Part shown: positions 1 through 64,000 of the stretch, piece after piece | Numbering within the stretch: position 1 is the stretch's first letter | Layout of the letters: each line of letters begins with the position of its first letter | NCBI GenBank assembly: GCA_002269645.1 | Contig: NIVC01002592.1 | Span: 19,557 to 83,556 of the forward strand | From: Macrostomum lignano | Taxonomy: Eukaryota | Direction: 5' to 3' | Length of the DNA stretch: 64,000 bases | Translations under genes and position numbers: made by a program | The notes under the pieces: model-generated | The model's input: the letters and a program-made list of their open reading frames with translations, nothing else | Told to the model about the DNA's origin: nothing | Database searches by the model: none

Positions 1-755
1 GCCTCCAGCTTGACGAATGTATCCATCTGGCTGATCAGGCGGAGCGGGACTGGCTGGGCAGTACCCTGCTGTCCCTGTGCTTGCGCGAGCTGTTCGAGTT
101 CCGTTTTATGCAGACTGACCCGAACTGGGCGAATTTTCTCTACCAGCCTGCTGGTCGCGATAGCGCCAGTCAGCGGCTCGTGCTGTTGGACTTTGGCGCC
201 AGCCGAGAGTACGCGGCCAAGTAAGTATTGCAGCAGGAACTGGAGTTCTCGGAACGTCTGCAAACTTGCAACTTCACCGATTGAATTTGCACGTTAATAA
301 ATAGCCAGATCAATAAAGCAAACTTAACTGAATTTTACACAGAAGCCGTCTTATTACTTTGAAGATTCGTGGACAACTACCTGCGAGTGATTTATTGGGC
401 TGCTGAGCGGGACCATTCACGCATTTTGCGTTACTCCCAGCGCCTCGGCTTTCTCACCGGCTTCGAGAGTGCCGAGATGAACCAGGCCCATACGGACGCT
501 GTGCTGGCCCTCGGCGAGCCGTTCGCCTCTGAAGGACTCTTCGACTTTGGCCAGCAGTCAACCACGCGGACAATTCACGGCCTGATACCAACCATGCTTC
601 GGCACCGGCTAACCCCGCCGCCTGAGGAGAGCTACTCGCTGCATAGGAAATTGTCTGGAGCATTCCTGCTCTGCGCCAGGCTGCGCTCACGTATTGCCTG
701 CCGACCAATGCTGCGCAAGGCCTATGAGGAATACCGTTTCACGGAGCCGGAGTAA
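1..755 (+). CDS. COQ8: COQ8/ADCK3-4 atypical (UbiB family) kinase, 3' part; exons <1-220 and 365-755
   Basis: Frame from nt 3 reads [21 protein letters not shown]...[18 protein letters not shown] donor at 221, TTTGAAG acceptor at 364, phase 2 join (AA+A=K). Continues FVDNYL...[25 protein letters not shown] to TAA 753-755. The 5' end lies outside the window. Confidence 0.93.
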
Positions 756-2076
756 GGAGTGTGCTGGATTCTGCAGCTAACTCGTGAGCTGGCTGCTGCT
801 TTCATTTATTGCAGAACTGAGCAGAGTTTATTTGTGAATCAAGAACTGACTCTGAACCGTGCGCTTCGTTCAAACATTCAAGTTTAAAATGCAGATGAGT
901 AATAACATAATTGTCTCATTTTTTAAATTAACCGTGTCCGAAATTATGAGCGTTATTAGTTTACTATTAGTATACTGCTCGGTTAAGTTTATCAAATATA
1001 TAGCTGAGTCGCTGCTAGTTTCGGCTAAGGAAAACGGCCTTCCTATTTTATCTCCTGTTTTAGCAATTTCAGGAGTCTTTAATTTAAAATTGGCTGGTAG
1101 CCTAACCCTAGCCCAGCTTGTCTGGTCGTTCTGCTTACTCTCTCGCGAGCTGCCACTGGAATAGGTTTGCCTAGTCCAACTGTAATTCGTATGTGCTTTT
1201 TCTACAACTTTGAGCTTCGCTGTTTGGGGAATTTGAATCCGTTCTTAATTTTTATAGCTGCATTCTGAATCCAGAATACGTTAAATCATTTAGTCCCAAT
1301 TAACATGTCTAACAGTGTACTTGTAAATGCAAGTTTGTTGCTACTGTGTTGTAAGATTAAAATAAAGAACTCGTAACTGGCATTTACTCGTATACCTAAC
1401 GTGATCAAGGGCATAAGAACTCGCAGTAAGTGTTCATTGTTTCGTTGCCTTCTGCACCCGGATTCCGTTTGTTTAGAATTCCAGGAAAGCAAGTCCAACC
1501 ACTGGGCACTAGCCCGGTTGCATTGCCTGCAGCGCCAGCTGAGTATTTGCTAAAGCTTCCCATTCCTGAGCAACCGTTTTAAGGTCGTATTTTATTAATG
1601 AAGTTGCAACTTTTATCTTCAGTTTTGTGACACTAGTGTCAGTGTTTTGTATATGGGATGGTGACAAATCTGTGTGGGCATTTATAAGCGGGCACAGATT
1701 GAGTTTGCAGTCATCATGAATTCGCCCTTTCTGTCCTCGCTTGAGTAATAGATGATCAGCAGGTTCTGAGCAAGCAGAAGAGAGCCTCACCTGAAGATGG
1801 GACTCTGGCTTAGAGCATTTTATCGAGTCTGTTGCATTAACCAGAAGGCTTTTCTGAAGGAGATCTACTGTGGCTGTGATTGGCGAAGGTACATAGCATA
1901 CTACTGAGAGTAATGAGGGAAAAATTAATTTCTATCGTTTTCAGAAGCCCAGTGCGAGAGAAGGGTCCTATATCCTGATTTTGCGTCATCAGCTTTCTAA
2001 TGCTAACACTCCGGGAGGGAGCCGTCGAGAGCATAGTTGCTCCACAGCTGTCCAAAGCTTCACTATCCAAGCTTAG

Positions 2077-2332
2077 TGTTGTGTATTGCAAAGGCATGCG
2101 ATGCGTAGGGGTAGTTCGTAGTTCGGGGACAGCGTTTCTAGAAACTTCCACCGCGGACTTGTTTACGCATAGTTCCAGAAGTTTCCTTCCCCGGTCTTTC
2201 TAGAACTTTCCTTCCCCGCGTGCATAAATATACGAGCCGCCCTCCTATTGGCCAAGCCCCTCTTTTGGTGCCACTGAGCGCCCGGATAATTATCTATCTT
2301 GTTTCTGCGTTCGTTAATTCAACAACAGAACA
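2077..2332 (+). repeat. 5' LTR (256 bp)
   Basis: TGTTGTGTATTGC...CAACAGAACA; matches 4506-4761. Contains a TATA-like CATAAATA and an ATTGG box. Confidence 0.96.
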
Positions 2333-2333
2333 T

Positions 2334-2348
2334 TGGCGACGAGGATGG
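2334..2348 (+). promoter_or_regulatory. Primer-binding site, complementary to the tRNA-Ser(GCT) 3' end
   Basis: TGGCGACGAGGATGG lies 1 nt after the LTR and is the reverse complement of the ...CCATCCTCGTCGCCA end of animal tRNA-Ser(GCT) (from memory). The gag ATG (2345) is inside it. Confidence 0.75.
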
Positions 2349-4408
2349 CGGCTAGCATCCCTGCACCCACGCCCTTCCTGGCGAACTGCGGATCACCGAC
2401 AGTACCATGGAGCCGATGGATTGAGGCCTTTGAATTTTATTACGAGGCGGCCCAATTCAAGGAGCCCGAAGGGAAGGAAGAGGCGAAACCGCTGAAGAAG
2501 AGCCTTCTGCTCCATCTGCTTGGATTCGAAGGTCAGCGGGTTGCTCGAGCACGCCAAGCAATCAAGGAGAACGACACGTTCGCAGCAACTAAGGCGGAGC
2601 TCGAGAAGATCTTCGGCGAGAAGCCCAACGTGATGGTAGCCAGATATCGCTTCCGCCAGCGCCAGCAGCTACCCGGCGAGGACGTCAAGACCTTCGTGGC
2701 AGCCCTGAGGGAGCTGACGGAGCTGTGCAACTACGGCGCGATACAGGACGATCTCATCAGAGACCAGCTGGCTGAGAAGACCAGTAACCCCAGAATCCGA
2801 GAGAGGCTGCTGACGGAGAAGGTGGAGGACCTCAACCTGGCGAAAGCGCTCAGCATCGCGGTCTCCATCGAGGAAGCCTCCAAAGAAGCCAAGGCGATGG
2901 CGCCATCAACCTCGAGCACGGCAGCCGTCCAATCGATCCGACAGCCGAGGGGCCAGAAGGTCGCTGCAAAGGGGAGGCACCGCCCAGCACCAGCTGGCAG
3001 GACGGCCAAACCCGGCGGCGCCTGCACGCGCTGTGGGCGAGACCACGGACCGACGACCCACTGTCCGGCCAAGGGCAAGACATGCGACGCCTGTGGCAAG
3101 AAGAACCACTTCCGGAGTTGCTGTCGCAGCCAGCAGGCTGCTGTCAATGCCGCGGACGAGGTGATCACAGTCTACGCAGTGGCAGGTGGCGACAGGGAGG
3201 TCCGGGCGACGCTGGAACTCGGACCGGACAGGACCGCTGTCAGCCTGATGGTGGACTGCGGCGCAAGGGTGTCGCTGCTGTCCCGACAGACCGCCGATCG
3301 GATCTCAGGTGCAGTCACCTCTCCCACTACGACGAAGCTGCGTGCCTACGGTGGACTGCCGATCCAGCTAAGTGGTGTCACCGAGCTGGAGGTGCGCTAC
3401 GGCGACAAGGCGATGCAGCACCGGTTCTTCGTTGCGCCAGGCGGCGACAACATCGTCGGTAGAGACCTGATGGAGAAGCTGGGCTTCCGAGTCGACCTTA
3501 GCGGGCAGCCGCCCGGAATCGCGGAGGTCAGCGACTTGACGGCGGACTTGCAGGCGCGGTACCCAACGACCTTTAGCGGTGCGATAGGATGCTGCGCCGG
3601 CGCTGTACACCAGCCCAAGGTCGACCCAGCAGCGCGACCCGTCCAGCAGCCACTCCGCCGCCTGCCCCTCATGCGACAGGAGCAGGTCGGTGCCGAACTC
3701 GACAAGATGGAGAAGGACGGCATCATCGAGCGAGTTCTCGGACTTCCTGGCCGAGCAGGGCATCCGGCACGTCAAGACCAGCCTCTACCATCCGCAGACC
3801 AACGGCCAGACGGAGCGTCTCAATCGGTCGCTACTCGCCAGCATCAGAGCGGCCATGGTGGAGAACAGGCCGTTTCAAGACGCCGTGACCAACTTCTTGT
3901 CTGCCTACCGGAGCTCCAAGCACAGCCTGACGGGCAAGTCACCGGCCGAGCTCATGCTGGGTCGGAAGTGGCGCACCGCGATCACCATGCTGTCTCCCGG
4001 AGGGGGAATGACAACGACCGAGGCGACGCCTCAGGCACTGCGGCAGCAAATCGAGGCGCGGCAGCAGCGGATCAAGGCCTACACCGATGCCAGACGAAGG
4101 GCCCGCCCCGAGACGTTCCACCCCGGCGATTGGGTGAGAATCCGACGGCCCACCAAGAAGGGCAAGCTGGGTACCCGCCTCTCACGGCCACTACAAGTGC
4201 TCCGTCAGGCGGGACACCACGCGGTCGAGCTCAGCGACGGCACCAGATGGAACCAGCAGCGGCTGATCCGAACGCCGCACCCGGCGCAGCCGAGAGAGCG
4301 GTTCGACCCACTGGTGGACTCGGCGCCAACGACCGGAGCCGGCACGGCGGCACCGGCGGCACCGGCGGCGGAGCCTCCGGCAAGAACAGCAGCGCCCCGC
4401 CGATCTGA
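2345..4408 (+). CDS. gag: Gag-protease ORF (687 aa); runs out of the pol frame after the internal deletion
   Basis: Gag motifs WSRWIEAF and YRFRQRQQLPGEDVKTFVAALR; double zinc knuckle CTRCGRDH...CPAKGKTCDACGKKNHFRSCC; protease LMVDCGARVSLL and NIVGRDLM; RT start PLRRLPL...ELDKMEKDGIIERV, then homology stops near 3735. Confidence 0.9.
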   Translation: MAASIPAPTPFLANCGSPTVPWSRWIEAFEFYYEAAQFKEPEGKEEAKPLKKSLLLHLLGFEGQRVARARQAIKENDTFAATKAELEKIFGEKPNVMVARYRFRQRQQLPGEDVKTFVAALRELTELCNYGAIQDDLIRDQLAEKTSNPRIRERLLTEKVEDLNLAKALSIAVSIEEASKEAKAMAPSTSSTAAVQSIRQPRGQKVAAKGRHRPAPAGRTAKPGGACTRCGRDHGPTTHCPAKGKTCDACGKKNHFRSCCRSQQAAVNAADEVITVYAVAGGDREVRATLELGPDRTAVSLMVDCGARVSLLSRQTADRISGAVTSPTTTKLRAYGGLPIQLSGVTELEVRYGDKAMQHRFFVAPGGDNIVGRDLMEKLGFRVDLSGQPPGIAEVSDLTADLQARYPTTFSGAIGCCAGAVHQPKVDPAARPVQQPLRRLPLMRQEQVGAELDKMEKDGIIERVLGLPGRAGHPARQDQPLPSADQRPDGASQSVATRQHQSGHGGEQAVSRRRDQLLVCLPELQAQPDGQVTGRAHAGSEVAHRDHHAVSRRGNDNDRGDASGTAAANRGAAAADQGLHRCQTKGPPRDVPPRRLGENPTAHQEGQAGYPPLTATTSAPSGGTPRGRAQRRHQMEPAAADPNAAPGAAERAVRPTGGLGANDRSRHGGTGGTGGGASGKNSSAPPI

Positions 4409-4457
4409 GCGAGCCAGGCACCCGCCGATACGCTACATGAACTGCCGCTGGGACTGA
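3729..4457 (+). pseudogene. Integrase C-terminal half, out of frame with gag-pro
   Basis: SEFSDFLAEQGIRHVKTSLYHPQTNGQTERLNRSL...FLSAYRSSKHSLTGKSPAELMLGRKWRT. It lacks the HHCC domain and the first two catalytic Asp. Confidence 0.9.
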
Positions 4458-4490
4458 TTAAAGTGAAGCTTGGGGACTGTTGGACTCCTT

Positions 4491-4505
4491 GAAGGAGGGG
4501 AAGAA
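4491..4505 (+). promoter_or_regulatory. Polypurine tract
   Basis: GAAGGAGGGGAAGAA immediately precedes the 3' LTR. Confidence 0.9.
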
Positions 4506-4761
4506 TGTTGTGTATTGCAAAGGCATGCGATGCGTAGGGGTAGTTCGTAGTTCGGGGACAGCGTTTCTAGAAACTTCCACCGCGGACTTGTTTACGCATA
4601 GTTCCAGAAGTTTCCTTCCCCGGTCTTTCTAGAACTTTCCTTCCCCGCGTGCATAAATATACGAGCCGCCCTCCTATTGGCCAAGCCCCTCTTTTGGTGC
4701 CACTGAGCGCCCGGATAATTATCTATCTTGTTTCTGCGTTCGTTAATTCAACAACAGAACA
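4506..4761 (+). repeat. 3' LTR (256 bp)
   Basis: Identical to 2077-2332; followed by the TSD CTTAG. Confidence 0.96.
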
Positions 4762-6010
4762 CTTAGGAAGCAATTCGGACTCAAAATGAGACAGGAAAAT
4801 GATTGATCTATTGATTCCGGCAATTAGGCAGCGTAAAGGAATAAACTGAGGTTAACGTTTTGCTATTGAATAAAGGAATACGAGCGTATGTGTATGTAAA
4901 TAACGCTCGTATATGTAAATAATACGGTAAGTGCAGAATCTGGGTGCACGACAATTGACTGCGGACAATTTGCCGAGCAATCTGACTGCCGACAATTTAA
5001 CTGCCAGCAAAATGACTACCTAAAAGCACTCCAGGCTCTTTATTCATGACCGTATTTATATGCAAAGCTAGCAAGGCTTTTTACATGAGCAAAAATGCAA
5101 GCTACATTTGGCTTTCGATTTGTTATAACGCACGTCGAATTTTCTGATTGGCTAAGCTTGTTGCCACCCAAGCTCACGTGACCAGAAGATCCTATCAGTT
5201 CCCTCGGGGCCATAAAAATACGCCAGGTGCGGTCATAAATCACTCAAAATCGCTACATATTGATTTATGACCTTTCGCATAGGAATGACAAAAATTAATG
5301 AAAAAATATACATTAGAAAGCTCTTATTAAGTAGATAATGAAGAGAAATCGCTAATCCCAACGTACTTTTAGGGGCAAAACGCATAGTTGTCAAAGCTGT
5401 CACACGCTTGAGTAAACACGAACAATAGGCCCTGACCTCATAAATCTTGATGGCCTGTCAAAATGAAGAGAAAAAGCTACCGCCCGCATCCTCTCAGACC
5501 ATCTGGCGCCAGTCTCAGCATTGAGTGAGGCGCAGGTGGCTGTCAGACCAGCTTCGAAAGCGATGATTTATGACCCAAAAGCCGCACCTATGTTATTATA
5601 ACTACAAGTATGGCAAGATCATATAACTAGTATGAATTCTAGCAAAATTACATAAAGAGAAGAAAAGATGCCCATAGCCTGTTGTTAGTATAGGCTAGTA
5701 AGTTTGGAGCCCATGTGCGAGCGTGAAGTTTGGAAAAAAGTGCGTCCTCATCAATAGTACGACGAACCTTCACGAAAAGTGTAAGAATGCTCTTTTCTCT
5801 GATCTTTCTTTTTACTCGTAGATTCTCTTTTGTTCTGGAATGTTTCGGCTGCTTAACATACTTGTCGTTCAGAACGTAAAAAACACTTGATTAAGCGGTT
5901 ACTTTAGCCATTGAGACAAAAAATTCCAGAACGGAGCACTTGGACAAGAAATATACTCGACCTATATCTGAAAAGTTAGCTCGTAAGTGTACGAGCTATT
6001 ACGAGTATAT

Positions 6011-6087
6011 GCAGACCTCACCGTGTCAGTCACTCTGCAGACCTCACTCTATCAGTCACTCTGCAGACCTCACTCTGTCAGTCACTC
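6011..6087. repeat. 26-bp tandem repeat, about 3 copies
   Basis: Unit GCAGACCTCACTCTGTCAGTCACTCT. Confidence 0.85.
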
Positions 6088-7559
6088 AACTTTCACAACA
6101 CATTCCTTTGTGGGCTATTAGCTCTTACACTGATCTTCATTGCATGTATATTTGTAGTGCAAGCAATGTGACGCCAGTCTATTATCGATTTATTCTTAGA
6201 CTGCACCTTATCAGTTATCTGACCCTCCCCCAGCCCTCTGTGTCAGCCCATTCTCTCTTAATGATATGTTCTTCTGCCCCACACATTGATATGCGCCTCA
6301 GAAGGTAAATAATTTGACCAACTTGCCACCCCAATCTTTATTCACCCCGAAAAATTTAAGACCCAGGATATTTCAAAGCCCGATTTTATTGTGCCTTAGA
6401 TTATCCAGGGTAGGTTATCACAAAGCGACAATGATTTTGCGATGTCCGCCGGATAAATTGAACACCGGTGGACAGAAAGCTTAACACCGGGTTGTTTGAA
6501 GGTACACGCCAGAGGCACGGCCGCCACCAGTCACCTGTGCGGGAGTACACCCGCGGTAAAAAAACTCCCACTATAACTAGACGTTAACTCCCGGTCTGTA
6601 ACAGACAAAGGTTCTTGACCCCAACTGTACTAGAAATGGCCGATTAAAAGGGACTCTATGCGAGGCATACAAGGAAACGAGGTCTTTGCATAGGGGGATT
6701 GTTTAGCTGCATGGTGAGCGATTTTAAGACTACGATTCCCTCTTACGCCCCAGTATCCCAAGGTCAAATAATAGGTAACGCCATTTTGTGTCATCCTCCT
6801 TAGATGGGTTCGATGCTGCAGGGAATGGGGAATTGCAGGAGGTTCCAGAGCTTTCTTGTGGTGCACATCCTGAAGGGACTTGTTTAGAAATATTGTTACT
6901 GCTATGAATTTCGGTTGAATTCGGCTCATACTCGATGATCTTCCGTAAACTTAATCTGCTTAACATTTCAAACAATGCGTGTAAATGAACAATTAAATAG
7001 AATAATTAAATGCCAATAATAACTTTGCAAAAAGACTTTTACAACGACGGTTACACTAAACCGTCACACTCAGCTTCCATTCCATGCCCTGCGACAGGCG
7101 CACTCACTACTCGCGCTTCATACCACGATTCCTGGTAAATAAATATAAACAGACAGGAGCAACAGAGTTGAATAGCTAACGCCTTGAATTGCTAGCCCGA
7201 AACTATGGCCCTAACAGTTCGGTTAATAATTAAAACGGAATAAGTTAAGATTAAAAGATTAGGAAATCGTGAGCAATGGGGGGAGACCGGGCTAACGATA
7301 CCCAAGGGCAGCGCAACAGAGGAAAAATACGAGTATCCTACGGACGCGGCAGACGGGCAGGGCTATTTGGCGCGGTGGTCGTCGGATGGTCACGGCGGCG
7401 GCTGCAGTCACGGACGATCAGTCCAGTCAAAACACGTCAGAAAGGAGGTTAAAGCAAAGGGGCCGGAGAGACGGAGGGAAAAAGGAATGAAAGAAAGAAA
7501 GAGGGAGGAATTGAAGAATAAAATCAAGACGTGTCGCGTCGAGAGTAGCTGCTCAGGGC

Positions 7560-7700
7560 TCAAAGCGGGCTCTTGACACGCATGGCTTATTTATAGCCCT
7601 GAGATATGCAACGCGAGAATAGAAGGCTGTGGCTTGTCCTTGGCCTCCGTTACCAAGCAACCGTGATGACGTCACCCACCAGTCGCGCTTTGATTGGATG
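7560..7700 (-). promoter_or_regulatory. Pol II promoter-like motif cluster (CCAAT, CRE, TATA), possibly of a decayed retroelement
   Basis: On the minus strand: CCAAT (~7693-7697), the palindrome TGACGTCA (~7667-7674), then TATAAATA (~7588-7595), followed by a pyrimidine-rich leader. No downstream ORF is recognisable. Confidence 0.3.
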
Positions 7701-8887
7701 AAAAATAGGGGTGGGGCGCAGCGGAGAAAAATGATTTATGATGGGGGATTACGTAAAAGGTGGGAAAGAGCTTAATGATATAGTGGGTCAAAACTGTCAC
7801 ACGCATGTGTGACGTTGCCAGTTTAAGGTGGTCCCGCAAAAGGGCCGTTGGACTGTAACTCCTCTACAATTTCTCCAATCGCTTATTTTAACGTTTACTT
7901 GTAGTAGTGCCCAATGAATCTGTACCTATCGCTAATTCACTGCGCGTTTTGCTATCCTTTCATGCGACCGTAGAAAACTTGCACGATCGATAATTTTAAG
8001 TTCTTTAGCCAGCCAATGAAAACCGCTCGTGCTTCGCGCTACCCCCCCCCTCTGCGCTCCTTTATTAACCCTCGCCTGGCGGGCTGGGGGCCTTCACTTG
8101 TTTCCCTTGTTTTCCTTGTTTTCCGTGCGTTCTCCTCTCTCTTGGCCTCTTGTCTGGCTTTTGTTTTTCCTCTCTTGTCTGGCTGCCTCGAGCCTCCTTA
8201 TCTCTCGCCACGGCCCCTCTGTCTGGGCCAGCCTGTTTACACTACTTCACTGTGTTCCGCCACGGCTAACGCCAATCTCGCCACTACTCATCTGCCTGCC
8301 TACTGCTACTCACTGCCTTCACTGTACTCATCGCCATTGCTCATCACGTTGCGTTGCCACCGCATCATTCGCCTGCCACTGACTTCATATTCTAATTATC
8401 TTCAAAACCATTGTTGCAGCCGCCAGTGCCCAGAAAGCTATAGTTTGTGCATTGACAGTAATAACCAATCCTAATATTGATCTCAACAATAAAAACAACT
8501 ACGGCAGTTTCCTGCCTTTATCGCCAAGTGCTCCGCTACACAATCCGATTTGCAAGAGTTGACTTCGATTTATTTTGGAACTACGACTTACTGCAACTCT
8601 CGTCAAAACGGCCCTTTTAAGGGTCATAGCCATAGCTAGCCGCTACATCAATAACCGTGACACATGAATGATTTCGAACAATAGAAAGGTGGTGGGGCAC
8701 TGGTGCGCGGGGTATCGAGTGGGGTGGGCGATAATCATGAGTCACAAGAATCACAGGGGAGAAAGGGAGGGTGCGCAAAATTAGTGGTGGGCCCAGGACG
8801 TGCCTCATCAATAAGTCTGAATGAGGCACTGAAGGCGCTCTGCGCTGAAACACTGCTCCAGGTGGTGTCCGATACGGTAATTTTGTG

Positions 8888-9140
8888 TCACCATCATCAT
8901 CAGGTCCGTAGACAATGGCCGTTGATGCATCCATTTCTCGACAGCGACTCTCTACCTCGTTCGATCTACATGTAAGGCCATCCTCATCAGCTGCACCACC
9001 CTCTTTCCACTCCACTCCTTCAGATTGTCCATCCAGTCCCATTGTGGCCTGACTCTGCCCTTTCGTCCCTCAACACCACCTTCAACCACAGACTCAGCAC
9101 TCCATCACTTCTCGCAACGTGCCCAAATTTCCTACTCTTC
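8888..9140 (-). mobile_element. 5'-truncated RTE-clade LINE remnant
   Basis: Minus strand, with one frameshift and one stop: RKFGHVARSDG / SVVEGGVEGRKGRVRPQWDWMDNLKEWSGK...DRTR*RVAV. This is the typical RTE RT C-terminus, followed by a (TGA)n tail. Confidence 0.8.
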
Positions 9141-9230
9141 TGTAGGTCTGTAGGATCTGTAGGTCTGTAGGTCTTCATCTCGAAAGCTCTGAGCCGCTTT
9201 TCATCTTTTCCCATTGCCCAGCTCTCACAC

Positions 9231-9385
9231 GGGAGCACGAGAATTGCCCGCAGACGGATTCCCGGCTGAGATTTGCCCGTCGAGCTTTTCCAGCCGAGAA
9301 TTGCCCGCCGAGATTTGCCCGCAAGTGAATAATTGCTCGCGAGCAAATTGCCCACCGAATTTTTTCCCGCCGAGGTTTGCCCGTA
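9231..9385. repeat. Degenerate ~14-bp TTTGCCC-unit array, probable isolated TIR of a Mutator-type foldback
   Basis: Starts GGGAGCACGAG, then repeated GCCGAGATTTGCCCG-like units; architecture parallels 29546-29837. No partner end seen. Confidence 0.5.
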
Positions 9386-10486
9386 ATGCTTCTTTTCCTG
9401 CAGCGCATTAAATCACGCGGCAGGTTTTGTCTGCCATGCCTCCCTAATGCTTAGTAATTGTCTTAATAAAGAGATTTACCCGATCAAAACGTTTTGATGG
9501 TAACTGCGTATCAAATGCATTTTTTCGTGTGAGTTTTCATTTCTATATAGAATACGAGCTACATGCAGGGGTACATCGGTGAGCTGCATTCATATGCCAT
9601 GCCACTTAATTGTCCCCTAAATCTCTACAGCTCTGACAACCAATTCTAAGACCTTCCCACCAATATTTTGAAGACCATTTTTAGTATATGGGTGATGATA
9701 GTCACAGATGAGCGTACACTGGTGTATTATAGGCCGCAGTTAGATTAGTTTTTTTTCGTTTCTGCCGTTCGGAAGTTTCGCGCATGAACAATTTTGTTTA
9801 TCGACCAGTAAGACCTAGGTAACTTTTAACTGCTTTAAAGAATAGCTACATGTGTACATGTATATCCAAGCAGAAAATTTCAAAGCTCACAGCCCCCATA
9901 TGCAGGTACCTTGAATTTATACAGCCTAGGTAAGTTTAAAATGCACAATTTACTTGGAAGTTGAGCAGCTCTGTTCACGAGTTTCAAGAAATAAAAGATA
10001 TCAGAAAATTAATACTCTGCAAAAGTACTCGTCATTTCAATCTCATTTCTGCTGGTCGCAAGTACATTTTTGATATCTTCACACCTGGACTAAAAACATC
10101 TCAACGAGACGTGCCAGACAAGCCATACCAGCATACTGCATGGACAAGTACGTAGCATGTGAAGTTCATTCCTGCATTTTAAATCTATAGTTCGTCTTCG
10201 AATGTTTGAAAAGCTCGATATAATGCTTACATGTACACGCTTCGTCACTGCCAGTGTCTGCTGAAATCTGTCCACCGGTCCCGTTCCATATTCTAAAAGC
10301 TCTTTCACTGGCTGCTTCAGTGGACAGCATAGGCTATGGCGATATCAGTTGGAAAGAGCTTGATAAGGTGGATTGAGCTTAGTTAAGCTGTGTCGCAAGT
10401 AGACCAAATGGAACAAATAGAATGCATGCTGCGTATGCATTTCCAAGCAGAAGCGGGCCAATCTGTGAGAAAAATAAGCGAGAGAA

Positions 10487-11023
10487 ATGTCCAGCGTGGA
10501 AACTGTCACAGTGGAGTCGCTCGAAACTCAGGAGGACCCGAGTCAGACTGACACTGACAGCAGCATTATGGATCTGAGAATGCCCATTTACCGGACAAGC
10601 ATTGTGCACCTCACGTTGTCCGGCATAAACAGCCTCCTCACTCTGCTGCTGCTGTGCGCCAAGCTCTTCACAATTATCTTCAATGGAGTCTTCCCCTCCC
10701 TATGGTACCTCAGCTTCCTGTACACTGTGTTACGCATCCTCCACATCTGCGCAGGCGCAACGGCCTACACAGTTAAGGACGTCTCTATTGACCATTTAAA
10801 AACCCGCGTTAGCATGGCCTGCGCCGTCTGTGGAATCAGCGTCCTATTCTCGCTGGGCGAAGCCATCGGCAGAGGATTCGAGACCAACTATTACATGAAG
10901 ACAAATGACGTGCTGAATGGAGTCGGTAGCGGCGTCCAGGTACTACTGAATCTGGGGCTCTGCATTCTCAGTGCCATTCTGACTGTTATGTGCGCAACGC
11001 TTACAGGCAAGCTGAGGTCATGA
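10487..11023 (+). CDS. Uncharacterised four-TM membrane protein (178 aa), single exon, loosely MS4A/tetraspan-like topology
   Basis: ATG-initiated 537-nt ORF with exon-like GC content, an acidic N-tail and four hydrophobic segments (IVHLTLSGINSLLTLLLLC, SLWYLSFLYTVLRILHICAG, MACAVCGISVLFSLG, VQVLLNLGLCILSAILTVMC). Family not recognised. Confidence 0.65.
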   Translation: MSSVETVTVESLETQEDPSQTDTDSSIMDLRMPIYRTSIVHLTLSGINSLLTLLLLCAKLFTIIFNGVFPSLWYLSFLYTVLRILHICAGATAYTVKDVSIDHLKTRVSMACAVCGISVLFSLGEAIGRGFETNYYMKTNDVLNGVGSGVQVLLNLGLCILSAILTVMCATLTGKLRS

Positions 11024-13875
11024 GCGAGAGAGCACCAATTACAATTTCGTCAACCGGAAACAGATATACGGAATATGTTTTCTTTTGTTCTAGTTCATCT
11101 TGTAACTTGGGAATTCTTATTGGCGCAAAATATTTGCTCTATAAGTATACTTTATCTATTTTTATATTGATTTTTAGACTTTAATAAGTCTCACTACAAT
11201 TTTGCATTGCTTGTGCTCCGAAAAGATATAGTTTGAGATTTTTTCTATGACAATTATAAAACCTATGCAGAAAAATCAAAACTTTGCATCGCTAATCATG
11301 TGCAAAATGTATCTGAAATAACAAACCACGAGGTCAGGGTAGCTAAAGAAGGACGCGCCCGTGTAACGCTTATCTAATCCCCCCACCCCACCGCTCCCAT
11401 AAAAAGTTCCATCCGCTAACAACTGAATGAGAGGCAACCATTCAACCAGCAAGCTCGACGAATGACAGGGCTCAACTTTGCACCTACAGTGTATTAGAGA
11501 TGTACGTGGAATTGCGCTGGAAGACAGGGGTAGGCCGGGCGCCACCAGACTATGCACTGAGAAATATATGTAGGGGGTGTCCACCAGAAATACATCTAGG
11601 TGCGCCCCCTCTAGGCACCATGACATGTACATGTATAGCATACATGTACCGTGTTTGCACATAAATTTGCCTGCCGCGATGCTTACCCTCCAGGGTGGAT
11701 TTCATGAAGCCGCTTAGACAAATTACAAGTGACAATTGGTGACAATTCCGACAAGTAATGCGTTTCATGAGATTATATGAAAAATCGACAAGTTGCAAGT
11801 AACAGGAGACTATATTTAATTTTCAAGTGCTCTCCTGACCACTTGTAGACATAGACTATACGCTTTTGTGACCAAGCAGTCACTGGAATGCTCTGGAGCA
11901 CATTGGTTCATCCAAGCTTCACTATCAGTTTTTGCGATCGATCAGCGTGATGCATGCATATGTTTAGCGATATTGAGGATGAGGACAATTGGTTGATTGA
12001 ACAAGCTTCCCAAACATACAGGACCGCCCCACTATAAAAAATCAATCTAAAAGAAAGACGGCTTCTTTGTGCTTCATTTAAAATAGGGAAAAATAAGTCA
12101 AAATTCAAATGACTAATAGGGATAAAAACATCTTCGACGAGATTTAGATTTTTGCACATAGACATGGAATTTCGAGCGAGCACTTTCAATAGTTGTCAAG
12201 CGTTTTGTAAAAGCTGTGTCACTTAATTGTCATTTTTCTCACTTGTAGTTTTCTCATGAAATCCACCCCAGACGTTTTTCCCACCACCATGAGGGCGACA
12301 CCGCGGCCTCCTAACCCTGTGTTTTTTCTACCCTGCAATGGCTTCTCGCGTCCCATTATTTGGCCCCCCGCTGCTCGCTCCACAATTCACTAGCTATAGC
12401 TCTCTCCTGTCCCTACAAAGTCAATTTGATCAGCAAACCCGGACAACTGAAATGTATATATATACGTACAAGTAAAATGACGCAATTAATAAATTCTGCT
12501 ATCGACTACCATACAGTATCCGCCTTTTTTAGAGTAAGGGTTGATTGGCCGGTGTCCACGATCAGTATATCGATATATCGGCCTTTGATCCATTGGCATG
12601 GCTATCGGCCCCGCGCCCTGGGCCATACATGTACATGTACGTAACATGTGCATGTTACATATACATAGCTATAGCACTAGCACGGATCCTGCTCGAGAGA
12701 ATTTGTCTATTGCGGTAAACTAAACGTTCAAGGACGACAAGCACGCGTGTGCTTAAGGACACAACAGGACATGCAGAGACTCGATTCTTAGAAAGTTTTA
12801 AGGGCTAGGTTTGCGCAAACTATCTGCTACGAACATAGGAGCTTTTTATTTTTCGGCATGAAAATAGCGATAGCTTTTTCATTGGAAGCTAATGGAAAGC
12901 CCCAATTTTTTATAAGAAACGACGTTTGCTGTACATGTATTCTTTATTATAGTGCTTGGCCAAAGCCTCATTTAGAGCACACGCTTGAATGCATTCTCTC
13001 AATAATATGAGGCTTTTAACATTTTACCAATTCCAGAACCAGAATAGGTTCCGATCTTCCAAAAAACAATATAAATACTATAATTAACTTTGTTGATTTT
13101 TTTACTGCCTTAACAGCCTCCTCACTTTACACAATTGTGATTTTCTTCTTGGCTATTGCCATTCAATACAATGTAATTACAACTTTATAGCACGTAACCC
13201 ATCTAGTTTAAGATACAGAGAGTTAATACATGTACGCTTTGCAAATATAGGATCTGCATATGATCTGCAAATACTAGAACCGGACCAATTAAAAGGCCCA
13301 ATGTAATTCGATCATGTATTTTCCCTAAATTCAGTACTCTAGTATGCATATTACTGTAGTTAGTTTATGTAAACGTACAGCTGTAGAGAAAAAATCAAAC
13401 GAGATTAAAACGCAAAAAGTAGGTGAGAAATATAACACATGAATAGCTGGGCAAAACTAGAAAGGAAGAATATTCCAAAAACAGACAAGGAAAAGAGACA
13501 GTCTAAACGCCCAGGTGTTACTCAAAGGGGAAACCCGTTGCTGTCAAAGTTTAACACAGACGCAAAGAAAAGAATAGAGACGTAAGCATTATTTTAAATA
13601 CATAAAAAAATTTTGCAAATATTTATAGTAGACAGCAACACTTCTTTGCTGGAATAGAATTTTCTTTACAATTTCATCAAGATAAATCGAAATTTAAATT
13701 ATTCAAAATCATCCAAGAATCACTGACAGTGCGACGACCCGCTTTTTATTATTATTAACGTGTCAGTAGAGCACAATCACACAAACATACCGCAAGTAAT
13801 TTCCTAGAATTTTTCTGCAAAAAAGTGGGCTGTGTTAATAGCTGGAGCATTGACTGCATTTTAGCTAATTATAAC

Positions 13876-16800
13876 ATGATTTTGTCTAACAAAGTATTTC
13901 GAAACCGACTTTTTTCTTACAATTCTCTGTCATCTCTGGTAAGTCTAGTCCTGACTTGGTTGGGTCAAGAGAAAACGACATCAATCCTTTTATTGCTATA
14001 TTTTGGCCATGCAGCAATCTAATGTTGGCGATGTTAGTCAACATCCTATCCTAATGTTTATTGATATTTATATGATGACATAAGTATTGGAATAAGAACA
14101 GCCATGGCCCATCCCATTTTTAAGTAGGGGGGCATCAGTAGTACCTGCCCACTACTTTTTAAAAAGTTTTTGATATATTTTTCTTCAAATAAAGTGTTAA
14201 AATTGTTATAATTTTATAATCCATATAAGTATTTGTTACTTTGGATTAGTGGATTAGTGATAGGCTTAGAGTTAGACCCATTTAACCATAGTCAAGAAAA
14301 TGGCCTTTTTCATAGAAAATTCTGGCGCAAAAGGACATTGAATGTGTGCCATACAAGCACATTTTGCCACAACAGTAGGCAGCAAGCAGCAGGGAAGAGG
14401 GGAATCTGGCGCAATATAGTATTAAGACAATTTAAGAAAATTTTTGGCATAATTTGGTCTTGGTGCAAGACAAAACCTTTAAGTAAAAAAATTACATAGG
14501 CTTTTTTAAACTTTGAATGTGAATCTAAATGTCAATTGGGAAATGAATATATATATTTATGTTCCTATATTTTTATAAAAGATTTATGATATACAATGCA
14601 AATAAATTTGGTAGGATTTATTGTTGCCCAAGGTGCAATCAAACTTTTTTGATAAATTTATTCTAATATAGGTATGCCATGATCTTGACTATGGTGAAAG
14701 ACTAAATTATAGATTTTTTGAAAACAAAATCCAAATATACAAAAAAATTGAAATTAAAATCAAAATAATAAAATATTTCTAAATACATTTCTAAATATAA
14801 GCAAAAAGTTAAAATTAAACAATGGGAAAGACCATAAAACTTTTATGAAGAATACCTTATCATCTAATTAATGATCTAATTAGTGCCACATAAATTGACT
14901 AATAAGATTCTATTTATCTAAGGCTTATACTATATCAATCTAGTATCTAATGAAACTTAAAAAAGATAGACATAAATTCAATTCTATTGTGAATTTTATG
15001 TGACATTATAAATTTTTGAAATAAAAAGAAAAGGTTTCCAGTTCATTCGTCTGCCAACAGTTCATCTGCTGAGTAGACAAAACGCCCTTTCCTTTTAAAA
15101 CTGTTTGTCTACTGGGAAATGGGGTGGGGATGAGGAGTGGGATGGGGACTAGGGAGCTGCCTCTGTCTGGACAACTTCTCTGTTCATTAACATTGTTATA
15201 AAGTGCTGTAAGTATAGCCCAGTCTCATCATTTTAACAAACTATTTTACAATCACCTAAAATAAGAAATAATAACAAACTATTTTACAATCGTCTAAAAT
15301 AAGAAAGCTTAACCAAAAACAATGGAATGGAAACTGCTAAAAATTTGATAAAGATAAAAATATTGGCAAATAGTTATTCTCATTCAAACTTTCTCGGATG
15401 CAAAACATCTGTGTCATTTGTAGAAAGTGTGTAAGCACTCGACAGCAAGCTTTGCAATGTGATGATTGCAGTCAATGGCAGCACTGAATATGTGATTCAG
15501 GCATAAGCCAAAAGGAGTATTGTCAAATTCTAGAAGATGACGCTTCATTTAATTGGATTTGCTGCCACTGTAAATGGGAAAAGGTAAGCAAAGTAAAATT
15601 GATCACATTATCGTTTTTCAATCCCTTTTTAAGAAAAGACATATGTATGTGTACGTGTATGTCAGTGAAAAAAATTCGAAATGAAATACATGATAGCAAA
15701 CTTGGTGAGTGCCGACAGCCGCCGCCAATCTACCAGCACTCGCGACCATGCCAGTACTGCTGCGGATCCACGCAGCACTCCATGCTGGTGCTGCCGCGGA
15801 TCCACCTGCAGCTGTCCACGCCGGTGCTGCCCCAGATCGAAATTCCGATGGACTACAGGATCCGACGCCTCTTGTTGAAGTGCAGCTAGAGTTGCAGCAA
15901 GAACATTTTGAGCTAAAACGCGGTATTAGTAAACGCGGTGGTGATCTTCTAGTATCCTCGTTTGGATATCTTCTAGGGCAGAACGGAGGCAAAGCTGGCT
16001 CCAATTATTGGAAGTGCATCGTCCGCAATGAAGACTTGAAGTGCAATGGCTCAGTGAGGCAGACTGCTGATGGTGCTTTCTATGTGAGCTGGCCACACAT
16101 CTGTCATGCTGACAAGGCAGCTGGAATTAAGAGAGAGATGCATTGGGAAGTAAAAAACGAGGCGAAGCGATGCCGATTCGAGCCAGCAGCAGAAATAGCT
16201 GAAGGTGCTTTGATTGCCCACTCTCTGCGCGATGATTTAGGAGTAAATCCTCCAACTGTTGAGCAGCTGGGCAGAAACGCGAATAGATTTCGAGCTGGAA
16301 GTCAGCCCCAGCATCCAAGCGACCTCAAATTTGAACTGCAAGATGCGGCTCTTCCATCCAACTTTCTTAAGTCAGATCTCCGTGTCGCCAGAACACAAAA
16401 GCGCCATCTGCTTTTTGCCACGGACGAGCAGCTTGCAATCCTGACCAACACAGAAACATGGTTTCTAGATGGCACATTCTACGTCGTGAAAAGACCCTTC
16501 ATGCAGCTTTATTCCAGTAAGTTTGGCTACGTGCTGTACAAAGATTGCTGCTTAATGACCCAGCCACTCACCCACTAATTCACTTTCACCCAGCCCAGTC
16601 ACGCACCCACTTAATTCACTTTCACCCAGCCCAGTCACTCACCCACTTAATTCACTTTCACCCAGTCACTCACCCACTTAATTCACTTTCACCCAGTCAC
16701 TCACCCACTTAATTCACTTTCACCCAGTCACTCACCCGCTTAATTCACTTTCACCCAGTCACTCACCCACTTAATTCACTTTCACCCAGTCACTCACCCG

Positions 16801-19227
16801 CTTAATTCACTTTCACCCAGTCACTCACCCACTTAATTCACTTTCACCCAGTCACTCACCCGCTTAATTCACTTTCTTTCACCCAGCCACTCACCCACTT
16901 AATTCACTTTCACCCAGCCCAGTCACGCACCCACTTAATTCACTTTCGCCCAGCCCAGTCACTCACCCACTTAATTCACTTTCACCCAGTCACTCACCCA
17001 CTTAATTCACTTTCACCCAGCCCAGTCACTCACCCACTTAATTCACTTTCTTTCACCCAGCAACTCACCCACTTAATTCACTTTCACCTAGTCACTCACC
17101 CACTTAGTTCACTTTCACTCAGTCACTCACCCACTTAGTTCACTTTCACTCAGTCACTCACCCACTTAATTCACTTTCTTTCACCCAGTCACTCACCCAC
17201 TTAATTAACTGTCACCCATTCACTCACAAAACGTGGTAATTCTCTATCATCCAACTTTTTTATTTTTTCTCGTTTCAGTTCATGGACTTCTTCAGAAGGA
17301 TGGAAAGCAAAAACAAGTGCCTTTGTTCTTTGCACTAATGTCGGGAAAATCGAAGTACGATTACGTAGAAGTTTTGCAACACGTACTTGAGCTGACTGGA
17401 ACGGCACCCTCCAACGCTGTGCTGGATTTTGAGGAAGTCATGTGGGAGGCGCTGCATCATGCCTGCCCCAATGCTCAGCTACAAGGTTGTGCCTTCCACT
17501 TTGCACAAAGTATATTTCGCAAAGTCCAGGAGCTTGGTCTCTCCGCGTCCTACGCAGCAGACGGAGGCACAAGACTTTTCTGCAGAAAGCTGATGGCGCT
17601 AATCCACCTTCCTGCCGAACACATCTACACGGCGTTTAGCGCTCTCGCTGAAGAGGCGAACTCCGAAGCGCTGGTAGCACTCTGCCGCTACGTAGACACG
17701 ACGTGGCTCTCCAGCAGCATATGGAGTCTCAAAGAGCTTTCGGTCTACCGCAAGAGAGAGCGTACCAACAACTCCATCGAAGGATGGCACATGGCCCTCA
17801 ACAGGAGAGCGAGAAAGGGCAACCTATATCTGATGCCTTGGCAGATCTGCTTGCTCAGCAGGCTACCTTGGGGGTTCTTCAAGCCCATCAGTTGCAAACA
17901 TCGGAAAGTGCTGGTAGGCGAGTCAGACCAGTGTACAGGCGGCGTGAGGAGAAAATTAAAGCTGCCTGGCAGGAGTTTGACAACAGTGCTCGCCAGAGGG
18001 CAGACATCATGCGCCTTCTGCGCTTGTGTGCCAGCCTCACAGCCAAATTTGTTAAGTTGCCGCTTGTGCCTAACAACAATTGAACAAATTAATTAATTTT
18101 TATGACTGAACAATCGCAATGTCAATAGTATGTATTAATTAGCACCTTAAAGCATGTCCACACCATCCCCTAAGCTTTCTCGCATTGCGTCACTTTATCA
18201 AAATTCATACAGTCTTACAAAATAAACAATAGCTAGATCCGTTTGTTGAATTGCTCATTCTCAAACATTGCTCTCTGTGTTCATTTGTGTTAATAGGCCT
18301 GGAGGAGCGAGTCAGAACTCTAAATACTTTAGCTATTTGAACTAAGGAATTAGTTCTTGCAGTTTTAATCATAGTTCTGTGAAGTTCAATCGATTGCATA
18401 ATTTACATGTATGCACTCATATTCTTAAACTCTATAGTTGCTATAGCCACTGCGCCACCGTGTTGAGAGCAATGAATGCACAAGGGCGTAACTGTTCAAC
18501 TATTATTAAATCAAGTATAATAACACATTGAAACTATAGTTGTGTTTGACTGTCAGCTAATGTTTAAATAGCTGTATATATTGTTACATATTCATGCGGC
18601 TATATTGCGCAAATAAGAGCTGTACGTAGAATATTTGTAAAATATGTCAAATGAACTTATGATTGTTTTATGTAAAATGCTTCAACTGAAATAAATAATA
18701 CATGTAGCTAGCTAAGTGTAGTCATTTTTGGTAACCGCTTAAACTACAGAAAAATCTACATGTATTTACAGCTTTCATCACAATGTAAATGAGAAACTAA
18801 GTTGAGTGACAAATGTACAGTTGCACTTGCATACTCCCATACACACTCAGCATGTGCATGTATGGAGTTGAAGTGAAACCGAGATCAAGGAATTAGATTG
18901 GGGAAATCTTAGTGGGAAAGTTTTTACAGCCTCAGACTTTCCACTCTCAGCCTCGATCTCCAATCTTCAGTCTCAGCTCAAGCTCTCAGCCTCTCTCCAC
19001 TCTCAGCTTACTCTCAGCCTTTCTCCACTCTCAAGCTCTCTCCAATCTCCACTCTCAGCTCACTCTCAGCCTCTCTCCACTCTTAACCTCTCTCCAATCT
19101 CCTCTCCCATCTTCCTCTCCTCTCTCCTCTCTTTCCTTTCATCTCCTCACCTCTCTCCTCTAATCTCCCTTCCACTCCTCTCCCCTTTCTTCTCTCCTTC
19201 TCTTCTCTCTAGCTCATCTTCTCACTC

Positions 19228-19284
<57 letters not shown>

Positions 19285-22200
19285 TGAGTGAGTGAGTGAG
19301 TGAGTGAGAGAGGGAGAAAAATAAGAGGGAGTGTAACGATCCATGAGTTATCACCACCACTAGTCATAATCAATGCACATAAGGAGAGAAGGGGTGTGAC
19401 GAAAGTTTGACCAAAATAAATCTTTGTTCATTCAAGCTTGAATTGACAGCAACCCACCCACCTTTTGTATTCAGATATTCAACTCAAACAACAGAATGTG
19501 CAATCACAAAAACTAGATACTGCAATAGCTTCTTGACAAATGACAACACCAAACTCAGCAGGGAGCAATTTCTCTGTAGGGTAAAAAATCTGTCTTCAAA
19601 ATAGTATGAGTAGTATGCATGGCAATCAGTTGCCTAGACAACAGTCACCTGTTGCTATAGGCTCCACAATCGGTGACCCGCTGGTGCACCGAGATTTCTC
19701 ACAGGGTAGTAGTACATGTATGTAAATGTACCCTGTAACATGTCTCCTAATACTAAAACTGACGCGATGTTTGTGTGTTGCAAGTGAACTCCTACAATAT
19801 TGGCAAGTCAGCGTCGAAACTTATATGGGAAAACTACAAATTTTCCGGAGCAGGCTTTAGGCTATTTTAATTTAATCATCATTGCAGACTAAATAGATTG
19901 GCTTAGGTGGTCCTTTGCATATAGTCTTAAGGCTAGTTAGTTACATGATTGTAGCAGTAAACTATAGTTGACTTTATAAAGCAAAAATTGATCTGCTATT
20001 ATAAATTGCTCTAGAACAATTTTTAATGTTGCTGAGATTATTAAATTTATAATTCAAGGTATGTTTTCTACAGCAAAATATCACAAGTAAAACAAACTAA
20101 ACTTAAACCAACAAAAAATTAATCACGCAACACACTTTGTAGATAAATGATCCTAATGTGAAACAAAACAATTTACTTATTAAGAAGCTTTCAAATCATC
20201 TATAGCTGTCACATAACGTGTCTCCCCCTCTCTAAACAACTGTTCTCCCTAGTAAACTTGCATTTCGCTCTATATTATAGCCGCGTCTAGGGCATGCATT
20301 TAAAAATTGACAAAGTCCTCAGTAAGCATTTAATGCACGGATGACATATTTTGAAGAGATTCATTTTGAAGAGACCAACTGTCCTTACAGCAGTTTAACA
20401 ATGATAATGAAGAGGTTGTGAGTTGGGCAGCTCCCCACCCCACTCCACATACCCTGGCCCCACCCCCATTTCCTGGCAGACAAACAGTTTTAGAAAGAGA
20501 AAACTTTTTGTCTGCTCAGCAGACGAACTGTCAGCAGACAAAATGACTGGCACCCAAAGAAAAGATTCTAAGTTCTTAAATCTTGTTTATTAACTGACTA
20601 ACTAAGGAATTTAACTAATGTTTATGCAATTTAATAACTTTAAAATAAGTCAATGCATTTGCATTTTGAAAAAAAAATTATGATTACACTTAAGTAATAG
20701 TACCTAAAAATGTTTTTGTGACTAGGTTTAATGCCTCAAAGGTTCCAAAGTTTTGTACCTTTACTTGAAATAACTTTTTAAATATATGTTATTGCAAAAT
20801 TGACAATTGTAAAAATGAACAATATGTTATAAAATTTTATATTTTGGTTTTTAAATTTATTTTCCTATTTCAAAATTTTTGTTTCTTTTACATTTGTATT
20901 TGTTTTATGTTCTAGATTTTTTATATTTAAAAGCACATTTAGAAATATTAAAAAAAAAATTTAAAACATTTTTTTAGAAAAGTGAAATATTTTTTGGATT
21001 TAGAATATTCAAACTAGCAATCTTCGCCTCCCATTGGGGGACATCTATATAGAATCTCTGTTCTCTACAAGTAACAAAAAGATAGCAAAATAAAGCCTTC
21101 AAAGAAAACCGACAAAATACTCAAATGAAGTGCAATGCAAAAAGAAATCATCCCAAGACAGCAAGCATCCCTCGAATAGCAAGCATCCCCCAGATAGCAA
21201 GCATTCCCCAGATAGCAAGAATAAGCCAAATAAGCAAGGGACAAATTGAAATGGTTTTCCTAAATTTTCCTATTGTTACATATTAAACATATCACTTTTT
21301 AAAGTGGGAAGGCAGCAATGATAGTTGCCCATTCCTTATTTTTAAAACATTCTGATATCTATCCACTAAAAGCAGGCAATCTTAGCAATTTAGTAACATT
21401 TTAGTAATTCTTGAGATATTCCTACAATATTCTATTTTATCTCTTTTAATCCCAGACTGCTATCATACTCTTAGCAGCCTATAGTTATCCCCTTTGCAGT
21501 CTAAAGCCTTTATTAACATTAAGAATTTATCCCTTTAACAGCCTAAAATTTTCTTCTTAGCAAACCACAATAATTCACTTAGTAACTCATTAATCCCTCA
21601 TAAACCTGCATTTAATCTTCCATTATTACTATCCACTCAAAACTATAGTTATCCTCCTTAAAAGTCTGTCATTATCCTCAAAATAGTCTATAGTTATCCC
21701 TCAGCAGTTGGTAGCTATGCATTCATAGGTATAGAGGAACTGCCTTAGCATTTTGCAGTTTGCCCCTTATTCAAGCCCCTTATTTGCCCCTTATTCATTC
21801 CCCCCAGTTTATTCAAACCTGGGACCTTATGCCTAGCCTAAACTATTCCCAGTGCCTACAATAAGGCTATTCCACCTATTGATTTGAGGGCAAGAAAATT
21901 AGCCATATATGCTATGGCACAGCAATCAAGTATATAATAGTAATAGATTACTTTTGCATACACAGGTTGTGTGTAGGCAGAAGCAATGCATAGTTGAATG
22001 AAATCTATAAATAGCAATTTTCTATGCAGTCTACTAGTCAGCCAAGGTCAGAATATACACATGCAGCTACTGAGTATTTTCTTTCCCTTGCACACTACAG
22101 CTAGTATTGAGGCCTACACAATGAAAAGGAAAAAGTTATATTGAAATCTTAATTGGAGTTGCAATTCAGTCAATCAAGTTTCTTACAATGCATTTTAAGT

Positions 22201-25115
22201 AAAAAAATGTTTGACCTTTGAAAAAAAGCATGTTTTTGAAATATTTAAATATCTTCTTATTCAATTTTTTTTAATTTTATAAGAATTTCTATTTGAATAA
22301 AACAAGTTTGAAAAAATTGATTTAGTCATTCAGACAGTAGACTGAAATACCAGTTAGATAGATCTTAGAGATTTAGTATATTATGGACAAGCATTCAAGC
22401 AAGCATACAAACCTTAGAGATTTAGTATATTTAGATTATGGACAAGCATTCAAGCAAGCATACAAACCTTAGACATTTAGTATATTTAGATTTAGTATAT
22501 TTAGATATCATTGTGACTTGCCAATTCCAACCCACTTGGGGTTTTCTATCCTCACTCCATCCCTTGGTTGTTCCACACAAAACAATTCTACAAGTCTGTC
22601 TATATCATGAAAATTTCTACCATAGCATTATATGATGTCTTTTTTATTCAGTCTGCCAATAAGTAAACATGTTACAATTGTAGCATTTTCTAAACAAATG
22701 TGTTTAAATTTATATTTTTATTGTATTATTCATTTTGCTGTTCCATTATTATTAAGACTGATATCTAGCACACTACCCTTCAAGCATGCGCTACCTCTGA
22801 TGTGACACCCCTCTGGTGTGCTACCCTCAGCCCCTCTGGCATGCCACCCTCAACCCCTCTAGTGTGCCATCCCTCAGCCCCTCCAGCGCGCATGCAGTCC
22901 TTATTTAAAACATGAGAAAAACAAATTGACCAAGCATCGTTAGCAAATTTTGTATTTTGTCATTTTCTCATACTAGGCACCCTAATCTGTCTCGTGGCAA
23001 AATTTTCATAAAAATAGAACACTCATAGAATTTCATAGAATTGTTTTATATGCCTAAAGTTTATGGAGTCTATCAAGGTAACATATATTCTGTAGTCTTC
23101 CAAAATAGCCCCCATTTGTCATCTACGCATTATAAAGCAGCTAAAAGTGAGCACAGTCAAATAAAAGCTGGTTTTCCCATTGTTTCACCAGGTGCGTCAA
23201 TTCAGCCAGTATGCCACTGCAAGTGTGTCGCCATCAATCGCAAAAGTGCCCGAGGCCCGTATTAGCCAACTGGAGAATGGAATGCGCGTCGCATCTGAGA
23301 ACTGGGGCACGCCAACATGTACTGTAGGCGTATGGGTTGACGCTGGCAGTAGATTTGAGACGGACTACACCAATGGAGCTGCGCACTTCCTAGAGCACAT
23401 GGCATTCAAAGGCACGCGCAGTAGATCCCAGCAAGATATCGAGCTGGACGTTGAAAACCGCGGTGCACATCTCAATGCATACACTTCACGCGAAATGACA
23501 GTTTACTATGCGAAGTGCTTTAGCCGAGATCTACCTTGGGCTGTGGCTATTCTGGCTGATATATTGCGTAATTCTACATTTGAGGAGGCCCAAATCGAGC
23601 GCGAGCGAGGTGTCATTTTGAGGGAGATGCAAGAAGTCGAAACTAATCTGCAGGAAGTGGTATTTGACTATCTTCACGCTGTGGCATACCAGGTGTGTCC
23701 TTTTTCCAGATTGTGCGGTTGTTTCATATTATAACCAGTTTTTAAAAGAATGTGGTAATGCATCTGATATGCCTTTTCAAAAAAATTATGCAAGCGGAAG
23801 TCTACTTAGTCGAGATCAACCATATTGCTGTGTCACTATAGGACTGAAAAATCACAGCTGAACTCTCACTAATCTTGCTGCTTCTCATAGCTCTTGAGAT
23901 GAGATTATTGAGATCTCAATAATCTTGCTACTTGCAATTTCATCGAAACTATTAAAGTGATTGTCATAAGCATCTTAGAATTTTACCTATGTGATAACTA
24001 AATAGCAGTGGTTAAAACTATTCTCTAACCCATGCATCCCACAGAGTACCCCTCTATCGCGCACTATCCTCGGCCCGGTAGAAAATGTAAAATCTCTTCG
24101 TCGGCAAGATCTTCAGCAATATGTTGCCGACCACTACAGACCCCAGCGCATGGTGGTGGCCGCGGCTGGGGCCATCGACCATACGGAACTTAATGACCTG
24201 TGCCGGCGCCACTTTGGCAGTATGCCAGCTGTAGAGGCTTCACCAGGAGCAGTGGACCAGACGCCAGTTCGCTTCAGCGGCTCTAGCATTCTTGATCCTG
24301 ATGATCAGCTGCCATTCGCTCACGTTGCATTAGCTGTTGAAGGTCCCGGTTGGAGTAGTGCCGATACGGTGCCGCTGATGCTGGCCTCAGCCTACATTGG
24401 CTCATGGGATCGAGCGCAGGGTGGAGGCAGCGGCAGCGGTGGCTCCGCCGCTGCCAGGCTTGCAAAGCGAGCACGGGATACGTATGGCGGCGGTGTTCTC
24501 TCCTACCAGAGCTTTTTCACCTGCTATACCGACACCTCACTTTGGGGTATGCACGCTGTGGCCAATAAAGAATCAGTTGGTCGATTTCTAGCTGATTTTC
24601 AGGTAATTTGCACTGATTTCTGTCTAGTTTTTTCTGCTTTTTAATTTTATATAATATATGTAAGTGATTCCTCTAAATGTAAGTTAAGAGTATTGTAAAA
24701 CGAATTAGCATTTAGGAGGTTAATGCAGTTGGGAATCTAGTGGCTATTGCATTTGTGCGACTATCTAATAAAGCACCATTTTTAAATAAAGGCTGACTGG
24801 CGCCGACTGGCCAGAGGCATCGAGCCTGCCGACCTGGCTTGTACTCGTGACGCACTGCTGACCAGCCTGTACCTGCAGCTGGACGGCACCACGCCAGCCT
24901 GCGAAGAGCTCGGACGGCACGTTCTCTGCTATGGCCGGCGTGTGCCGCTGGCCGAGCTGGAGGAGCGCATCATGCGTGTCACTCCGGAGTCGCTTGCTGA
25001 AGTGGTGGGCCAGTACGTGTATGATCGCTGCCCGGCCCTGGCCGCTGTTGGACCGACTGGTGATTTGCCAGACTATGCGGTCATCAGACGGGGTATGTTT
25101 TCCGGTGACAAATAA
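13876..25115 (+). CDS. PMPCB: Mitochondrial-processing peptidase beta subunit (M16B), 481 aa; exons 13876-13938, 23192-23692, 24045-24602, 24792-25115
   Basis: Exon 1 encodes [21 protein letters not shown] (presequence-like: R/S/L-rich, no acidic residues) with a GTAAGT donor and joins in phase 0 to [10 protein letters not shown]. Motifs [13 protein letters not shown], intact zinc motif HFLEH (so beta-MPP rather than inactive core 1), [45 protein letters not shown]. All introns are GT-AG, phase 0. Exon 1 assignment is inference (~0.8). Confidence 0.92.
15398..15583 (+). pseudogene. PHD-finger exon of the MULE (premature TGA at 15485)
   Basis: [61 protein letters not shown] has C4HC3 spacing. 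It ends at AAG|GTAAGC. Not in the ORF track. Confidence 0.8.
15709..18083 (+). pseudogene. FLYWCH-MULE transposase; exons ~15709-16516 and 17279-18083, frameshift near 17825
   Basis: FLYWCH finger GY...[17 protein letters not shown]...HICH. DDE core [17 protein letters not shown]|IHG (splice A+TT), [37 protein letters not shown]-terminus continues in another frame to TGA 18083. Confidence 0.9.
16565..17225. repeat. 31-36-bp minisatellite (~20 copies) filling the transposase intron
   Basis: Unit CACCCACTTAATTCACTTTCACCCAGTCACT, with CCCAG and CTTT insertion variants; strongly G-poor on the + strand. Confidence 0.95.
18930..19310. repeat. CT-rich low-complexity tract, then (GA)n (19230-19279) and (GAGT)n microsatellites
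   Basis: Directly visible. Confidence 0.95.
22366..22510. repeat. Tandem duplication of ~50-60 bp
   Basis: TTATGGACAAGCATTCAAGCAAGCATACAAACCTTAGA occurs twice. Confidence 0.8.
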
Positions 25116-25392
25116 CCTCAGTTGACTGTATTACCGCTAGCATATCCAGTGTCAGCTATGTATTGTGTATAATATAAGCAAATGTTTCGCTTGCGCCCAC
25201 GAAAACAGCCTCACTGTACGAAGGCTCTTGAAATTTTAGGAAAGAACGCTATTTTAGTTTTCTTTGGCATGATGTCCGCGTAAACTATCTATGTGTGTGC
25301 ATTGTTAATAAAACAATTTAAAATTGTGGCATTGAAAATTAAGGACAAAAGGCAAATTAAGAGATTTTAAAGATTAACAGCTAATCAAAATA

Positions 25393-26585
25393 CGAGGGGT
25401 GTCCAGAAAGTTCTTTTAATCTGACAGTAATAGCTGCAAGCACAAATTTGGTGTCATATTAAAGCGGCACATCTCTTCTTTCCGATGATTTCAGTCGCGT
25501 GTATTTTGGTCATTTCATTCAAAATTTATGTATGAAAAACCATTGCAATGTTACTGATAGTCTTACAGTAAAAGTTTAAAAAAACCCGTCACGCGGCGGA
25601 GGGTTGCTTTCACAAACTTCACAAGCTCGAAATTTCATATCCTCGAAAACCATTTTAGCAGCCGACTTCACAAGCTCGAAATTTCATATCCTCGAAAACC
25701 ATTTTAGCAGCCGACTTCACAAGCTCGAAATTTCACAACCTCGAAAATGTACTGTCTATCTTAGTGTCTTAGTGTCTGTCTGTCTGTTTGTCTGTCTGAG
25801 CTTAACCCACAGTTTCGAGAATATGAAATTTCGAGCTTGTGAAGTCGGCTGCTAGAATGGTTTTCGAGGTTTTGAAATTTCGAGCTTGTGAAGTCGGCTG
25901 CTAGAATGGTTTTCGAGGTTTTGAAATTTCGAGCTTGTGAAGTCGCTTGCTAAAATTTTCGAGGATATGAAATTTCGAGCTTATGAAGTTTCGGGTTTGT
26001 GAATGAAAGGAAGTGCTTTTCGAGGTTGTGAAATTTCGAGCTTGTGAAGCGACCCCGCGGCGGAGGGGGGGCGGAGGAGAGGTGGGCGAAGGGAGAGGGG
26101 TGGGGTTAACACACTCTACACTGAGGCCCACGGAGCAGGTCCAGTGTAAAGTAGACATCATTTATCATCATCATCAACGTTTAAGGCAGCCTTCTCAACA
26201 TAGTCTCAACCTGTAGCAACACACTTTTCCCAGCACTCAAACATTCCGTGCCTTCGGCCTTCTTTCGATTGCACACTTATGATGCTGTTTATAATCACAA
26301 AAATAAAAAAACACTTGACTAATCAAAATTTCGCAAGGTTTGCGACTAAGTTATGTACTTCACCATGCATTAGTCTCTACTGTACTGAGTGTCTATTGTA
26401 AGACAATTAGTGGTATTGCAATTGGTTTTTTATACATAAATTTTTAATGAAATGACCAAAATAAATTCGACTGAATTCATTGCAAGGAAGATATGTCCCG
26501 CTTTAAAATGACACTAAAGCTGTGCTTGCAGCTGCTACTGTTTTCGCTCTGGGATTAAGTGTTAGAACTTTCCGGACACCCCTCG
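25393..26585. mobile_element. Non-autonomous mariner-type element (TA TSD, ~190-bp imperfect TIRs)
   Basis: TA|CGAGGGGTGTCCAGAAAGTTC ... GAACTTTCCGGACACCCCTCG|TA. Internal inverted arrays of TTCACAAGCTCGAAATTTC (25610-25745 vs 25815-26050). Related ends at ~32607 and ~34496. Confidence 0.85.
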
Positions 26586-28509
26586 TACAAAGAGTTTGCT
26601 GATTTGAAATGTTTCACATGCATGTATCGCATGTGATTGCTGTTGCTTAGCGAAACGCGTTTGCACAGGGAGAATGAATAGACTAATGTTCATGCTCAAC
26701 AATAACTTCGATGTGCATCGCTTGAACGTATCAACTTGTCATCGCTAAGATCCTTAAACTGAAATACAGCGTCAAGTTTTCATGATTTCTGCTAAATTTT
26801 CCAACTATTTCGATCTTTTGATTGTTCCTTGGATTTCAGTTTATTTTGTTACTTTGCTTGTGGAAGAGGTTGCCTCGAAAAGGAAGTTCTAAAACTTTGT
26901 CGAAGAAATATTAAGTTTAAGTTCAAAGTTCAATAATGCATTAAGTAGGCCAAGTGCAGTACAAGACCTTGCTTGATACTGTAGTTATAATAGGACGTAA
27001 AACTCAAAGGTGTAATGTTAATAATGAGAGGCCAATTTCGTTAATAAAATGGACTGCGGAGATAGGAAAAAATATTTCTTTCATAAAAAAATCAATGATT
27101 GCATTGGATCTGGGACGGTGACGATTTTCTTTTTATTTACCATGCACAACATATTACTCTGTCATAATTTTATATACGATTAGTTGTGCAGTGAGTTTCA
27201 TGTTCGTATTGTTTTTAATTTTATTTCATAAGCCCAAGCCAAAGTTGTAAATACTTACAAGTGAAATTTTTGTTCTTTTCCTACTAAAATTGTTCCATGC
27301 AGGTACTCTTAAACCATTATGGTAGGTAAGATTGAATTTAAATGCATATTAGTAGCTATTCCTAGACCTGTCTAAATAATTAAATGTATTTAAAAGTTTA
27401 CCAATATCATTTTTCATATTGTTGACCCAGTCTTCAGAAAGATACCAATTTTAAGCCAAGGCCTTGCTTGAGACTAAGAGTACCAGCATGCAAGTTTTAT
27501 TACAAATATACTTGATTTAAAAAATAATTCACTTGTAAGTATTTACAACTTTTGCTTGTGCTTATGAAATAAAAGTAAAGCAATATAAAAACGAACTTCC
27601 TTTCACTGCCCAACTATATCAAATACAATAGAGTAACATGTGCATGTTAAATAGTAATTTTCACTGCCCCAGATCAAATGCATTCATTGATTTTGATGAA
27701 AAAAGATTTTTTTCTGTCTCCGCAGTGTATTTTTTCCAAGAAATTCACAATGAGTTTTGCGTCCAGTTACAGCTACGAAGTACTACAGTGGTCCTTGGCA
27801 TGTTGTCCCACTCGACCGCGCACTTGTGCCATGTCTTGCTGCGGTAAGAAAAATTATCTGCCCGGTTATCTTTTGCGTTGCAGCGAAAGCATCCATTTTG
27901 GAGTCTGTGCCTTTTCAGGTAACTCCTTGAGGCTGCTTCCAGTGCTCCCAAACTGCAGATCCAATAAGACACTGTTGCAATAGGTTATTCCTAGGAGGCC
28001 GACGAAAAATCAGTTTCGTCGCTTGTATTGCCTCTTGAAGAAACGCGCCGCAGAAATGTGGCAGCTACGAGCGTACATGTACATATAGTGTTGTAACTTC
28101 CGTGGATTTGCAAGAAAGCCACATATTCACCTTTGTGATACTAATCTCTCGACAACTTTAGGCGTGAGAATTGAAATGTTCCCTCAACGATCTTTTTTAC
28201 TTTGGTCATCGTACATGTAGATTGTCTAGATGTAGGACACATCCTTAAGTTTGTTTGGCGATAGGATGTTCTGAAGATCAAGCTGCTAGCAATCGTTTCG
28301 ATGATTCACTCTCTTCTGCGCCTTGTCAGAACTTTAGAAACAACGAAGAACAGTTGAGGCACTCTTCAATTTGTAGGCCTCCCGTAAGTAATTCCGATTG
28401 GAACTCTATCTTACTCGTCGCCATTGTAACGTTTTCTACTTCTACGAGTATAAAGACTCCAGTTGAAGTAAACTCGTTATTGAAGAAACGGAAGCATTTC
28501 GTAAAAATA

Positions 28510-29534
28510 TACCTTTCTGCAATCTAGTTAGCCAAAACTGCACGATCAATTTGGCCAGGGATAGGAAATCCTTCGCTTTCGCGAGTTGGCTCACCCAGTT
28601 GAGCTGAGCTAAAAGCCATAGACAGTGTAAACTGCAACCAATTTGGCCTAAACTGCGATCAAGTTGGCCCAGCCAGATCGATCGCATTCGCTAGTCGACG
28701 CCTTTCAAGTTAAACTTAGAGCCATAGATAACTTCGTTTGTGTCCGGCTGTACTGCTCTTATTGCACTCTATTTCTCTAAGCAGCAACCTTAATTCGGCC
28801 TTTAATCGGTGATCACATCTACATGTACCATAGCTGAAATCGGAAATCGCAGACTATGGCTCAGAGAAGCCCATGCATGAAAATCTCGACTCTGGATCGC
28901 CAGAGGTTGGTGAGCGCCTTTGAAAATGGAAAAGACTGGCGAATTCTCGGCCGGCTCTTGGGAATCGCACGGAAAACAGTTACAAACACTATTTTGAGAC
29001 TTTCGCAGCAGCTGGCGCATCGGCACTCTGCCTCGAGGTGTCAGGCGTTCGTCCCTTAGCAAAGCCATGATCGACAGCATCTGCACCTTAGTCGGCAACA
29101 TTCCAACAGCCACGCTAGAGCAGATGAAAGGTCACCTCGCGCAAGAATTCCCTGCTGCCCAAAATGTGAACCTGACAACCATCAGCCGAGCTCTAAATAG
29201 CAGATTTATCACTATTAAACTGCTCCAAGGTGCCACAGAACTGGAACAACGAAATTACGGAGGCAACGAAAATGCATGTAGAGTGGCTGCTTGGTGACGG
29301 AAGCCTAAGCCATCTACAGTACATGGACGAATTTGGCATCAATCTTTGGACAGCAGAACATGTCGCTTCTTTCTTATTCTACCCACATACAATAAAATTG
29401 CGTTGGCCAACTTAATCGCAGTTTAGGCCAAATTGGTCGCAGTATTTCTATGGCTTTCAGCTCAGCTGGGTAAGCGGAAGGATTTCCTATCCCTGGCCAA
29501 ATTGATCGCAGTTTTGGCAGATTGCTAAAAGGTA
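28510..29534 (+). mobile_element. IS630/Tc1/mariner element, internally deleted; transposase remnant ~28856-29358
   Basis: TA|TACCTTT...AAAGGTA|TA with ~150-bp imperfect TIRs. Frameshifted protein: KISTLDRQRLVSAFE (HTH), ATLEQMK..L...TTISRALNSRFITIK, then HVEWLL...YMDEFGINLWT (first catalytic Asp only). Confidence 0.85.
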
Positions 29535-29545
29535 TAATACCCGAC

Positions 29546-31261
29546 GGGATAGCGACGTTTGCCAGCCGACGTTTGCCTGCGGGACGTTTGCCAGCCGACA
29601 TTTGCCAGCCGACGTTTGCCAGCCGACGTTTGCCAGTGGGACGTTTGCCAGCCGAAGTTTGCCTGCCGGACGTTTGCCAGCCGACGTTTGCCTGCGGGAC
29701 GTTTGCCAGCCGACATTTGCCAGCCGACGTTTGCCAGCCGACGTTTGCCAGCGGGACGTTTGCCAGCCGAAGTTTGCCTGCCGGACGTTTGCCTGCGGGA
29801 CGTTTTCCAGCCGACGTTTGCCTGCCGGAAGTTTGCCAGATAAAATTTGCTAGCCAATATAAAGCGAGTCAGTGAAAAATTTGATACTGAAATATTCGCA
29901 GTTTAGCGGTTTGACAAAAACCGTTTTTACTCCAACTTTTTGACGGTTATTCGCATATATACAAGTTTGCAAGCAAAATATATAAATTTTGCAGTTCACC
30001 AGTCTAACGTCCAATATCTAGTTTAACAACGATTTTGGCACAACATATCAAAAGATGAACATTGGGTTTGCCTCGTATGAAAGCAATAACAATTGTTGTG
30101 CGGAAAAGATGAAAACTTCCTATCTCCCTATGGCCTTCAAAACATTTTTCATAGATTTCGAGTGCTGCGTACTTCTACTTTAGTAGTCCTTGGCATGACT
30201 AAGCTTTGCATACGTAGTGTCTAGCGCTTGCTATTCTACTAGCTTGCTACTGGCGGCTTGTCTGGCTATTCAGCTATATAGCTTACTATAAAAACGTACC
30301 GCATTCGACTCGTCTACACTACACATGTACGTTGAGATCGCGGTTTCCTTGCTTACTTGAGTAGTAATACAACAGCATTGGAATCAATTTGCTTACTTTT
30401 AGATCTCCCAATGAACTGAGAAATATATGAGCCAGAATTACCGCTCAGCAGCTCTTTTTGTTTGCCTCATAACTTAATCGCTGGAGATTCCCGTTGTAAT
30501 CTGCGCGTCTTCTTTCGCACATCAAAAATCAAACACCTCAAACTGGGAAAAACGATACACAATTGTCAAAAGTAAACAATATTTTCACATTCAAAGAAAA
30601 TCGTTGTTAAACTGGATATTAGATGTAAATCTATATAAATTGCATAATTTATATAGATTTTGCATAAATTTCATAATTTATATATTTTGCTTTCAAACTT
30701 GTATATATGCAAATAACCGTCAAAAAGTTGGAGTAAAAACGGTTTTTGTCAAACCGCTAAACTGCGAATGTTTCAGTATCAAATTTTTCACTGACTGGCT
30801 TTATATTGGCTAGCAAATTTTGGCTGGCAAACTTCCGGCAGGCAAACGTCGGCTGGCAAACGTCGGCTGGCAAACGTCCGGCAGGCAAACGTCAGCTGGC
30901 AAATGTCGGCTGGCAAACGTCCCGCTGGCAAACGTCGGCTGGCAAACGTCGGCTGGCAAACGTCGGCTGGCAAACGTCGGCTGGCAAACGTCCCGCAGGC
31001 AAACGTCCGGCAGGCAAACTTCGGCTGGCAAACGTCCCGCTGGCAAACGTCGGCTGGCAAACGTCGGCTGGCAAATGTCGGCTGGCAAACGTCCCGCAGG
31101 CAAACGTCGGCTGGCAAACGTCCCGCAGGCAAACGTCGGCTGGCAAACGTCCCGCAGGCAAACGTCGGCTGGCAAACGTCCCGCAGGCAAACGTCGGCTG
31201 GCAAACGTCCCGCAGGCAAACGTCGGCTGGCAAACGTCCCGCAGGCAAACGTCGTAGACCC
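29546..31261. mobile_element. Foldback element with modular TIRs, Mutator-type (9-bp TSD)
   Basis: TSD ATACCCGAC (29537-29545 and 31262-31270); termini GGGATAGCGACG / CGTCGTAGACCC. Outer arrays of 14/15-bp units GACGTTTGCCAGCC (29553-29837, inverted at 30815-31254), inner ~210-bp unique TIR, ~550-bp non-coding core. Confidence 0.88.
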
Positions 31262-31800
31262 ATACCCGACTATGCGACTTGCTTTCTGACTACAAGTTGC
31301 AGGCAGCTCTTTAAAGCTGACACAAAGTAAAGTCAACCATAGAAGTATATGCGCTTCTGGACCTTCGACAGGTCAATTTATGGAATTATGTGCGCTAAAC
31401 ATAAAGGAAGCTCATCTGGTGAACTTGAAGCAGCCAGATTTCATGTCCTTAATTTTCCCGCCTTGCAAGTTTTCAGTTCCTTCCTTATAGAAACAATTGG
31501 AATTTGAAGGTTTTCGTGTCTTGCACTTATGGGAGTTTTATTTACTCATCAACCATCTTGCATAAATTTGATGGTAGAATATATTTTATTCATAGGTTGA
31601 TAGTACGTTTATTACACACAAAGTCGATAAGCTTGAATTTTTTGCTTTTTTGTTTTGACAAACTTTGAGGAAAAACAAAATTGCTGAAATACCAGTACAT
31701 CTTATTTTTAACAGACAAATTCTGTACACATAGTCTGTTGTATAAAGTGCAATAATTTAGGTACTTGTAGAGCCAGCACTTGCAGCCTCGTTTTGACGCA

Positions 31801-33291
31801 CTAGTTCTCTGGAAAAGCAAGTGCAGCAAATCCTAAGGATGAAATAATAAAAACTAAATACAGAATTTATCAAGCCAAAAAGAGCTTCATATTTACCTTG
31901 CTATCCGCGCTTTTTCGGCAGTTCTTTCGAGTTCTGAAATAATTAGAGAAAAGGAATCTTAATCATTTAAGCGCTTCAGGTTCGTTCACAGCCATCAAAA
32001 AGACAATTATTTTGGTGATCACAGTTTGTACATAATTTTGTGTCGTTTTGAATATAAACCAGCTGTCAGTGTAACTTGATAGCTCAATTAATGGCGATGT
32101 GAACGAGCCTTTATAAAAACTCTCATATAGAAATGCTTCCGCTTTTTTCTTCAATTAGCTCGTAACCAGCTCATATATCTAACAAAGGAGAAATTGATAG
32201 TTTCTATAAATTTTTATAAATATTTTTCCCACTACTGAGAAAATTTCCAACATAAGTAGGTTGCGCGAATTTTAATTCTTTTTGTAGCAAGAATCATTAT
32301 CGAACTGAACATTCTGTGGTTCAAAACGGACAAAAATGAGATAAAAGTAAAGCCATTGCTATTGTGAGCTCTCAGACGACAGACGTGAAGCAAAAAGTTG
32401 TAGAATAGATTTCCAGGCTATTTCTAGAATGAAATTATGACCTGCTCGGCAATTATGCAGCTTTGTAAGTTTTTTGCTGGGAATTGATTTAACAATGCAT
32501 CTAATCAGGTACTAAGTAAGCTGATGCCCACCTTTATCTTCTCTCTGCCGCCTACCTCTGAATGCAGGGTGAGAATTGCAAGATGCGATACAGGAGCATG
32601 CTTATACGAGGGGTGCTTTTCACAAGACCGAAATTTCACAACGCCTAGCTAAAATTCACTGTAAGATCACTGTAAGATTCACATGACATGCGCAACCTTG
32701 GGAATCACTCGGCCGTTTCTATTGGCAACACACACATGTAAGTCGCTATTGGCTGAGAGCAGTCACGTGACTACTATTCCGTCCAATAGCGACTTACATG
32801 TGTGTGTTGCCAATAGAAACGGCCGGGTGAATCCCTAGGTTGCGCCCAAGCATGAAGATTCATAGACCTAAATTTCACATCACCCAAACTCTAATTAGCA
32901 TGCGACTTCATTGTGCTAAATTCTTAAAGAATTTGAACCATACCATTTCACAATTCAAAACTTCACTTCAAATTTAGAGAATTATGTAGGCTCAAAACTT
33001 TTTGGTGATGTGAATGTTTGGTTTTGTGAAGTTTTGGCATAATAAAAAAGTGTTTTTGGCCAAAAAGCATCCATTTCAATACAATACCTAAAATTCACAG
33101 TACCTCAATTATGACAAAGTTTAGATTTAGCCAGGAAATGAAAATGCACACAGTAAATTAATCTCACCAGCTTTTCTCTCTTGATATGTGCGAGATGTGT
33201 CCCAGTAGATAAATCCAAAAGTTGCTGTCACAGCAATTACAGATGCAGGCGACACTGTGAGAACAGCAACCAACTGCTTAGCTACGTTCAT
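31801..33291 (-). CDS. Candidate 51-aa single-TM microprotein; exons 33291-33168 and 31832-31801
   Basis: MNVAKQLVAVLTVSPASVIAVTATFGFIYWDTSRTYQERKA|GFAALAFPEN*. Acceptor TTTTGCAG ending at 33312, donor G|GTGAGA at 33167, acceptor TCCTTAG at 31833, phase 1 match, AATAAA ~190 nt past the stop. Below the ORF-track cutoff. The frame is open to the exon start, so an upstream coding exon is possible. Confidence 0.6.
32690..32845. mobile_element. 156-bp palindromic MITE in the microprotein intron
   Basis: Arms GCGCAACC...CTATTGGCAACACACACATGTAAGTCGCTATTGG and its reverse complement; central AGTCACGTGACT. Confidence 0.8.
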
Positions 33292-34693
33292 GGTGATCAC
33301 TGCTTGGCATGCTGCAAAATTAACATTTCAGTCCTGTAATTTCTCATGATAACTTTAAAGCACAAGAGAAACAATAAGATGACATTATTACATGTATTTG
33401 AAATATAGTTTTCAAAGTAAAGAACCTGATTAACTGAAACAAAATCAAAGTAATCCATACTCTGCAGAACAGGGGGAATAGAGGAAAGTTGCTATGTCAT
33501 TGACATATTTAGATATATACTAGCAATCTGCGCCCCCATATTGAGGAGGCAACCATTGCCCACATGTACACCTTGTAGTTGTACAATCAGTATTGTTAAA
33601 CTCTTAAGGAAAATAATGCTTAATACAGAGAGTATCCACTCAATAAGCTAGCAATCTAAAGAAAGCTTAAGCTTAAAACCTCTATGAGTTTTGTCTTCAA
33701 CATCTGAGCAACCCCTAGGAGTTTGAAATCATTAAAAATCATTTTAACAATACCCACAGAAACCTTGGCATTTTATTGATTTTCCTGAACCACGGAATTT
33801 TAGCAATTTTCTTTATGAGTCTAGAAATCTCAGAAATTTCATCATGAGCCTTGAAATCTTAGGGCCTAACAATACCCTCACAAGCCTTGACATCTTAGCA
33901 ATTTCCATGTAAATCTTTTGTTTGGGAAGGCAATTTTTTATAATTAACCTTAACCCTAACCCTGACTTTGTATTGGAAAATGTCATTTTTATGATTGGCC
34001 AACTGTCACAATTTTAGATAGACCCCCTGACAATGCTATAATGCAGGAAAAGAGGAAGAGTGTTTTATAAAAGAACTTTTTAGCCTCTGACAAATTTATA
34101 GCCTTCAAAAGAAGCTTTGCAGTCTATGATAGACTCAAATAAGATAGGTCCAAACATAGCTAAGCATGCAAATAACATGTGCCACTGAGTAGAAGCCAAG
34201 CAAATATTCTCAAATATGAGATAGTGCAACATGTTACAACTGACATATATGTATATCTTAGCCAATTAGCCAATGGACTAAGGTGTTAAAATGGGAAAAA
34301 TATTTGGAATATTTCAATTTGATCAAATTGACCAATATTTTATTTAAATCAGAATTAGAAAGTTGACAATCCAGACTAAATAGTTCTTTTGATGTAGGGC
34401 AAAGATTTGGAACAAGTCAAGAGTTAAATATTGGTGTTGTGGCTCATAAATGGGAGAAAAATTAGGGATGAATAGGAACTAGAGGATTAAAGACTACGAG
34501 GGTCATCCCAAAAGTTCTCTATATCACTGAATTACTCCTACGAGCTGGCACCAATTTTGAAGAAACTGCACACAAACTTGCACCAATATCTGCACACAAC
34601 ATTAATGAATTTTCATAAAAAAATCTCTATGCAATTAGAAATAACAAGCTGAGTTGTCCAACACCTTCAGAGCAAATGGACAGCTCTCACATT

Positions 34694-34871
34694 GACTTCT
34701 TTAACTGGCACAGTGCAGCTCGTGCAGCATCACCAACCAGTCATGTGAGTCAGCCAGTCATTCAAGAATAAATGATGGAATTCTTGTCAAGTTCATTCAC
34801 TTTTCTGCTTGTGACACTTGCCTATTCAGTCGGTGATGCTGCACGAGCTGCACTGTGCCAGTTAAAGAAGT
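34694..34871. mobile_element. Small MITE with ~40-bp TIR
   Basis: ACTTCTTTAACTGGCACAGTGCAGCTCGTGCAGCATCACC ... GGTGATGCTGCACGAGCTGCACTGTGCCAGTTAAAGAAGT. Confidence 0.8.
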
Positions 34872-36149
34872 TTGCTTGCAGAATTTTGCTTGCCGAGGTT
34901 TGCTTGCCGAACTTTGCTTGCAGAATTTTGCTTGCTGAACTTTGCTTGCCGAACTTTGCTTGCCAAACTTTGCTTGCCGAATCTTGCCTGCCGAAGTCTG
35001 CTTGCCGAAGTTTGCTTGTGGAATTTTGCTTGCCGAAGTCTGCTTGCCGAACTTTGCTTGCAGGAAATTTGCTTGCAGGAATTTTGCTTGCCGAGGTTTG
35101 CTTGCCGAAGTTTGCTTGCGGAATTTTGCTTGCCGAAGTTTGCTTGCAGAATTTTGATGTCTGCTTCCTAAAAATTCGCAATCACAATTGCAAGGTTTCC
35201 TGATTGCAGCGCATGGGCATTTTGGCGGACGGCGTCCGGCGCGGATCTAATACGGCGCGGCGCGGCGCGTACGGCGCGCGGCGATTAGTACGGCGCGGCG
35301 CGGTACTAATTAGATGCCGAGGCATTTAGGCTTGATAAGACAGTCATAGTTACTCCTGCCGTTTACCCAAAACTGCGTTAATTTTGCTTTAGGGTTTCTT
35401 TCACAGGTAAGTCATTTCACAGCGTGGCGCAGGTTGTGCAGGCGTCTGGCGTACTTAAGCCATGCGCTGCAATAGGGCAAGGTTTTAACTTGCCAAATTA
35501 TTTTCTTGTTTGCTTGCTTGTTTGATGGCTTGTGAAGTTGGTAAGTCAATTATTACATACTACAGTACAGACGATGCAGCTCTATTTGGTTCCCGGGCAG
35601 AATGAGTTCAGGGGATCAGGGAAGTGCAGCTGCTTTGCAAGTGGATTCTTATCAGCATCGACATAAACTGACTTGACACTAAGCTTTCAAACTATTAGAA
35701 ATAATTAAAGAGCTAAAAAATTGGTTCTTTACAGTTCCGCTAAAAAAAACTTTAGATAGCAAACCTTGATCAGCAAGCAAATTTCCTACAAGCAAATTTC
35801 CTGCAAGCAAAATTCGGCAGGCAAAATTCCGCAAGCAAACTTTGGCAAGCTTATGTGCAGCAAGCAAATTTCCTGCAAGCAAAATTCGGCAAGCAAACTT
35901 CGGCAAGCAAAGTTCGACAAGCAAAGCTCGGCAAGCAAACTTCGGCAAGCAAAATTCCGCAAGCAAAGCTTGGCAAGCAAACTTCGGCAAGCAAAATTCC
36001 ACAAGCAAAGTTCGGCAAGCAAACCTCGGCAAGCAAAATTCCGCAAGCAAACTTTGGCAAGCAAACTTCGGCAAGCAAACCTCGGCAAGCAAAATTCCAC
36101 AAGCAAAAGTCCCGCAAGCAAACTTCTCGCAAGCAAATTTCATAGACCC
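34870..36149. mobile_element. Second foldback-type element (TTTGCTTGC arrays in inverted orientation)
   Basis: Array of 14-bp TTTGCTTGCCGAAG-type units (34870-35155) and inverted array (35760-36140). The right end TAGACCC is the same terminus as 31255-31261; left terminus and TSD not found. Confidence 0.7.
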
Positions 36150-38697
36150 GTTATGGCGTTATAGTGAGTAAAGCATTATTCTATATGCACTCACATTTGA
36201 AAGCATCATTGTACGTGTATACTTGTAATTTTAGATGTAGAGTTTCAAAGCCATAATAATACACTATAATTAATTGGTCAATATGTTCCAAAGCCAAAGC
36301 AGATCTCGACTTTTCACAAAGACTGGTTCCAGAGTACCAGAACCAGAATAATTCCAATTCCAGAATCAAAATAATTCTGATTCCAGAACCAGAATCAGTA
36401 GGAAAATGAAAAGCGTCGAATTTTTCTATTCTATTTCTGTCTAATTATATTACTTCTCAAAGATAAAAACATTTTTATCTAAAATCGAGAAACCAGTATT
36501 CTTTTAAAAATGTTATTTCAAATTCGTCCTTTTGTTGCTATAGAAATGCGACAACGGATCGAGAAAATTTCTCGAACCGAATTCCAGAATAGGATCACGG
36601 TTCTGGAACCGATCTAAAGCGGAACGGACAATATAAAAAGCTTCAAACCGATTCTAGTTCTGACACCGGTTATATGAAAAGCCTAATTGTGTAAAAAAAA
36701 TCGTATTTCGTATAAATCTTTCTGAGAAAAAAATTCTAAATTGTTGCACGACAACGTTTAAACAAAACACATTTTTAAAGAAAAAATCAATGCTTAAACC
36801 TAGAAGGAATTTAGTTTTTATTTTAGTTTCGTTTATTATTCTATAAGAATTATAACTTTTATAACTGGGGTCAGCAAAATTGTTCAATTATCTTTGAATG
36901 GGCAGGCTGGGTGGGCCTGTCGCAATTTTGACTAACTCAAATTTCGACTGCTGGAACCTACCTAACTCTAGCCTTAACTGTTAACCCTAATTTGTTTGTC
37001 TCATTCTAACCCAGCCCATGAGCAACCAATCTCAGCCAGCCTATTTAGCACATGGTGTTAGCCAGAGCTGGGTTTTAATCACACTCCTCTTTTTACAAAA
37101 TTCGATCAGTCGTCTATACCTGTATATACATGTACGAGCCATCTATCCCGATTCTCATCGAAATGGTTTATTTCAATGCCACGGACTTCAAAGTCATTCT
37201 AATATGCAAACTTCTAATTGTACATTGACAAGCCAAATTATTTAGCTTTAAATCCCCTAAGGAAACTGAGTACAGGCCATTCAACTAAGTAAAAAGCATT
37301 GAACCACACAATCTACCCTTCTATCTATGCGCTGGACGCCGCGCTGTAATAGAACAAAACTGCAATAACGCAAAAAATATTTAAGCCAGCTATATAGGGC
37401 TCACAAATTCAACTCGAGGAAATCCGAAAATAAGATAAATTAAACTTAATCAATCAAATTTTTGGAGAATTAGTTTTAACATGGTCGATTAGATTATATC
37501 AATCAGGTATTTAATTCTCAAAAAAATGCATGGCTCCTGTGTAATTGGGGGACTCTTGGGTGATTCCTGCTGCAGTGAATCTTTAATTGGCAGGTTCCAA
37601 AGCAACTCGGCCAACTCGTTCGAACAAAATGTAGCAACCACACGCATCACAGGTTTTACGAGCTCCCAGGTCGGCCACCATGCAGCTTCTTCCTCGACAA
37701 AGTTTGGAGCTGTAGATAGCTGTTGCCTGATTTGGACCTTCACAGCGCTGTGGGCCATCTTACAATTCGATTCAGAAATGGCGAATGGTGAATGATGGCG
37801 AATGCATGGAAGCAGCGGCAACGAGAACTGAGTAGTTGCCGATTTCCAGCGATTGTGACACCTTAATGGAACATACCCGGTGGACCGTCGCAAACAACTA
37901 CAACTCTTGCGTCACCAACTTAGCCATGAACTTGCTCAACCATAGCTCGTTGACAACTATTGGAAACGTGACCTTGTCTGGCCACCGCGGAAAACCTCAC
38001 TCTTGACCAAACCATTGGAAGTTGAGCACAGGGACTACTCAATAATTGATTGGTTGAGCCATGGAGAAAGACAAATGACAGAGCATGTGCGTTTGTGCTT
38101 TGGGTAAGAAAGAGTTTCGCGTAGGCTGACTTTGATTGTAAAAAGAGAGCATGTCGTGGTAAAACCCAATTGCTCTGGCTACACCATGTGCTATGGGCTG
38201 GCTAAGATTGGTTGCTCGTAGGCTGAGCTAGAATGAGAAAACCAATACTAAATCCAAACCTATAAACCTTTTTCCCAATTCTTACTTAACCTGAATATAG
38301 AAGTCAAAAATAGCTAGCTGGCAAAAAGTTGCTCATGGCAGTCAAATTGCGACTGTCAATAGCAGTTGTGCTCCCCGGCTAAATATACATTTGGAAATCC
38401 ATGAAGGAGAGAAAATCGCATTTTAATTACAATTGAATTTAAATGTGATGAAAGTTTATGTGTAAGAGTTTCTATCTCAACTTAGTTTTCAGCAATTTTT
38501 AAGTTCTATAAAAATTCATCCTTTGCGAGAGAAAAATCCATCTCCTCAAAGGAAGCAGACTGCTAAAGAGTAGAGTTCAAATTAAAGAAAATCATGCAGT
38601 ATGTAGAAATTGGTGAAAATATAGCTGATTTTGTTATGTAGAGAATGCATGGAATTCAACTTTGAAAGTCTATACAATATAAAGATCATGGTTTGGG

Positions 38698-39245
38698 CCA
38701 TAGACACCGCGCAAATTTTGGACTGAAAACTCAACTGAGACAAGCAAACCCACAGAATACACCAAACTGCCCAATCAGCTGGTTTATCTAAAGTCGAAAT
38801 AAAAAGCCATATACGAGTATATTAACTCCTGAGGTGAAGAATAACTAATGCTTACGTCGGAAGAAGAGGTCATGGCTGTTGTCGATGGCTGTGTGTCAGA
38901 AGCTACTAAGAAGAAAGCTACTTGGGTGGTCAACACATTCATGGAATGGCACAACGAAAAGAAGACACAGTGGGCGTCTGGCGAGGAAACTGGACTGATG
39001 GTGCTCAAGGAGCTGCATGAGATGAGCAAATCGGATCTGCAGATGCTTCGACCTCAAGGACTCTGACGGTTGCCACTGCTCGTGATGCTGGAGGCGCTCC
39101 AACAACTGGGACTACGACGGTTGCCACTGCTCGTGATGCTGGAGGCGCTCCGACAACTGGGTCTACGACGGTTTTTTTTTCTCCTGCGAAGAAAATGCGA
39201 ATCGAAGTTTCTAAAAATGATAACACCATCGTGATCACTATGGAG
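38698..39245 (+). pseudogene. Crypton-like (DUF3504 tyrosine recombinase) remnant: N-terminus fused to a putative C-terminal tail
   Basis: 38848-39066: CVSEATKKKATWVVNTFMEWHNEK...LKELHEMSKSDL. Then another frame gives two 17-aa repeats (51-bp tandem, 39065-39172) and SPAKKMRIEVSKNDNTIVITME*. No catalytic core. Preceded by CCATAGAC at 38698. Confidence 0.65.
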
Positions 39246-40007
39246 TGAGAAAGACAAAAAGTGCTTTACTGTCATTGACTATTAGTCTATTAGCGTTAGT
39301 GTCAACCATAGTTGCTTTTTGTGGCTTTTTGTTGTTATTGTCAGTTCCAAATAAATCGTTTCTTCGTCTGGGACAAATAAATATTTCTTCGTCCCGGACA
39401 AATAAATGCTTCAACACTAGACCATAGACTTATTTGACCGGGACAAGTGGGGGATAAAATCGAAGCGAGGGCTTGAGGGTGTCTCCATTCTCGCTATACT
39501 GGCAAAGTCACTAATGTCTTCAGCTATTTCGTGCGCAAGCGTTGTAATCAAATTGCTTACACAGCATCAAACTATCGCTATCGCATCAAACTCGGGACTG
39601 TTCCGTTTCGATCAGAACCATAGACTGTTGAGCTATAGTTCTTTTTTTCCACAAGACCGAGCCAAGTTGTGGAAACATTAGATATATAGTCCTGTGGCGG
39701 CCAGACTATGCGACCGGCAGCACCAGTGCAGCCGCACTGGAAACCCCCCGCCAACCTCTGTCTAGCTGAGGTGGGGTGGTGGCGCCCCGCGCTAGCCGGC
39801 TCGCTAAGCCAGGGGGTTGGCGTAGCCAGTCACGCCACGCCACATGTGCGCACCTCCCTTGGCCCCTCAATAATCTCGCGCTGTTTTCACTTGTATAAAT
39901 ATACGCGCAATGCAGTGCAACATCTTCGCTGCCATTCCATCTATTGAACTAAAAGGCCTTCCGCCTCAGTCCATTGACAGTCTTTAGATTTCTTACGCGG
40001 TATGAAA

Positions 40008-40172
40008 ATAACCCCCGAAAAAGGCATGTGTAATCTCGTAAAAACCATAGACTAGACTCCGGGATTATATTGGATAATATCCCGGAGTTGTATTAACATA
40101 CCGCATCTCTGAATATACTACCGGAAGGCATAAAATCTATGGTTTATTAAACATGCCTTTTAAGGGAGTTAT
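40008..40172. mobile_element. MITE with TIR enclosing a CCATAGAC...ATCTATGG unit
   Basis: ATAACCCCCGAAAAAGGCATGT ... ACATGCCTTTTAAGGGAGTTAT. A second similar unit lies at 40190-40300. Confidence 0.65.
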
Positions 40173-40361
40173 TTGTATAAATCACGAAGGTGTAATCTCG
40201 TATAAACCATAGACATAAAGACTTTACGGGATATTATTGAATATTACCAAATAAAATCCCGGAGAACGCAAATATTGTCATGGAAAGTCCATATCTATGG
40301 ATTATGTATACATACTTACATACATAATTACATACATATGCATATGCCAACGTAGCTTTAA

Positions 40362-40585
40362 AAAGTGAAGCCGATTTTCACTTTCCGCCGAGAGTTTGGC
40401 TTTGGACCATAAACTTAAGTGTTTTGAGCTAAAAGTATATTTGTGATAAATATACTCGTACAAGTACAAGTACAAATAATTAATTGCATATATATTTCTA
40501 GCTCGTAGCACCTGATTTTTTATATATTTTTAGTCTATGGTCCAAAGCCAAACTCCCGGCGGAAAGCGAAAATCAGCTTCACTTT
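40362..40585. mobile_element. TTAA-flanked MITE (Kolobok-like ends), ~50-bp TIR
   Basis: TTAA|AAAGTGAAGCCGATTTTCACTTTCCGCCG...GGACCAT ... ATGGTCC...CTTCACTTT|TTAA. Confidence 0.75.
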
Positions 40586-40894
40586 TTAAAGGCATATTCT
40601 ATGTATACGAAATATTCTCTGTCCACCACTAGACTTTATGTTTTAAATTGCGGGCACTATGAGAGTTGCCTCATGCTCTATTGACATTGTAAACATCATT
40701 GTAATTATACTTTTACCCAGACGCAATGAAAAAATATTTTGGCCATTATTCCACAGTTTTGATGTGTACCATAGACATTTGGATTGAAAAAATCCATGGC
40801 TCAGTATTTTTGTTAATAAATACAGAACAACAAGAAGTAAATGAACAAAAAGGAAAAAATCATTAAAACTAAAGTACCAGCTACACGAAAAGAG

Positions 40895-41400
40895 TTAATA
40901 ATAAATGTCACAGCTAGTGCAGTTTATCAGTTTGTAGTCGAAATTTGACAATGTGAAAATCAATTTGTCACCCAAAGTGAAACATGCACAGTTCTCAAAG
41001 CCGCAGTTTCCAAAGATTCTCGACACTTTAGCCTGATGATTTGGCACTGCAAAAGGAGTTGGTCTATGTTGAATGTTTTCTATGAAAGAGAAATACAGGT
41101 TCTCAAGTATAGTTGCCGAACTTACCATTTGAAAGATGCACGACTTGGTTAAGTTGGCATGCGACTGATGAGCTTCGTCTGATGAGCTTCTTTGGTACCG
41201 CAGTATCCAAGCTGGGATTCTTTGAGACTGTCGGCTGCTCGACTGAATCGATTGGCCGCTTTCAGGCATCGTTTATAGCCGTCGAGGCGTTGAAGACTGC
41301 ATGGTCGCGTTTTCTTCCTAGGTAGCGCCGCACGGTTCGTTCAGTCGTCGCAAGGAAGATTTTTTCAATTAATAAGCGCGGCTGTTTGACGAGATGCACT
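40895..41400 (-). pseudogene. Possible highly decayed tyrosine-recombinase (Crypton) C-terminus
   Basis: Fragments DHAVFNASTAI, LRYQRSSSDEAHQ and RIFGNCGFENC weakly resemble the NHSLRA / SLxxYxRxS / FSGCxFxNC motifs. Lies between inverted CCATAGAC ends at 40769 and 41502. Confidence 0.3.
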
Positions 41401-41635
41401 ATAGCCATAGTTGTTTGACAAGACAAATAGCTTTTTCTCCCACTACTCGCTTTACTGATTTCTCGCAAGACGCAAGCAAAATCAGCACTCATCACAGTGT
41501 TGTCTATGGTCAAACTAAGCCACACAACTCAGTCGTCTATGGGTAAAACAACTCTTAAAACAGCCAATTGAAGCATGATAAAAAGTGTGGAATAATGACA
41601 GCGACAAAAGTGTGGAATAATGGCAGCAAAAGTGT

Positions 41636-41847
41636 GGAATAATGACTGAGCGCTGAGTGAAAGTATAAATACAATGGTAGATTGTATAGTATGCAACTGA
41701 GTTGAATAATGGCCAAAACTCGAGTGCGCGTAGCGCACGAGTGTCTATGTGTAGCGCACTCGAGTTTTGGCCATTATTCAACTCAGTTGCATACTATACA
41801 ATCTACCATTGTATTTATACTTTCACTCAGCGCTCAGTCATTATTCC
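41636..41847. repeat. Perfect inverted repeat: 94-bp arms, 24-bp loop
   Basis: 41636-41729 is the exact reverse complement of 41754-41847. A partial extra copy follows to ~41920. Confidence 0.92.
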
Positions 41848-42228
41848 GCGCTACTCGTGCGCTACTCGTGCGCGTAGCGCACGAGTGTCTATGGCCATTA
41901 TTCAACTCAGTTGCATACTATACAATCCACAGAATATACACAGAATGCCAAATCGAGCGATTTCCATGAAGCCGAATTAAAATTCGTGTGCACTACTCTT
42001 GTGAAGTCTATGGCCAGTAGTATAAATTAGCGAAGAATAATTTATCAAAGTCTCGCAGGCAGTCAGAGATCCTACCTGGAGGACCAAATGTAAAATTTTA
42101 TCATTTTTTCGTATTTTATCATCTAAACAAATCAAACACTCTGAAGAACTCCAGTTAAGCAAAATTCATTCGCATCATCAACAAACAACAGCTAAGCAGA
42201 ATTCATTTGCATCACAGTTAAACTACAG

Positions 42229-42888
42229 TCAAACAGCATTTAATCGCATCAGCTTCTTCCTCTCTTCAGCTCTCTTTATTCCTGTCGTACGCCCCCGCTT
42301 TCTCTGCTGAGCGAGCGTCCTCTGACTGTTGCACCAGTGATGCAGGCGAAGTCTGGCAAATAACTTGGCCATTGCCTTAGCGCAGCGTTCGCCGTGATCC
42401 GAGCTGTGCGTCTGAATATTTGCAAGAACAATGGGAAAGAACTTTTCCTGAAGCCGTTTGCTCACGTCCTTCAGACGTCCTTCCATCTGACAGACTGCAG
42501 ATCTATGACTGCCTTGTTGGGAATGATCAGATTTCCAGTCCCGCCCTGTCCGTTCTTGAGCTGCAGGAAGCGCATCGCCTTTTAACGACTGCTGGCACTC
42601 CTCGCATTTTTCCTCAGATTTGAATAGCTTGAAAAGCAGCCAGCCTCCAATGTAGGCGCACTTCTCATTCTCAATGCTGCCGACTGTGCCAGCAGGCAGG
42701 TCTTGAGCTTCCTCAGTGGAGTCTGCTGAAATCAGACCATCGCCCTGCGGACCAGGACTGGGCGCACTTGCACTTGCTGTTACTTTGGCCTGAAACTCGG
42801 TCAGCAAGGTGCTGCCATCGTTCTCGCAGTTGCTGTTGGTCTGCGATAGACAGCCCAACAAGTGGTTGACAGTGGATTTTCCAGCCAT
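42229..42888 (-). pseudogene. P-element (THAP9-like) transposase C-terminal fragment
   Basis: SNCENDGSTLL...CAYIGGWLLFKLFKSEEKCEECQQSL...KLFARLRLHHWC matches the YIxGY..K..C..C and F.RIRLHH pattern of P transposase C-termini. Confidence 0.75.
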
Positions 42889-43633
42889 GCTGCGCAGAAA
42901 AGCTCAGACTGAACTTAGTTTTCAGTTGAAAGCAAAGAATAAAAGTCGCTCTTAGAATAGTTTATGGCAAAAACTCAAGCCCTACTTATCAAAGCTTCAC
43001 AACAAGAGTAGGCTGGTGTGATTTCAATTCTTGCACCCATTTTTTAAACAAAAATGCTCGAATCGGCATTCTGTGTATATTCTGTGATACAATCTACCAG
43101 TGCTGCAAGTCTGACTGGTAATATAACTGATAACTACACTCAACTACGAGCTAATTAAAATACCATAGACCGGAAAAGAAATGGCAAATACATGGCATTT
43201 CTGTGCGGCCCTCAGATTAACGTGGGAATAGTAATCCTGTAGACCTTCTAGGACCAGAATGGTGGAGACTCCGAGGGCGGCGAAGTGATGGCACATTCGA
43301 TATTCACAAGACAGCAAAATGGCGAGTAAAACGAATTGCCGCTCTGGATTCTTAGAAGCGAAATCGAACAAACTTTTTTGTTATCTAGTACACGTAGATC
43401 TACACTGCGGACCGGATGTATACTGTGGGCTTCAATTGTCTATGGTTTAAACTTTCCTTTAAGATCATGAAATTAAATGATCAAATTATTATTAAATGCG
43501 CTTATTCTGCTATTGAACGCAAGATAAATTTAAGAAATACCATAGACAGCAGAGCTGCTGGTTTGTTCTACATGTACAGGATACGTGAGTCCCAACTGTC
43601 CTAAGTCTTGGCAGCCATCGAATCATGTATATA

Positions 43634-43773
43634 ATCATGGATGTTTAATGCGCATTCTAGGGTTAGAAAGTCCGAGGCTGCATTTGATGGTCTCGAGGCG
43701 AGCGAAGCGAGCCGAGGACCATTAAGTGTGGCCGAGGACTTTCTACCATAGAATGCGCATTAAACTACCGTGA
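43634..43773. mobile_element. MITE with central GCGAGCGAAGCGAGC motif
   Basis: TIR TTTAATGCGCATTCTA...AGAAAGTCC and GGACTTTCT...TAGAATGCGCATTAAA. Confidence 0.7.
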
Positions 43774-43892
43774 TCTTATATGAAATCCGAATTGCTTATT
43801 TTTGTAGCTTTCTCTTGAGCCGGGCCGAATGCGGTGCAGCCAGTCGGCAAAGACCCGATTGGGGGTGTGGGGGCGAAGCCCCCACATTGGAA

Positions 43893-44690
43893 CCATAGAC
43901 AACTTTTCCATAAATTTAAGACAGTACTAGCTAGACGAAATCCGAATTACTTTCTTTCGTAGCTTTCTCTTGAACCACACCGCGATGGAAAAAGAATTTG
44001 ATAGCGACAACTTTTTTAATTTTTTCGATTCAGCCCCTGCTGGAAATGTAGTTCCGCCGCCCCTCGGAAACGCTAAAACACTGCCGACCAAACCTAGCTC
44101 TCGTTTCGGTGAGTTGCTTGATGAGACCGCTTTGGAGCGCAGAATGCTAGAGAGCTCACCTGAGTCTACACTAGCAAGAGAAAAGTGGGCGATGAATGTG
44201 TTCCAGACGTGGAAGGAGAATCGTGTCCAACTGCAAATGCAAGGCCGTCTGTCAGGACTCGCGGTGATTAAGCCTGTCGAAGGGCTTACAAAGAATGAGA
44301 TCAACGAACTGTTGCACTTCTTCGTTTTTGAGGTGAGGAAGGAGAATGGCGAAAAATATCCGCCGGGAACTCTGAAAAACTTGGTATCGATGATCCAACA
44401 CTTTTACGTGAGCCTGTCGCTTCTGGAGATTCCAGCGCTTCTATTACTGACCACGGTGTCAAGTCTATCATCATTGATGGAGCTAAAATCGAAATTCAGT
44501 TTAAGTGAGTTGGTGAAACGTTTAATGCATTGCCTATTATTGAAAAAACTAAATATGTTTCCTATATAACCCTACCAATTGTTCATGGCTTGGCTAGAAA
44601 ATTGTTTTTTTGTTGCTTCGTTATACAGTATATAATAACAGTTTTTTTTGTTGCATCCAAGTACACTGTCTAGTTCTGTTTAGTCTATGG
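43893..44690 (+). mobile_element. CCATAGAC-bounded element carrying a Crypton-like recombinase N-terminus (ATG 43985 to ~44407)
   Basis: SPESTLAREKWAMNVFQTW...INELLHFFVFEVRKENGEKYPPGTLKNLVSMIQHF is the W..NVF..W / F..EVRK.DG..YP..TL signature of Crypton/DUF3504 (ZMYM/KCTD1-related) proteins. Bounded by inverted GAACCATAGAC. Confidence 0.85.
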
Positions 44691-45867
44691 TTCAAACTGC
44701 TTTCATTTAGGGACCATCAAATTATTTGATGGTCTCCATTTTGGAGCCCATCAAATTATTTGATGTGCCTGGAATTATAGCACTTTAAACCATAGACTAG
44801 GCTTTCCTGGCTCAGAATGAGCCCAATAAATGTCAATAAAATAAGTAATTGGATTTTATACCTCTATTCAGTCTAAATAATTCGTTACATTTAGCCATCC
44901 ATGCGAAGAAGAGAGTTTGGCTAGTGCCGTATATTAATTAAAGGGTAAGAATTATTAAATAATTAAATATTTGCTATAGCGCTTGTACTTGCTTTTTTAC
45001 TTTTGCATACAGTATGACTTCTCCCACTTTTTGTCGTTTCTCAAATGTGCGGATTTCAATAATAAATATTGAAAATTAAAGAATATTAGTGTCTACTCGC
45101 TTCATCAGTGCTCAGCTGTAAAATCAATTAGACCAACTAGATACTTGGCAATTGTCAAGTTTCGTTCGTTAAATTATTTTGACTCCAGAAAAGTAATCTA
45201 CGAACTGTTTAAGTACAAATAAATACTTTTAAAAGACTTAAGCCTGCATGATTAAGCACTAATTCTATGCTTCAAAACTTTTTATAATGTATCTGACACA
45301 GGAAAGCTGCAATAGTCTATGGCCAGAACCTTTGAAAAAATTTTCAACGGAACTTGACAATTGCCGAATATTTAAAGACCAGGAGACAAAGATTGCGAGA
45401 AAACGAGATTGGGTCGCTCTGTTGTTCAATTGCTCGAGTGGTTGAGATCGTCCCTGTGTTGGGAATAAAGCGAGCCGTTTTTCGACTGAGTCTCGGATCA
45501 ATATGGGCGTACAGCAAGCAGTGGTCTATTGCCCTCTGTCCCTCCTCCTCCGCCTTTTTCATAAAAATCCCCGTTTCTAAATCTCTATGGGTTGACAGCA
45601 GCGTTTCGTAGTTTACGATTTCCACTACCATTACGAAAACGAAGGCAGTTCCTGCTTGATTCTTGAAATTTTGATTTTAAAGGAAGCTTCGGCCGTGATC
45701 CTGAAAAGTCGATATTGATTTAAATTTACACAGGAAGACTACAAAACTGGTCACTACGAGTATTCGTACAGTAGGAAGAGTTAAAGAAGTAAGCGAGACA
45801 CAAATTCAAGTCCAAATATTCTGCCTTACCCTGTAGATCTAGACTCAGAATTTTTTATTTTCTTCCA

Positions 45868-46332
45868 ATGGCCAGCAACTTTCTATTCAGCGCCTGGAAG
45901 GTAATTCATGCCAAATTTGTGAAGCCGGTAGACAAAGCACTGGACAGCTTCTCTATGCTCATGCTGCAGTGGGTGCTGGGAACCTACAACATCTGGGATG
46001 TGCTGCAAATTATGTTCAATGTCTGTGTCTCAGCGGTAGTCTACGTGGCCTATGTGATCCGTAATCCATCGATTCTCTGGACCAAGGTGGCGCAGGCGGA
46101 GGATGTTGAACTTGACCCTGGGGCTTGCGACGAGGCCAACCCCGAAATTGAAAAGGACGACAACGATAAAGAAGGCGGTGATATCGAATCCATCGACCAG
46201 AAAACGGACCCGGAGGACTTTTCGGTGGAGGCTTCAGAGACGGCGCATCAGCACCGGCAGCGCGTCACGCTGGAGGAAGCAATGGCAGCGCCCGCCGTGC
46301 GGCACAGAGTTCAGTCAACTGATGCGGCTTAA
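45868..46332 (+). CDS. Orphan 154-aa protein: hydrophobic segment plus acidic C-terminus
   Basis: ATG after a pyrimidine tract; exon-like GC content in AT-rich flanks; TM-like VLQIMFNVCVSAVVYVAYVI; D/E-rich tail; AATAAA at ~46708. Confidence 0.55.
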   Translation: MASNFLFSAWKVIHAKFVKPVDKALDSFSMLMLQWVLGTYNIWDVLQIMFNVCVSAVVYVAYVIRNPSILWTKVAQAEDVELDPGACDEANPEIEKDDNDKEGGDIESIDQKTDPEDFSVEASETAHQHRQRVTLEEAMAAPAVRHRVQSTDAA

Positions 46333-47164
46333 ATAGGCTGGGAATTTTACTTGAGGTGTTAGTCACGACCTTATTTACTTAATTTAGCAGCTATTTTTAA
46401 TATTAACCACAGTTCATTATGTTCTAACATCCTAGGACACTTTTCGTCGTTGAGTTTTAGGTTATTGGTTGTTTTATGATGTTGAAGAAGGTGCCGTAAT
46501 TCAATGTAAGTTTTGTTTTCTTTGAAACTTTTCAATTGTTGCGTCATTTTTGGTTAAATAATTACCAATTTTCCAAAGAAAGGAAAGAATTACCAAACGA
46601 GCGTTAATATTTATGCTACATAAAGAAACCTTTGTACGTTATTTATGAGCGTGTTATAGGTAAAGTATTGCTAGCATATGGCATGAGTTACATTAATGAC
46701 ACTTTGAAATAAAAATGAATAAAATATCATGACTCAGACAGCTCGTAAATAATAACATTGCCATATTCATGCCATACGGAAGTACGTATGGTAGGATAAG
46801 TTTTCCATGGCTAATGGCCTGGTCAGATGTACGATATGAGCGTAAATGATTGAGTCTTTTCGTCGTTTGATGATCAACTTTGTCTAAAACATGTCAAAAT
46901 TAGGACGATTTCATGTCCCTGAAAAGTTTATAGCAAAGATTATACGATTTTTTAATAAGTTAGTTAGCTTTGAAGACAGTAGTGTATGCTCAGTCAATAC
47001 GAGCGTAGAAACTGGCATAGTCTGTGCTGGAATCGGCACTCAATATTTGAATGCAAGATGAGCAGTAGCGATGCAAGATGAGTAACTCGATCATGGCAGG
47101 GATGAGTGATCAGCTGGACCAACGCTCTTAGCTGTATCAACGCTTGGCGTCAAATTCTACCTGG

Positions 47165-47640
47165 AGCGAAGCACCTTCTAGGGTTGTTGCGATTACTGTC
47201 TCCTGTACGTGGATTAGCGTAAAACCTTGAGCGAAGCACCTGCAAGGACTGTTGCAACAACTGTATTGTGTGGATCAGCTTGAAACCTTGAGCGAAGCAC
47301 CTGCAAGGACTGTTGCAACAACTGTATTGTGTGGATCAGCTTGAAACCTTGAGCGAAGCACCTGCAAGGACTGTTGCAACAACTGTATTGTGTGGATCAG
47401 CTTGAAACCTTAAGCGAAGCTCCTGCAGGAGCCTGTTACGATAATTACTACTGTCTTTATTGATATTTACTGGATTTATGGTAATAATGTAGATACATAG
47501 CTGTATAGTTGCATGTGTGTACAGCAATACGATTGCGTGAATCAGCGTCAACCTTTGAGCGAAGCACTTATAGTGTAGGAATGTTGCAACTACTGTCTCG
47601 TGTGGATCAGCGTCAATTTCAATTTGAAGCGAAGAGACTT
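47165..47640. repeat. 61-bp tandem repeat: 3 identical copies (47229-47411) plus degenerate flanking copies
   Basis: Unit GAGCGAAGCACCTGCAAGGACTGTTGCAACAACTGTATTGTGTGGATCAGCTTGAAACCTT. Confidence 0.92.
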
Positions 47641-48066
47641 ATTGAAGAGACATCAACAACTTTAATAGCATCGGCCACCACTAAGCGAATAAAAACTTTG
47701 GCAAACAGCGAAGCTAATATTGTGCCGTTAGTTTTCGAGTAGAGTTCGAGAAGGATTCGAATGTAGACTCAGTAACTGCAGCTTGCACGTGCCCGCTGTT
47801 TTAAAACTTTGAACTTTGAAATCGATTTGAGACATAGACAAAGCTCTAATCAGCCAAGTCAAGGAGTTCTATTATTAGCAATCTGGAGTGGAAACGAGTT
47901 TTACCTCATGAGGCCACGCCAATTGTAAAGATAAGGAGCCAGCACTGAATGTCCATGGCTCTGTCTGACTCTGTCTATGCTAGTCTGGGAAACTGAAGAA
48001 CTAGTTTCCACTCCAGGTTGCTAACTATAGAACTCCTTGGCCAAGTGGAACAATCTTGGGCGAAAC

Positions 48067-49642
48067 CAGGGACTTCTGCGAAACTAAATTTACCATAGAA
48101 AGAAGGAACTGGAAACTCGGCTTTAATGAGTAAGAAATTTTGAGGCTGGCTGATTTCAATAATATGTGTGTATTTGTTAGCTGAAAAAGCTTAGTTAGCG
48201 AGAGCATCTTACGGCCATGGTGAGAAAAGTGCGCGGTTTTCGGGTGCTCAATACACTAAGATTCCAAACCAGAAAGCAACGCCGTGCGAATTTATCGCTT
48301 TCCAACGGACGAAGCGGAGCGTCAGCGCTGGTTGGCCGCATTTAGGGGTGTTCGGGGTTTGGGGTTAGGTCGGGGTTCGGGGTCGGGATTAGGGGTCGGG
48401 GTTCGGGGTCCCGATGAATGTTCGGGATGGGGTTCGGGGTTCCCGATAAATGTTCGGGATCGGGGTTCGGGACGAGATTTTGGACCGGGTTTTCGGGTTT
48501 CGCAAATTTTCTGAATTCCCATAGAACTACGAAAAAATCCTTATGAATTAGAATTAGCGGCCCGCATTGCATTGCCCAACATCGTTAATGGCAAAGTCGA
48601 GAATCTGGGGAGCCAAAATGGTCAAAAAGAAGGGGCGAAAACGTCCGGCTGATTCACCTACCGAGTTGGCTCATTTGCCCCCAACAATGCTTCGGCAGGT
48701 AAAGCCTCCCTCAATAAGAAAAAATGCACATAGGCTTGTTTCAGCTGAATCGCGCGCAACTGCTGATGATAATCGAGAGCTTGAACTGTTCAAGAAGACG
48801 GACCCATTCCTGATAAGTTTCCAGCTTTCTGTCAAGAGGCGATTAAGAAGTTCAGTGGCAGCAAGGATTTATTCAGTAAAATAACTGAGTCAAGGTCGAG
48901 TTCAGTGTCAAGATCCGATCCGACTTTTACGCATCTGCCTCACTGTGGACGCATCTGATCTGCTTGGATTCGGCCGTCAGCTTCAGAGCTGGTCTGCTCT
49001 CGACAAAATCATTGCTCGCGCTGAAAACTTTCTCGTAGCACCACTAGTAAAACTGCTGAAGACGTCTGTAACAGATTTTTCTAACAAAGTAAGTTGCCTT
49101 GCTGATGATGTAGAAGATTCTGATCTTAGGACAACGCTGCTTTTCTTGGCTTAACAGCTGCTGCTGCGGCTGTCTGACCTTGCTGCATGGACGTTGTTAC
49201 TCTGCACTCACTATGTTATGCTATGTCTGACCTTCATGCTTAAAAGCAAAGCTTGCTACGCAACTCTGCGAGAAATTCTTTGCCTGCCACATCCAGACTC
49301 TTCAGAAACAGTTGGGTTGTTTTACGACCGTTGCATCTCAGAGTGAAGCAGAGCATACTGCTTCTCATGGATTTGCATCACTGCCTCCAATTAGTAGGAA
49401 TTGTGCACTGATGTTTGATGAAATGCACATTAAGCCATCTATACTTTTGTTTCCTCGTTCGTTAATGCGTCCGTCGTTAGATTTATTGGCGTATCCTTGG
49501 ATTTTTTACTTCCTTTTTAAGCTGATAAAATACAGGTGTTCTTCTTACCTTAAATCAGCCAGCCCCCACTTTTCTTACTCACTGAAGCCTAGTTTCCAGT
49601 CCCTTCTTTCTATGGAAAATTTATATCGCAAAAGTCCCTAAT
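48067..49642 (+). mobile_element. Decayed, internally deleted P element (THAP + start of transposase)
   Basis: ~130-bp imperfect TIRs starting CAGGGAC; flanking direct repeat GCGAAAC. THAP from ATG 48217 (one frameshift): MVRKCAVFGCS...RIYRFPTDEAERQRWLAA. Later SKACYATLREILCLPHP and CALMFDEMHIKP (first catalytic Asp). Confidence 0.85.
48343..48560. mobile_element. G-rich hAT-like fragment inserted in the THAP domain
   Basis: Starts TAGGGGTGTTCGG with GGGGTTC(G) repeats; near-TSD GCCGCATT / CCCGCATT (7/8). Removing it restores WLAA-LHCPTSLMAKSRIW. Confidence 0.6.
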
Positions 49643-50969
49643 TGCGAAACCGACATTCTACGAGTAGTTGGTATTCATGTGGTATGGAAAAATTTTGCTG
49701 CTGCGCTTTGAGTGAAAACTGACATCTGGCAACTGGCACCTGGCAACTGGCATGGCATCTACGAGCAACACGTTTTGGTTTAGCCTTTGGTATATGTATT
49801 AGCTTTGATTCTTTTGAAGGCTAAATGAATCGCTGAAGGAATTTGATCAGCGATAAACTCCCAGTTTGAATAGTCAAGCAGCTGTTTTACACATGGCAGT
49901 CCCAACGGTCCTACAGTTCTCCTTTTTCCCGATAGATGCGAGGCCTTCCAAGCTATTCGTTGGAGCTCCCGATCCAAACTGAAAGGCGCGTGACGAACTT
50001 TTATATTTGAATAAAAAGTAAGCTGCGAAGTACAAAGCGCATGAAGTTATCTTTTAAAAGCTCCCATTTTGGTAAAAATACAATACAATAGACAGGATCA
50101 CATGCTGCGTTGAGACTTGTTAAAAATTGTACAAAACCAGGGTATTCAATTGAAACAAGCCAATTAGATACATTCTAGCCGTACAAGATTCGAGGTAGCA
50201 GTGAGCAGCAGATGTTAAAAAGGCGATACGCAAAGAAAATGTTTTACTTTAGCCGCAGAGCACACTGTCCGCTCTAGGGCTAGACAGACAGAGCTGAATG
50301 CCCACAGAATTTACTTTTGTTTAACTCAAAGCTGCTTTACTCTCTATATATCTTTCTTACATTGCCACAATGCAAATGTAGGCTTGTGCAAAACTCCTTC
50401 GGAGCGATAAAGTTAAAGTAGAACTGGTTCTGGTGAGTCACCTTGTAAACCAACTGGCAATGGTTGCTCTTGTTCCTTGAGTTTATCGACCGGAATACAC
50501 ATGTAGCTCCCTTTTGGTTTTGCGCTATGCAAATTTTCCCATTTTGTATTTAGCCTTTCTGACTTATGTTTTTCAACACTTATTGACGACTTACGTGTGG
50601 GTATTTGGGGTTGTTCTTCCGTCCTGCATATAATTATGAGGTGTTTTCGCCTTGTAGTTAATGAACCTCCGATTTTTTACTGTGTTGACGACGTGTTCAC
50701 TTCATAGTTTTGCATAAAAATAAATATTGGAGCGCATGGGACACTGCCAGACACGGCTAGCGCAATCTTAACTCTGCTTTTATTTTCGCTATTTGAGAAA
50801 ACTATATAAAGCAGCCCATTGAATATTCTGGGGCGTTGTTTTGTTCATCCTACTAAAGTTACAAAATTGTTGCAAGCACGTTTTCATAACATAAAAGCTG
50901 TAGAATTTCTAACATTTTCTACCAGGTGAGACAGCCGAAAGCTCAGCCTTTTACGGCCCTGTCAGCCGG

Positions 50970-53900
50970 ATGGACAGCATCTTGGAAGAGCAAACAGAGC
51001 CCGACATGCAACAACCCAAACAGCAGGTCGCACCGCCTGAAGCCCAGGATGGGACGCAAAGAGTGCTGCGGAAATCTAGCTGGGCCGCAGGCAAGCAAAG
51101 AATCCGGGTTAGCCGACCAATATTCACGCAGTACAACTTCGATGCCCGCTACCAGTTTACGGAGCCCCAATCTGGCAATGGCATCCCGGGCGGGCAAGAG
51201 ACCGGCCTCAGCTGGGGCGGTGAAAACAGCGGTGACAGTGGTCTTGGCGCTCGACTGCGCCGCCAACTACACAACCTCCGATGCAGCGGCGATTGTGCGC
51301 TCTCCAATGCTTTCCGCCTGCTGCCCTGTCTGGCCATTATGCGGGCTTATCGACCGCGCAGCGATCTGCTGCCAGACCTTGCAGCCGGACTGACGGTCGG
51401 CATCATGAACATCCCGCAGGGCATGGCCTATGCGCTGCTTGCTGGCCTTCCACCCGTGTGCGGCCTCTATCTGGGCTTCGTGCCTCTTTTAGTTTATTTT
51501 CTGTTTGGAACTTCCCGTCAGGTGCGTCGTTAGATACAAGTTCACTACCTAAACTGATTTGATTTGATTAAAACTTTTTGCTGGAGTAAACCTTGACTGC
51601 ACTGACACCCTCACAGGTTAGCATGGGTACTTTTGCCATCGCCAGTCTCATGCTTGCTGAGTCGGTCTCCCGTTTAGCTGGTGGCGCTGGCCGCCCACCA
51701 GTTCCGGAGCTGCTGGACATCCTCGGCCCGCCACCAGCAATGTACGGCCCTGGTGATGCAAACGAGACAACCAGCGCAATGGGCAACCCGCTGGTTGGCG
51801 AGGCGAAGGCCTGGTACCGCATGCAGGTGGCTTTGAGTGTTAGCTTACTGGCCGGTGTACTGCAAATTCTGCTGGGTCTAATGCGCTTCGGTTTCATTAC
51901 ACTTTATCTAAGCACGCCTCTGGTATCCGGATTCACCACGGGCGCAGCTCTGCATGTCCTCAGCTCACAGGTAAGCATTGTGACATAAGTTATGAAAACT
52001 CATCTAAGTACTCGTAGATTTTTTGCCTACTTACCAGCAAGTCAACATTACGAATGGAATACAACAAGCTTTCTTAACTCTAAAATAATTTAGATCATGA
52101 TGTGTCGAAGTTCCAGTAATTTTAGACTTCACCCGCAAGATATTTAGTTTGCAACAAGTAGTGCATCCTGACGCGTACATTTGATCTGATAGCCTACGAC
52201 AAAGAATCTTAAAATGAGAAGTTTTATCACCAGGTGCCAGCCATCTTTGGTATCAAGGTACCTCGTCGCGAGAGCCATTTCGAGTTGGCCGTATTTTATG
52301 TCGATGTAGCCCGCCGCTTGGGCGAGACAAACCCTGTCAGCGTGCTGGTGTCGGCACTGTCTCTGGGCCTGCTTCTGTTGTTCCGATTGTTCCTCAGTGA
52401 TCGTCTGCGCCGCTGCTGTCGCTTCCCGGTCCCAGTGGAGCTTCTGCTGGTGGTTGGAGCCACCGCGATTTCGCACCTGGCTAGTCTGGATGCCAACTAT
52501 GGTCTGCGCACGGTAGGCGTCATACCTAGCGGCATTTCTGCGCCGCGTCTGCCAAGCGTTCGTCTCTGGCCAGCACTTTTCCAGGACGCAGCGCTCCTGG
52601 CCGTGGTCATGTATGTGTGCACCTACTCTGTGTGCAAGATCTACGCCGAAAAGAATAATTACCAATTGGATGCCAACCAGGAGCTTTTTGCGTACGGCCT
52701 GGTAAACATCCTGGGGCCAGTGTTCGGCTGCTACTTTTCGGCTGGGTCGCTCAGCCGTTCGCAGGTAATATAACGAAAAAATTTTGTGACTTTTTTCTAT
52801 CGGAGCTGTTTCAAAACTACCGGTAGTAAATCAAGTAAATATGTATGGCATGAGACTATTCGTTCATAAGTACCATTTGACTAATTTCTACTGCAGGTTC
52901 AAGCTGAACTGGGTGGCAGAACACAGCTGGCCAGCTTGGTGTCAGCCACGCTGATGCTATTTGTTCTACTGTTTCTGGGACCAATGTTCAGCCAGCTGCC
53001 CAATGCTGTTCTTGCCTGCATAATTGTAGTTGCGCTTAAAGGCCTTCTAATGCAGTTTACTGATGCGAAGCGCTTGTACCGCATCTCAAAGTTTGATTTC
53101 AGTATTTGGATGGTCTGCTTTGTAGGCGTTGTGGCGCTAAATGTCACTTATGGCCTGATGATCGGCTTTGCCTACAGCCTGTTGACTGTAGTTTGCCGCA
53201 CTCAGTCACCTCGGGTGTCGATTTTGGGTCGTCTACCGTTGACTGACATCTACCAAGACTACCGCTACTATCAGTGCGCAGTTCAGGTTGTTTGCTAACT
53301 TAGAAAACTTTTTATTGAGTTGGTACGGGTCACCTTGGTATGGTATAGACTTGACTCAAACGATCTGGCAGTTAATCACTCAGCCCTGAGCTAGAATTAG
53401 CAACTTTATGGAGGAGGAAGGGAGAAAAAGATTTCGAAATTCGTGCTAGACGCTGAATAAAAAAGTCCAGTAACACACCCTGCACCACCAGGTCCCAGGC
53501 GTGGTAGTGTTCCGTTTCGACGGCGCTCTGTACTTTGCCAGTGTGGAGAATTTCCGCCGCAAGCTGGCCAAGCTGACAGGCTTTGATCCCAAGCTGTCCC
53601 GCGGCGAGGATGAGAGCCTGCACCACATCGTGCTAGATTGCTCAGGAGTCAACTATGTGGACAGTGTTGGCGCGCGGTTTTTGCAATCCCTGGCCGCAGA
53701 ATACAAATTGGCGGGAGTTTGCATCTTGTTCGCCTGCTGCCCGCACCAGGTTTTTGCAATCCCTGGCCGCAGAATACAAATTGGCGGGAGTTTGCATCTT
53801 GTTCGCCTGCTGCCCGCACCAGGTTTTTGCAATCCCTGGCCGCAGAATACAAATTGGCGGGAGTTTGCATCTTGTTCGCCTGCTGCCCGCACCAGGTTTT

Positions 53901-54435
53901 TGCAATCCCTGGCCGCAGAATACAAATTGGCGGGAGTTTGCATCTTGTTCGCCTGCTGCCCGCACCAGGTTTTTGCAATCCCTGGCCGCAGAATACAAAT
54001 TGGCGGGAGTTTGCATCTTGTTCGCCTGCTGCCCGCACCAGGTTTTTGCAATCCCTGGCCGCAGAATACAAATTGGCGGGAGTTTGCATCTTGTTCGCCT
54101 GCTGCCCGCACCAGTTCCGCCGGATGCTGGAGCGCAGCGACTTCCCCGACCGTTCTGCCTGCGTCTACATCTCCGTCCACGATGCTGTAGTGGGCGCGCT
54201 GGCCGACTACCCGGAGGTGCGCCGATGGGTCATCTCCGACGTGCGCAGCCGGAATAACAGCGTCGTGGAGCCTGGAGCCTCAGCAGTTGTGACTGGCATT
54301 CATAGCGCAGCGGATTCCAGTGCTGACGCTTTACGGAGGGAAACAGTGACAGGAGTCCAGCGTTTTGTCCCGGCCGGTGACGAGGAAGCGATGTCTTTGA
54401 TAAGGAACAATGGAACCAGTGAAATTTCCTGCTGA
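50970..54435 (+). CDS. SLC26/SulP anion transporter with STAS domain; exons 50970-51521, 51617-51970, 52234-52764, 52897-53286, 53492-53749, 54115-54435 (801 aa if the repeat is spliced out)
   Basis: DLAAGLTVGIMNIPQGMAYALLAGLPPVCGLY, FGTSRQ|VSMGTFA, LVSGFTTGAA, DANQELFAYG, GSLSRSQ|VQAELGGRTQLA, VPGVVVFRFDGALYFAS, HHIVLDCSGVNYVDSVG. The first four introns are GT-AG, phase 0. The last junction is inferred. Paralog identity not assignable. Confidence 0.93.
53677..54114 (+). repeat. Six identical 73-bp tandem copies inside the STAS exon
   Basis: Units start at 53677, 53750, 53823, 53896, 53969 and 54042; each begins GT and ends CAG. Confidence 0.97.
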
Positions 54436-56006
54436 AAGAAAACTTTGCGGCCGATATCACTGGCAGTTGATATAATAGTTTTAAGTAACTCTTCCCAATG
54501 GCCTTCTAAGTCCCTATGTTATTCTACTCTAATTTATCTCTGCTATAATTGGTATAATTATTGGTATAATTGGTATCACTGATTATTTTGCACGCACTTT
54601 GTGTTTTACAGTCACTGAACCAGTGCATCAGTCTACGAGACACTATGCAATTTCAAAGCATGTAAGAGCTCATGAGATAATTTACGCTGATAGTTATCTC
54701 TGAATTAATCGGAACACAGTTCGAACTTGTTCTGAGATGAATCTCAGTTAATTCCATCCTAAACTACCGGTAATAATAATCGATAAAGATAAGAGCTTTT
54801 AATATGTGACATTCTTATAGTGTACTACAAGCATTACTGGCTAAGTGCAACATCATTTCACTCTCTCAGTCTTTGTGGCACTTCTGTATGAAAGCAGTAA
54901 TATTCATTGTGCTCATTGTGTCACTCTATGCGCTCATAATTCAACGCTTCGAAACAATTTTTGAACTAATACAACATTCATGAGACAATGTTTCTGTGAG
55001 TATGGTTTGCTTCTAGACAATAAATAATTTTAACAACTCGTGAAAAAATCATTGTCTAACTCTAGAATCATAAATAGACACAATCAACCATTATATTCGA
55101 TATATTCATTGGTATGCGAGCATACTACGTCATACTAACTACACAGCATCATATTAGTCATAGTAGCTCATGACTAACTAACTGTGACTAGTTCACTCTG
55201 AATTTATCAAATCAAATTCATAACCGCAGTCACAATACTGCAGTCAATTTTCAAGAGGCCGTAAGGCGCTGCACAAGATAGGAGTGTCCAAAGTTCAGGC
55301 AAATTAGAAACACTGAGCCGCATGAAGTGTCCTTTTATTTCAGTAGCTACTGCAGTCAGGTCTTTCACATTTCTTCTCTCCCCTCCGTGCCCTGCCCAGT
55401 CAGTGTAACTCTAGCAAAAGTCAGCGAGGAGAAGGATTGTGCTGCCGTGAGTGTACAATGAAGACCTGCGCACTCGTACAGTATGCACTCGAGTCAACTT
55501 TGCTCCGTTCCCCTGTCGTCTGTTTGCCAAAGCTTTAAAAAGACCAGAGCACTCCGATACAAGAAACCGCTGCGCCTTTTGAAATCAACCTTATTTGTTT
55601 TATTCGCAAGCTCGGCTTAACAGCAGGTCAGTTGGAGCTAGTTTTTTCATTTAATCAAACAAAATTTTATAAACAACTTACTTGCCTCTCATAAAAATGG
55701 AATTTTTACTTTTGAAATCCTAGACTGATGTTAATCATAAAGAACCAAAATTTACGCAGCAGAAAATGGAGTTGTATCCATCTAACTTGAGAAAGTTTCT
55801 GAAATGTGGTTATTAGTTCTCCAAAAACCTTACTTCTGCCATCATCACTACGCTCCGTTTTCTATCTTTAATCAATCGTGATTGCAATGCAGCTCAATAG
55901 TCGGGTTTTTAATGCTTAAATGTATATTGCCACCGAGTGCGCTCAAAATCGACTATAGACTGTAGAGGTAAAACTTTCCCGTCACATGCTCTCTCATGTT
56001 CTAATA

Positions 56007-56182
56007 TACCTTTTTGCGATCTAGTTTGCCAAAACTGCAATCAAATTTGCCCGCGGAAAAATATCACTTATAATTTTGCTTTCTAGGCCAAGTCTGCTCA
56101 TAGGAGACAGCAAAATTATAAGTGATATTTTTCCGCGGGCAAAATTGATTGCAGTTTTAGCAAACTAGATCGCAAAAAGGTA
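56007..56182. mobile_element. 176-bp MITE of the same family as the Tc1-like element at 28510
   Basis: TA|TACCTTTTTGCGATCTAGTTTGCCAAAACTGCAATCAA...GGTA|TA; near-perfect ~75-bp TIRs matching the 28510 terminus. Confidence 0.88.
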
Positions 56183-56407
56183 TAACTTTGTAACTTTGGC
56201 GGCTCATTTGGGCTTACTCGCATCATTGAATTAATCCAAGATGTTTGCCGAAGTAATGGAGCTTTTGTCTATGGTACATGTAGCACAGAAGCATTTAATT
56301 TGGTCCAAAAACATCAATTTGGTCCTTATATTCTATAGGTTCTTTTTGTATGCAGCAAAACATAGAATTTTTTGTGTCTCGCCAACAGCTTTGGTGACTG
56401 CATCGTG

Positions 56408-59106
56408 ATGTCAGCATCGCTTACTCTTTTCGGCGTGGCCGCCATCGCTGGCGCAGTCGTTTGGTTGCTGCGACGCGTCTTCTTTGGCAGCGGCAGCCGG
56501 ACGCCGAGCCCGTTCCTGCCGCCATCGCAGCTTCCGGCGCGGTCGGCAGTGGAAACGCGCCAGTCTGTTCGGGACGAATCGCTGAAGCGGGGCTTCTCCC
56601 CGGCCCGGGTGCCTGCGAATCTGGATGCCATTGTGATCGGATCCGGTATTGGTGGCCTGTCAGCGGCCGCCCTCCTAGCCCGGGCCGGCCGTCGGGTGCT
56701 GGTGCTGGAGCAGCACGACGTGGCCGGCGGCTGCTGCCACACGTTTTGGGAGCGCGGCTACGAGTTTGACGTTGGCATTCACTACATTGGAGAGATGGCT
56801 CCCGGTTCAGACATGCGAGCTCTGGTCGACCAGGTGAGTGGCTGTGTATGCGAGAGTTGTGTTCAAAGGTGCCAATCTTACTAATTATGTACGAGTATAA
56901 ATAACCATTGTCAGGAGGGTTGTGGGTACCCTGGCGCAGCGACAGCAGTCAGCAGTTATCGAGGAACAGCGACATCCTCGTACATTCTGCCCATTTAGTA
57001 CATAAGTACAAGTACATTAGGACATTAGTATACAAGCTTGCTGTACGCAGGTATGCAATCATACGAGCTATTGATGTCGTTGATATACGAGCGTACCTGA
57101 AATTGACAATTTTCTTCTTCTTCTCACTGTTAATTTGACGGGTATGCAGTGCGCAGTTTTGAGTGATTTTTTCTTAGCTCTAGCAAGTCAAGATGCATTT
57201 TTCCCCAGAACCCAGACGGACTGTCTTCTCTTTTTCCACAGTTGACAGCGACTTGAGTTCAAGCGATCAATTAGAAATATGAGGGGATTCTTGTCGGAAA
57301 TGTCGCTGCATTTTGAGCATAGCAACTCGTACCGCTCGCACCACCGCGCAGATAACGGACGGCCAGCTAGACTGGGCCCCGCTGGACCCCGACTGCTACG
57401 ACGCCATCATGATCGGTGACGACGAGACCAAGCGAGTCTACAATGTCAGCGCTGACCGGAGAAAGTTCATCGGCCTCTTGTGCGAGAAATTTCCCAATGA
57501 TGTGGACGCAATAAAAAAATTCTTCACTTTCGCAGACTCGTTACGCAAGGGCTCGGAACCTTACTGGGGTCTGAAGTTCCTGCCGCTAACATTGAGCAGG
57601 CTGCTCGCCAGGTCCGGCCTACTGAAGTACTTCTTCCCCATCTTCAGGTTTGTTGTACTTTTATATTGCTTTTTTTAATCCCTTGTTTACGAGTTCTTTC
57701 TCCGAACGAATGTGAATGGTAAGAAAAAGTCTAATACTTGTTTCTTTAGCATCAATTTTTTTTTAATTCTGACTGATGCAGTAGATTTGATTTTACCTCA
57801 TGAATGTTGTGGCATCTAGTCACACCCCACTGTTTTATGGTTCTGTTTCTTTCAACTAATACCTAGGAAACTTTCGTCTTCGCTGGAAGTTGTGGTAAGG
57901 ATGTTAAAGTAATATTGCAGCCATGGAGCTTGACCGCTTATCTCCCTCTATCCCTGAATTTGCAGGCACCTAGACGAAAGCATCGATTCGCACCTGTATC
58001 AGCTGACTGACAACCAGGAACTTCGCGCAGTTCTGAGCTACTGCTATGGCGACTACGGAACCCAGCCCAGCAAGGCCTCGGTTGTCATGCAGGCCTGGCT
58101 ATTCAATCATTTCCAAGGTGCCGGTGCATTCTACCCTGTAGGCGGTGCCAGCGAGATCGCCTACACCATCTTGCCAGTCATTCGCCGCACAGGTGGCGAG
58201 GTCCTCGTTCGGGCGCGCGTCACCCAGTTGCTGGGCAACCCAAGCACCGGTGCTATCGAGGGCGTCGTTGTCAACGGCAAATCGGAGGTCCGTGCACCGC
58301 TGGTGATATCGGCAGTCGGGCTAAACAACACGGCAGCCATCATGCCGCCTGGCATTTCCGCGGGCCGCCTTCCCGGACTTCTGAATGACATGCCGATTGG
58401 AGTGGCCGCCATGTCGGTGTTTGTCGGCCTCAAGCTGCCCACCGATCGGCCAGTCGAGTCGCTCGGCCTGCGCCGTCAAAATGTGTGGCGATTCACTGAT
58501 CCCAACCTGGACAAGTCCGTGTCCGAGTACCTGGCCTTGGACCCGCAGGAGGCCGCTGCCTCAGATGCCCCGCTGATGTTTGTGTCATTTCCCTCGCTGA
58601 AGGACCCGACGTGGGCGAAGCGGGCGGCTCTGGACCGTCTCACCTGTGCCCTGGTGACGCTCACCAACTGGGACTGGTTCGCTGACTGGTCCGACGCGAG
58701 AGTGAAGCACCGCGGTGCTGACTATGAGGGTCTGAAAGGCGCCATCGGTCGCCGCCTGTGGGAGCAGACTAAGGCCATCTTCCCGCAGCTGGCTGATCTG
58801 GAGGTTGAGGCCTTCGAGGTTGGCTCTCCCGTGACCAATAACTTCTACATCGGCTCGCGCCGCGGCGAAATCTACGGCCTTGACCATGGACTCGCCCGCA
58901 CCTCTGCCGATGGCTGCGCCCGCCTCCGCCCCGACATTGGCGTGCCCGGTCTCCTGTGCTCCGGCCAAGACGTTGCCAGCTGCGGCTTTGTCGGCGGCCT
59001 TGTGGGCGGCCTGCTGTGCGCCTCGGATGCTTTGGGCAGAAACCTCTTCTTCGACCTGGCCGCTCAGGTGCGGCAGGAGAGGCGAAGGGCCAAGCAGATT
59101 GATTAA
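56408..59106 (+). CDS. RETSAT: All-trans-retinol 13,14-reductase (retinol saturase) homolog, 620 aa; exons 56408-56833, 57352-57647, 57966-59106
   Basis: N-terminal anchor; DAIVIGSGIGGL (Rossmann), VLEQHDVAGGCCHTF, GYEFDVGIHYIG, DQ|ITDGQLDW, SYCYGDYG, GAFYPVGGASEIA, PLMFVSFPSLKDP, GSPVTNNFYI..RGEIYGLDH, GQDV. GT-AG introns, phases 0 and 2 consistent. Confidence 0.94.
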
Positions 59107-59769
59107 GCCACGGCCGTGCTGGGGAAAATTCGGTTCAGATCAGGTTAGAGACGCCAAAAACTTTGACCGAATAGAGGACTGCATAATCAAATTAAAACAT
59201 GCCAAGTTTATGAGGTTCAAGCTCTTCAAATCAAAATACTAATACACTTTTTATTATGACTAAGAGGCTATTAATAACTTATAATTGCGAGAAGATTTTG
59301 TTGACGGAGCCAGTTTTTAATAGTGTATTATTAAAATGTGTGTACGCATCTCCTTTGCTTTGTACACGTAGAAATTTGTGTTTAAAATAAATTTTGCAAT
59401 ATGCAGAATGTTGCGCAGACTTGAGGCGTAGAGTACCATGCGCCATGTGTTTTTAGAAAGTTGTGGTTTTATGTGGTTAACTAATAAATTGTCATGATTA
59501 AAACGATTTAAATTTTTAAATCAAATATATTACTAAACAAAAGTAGTTCGTTGTTCACACTTCCAAATTTCGTAAAATGTCAAACGAGTATTTTTTTAAT
59601 ATTCATTACTTTATTAACAATTATGACAACTTAGGCACATAGAGTGGAGTCCCTAATTATGCCCTTGCTTGTTCTCCTCTATCCCAAAGTCCAACTTTTG
59701 TCGCTCTTTTGCCAAACCCAACTTCCTTGTGTCACTGTGAGCAAAATGATGTATCATTTGTGTACCATG

Positions 59770-59803
59770 ATTACTCGGGCTCCACTTGTGGAGCCCGAGT
59801 AAT
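59770..59803. repeat. Perfect 16-bp-arm hairpin
   Basis: ATTACTCGGGCTCCAC-TT-GTGGAGCCCGAGTAAT. Confidence 0.85.
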
Positions 59804-60726
59804 AAGCGTCTACAAGGAAAGAAAATCGTTTAAGTGTTTTACTGTTTTATGACCAAGGAATCTCGGAATTCTTTCTGCCAACCTCAGGAGTCTTTTATCT
59901 CTCATCAGCCCTAATGCTCTAGATCCTCATGGAGCTCTGCCTAGCAAAACTGGATATAACTGGAATGGAAGCAGCTGAAGGCGCATTCTCCATTCTTCCC
60001 ATTCGTTCCCGCTATAAAAATTGCTTTCTGTTCTGCCCGCCTCCCCTCCACCTTTTCGTCTCCACTCTGCAGAGCCTCCCCTCCCTCCAGTAAAATGTCA
60101 TTAGGATAGAGTACGCTTTCTGTCGCTCTTTCTCGGCCTCTGTATTCGCTCCTATCTTTTTTAAGCCCTTATCAGGTGATAATAGTGAAATTATGAAAGC
60201 CAATCTTCGAAATTAATGCAGGCAGCTCAACAACAATCTGTTAATTTAACAGCGATCAAAAGTGACCTGTGCTCAGCATTATACTGTCTGCGTAGCACAA
60301 GCGTAACACGGCGTAACCCTGCAGTCTCTATAGTAAGGGTAGGTAGAGTGCTTGCTTAACTGTTTCGCCACTGCCCCCTTAACATTTGACACACTTCATG
60401 TGTTGCATTTGACACATCCATGCAACACATTGCCAGTAGGCTGTGAGAAGCACATCGCTATTCTTGCTGGCGTGTCTAAAAATTCCTATCCATAATTCCT
60501 CGAACCGGTTCTGGCATCCAGAGCTGAGAACCGGTTAAACCAGCTTTCAAGATCTGAGTACAAACAGGTATCTGCACCTGTCCTGTTCCTGGCCAGTTTG
60601 AAATGTACTTCATGCTCCTCAAATGCATTTTTATTTCCTTGGGACTGAGGAGGCATTGTAGCATGCTCAATGGCTTCCCAAATCCTGCTTTCCTTTTGCC
60701 CCCCCCCACTGGAAGTACGCGGGGAA

Positions 60727-60777
60727 CTGAGGCTGGCTCGTACATTGCGCCCTGAGGCTGGCTCGTACATTGCGCCC
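60727..60777. repeat. 25-bp tandem duplication upstream of the aquaporin
   Basis: CTGAGGCTGGCTCGTACATTGCGCC occurs twice. Confidence 0.85.
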
Positions 60778-60833
60778 ATTGCGTCCTTCAACTATTCAGA
60801 TTGACACACGAAGAAGAAACCAGAAGCGGAGGA

Positions 60834-61880
60834 ATGTCTGCCGAAGATCGAAGACGCTTGACCTGGTCGCGGGTCGAGTCGCGCCTGGTGCTGCGGCACC
60901 GGCCATCGCAGCTGTTCCTGTCGGAGCTGATCGGCACAGTAGTGCTGGTCATTATTGTGGACTTGGGCTGCGGCTTGGCCACCATCACCCAGCGCGGTGG
61001 CATCAAGAATTTCGTGCCCGCGGTGGGCATCGGCAACGGACTCGGTGCCATGACGGGGATCATGGTCAGCCTGCGCCTCTCCGGTGGTCACATCAATCCT
61101 GCGGTCTCATTCGCCATGTTTACCCTGCGAAAGATGAGCTTTAAACACCTGCTGCTGTACCAGTGGGCGCAATACCTTGGCGGGTTCCTGGGCGCCATGG
61201 TCGTCAATCTGCTCTACTTTCAGATCTTCAACAATCTGAACGGCGGCCAGCTGGTGGCCTTTGGCCCGAACGGCACAGCGGGAACCTTCTTTACTTTGCC
61301 GAATCCGGCCATCAACAACGGAGTGGCCTTCGCCGACCAGGTGGTGGGCACCTCCCTGCTGCTGCTGGCCGTCAGAGCCATCACGGATCCCAACAACCTG
61401 AACACGCCACCGGCTCTGCAGCCTCTGCTCATCGGGCTAGTGATCATGGGCCTCATCATCTCCGAGGTGATCGTGTCCGGCACTTGTCTGAATCCGGCGC
61501 GCGACTTCGCACCGCGCCTGGCAACTCTGGCTCTCGGCTACGGGCCGGAGGTGCTCAGCTCGCGCTCCTTCTACTTCTTGGTGCCGCTGGTGGGCCCGTA
61601 CGTCGGGGCCGTTCTGGGCGCCTGGGTCTACGAGCTGGCCTACGCCAAGCCGTTGCAGCTGCTGGTTGAGCAGGAGGCTGCGGCCGCCCTCAATGAGGAT
61701 CACGCGAATGACGACGAGGACTTTCCCACTGCCAGGGTGCAGCAGCCTCACCTCCAGCAGCGTACGCCGATATTGGCCTCTGCGACAAAGCGTCGACCAT
61801 GCGACGATGAGGACAGCGTCAAGGCGGAGTCGCTGCGGCATGCGGCAACTGCATCGCTGGAGGAGAAGGCTGAGTGCTAG
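60834..61880 (+). CDS. Aquaglyceroporin (MIP family, GLP branch), 348 aa, intronless CDS
   Basis: SELIGT, SGGHINPAVSF, AQYLGGFLGA, TAGTFFTLP, DQVVGT and LNPARDFAPRL; the Asp after the second NPA marks the GLP branch. First ATG at 60834. Confidence 0.93.
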   Translation: MSAEDRRRLTWSRVESRLVLRHRPSQLFLSELIGTVVLVIIVDLGCGLATITQRGGIKNFVPAVGIGNGLGAMTGIMVSLRLSGGHINPAVSFAMFTLRKMSFKHLLLYQWAQYLGGFLGAMVVNLLYFQIFNNLNGGQLVAFGPNGTAGTFFTLPNPAINNGVAFADQVVGTSLLLLAVRAITDPNNLNTPPALQPLLIGLVIMGLIISEVIVSGTCLNPARDFAPRLATLALGYGPEVLSSRSFYFLVPLVGPYVGAVLGAWVYELAYAKPLQLLVEQEAAAALNEDHANDDEDFPTARVQQPHLQQRTPILASATKRRPCDDEDSVKAESLRHAATASLEEKAEC

Positions 61881-62497
61881 GGTTATTTGGGTTAGGAAGG
61901 AACTTCCTAACTGATAAGATTTGACGGATGATGGAAACAAATGACAAAGTAAGAGCCAAGACCTATCAGCAAAAGGTTCACGGCTGTCTTCCAAAAAGTT
62001 ATTACCAGCACCCTTCATTGATGCCTGCTTACTTTAGTTTCTTAGTTAGGTGACCGCGCGTTTTCTCAAATCAGTTTAAAAAAGCAACTTAAACAAACGC
62101 AAAAAATATTATTTGCTTCTTTTTCCCCCACTCGGCTAAGCACATTCTGGTGCTTATCTTGCTTCGAAGTAAGCTTTGGTAGAAATTTTGATAGCGTATA
62201 GATGTTTTATTCATTTATGATTGCGCAATGATTTTGAAGGCCCACTCTTTACGAGTTTTTTTGTGCACAGTTTTAAAATTTTTTAAAGATTTTTATACCT
62301 TTCCAATATCGACACTAGGTACGAGTTATTTGTCAGCAACGTATCTGCGCGCTGATTTCGCAATGATTTTAAAGATTAAAACTGCAATACAAGCCACAGC
62401 CCTGCGCGTCTATCAGCAGCAGGCTTTTTTAGTGTCATTGCAATTGTAATCGTTTGCGTTTCATCCTTCCACTGGACGTATTTAAAAGTGATTTTAC

Positions 62498-62780
62498 AAG
62501 TGGCTTAGTGGTTGCAGCTTCGGACTCACGGCTGAAAGGTCAGGGGTTCGATTCTTCACCCACTCGGAACTATTTGTGTCCTTGAGCAAGACACTGAACT
62601 CTGCATTGCTTCAGTTCACCCAGCTGTAAAATGGGTGCCAGCATTAGCTTTGGTAATTGAGGGTGTGCGTGGCGACCCCCCAGTCCTTGGACTGAACAGC
62701 CGTACGCAGCCTTCAGATGCGCCGCGCAATAGCTGCGGCTGAGCTGTCGGTTGCACATCTGCCCATTATTATTTTACTAA
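62498..62780 (+). mobile_element. tRNA-derived SINE with a CORE/Meta-like central domain
   Basis: A box TGGCTTAGTGG and B box GGTTCGATTC, then GTGTCCTTGAGCAAGACACTGAACTC...CACCCAGCTGTAAAATGGGT, which resembles the conserved SINE core; ends in an ATTATTATTTT tail. Confidence 0.75.
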
Positions 62781-64000
62781 TAAATGCGAAACGTATTAGT
62801 TTAGTGCTAATTCTGCTAATTAAGAGACCAAAATTTTCCATATTGCATGTACTACTGTCTCTCATGTACCGGTAGGTAAAATTCTTTTCGGAGAATCAGA
62901 TTTGTTTTTAGGCGAAGAAAACTAGGCAAGGACGCAGATCTCTACCTATAACACCTTCGAAATCCTTTTGAGAGCCTCTTTGGTCACAAAAAATCACCTC
63001 CAGACCCGTTTGTTTCGTGTGTCGATGGCGGTGCTTTGAATGCAGTCCACCAGCCACTCTAACCAAAAGTGCTCATCCTACTGAAGGACGCGTGGTGAAT
63101 GGTTTCAGAAGTATTCGATGCATCGGCAGCTTTTGAATGCAATGCATCTGCATCTACCAGTCTTCTGAAAAAAGACTTGGAAACCGAAGCCTACGGCTAA
63201 ACGCTTGTTGGAGGAGCGTTGACAATTTTCATTCAGTATGCTATTCAGTAAACTACTTCGTAAATATAAACATAATAAGCATTTATAAACACAGGGAACG
63301 ATCAGTCCGATCCTCTTTTACCAAAGCGCTCGTTAAAGTTTCTAAAAATACATGGGTCCATGAGATTTTCTTCCTTATGTATTGCATTATTGTGGACAGA
63401 AAGTATTAGGAAAAAGAGGTTCGCAAGGTCTCTAGGCGGAAACTAAGGTAAACAATAAAAGGCTAATACGGAAATTGTCAGGAAGTTGAAGAGATGGTGG
63501 ACATTTCTGGGGCAGCAGCTGGTCCAGCCGATTCCCCTGCATGGATGAAAAACACACGCAAGACAAAGTAGAACGAGTCGAGTCAAACAAAGGTAGCGAA
63601 AAACAATGGGAAAGAAATGTGTTCTCAATCCCTCCGTGGATTGAATCGAAAGGCATTATAAGTATTGGTGGCCAACCGCATTAGAGTGAAATAGCTTGGG
63701 TTCGCACACTGACTGGATTTCTCACCCTATAGGTTAGCATAGACTGCTACAGCGAAAGAAAATGATGAGACAGGGCAGTGAAAGAAGGCAATACAGGAGA
63801 CCGAGGGGTTAACTGAACGGCAGCGTGACCTGGCCTGCTGTCCCCAGTCACGAAAGCGCAGTCAATGTGCCAGGTGCATAAAAACCAAGGCCGTTCTGGA
63901 TGCAAGCTTTGTGTGTCACTCGCAAAAATGCTGTGGCATACAGGCACCGCTCAGATCAATGATCCCAACGCCAAGACTCAATCATCTGAAGTCCACGCCA

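Follow-up and report, generated by a model that had tools for sequence, protein, structure and literature searches.

The last exon of an SLC26 gene

The window analysed here, a 64-kb stretch of Macrostomum lignano DNA on contig NIVC01002592.1, contains an SLC26/prestin-like anion transporter gene whose last exon carries a tandem array (Table 1). The annotated product of this gene has PF00916 and PF01740 on record, that is, Sulfate_transp followed by STAS in the order known for SLC26/SulP proteins, and the Pfam STAS match has an E value of 3.5e-20. Structures of prestin, SLC26A6, pendrin and SLC26A9 match the gene with E values from 1e-93 to 1e-149, the best figure being that of prestin (PDB 7v73), which aligns without gaps at every exon junction once the array is reduced to one unit. 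At intron 4 the junction CAVQ|VPGV is also gap-free against prestin, and the GenBank proteins of all three homeologs have it. The translation of this collapsed model is identical to PAA56665.1 over 801 aa and collinear with PAA77027.1, the protein of a homeolog with a single unit. In the protein collection, the SLC26 protein of the window itself represents its cluster. A protein homologue search with exons 4-5 returned six distant matches, M. lignano proteins not being among them, and an exact look-up of the exon-1 ORF and of one array ORF found neither on record. No second SLC26 copy was detected by blastn in the 64-kb window.

Table 1. Positions in the window of the SLC26 gene, its array, the introns that can be drawn across it and the sites that distinguish the homeologs.
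Feature	Position	Strand	Description and evidence
SLC26/prestin-like gene, CDS span	50970..54435	+	BOX15_Mlig020782g1, PAA56665.1, 801 aa
Exon 1	50970..51521	+	Gene model, prestin alignment, GenBank protein match
Intron 1	51522..51616	+	95 nt, CAG|GTGCGT...CACAG|GT, phase 0; gene model, splice-site scoring
Exon 2	51617..51970	+	Gene model, prestin alignment, GenBank protein match
Intron 2	51971..52233	+	263 nt, CAG|GTAAGC...CACCAG|GT, phase 0; gene model, splice-site scoring
Exon 3	52234..52764	+	Gene model, prestin alignment, GenBank protein match
Intron 3	52765..52896	+	132 nt, CAG|GTAATA...CTGCAG|GT, phase 0; gene model, splice-site scoring
Exon 4	52897..53286	+	Gene model, prestin alignment, GenBank protein match
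Intron 4	53287..53491	+	205 nt, weak donor CAG|GTTGTT, acceptor CACCACCAG|GT; prestin alignment, GenBank proteins
Exon 5 to end of first (native) 73-bp unit	53492..53749	+	Sequence, gene model
Tandem array, six identical 73-bp units	53677..54114	+	Unit = (R)FLQSLAAEYKLAGVCILFACCPHQ of STAS; TRF, sequence, prestin alignment
Units	53677-53749, 53750-53822, 53823-53895, 53896-53968, 53969-54041, 54042-54114	+	TRF
Candidate intron	53750..54114	+	365 nt, five extra units, GT 53750-53751, AG 54113-54114; implied by GenBank CDS
Candidate alternative intron	53750..53991	+	242 nt, CAG|GTTTTT...CCGCAG|AAT; would give the 41-aa insert of UniRef A0A1I8GMK6 (842 aa)
Remaining exon 5	54115..54435	+	FRRMLERSDF... 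to TGA at 54433-54435; in frame only with 5 or 2 units removed
Premature stop of unspliced, frameshifted frame	54188..54190	+	841-aa product; ORF 53501..54190
Diagnostic SNP	53659	+	G in both array copies, A in 1-copy homeolog; three-way alignment
Diagnostic SNP in unit, Ala/Glu	53697	+	C in array copies, A in 1-copy homeolog
Diagnostic SNP	54144	+	C in array copies, T in 1-copy homeolog; three-way alignment

An earlier sequence-only reading had noticed six identical 73-bp copies in the STAS exon, and TRF agrees, reporting period 73, 6.0 copies, 100% matches and 0 indels over 53676-54114; the additional G at 53676 is a 1-bp microhomology at the array edge. Six perfect tandem 73-mers cannot have arisen by chance. 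In the window as a whole, 38 TRF arrays cover 8.1% of the length, so that tandem duplication is an everyday mutation in this genome, of which 15% has been published as simple or tandem repeats. The 73-bp unit itself was not found elsewhere in the window by blastn, and an origin from an introner or transposon was rejected on the same search, which gave no copies of the unit or of the introns. Nor was a special DNA or RNA structure retained as the driver of expansion or looping-out: the z-scores of unit and array (+1.1 and +1.9) are no better than those of shuffled sequences.

All six frames of the unit are open, as the sequence-only reading had stated for its lack of stops. The unit length is not a multiple of 3, and therefore two or five extra units (146 or 365 nt) both shift the frame by +2. 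The frameshift and the stop at 54190 that had been predicted from the five extra units are present in the ORF given in Table 1, and translation also upholds the prediction of an in-frame 73-aa insert when two units are removed. An unspliced mRNA would thus encode a protein without the last ~106 STAS residues, including the segment aligned to prestin residues ~665-715 (FRRMLERSDF...VYISVHDAV), and we infer that such an allele would be loss-of-function or strongly hypomorphic. The repeats as an in-frame protein expansion were discarded, since both three and six copies are out of frame. The caveat that the transcripts might be degraded by NMD was not precise, because no exon junction follows the premature stop, which is in the last exon.

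One, three and six units on three homeologs

M. lignano is a neopolyploid with three subgenomes (S, L1 and L2) that are 1.4-2.4% apart according to published work. The other two copies of the locus were fetched from the same assembly (Mlig_3_7, GCA_002269645.1) with the neighbouring aquaporin gene as an anchor. The comparison of homeologs and the intermediate copy number that the sequence-only reading had proposed to look for are both available: one unit is present on NIVC01000769.1, three perfect units on NIVC01002593.1 and six in the window. By this comparison a single unit is the ancestral state, and the 1-unit homeolog and the gap-free prestin alignment together identify the array as a derived tandem duplication of native exon. 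The three contigs show what characterises a minisatellite or VNTR, namely head-to-tail near-identical units whose number differs between alleles or paralogues.

The 3-copy gene has a GenBank protein of 797 aa (PAA56656.1) that is exactly its array-collapsed translation. Around the array, its sequence does not differ from that of the window over 846 collapsed nt, compared with ~1% of differences elsewhere, which argues for a single origin of the array tract. In the three-way alignment the 3-copy gene is a SNP mosaic; besides the three diagnostic SNPs of Table 1, sites 54337, 54345, 54371 and 54391 distinguish the 6-copy from the 3-copy gene. The 6-copy gene has an ORF that is intact outside the array. 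The changes among the three copies are 10 nonsynonymous and 6 synonymous, with a dN/dS of ~0.5 that is not significantly below 1; dN/dS was dropped as a test of constraint, these changes being too few to tell constraint from neutrality. The intact ORF and the 10:6 changes give no sign of decay, which is a point against regarding the 6-copy gene as broken.

The copy series could in principle come from the assembly. According to this explanation, the true locus has fewer copies or only one, and noisy PacBio reads of homeologs were mixed during Canu correction or consensus, which would account for the mosaic SNP pattern as well as for the 3- and 6-copy arrays. The setting is favourable to such errors, with PacBio CLR reads, three subgenomes, an assembly published as highly redundant and 36% of its length reported in chimeric scaffolds. 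Moreover, a UniRef model from another annotation fuses 1-copy-type exons 1-4 to a window-type array exon 5. Nevertheless, single long reads span a 439-bp array, exact multiples of 73 bp are not normally made by consensus errors, and the two contigs have perfect units and identical boundaries, yet different copy numbers; a second, independent gene model needs at least four copies. We think that an assembly artefact is improbable.

Splice signals at the array and the annotated gap

An 801-aa product from a span of 3466 nt implies that 365 nt must be taken out at the array. The sequence-only reading proposed that these nucleotides are a nascent intron, or a chain of mini-introns, and much of its description of the boundaries holds. 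Every internal junction reads CACCAG|GTTTTT, or CACCAG|GTTTTTGC when extended, and thus GT...AG ends are found at each of them. The collapsed junction is ...CCGCACCAG|TTCCGCCGG..., and excision of the candidate intron joins CAC CAG|TTC CGC and restores the protein as claimed (...CILFACCPHQFRRMLERSDF..., gap-free against the STAS domain of prestin in 7v73). Deletion of 53677-54041 instead of 53750-54114 gives an identical mRNA. The statement that the original exon had no AGGT is wrong for the exon as a whole, in which a sole native AGGT lies at 54215 (position 359 of the exon when counted in the 1-copy homeolog), and right for the duplicated segment. AGGT is absent from the 73-bp unit and AG|GT arises only at unit-unit junctions; as the native site is not part of what was duplicated, the AG|GT can still be said to have been created by the junction, as claimed.

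For evaluating these signals, eight local donors, nine local acceptors and published motif counts were taken as the comparison set. Among the aquaporin paralogues of M. lignano, one has a single exon and another an odd frameshifted model, which makes them unfit for a splice-site matrix; hence the reliance on local sites and published counts. The array donor CAG|GTTTTT agrees with the consensus at 6/9 positions and forms a U1 duplex of -5.6 kcal/mol. Intron 4, whose GTTGTT donor had rightly been called weak, has exactly the same two values. It shows that a GTT-type donor has a precedent within the gene, and splicing there is needed for any STAS domain. Exonic CAG precedes all eight donors seen in the window, and likewise the array donor. 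GT[G/A]AG, which is the top donor motif of M. lignano (published for 122,399 of 187,627 cis-splice regions), is missing from the array donor, and ~9% of the exonic GT decoys in the gene, unused CAG|GT sites included, pair with U1 as well as or better than it does.

On the acceptor side, the pyrimidine-leaning tract followed by CAG is as had been described (...CTGCTGCCCGCACCAG|), with a pyrimidine fraction of 0.70 at -22..-3 that falls inside the local range of 0.40-0.75; like the acceptors of introns 2 and 4, it ends in CACCAG|. A clear branch point had not been seen in the first reading, and YTNAY is indeed absent within 40 nt of the array acceptor. This motif is found 10-40 nt upstream of seven of the nine local acceptors, SLC26 intron 4 and one other lacking it. 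The GC content of the unit is 0.548, compared with 0.32-0.42 in the four introns and 0.50-0.60 in exons, and its base composition is therefore exon-like and not intron-like. The possibility of an SL trans-splice acceptor was set aside, because the motif reported for such acceptors, [T/C]TNCAG, is not matched by CACCAG.

For a genuine nascent intron, the spliceosome would have to use CAG|GTTTTT and CACCAG| in at least 10% of transcripts, removing 146 nt from the 3-copy gene and 365 nt from the 6-copy gene, to yield the normal 801-aa protein from a length-polymorphic intron. Removal could take place in one step or recursively, since each excision of 73 nt regenerates CACCAG|GTTTTT and, as far as the sequence is concerned, stepwise removal through zero-length exons would be possible. 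Besides donor strength equal to that of intron 4, the shared CAG context and a typical local acceptor, this proposal has in its favour that the canonical GT-AG lies in exactly the protein-restoring phase, that the GenBank CDS is collapsed in both array-bearing genes, and that the array is retained on two homeologs in an otherwise intact ORF. Published work also indicates that introns born by duplication can be spliced at once in cells. However, six donors and acceptors compete, most partial excisions (1, 3 or 4 units) are out of frame, and the perfect identity of the units leaves no time for selection to have bettered the signals; the missing branch-site motif, the exon-like composition and a donor no better than unused exonic CAG|GT sites are also unfavourable. 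Its support from annotation is fully confounded by cross-mapping between homeologs. In our opinion, a genuine nascent intron of this kind is possible but rather doubtful.

The annotation deserves particular care. As the GenBank CDS of the 6- and 3-copy genes has the collapsed form, it already holds the GT...AG intron of the sequence-only reading. The Mlig_3_7 annotation was built on transcript mapping (StringTie/TACO on STAR alignments) and the homeologs are 98-99% identical, so that a 1-copy transcript, when mapped to the 3-copy or the 6-copy locus, leaves a gap for which a canonical GT-AG position always exists. The collapsed CDS is consequently no proof of splicing. Of the nascent-intron proposal, the derived duplication, the junction-made AG|GT, the exact restoration, the copy series and the annotated CDS stand, whereas spliceosomal removal does not follow from them and the splice signals are mixed.

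A further way of splicing the array would leave part of it translated: an internal acceptor, CCGCAG|AAT, could be used instead, giving the junction CACCAG|AATACAAATT, i.e. CACCAG|AATACAAA, and an in-frame 41-aa insert in STAS. Joining 53492-53749 to 53992-54435 gives a translation that matches the C-terminal part of A0A1I8GMK6 at every residue, a T-rich tract lies upstream of this acceptor, and cross-mapped 1-copy transcripts cannot yield this isoform. However, A0A1I8GMK6 is probably an ab initio model, since a predictor takes any GT-AG that keeps the frame; part of the insert is out-of-frame junk in a compact domain, and the same weak CAG|GTTTTT donor is needed. We consider this reading very improbable.

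We are thus inclined, by a modest preference, to see here an exonic minisatellite that is very young, varies in copy number and shifts the frame, its effect being buffered by an intact homeolog; the 6-copy gene has most likely been broken recently. The array would have begun with a tandem duplication of 73 bp within the last, STAS-coding exon, one G beside a GGCGCGCG run being common to both breakpoints, and may then have grown or shrunk by slippage or unequal exchange. Gene conversion or recombination may have carried the tract from one homeolog to another, or it may have been mixed in assembly. Its unspliced mRNA would give the STAS-truncated, inactive or strongly hypomorphic product, and the intact 1-copy homeolog would explain why such an allele is tolerated. 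As CAG|GT stands by coincidence at the duplication junction, a gap with canonical GT-AG ends is enough to give back the exact protein; the annotated gap would mainly represent 1-copy transcripts mapped onto array-bearing loci, real excision being absent or a minority. We infer the low splicing efficiency, as an estimate from sequence, and also the mechanisms of expansion and transfer. The weak donor, the U1-equal decoys, the lack of YTNAY, the exon-like GC and the low spliced fraction in the published re-enactment of intron birth (see below) speak for the frameshifting minisatellite; the equality with the intron-4 donor, the ordinary acceptor and the persistence of the tract on two homeologs speak against it.

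Significance and comparison with known systems

There are very few recent introns whose mutational origin is known; for the route by tandem duplication, a handful of cases and one re-enactment form the basis. Our literature search linking Macrostomum with intron gain at this locus retrieved no report. A single inbred line carries both the 1-unit ancestral and the 3- and 6-unit derived states. The three diagnostic SNPs, which span 121 nt of the collapsed mRNA, are ~120 nt or less from its junction, public RNA-seq is abundant and transgenesis is established in M. lignano; therefore, whether a fresh exonic duplication is spliced can be answered directly. If the nascent intron is true, a 0/146/365-nt series over three homeologs, spliced enough to keep the array copies functional, would be a natural, length-polymorphic case of gain by tandem duplication, in which AG|GT comes from the junction and not from the content. 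If the array is not spliced, it would warn that transcript annotation of polyploid or highly duplicated genomes can make canonical-looking introns from homeolog-specific exonic tandem duplications and report intact proteins for frameshifted genes, and it would be an example of early gene loss following whole-genome duplication.

Apparent splicing at direct repeats is a known artefact, for which Roy and Irimia (2008) are reportedly a source. It can result from template switching of reverse transcriptase or from mapping (Houseley & Tollervey 2010, PMC2923612; SQANTI, PMC5848618). As in those cases, perfect direct repeats flank the deleted segment here and a cDNA without the units mimics an intron. 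Template-switching artefacts usually lack canonical GT-AG, whereas at this array a canonical placement is always available, so that the usual artefact filter is of no help. Recursive splicing at zero-length exons, or ratchet points, takes place in Drosophila Ubx and other long introns. With the juxtaposed AG|GT of the array, every excision upstream would likewise leave a new 5' splice site, but ratchet points belong to very long introns with strong consensus sites and recursion is here a formal possibility.

Repeats in human paralogs are said to have created introns in the work of Zhuo et al. (PNAS, 2007), as cited by De Grassi and Ciccarelli. In recent human paralogs, variable internal tandem repeats create introns via cryptic splice sites, with the warning that a mismatch between genome and transcript may mean structural polymorphism and not splicing (De Grassi & Ciccarelli 2009, PMC2812944). 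The present locus shares with them an exonic repeat number that differs between near-identical paralogs and transcript models without the repeats; it differs in having identical units of frameshifting length on homeologs of a neopolyploid. A potato RdRp intron gained by tandem duplication, for which splicing was observed, led its authors to regard the tandem-duplication model as diverse in how splice signals are acquired (Ma, Lan & Niu 2016, PMC4974935). Both duplications are recent and lineage-specific. The one in potato spans an intron-exon boundary and inherited branch site, polypyrimidine tract and 3' splice site, whereas all signals of the M. lignano array are exon-derived.

A close parallel is the re-enactment of intron birth by duplication, reported as the only experimental one, in which 6-16% of the mRNA was spliced with signals better than those found here (Hellsten 2011, PMC3265369). 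In that classical model AGGT lies inside the duplicated segment and there is one extra copy, whereas in M. lignano the AGGT is made by the junction, two or five extra copies are present, the donor is far from consensus and the intron is a candidate only. In both systems, nevertheless, GT and AG from different copies of an exonic head-to-tail duplication can bound an intron, scarless excision restores the coding sequence, and the intronless state survives in paralogs.

The array and its copies in the homeologs

The repeat forms a single array within the final exon of an SLC26/prestin-like anion transporter gene on the + strand; for this array Tandem Repeats Finder gives (53676-54114) a period of 73, 6.0 copies, 100% matches and 0 indels. 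The base preceding the first unit, G53676, is the end of a GGCGCGCG run and repeats the final base of the unit, a microhomology of 1 bp. No further copy of the unit is found elsewhere in the window, and all internal unit-unit junctions read CACCAG|GTTTTTGC. The sequence-only reading had the arithmetic and anatomy of the array right, and its remark that the unit contains no stop holds in all six frames. It had also claimed that the original exon had no AGGT and that the duplication junction created one. The second part stands: the junction AG|GT is new because the native AGGT falls outside the duplicated segment. The first is not literally true, since the single-copy exon has one AGGT, at window position 54215, beyond that segment.

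Coordinates of the array units, the SLC26 gene model and the three homeologs
Feature	Position	Strand	Basis or product
Unit 1	53677-53749	+	read from sequence
Unit 2	53750-53822	+	read from sequence
Unit 3	53823-53895	+	read from sequence
Unit 4	53896-53968	+	read from sequence
Unit 5	53969-54041	+	read from sequence
Unit 6	54042-54114	+	read from sequence
SLC26 exon 1	50970-51521	+	gene model
SLC26 exon 2	51617-51970	+	gene model
SLC26 exon 3	52234-52764	+	gene model
SLC26 exon 4	52897-53286	+	gene model
SLC26 exon 5, to end of unit 1	53492-53749	+	gene model (collapsed)
SLC26 exon 5 remainder, past array	54115-54435	+	gene model (collapsed)
SLC26 intron borders	51521/51522, 51616/51617, 51970/51971, 52233/52234, 52764/52765, 52896/52897, 53286/53287, 53491/53492		
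NIVC01000769.1, 1 unit			PAA77027.1, 801 aa
NIVC01002593.1, 3 perfect units	L003:2672-2891 (L003, this contig)		PAA56656.1, 797 aa
NIVC01002592.1 (window), 6 perfect units			PAA56665.1, 801 aa

For the aquaporin at 60834-61880, an ORF in one exon, the exact product is recorded on GCA_002269645.1 (Macrostomum lignano Mlig_3_7), contig NIVC01002592.1. A homolog search with this aquaporin led to the homeologs by way of near-identical M. lignano proteins on two more contigs; the DNA around both shows the gene order of the window, with SLC26 upstream. The six-copy array is real, and the series of 1, 3 and 6 units strengthens this observation. The Mlig_3_7 assembly was made from PacBio reads with Canu and polished with Pilon. 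In the DV1 line there are three subgenomes (S, L1, L2) ~1.4-2.4% apart, and chimeric scaffolds account for 36% of M. lignano assembly length. We regard an assembly artefact as improbable.

Tandem and simple repeats make up 15% of the M. lignano genome, and 38 TRF arrays make up 8.1% of the window. At 60727-60777, ~60 bp before the aquaporin start codon (60834), a 25-bp sequence is perfectly duplicated in tandem (2.0 copies). Three foldback-like structures (25616-26049, 29553-31254, 34867-36141) consist of 49-bp or 14-bp tandem arrays facing their inverted selves, with arms of up to 267 nt, 86-98% complementarity and 58-1400 nt between arms. The window also holds a GC-rich retroelement ORF (2333-4457) with a weak aspartyl-protease match and a MULE transposase ORF (15709-18096).

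Effect on the protein and history of the tract

The collapsed gene model, in which one unit is left, encodes 801 aa with a Pfam STAS domain and aligns to prestin 7v73 (E=1e-149) gap-free at every exon junction and across the array site. The unit encodes (R)FLQSLAAEYKLAGVCILFACCPHQ, aligned with prestin (K)TLKEIVKEYREIGVQVYLAGCNAS; it belongs to the native exon and is no inserted element. As the sequence-only reading had calculated, the 365 extra nt change the frame of the unspliced transcript, giving a stop at 54188-54190 and 841 aa without the STAS end FRRMLERSDF...VYISVHDAV; taking five units out recovers the normal protein exactly, and taking two out leaves an in-frame insert of 73 aa. In the standard exon-junction model, a premature stop in the last exon would not trigger NMD, so that a truncated protein is expected from unspliced mRNA.

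A three-way alignment of the SLC26 genes with arrays collapsed contains 26 substitutions and two indels. Outside 53126-54336 the sequence of the 3-copy gene follows that of the 1-copy gene and is ~1% from the window. Inside, over 846 collapsed nt, the 3-copy gene shows no difference from the window and four from the 1-copy gene (53432, 53659, 53697 and 54144). A divergence of 1% would predict ~8 differences over 846 nt between the 3-copy gene and the window, and 0 are found (P ~2e-4). The 3-copy homeolog is thus a SNP mosaic, window-like around the array and 1-copy-like on both sides. The array-bearing tract therefore goes back to one origin and is now found on two backgrounds. Gene conversion or recombination between homeologs may have placed it there, or else consensus mixing in the assembly; copy number changed afterwards by three units (219 nt). 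Since 2 and 5 extra units are both +2 out of frame, there is no hint that translatable copy numbers have been selected for. The coding differences between the three copies (10 nonsynonymous, 6 synonymous; dN/dS roughly 0.5) are too few to separate constraint from drift. Seven substitutions of the window relative to the other two homeologs are packed in 38 nt of intron 3 (52772-52809), just past the donor.

Splice signals and the annotated introns

The donor at the array junction, CAG|GTTTTT, matches CAG|GTAAGT at 6/9 positions, with a U1 duplex of -5.6 kcal/mol. Both values are the same for the intron 4 donor, CAG|GTTGTT, and removal of intron 4 is required for the conserved ...CAVQ|VPGV... 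of the prestin alignment; the seven other local donors range from -7.5 to -13.3 kcal/mol. The junction donor lacks GT[G/A]AG, the top M. lignano donor motif (122,399/187,627 cis-splice regions). About 9% of exonic GT decoys in the gene pair with U1 as well as or better than the array donor, the unused CAG|GT decoys at 51027 and 51827 being among them. An exonic CAG precedes each of the eight donors considered in the window, and likewise the junction donor. The acceptor, ...CTGCTGCCCGCACCAG|, has a pyrimidine fraction of 0.70 (local range 0.40-0.75) and shares the ending CACCAG| with introns 2 and 4. No YTNAY branch site lies within 40 nt of it; 7/9 local acceptors have one and intron 4 does not. 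The GC content of the unit is 0.548 (exons 0.50-0.60, introns 0.32-0.42), and neither unit nor array has structure exceeding shuffled controls. In its splice sites the array does not fall below the weakest real intron of the gene, but its body is exon-like.

SLC26 introns 1-4 are all phase 0 and all lie between CAG and GT, every exon-exon junction being Gln|Val; hence each is flanked by a CAGGT direct repeat. The pattern may be either a strong proto-splice-site preference in the species or a trace of intron origin. Elsewhere, a Peptidase_M16 (mitochondrial processing peptidase-like) gene (23191-25115) has donors CAG|GTGTGT and CAG|GTAATT. A multi-exon gene at 56400-59106 (+) has an FAD/NAD-binding N-terminus (GSGIGGLSAA...) and is missing from the annotated genes of NIVC01002592.1; presumably it resembles phytoene-desaturase or retinol-saturase, and no Pfam family matches its large exon. 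Its modelled intron 2 has a GTT-type donor, CAG|GTTTGT, at 57648, other in-phase upstream GTs being possible.

The annotated gene on the window contig spans exactly 50970-54435 with a product of 801 residues. By exact look-up, PAA56665.1 is the array-collapsed translation of this gene, so the splice proposed from sequence is the one in public annotation, and PAA56656.1 is the translation obtained from the 3-copy gene when its array is collapsed, four residues short owing to a 1-nt insertion near the stop. This insertion (L003 3190-3200, ~window 54418, before the stop) turns the last five residues, SEISC, into M. The deposited annotation therefore treats the extra units as introns of 365 nt (6-copy gene) and 146 nt (3-copy gene). 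The window gene belongs to transcript cluster Mlig020782 and the other two homeologs to Mlig013434 g1/g2; the name may differ because of insertions of ~150 bp and ~3.2 kb downstream of the SLC26 stop in the 1-copy homeolog (L002, from NIVC01000769.1, 452-4217 vs window 54477-54941).

The Mlig_3_7 annotation was derived from transcripts alone (StringTie/TACO on STAR alignments plus a de novo transcriptome). Reads from the 1-copy gene that cover the unit and both flanks align to the 3- and 6-copy loci only if 146 or 365 nt are skipped, and this gap is always placeable at a canonical GT-AG because the junction is AG|GT. As the SLC26 copies are ~1% apart, a pipeline keeping multi-mapping reads would build the array 'intron', spliced or not. 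The same mapping caution has been given for paralog-specific internal tandem repeats (De Grassi & Ciccarelli 2009, PMC2812944), and reverse-transcriptase template switching at direct repeats is a further one (PMC2923612; PMC5848618). Transcripts overlapping repeat annotations were taken out before submission; an array-retaining isoform, which overlaps the TRF annotation, would have been filtered, and its absence from GenBank is thus uninformative.

Introns drawn at the array differ from pipeline to pipeline. The UniRef-only model A0A1I8GMK6 (P0044, 842 aa) is exactly reproduced from the window in its exon-5 part with an intron at 53750-53991 (GT...CCGCAG, 242 nt), which leaves 41 aa inserted. 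Residues 1-609 of this model show no difference from the protein of the 1-copy gene; it combines exons 1-4 of the 1-copy type with a window-type exon 5. In a second UniRef-only model (P0045, 612 aa) intron 4 is read through at its weak donor (...VQVVC*).

Interpretation and known cases

Frequent tandem duplication, threefold redundancy, exon-like composition, the lack of a branch site and a decoy-like donor favour a young minisatellite allele that shifts the frame and is excised little or not at all, a reading that we hold somewhat probable. Genuine excision of the array at 10% or more, for which the junction offers sites comparable to those of intron 4, seems doubtful to us, and the remaining readings together deserve only marginal weight. 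Read from its sequence, the array as a putative nascent intron is unproven. We think that the locus is moderately valuable, mainly for the unusual ease with which it can be tested: three SNPs (53659, 53697 and 54144), all within a stretch of 121 nt in collapsed mRNA, set the array-bearing apart from the 1-copy haplotype and can assign junction reads to one or the other.

When an AGGT-containing exon with better signals than the array was duplicated, 6-16% of the mRNA was spliced (Hellsten et al., PMC3265369). The array differs from tandem-duplication intron gain of this kind in that the AG|GT comes from the junction and not from duplicated content, in its multiple copies and in the recursion that its sequence would permit. 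An AGGT within the duplicated segment, the classical mark of intron gain, is absent and excision is putative. Every sequence feature expected of an exonic VNTR frameshift allele is present. In spirit, the array is closest to the paralog-specific internal tandem repeats of human segmental duplications (PMC2812944).
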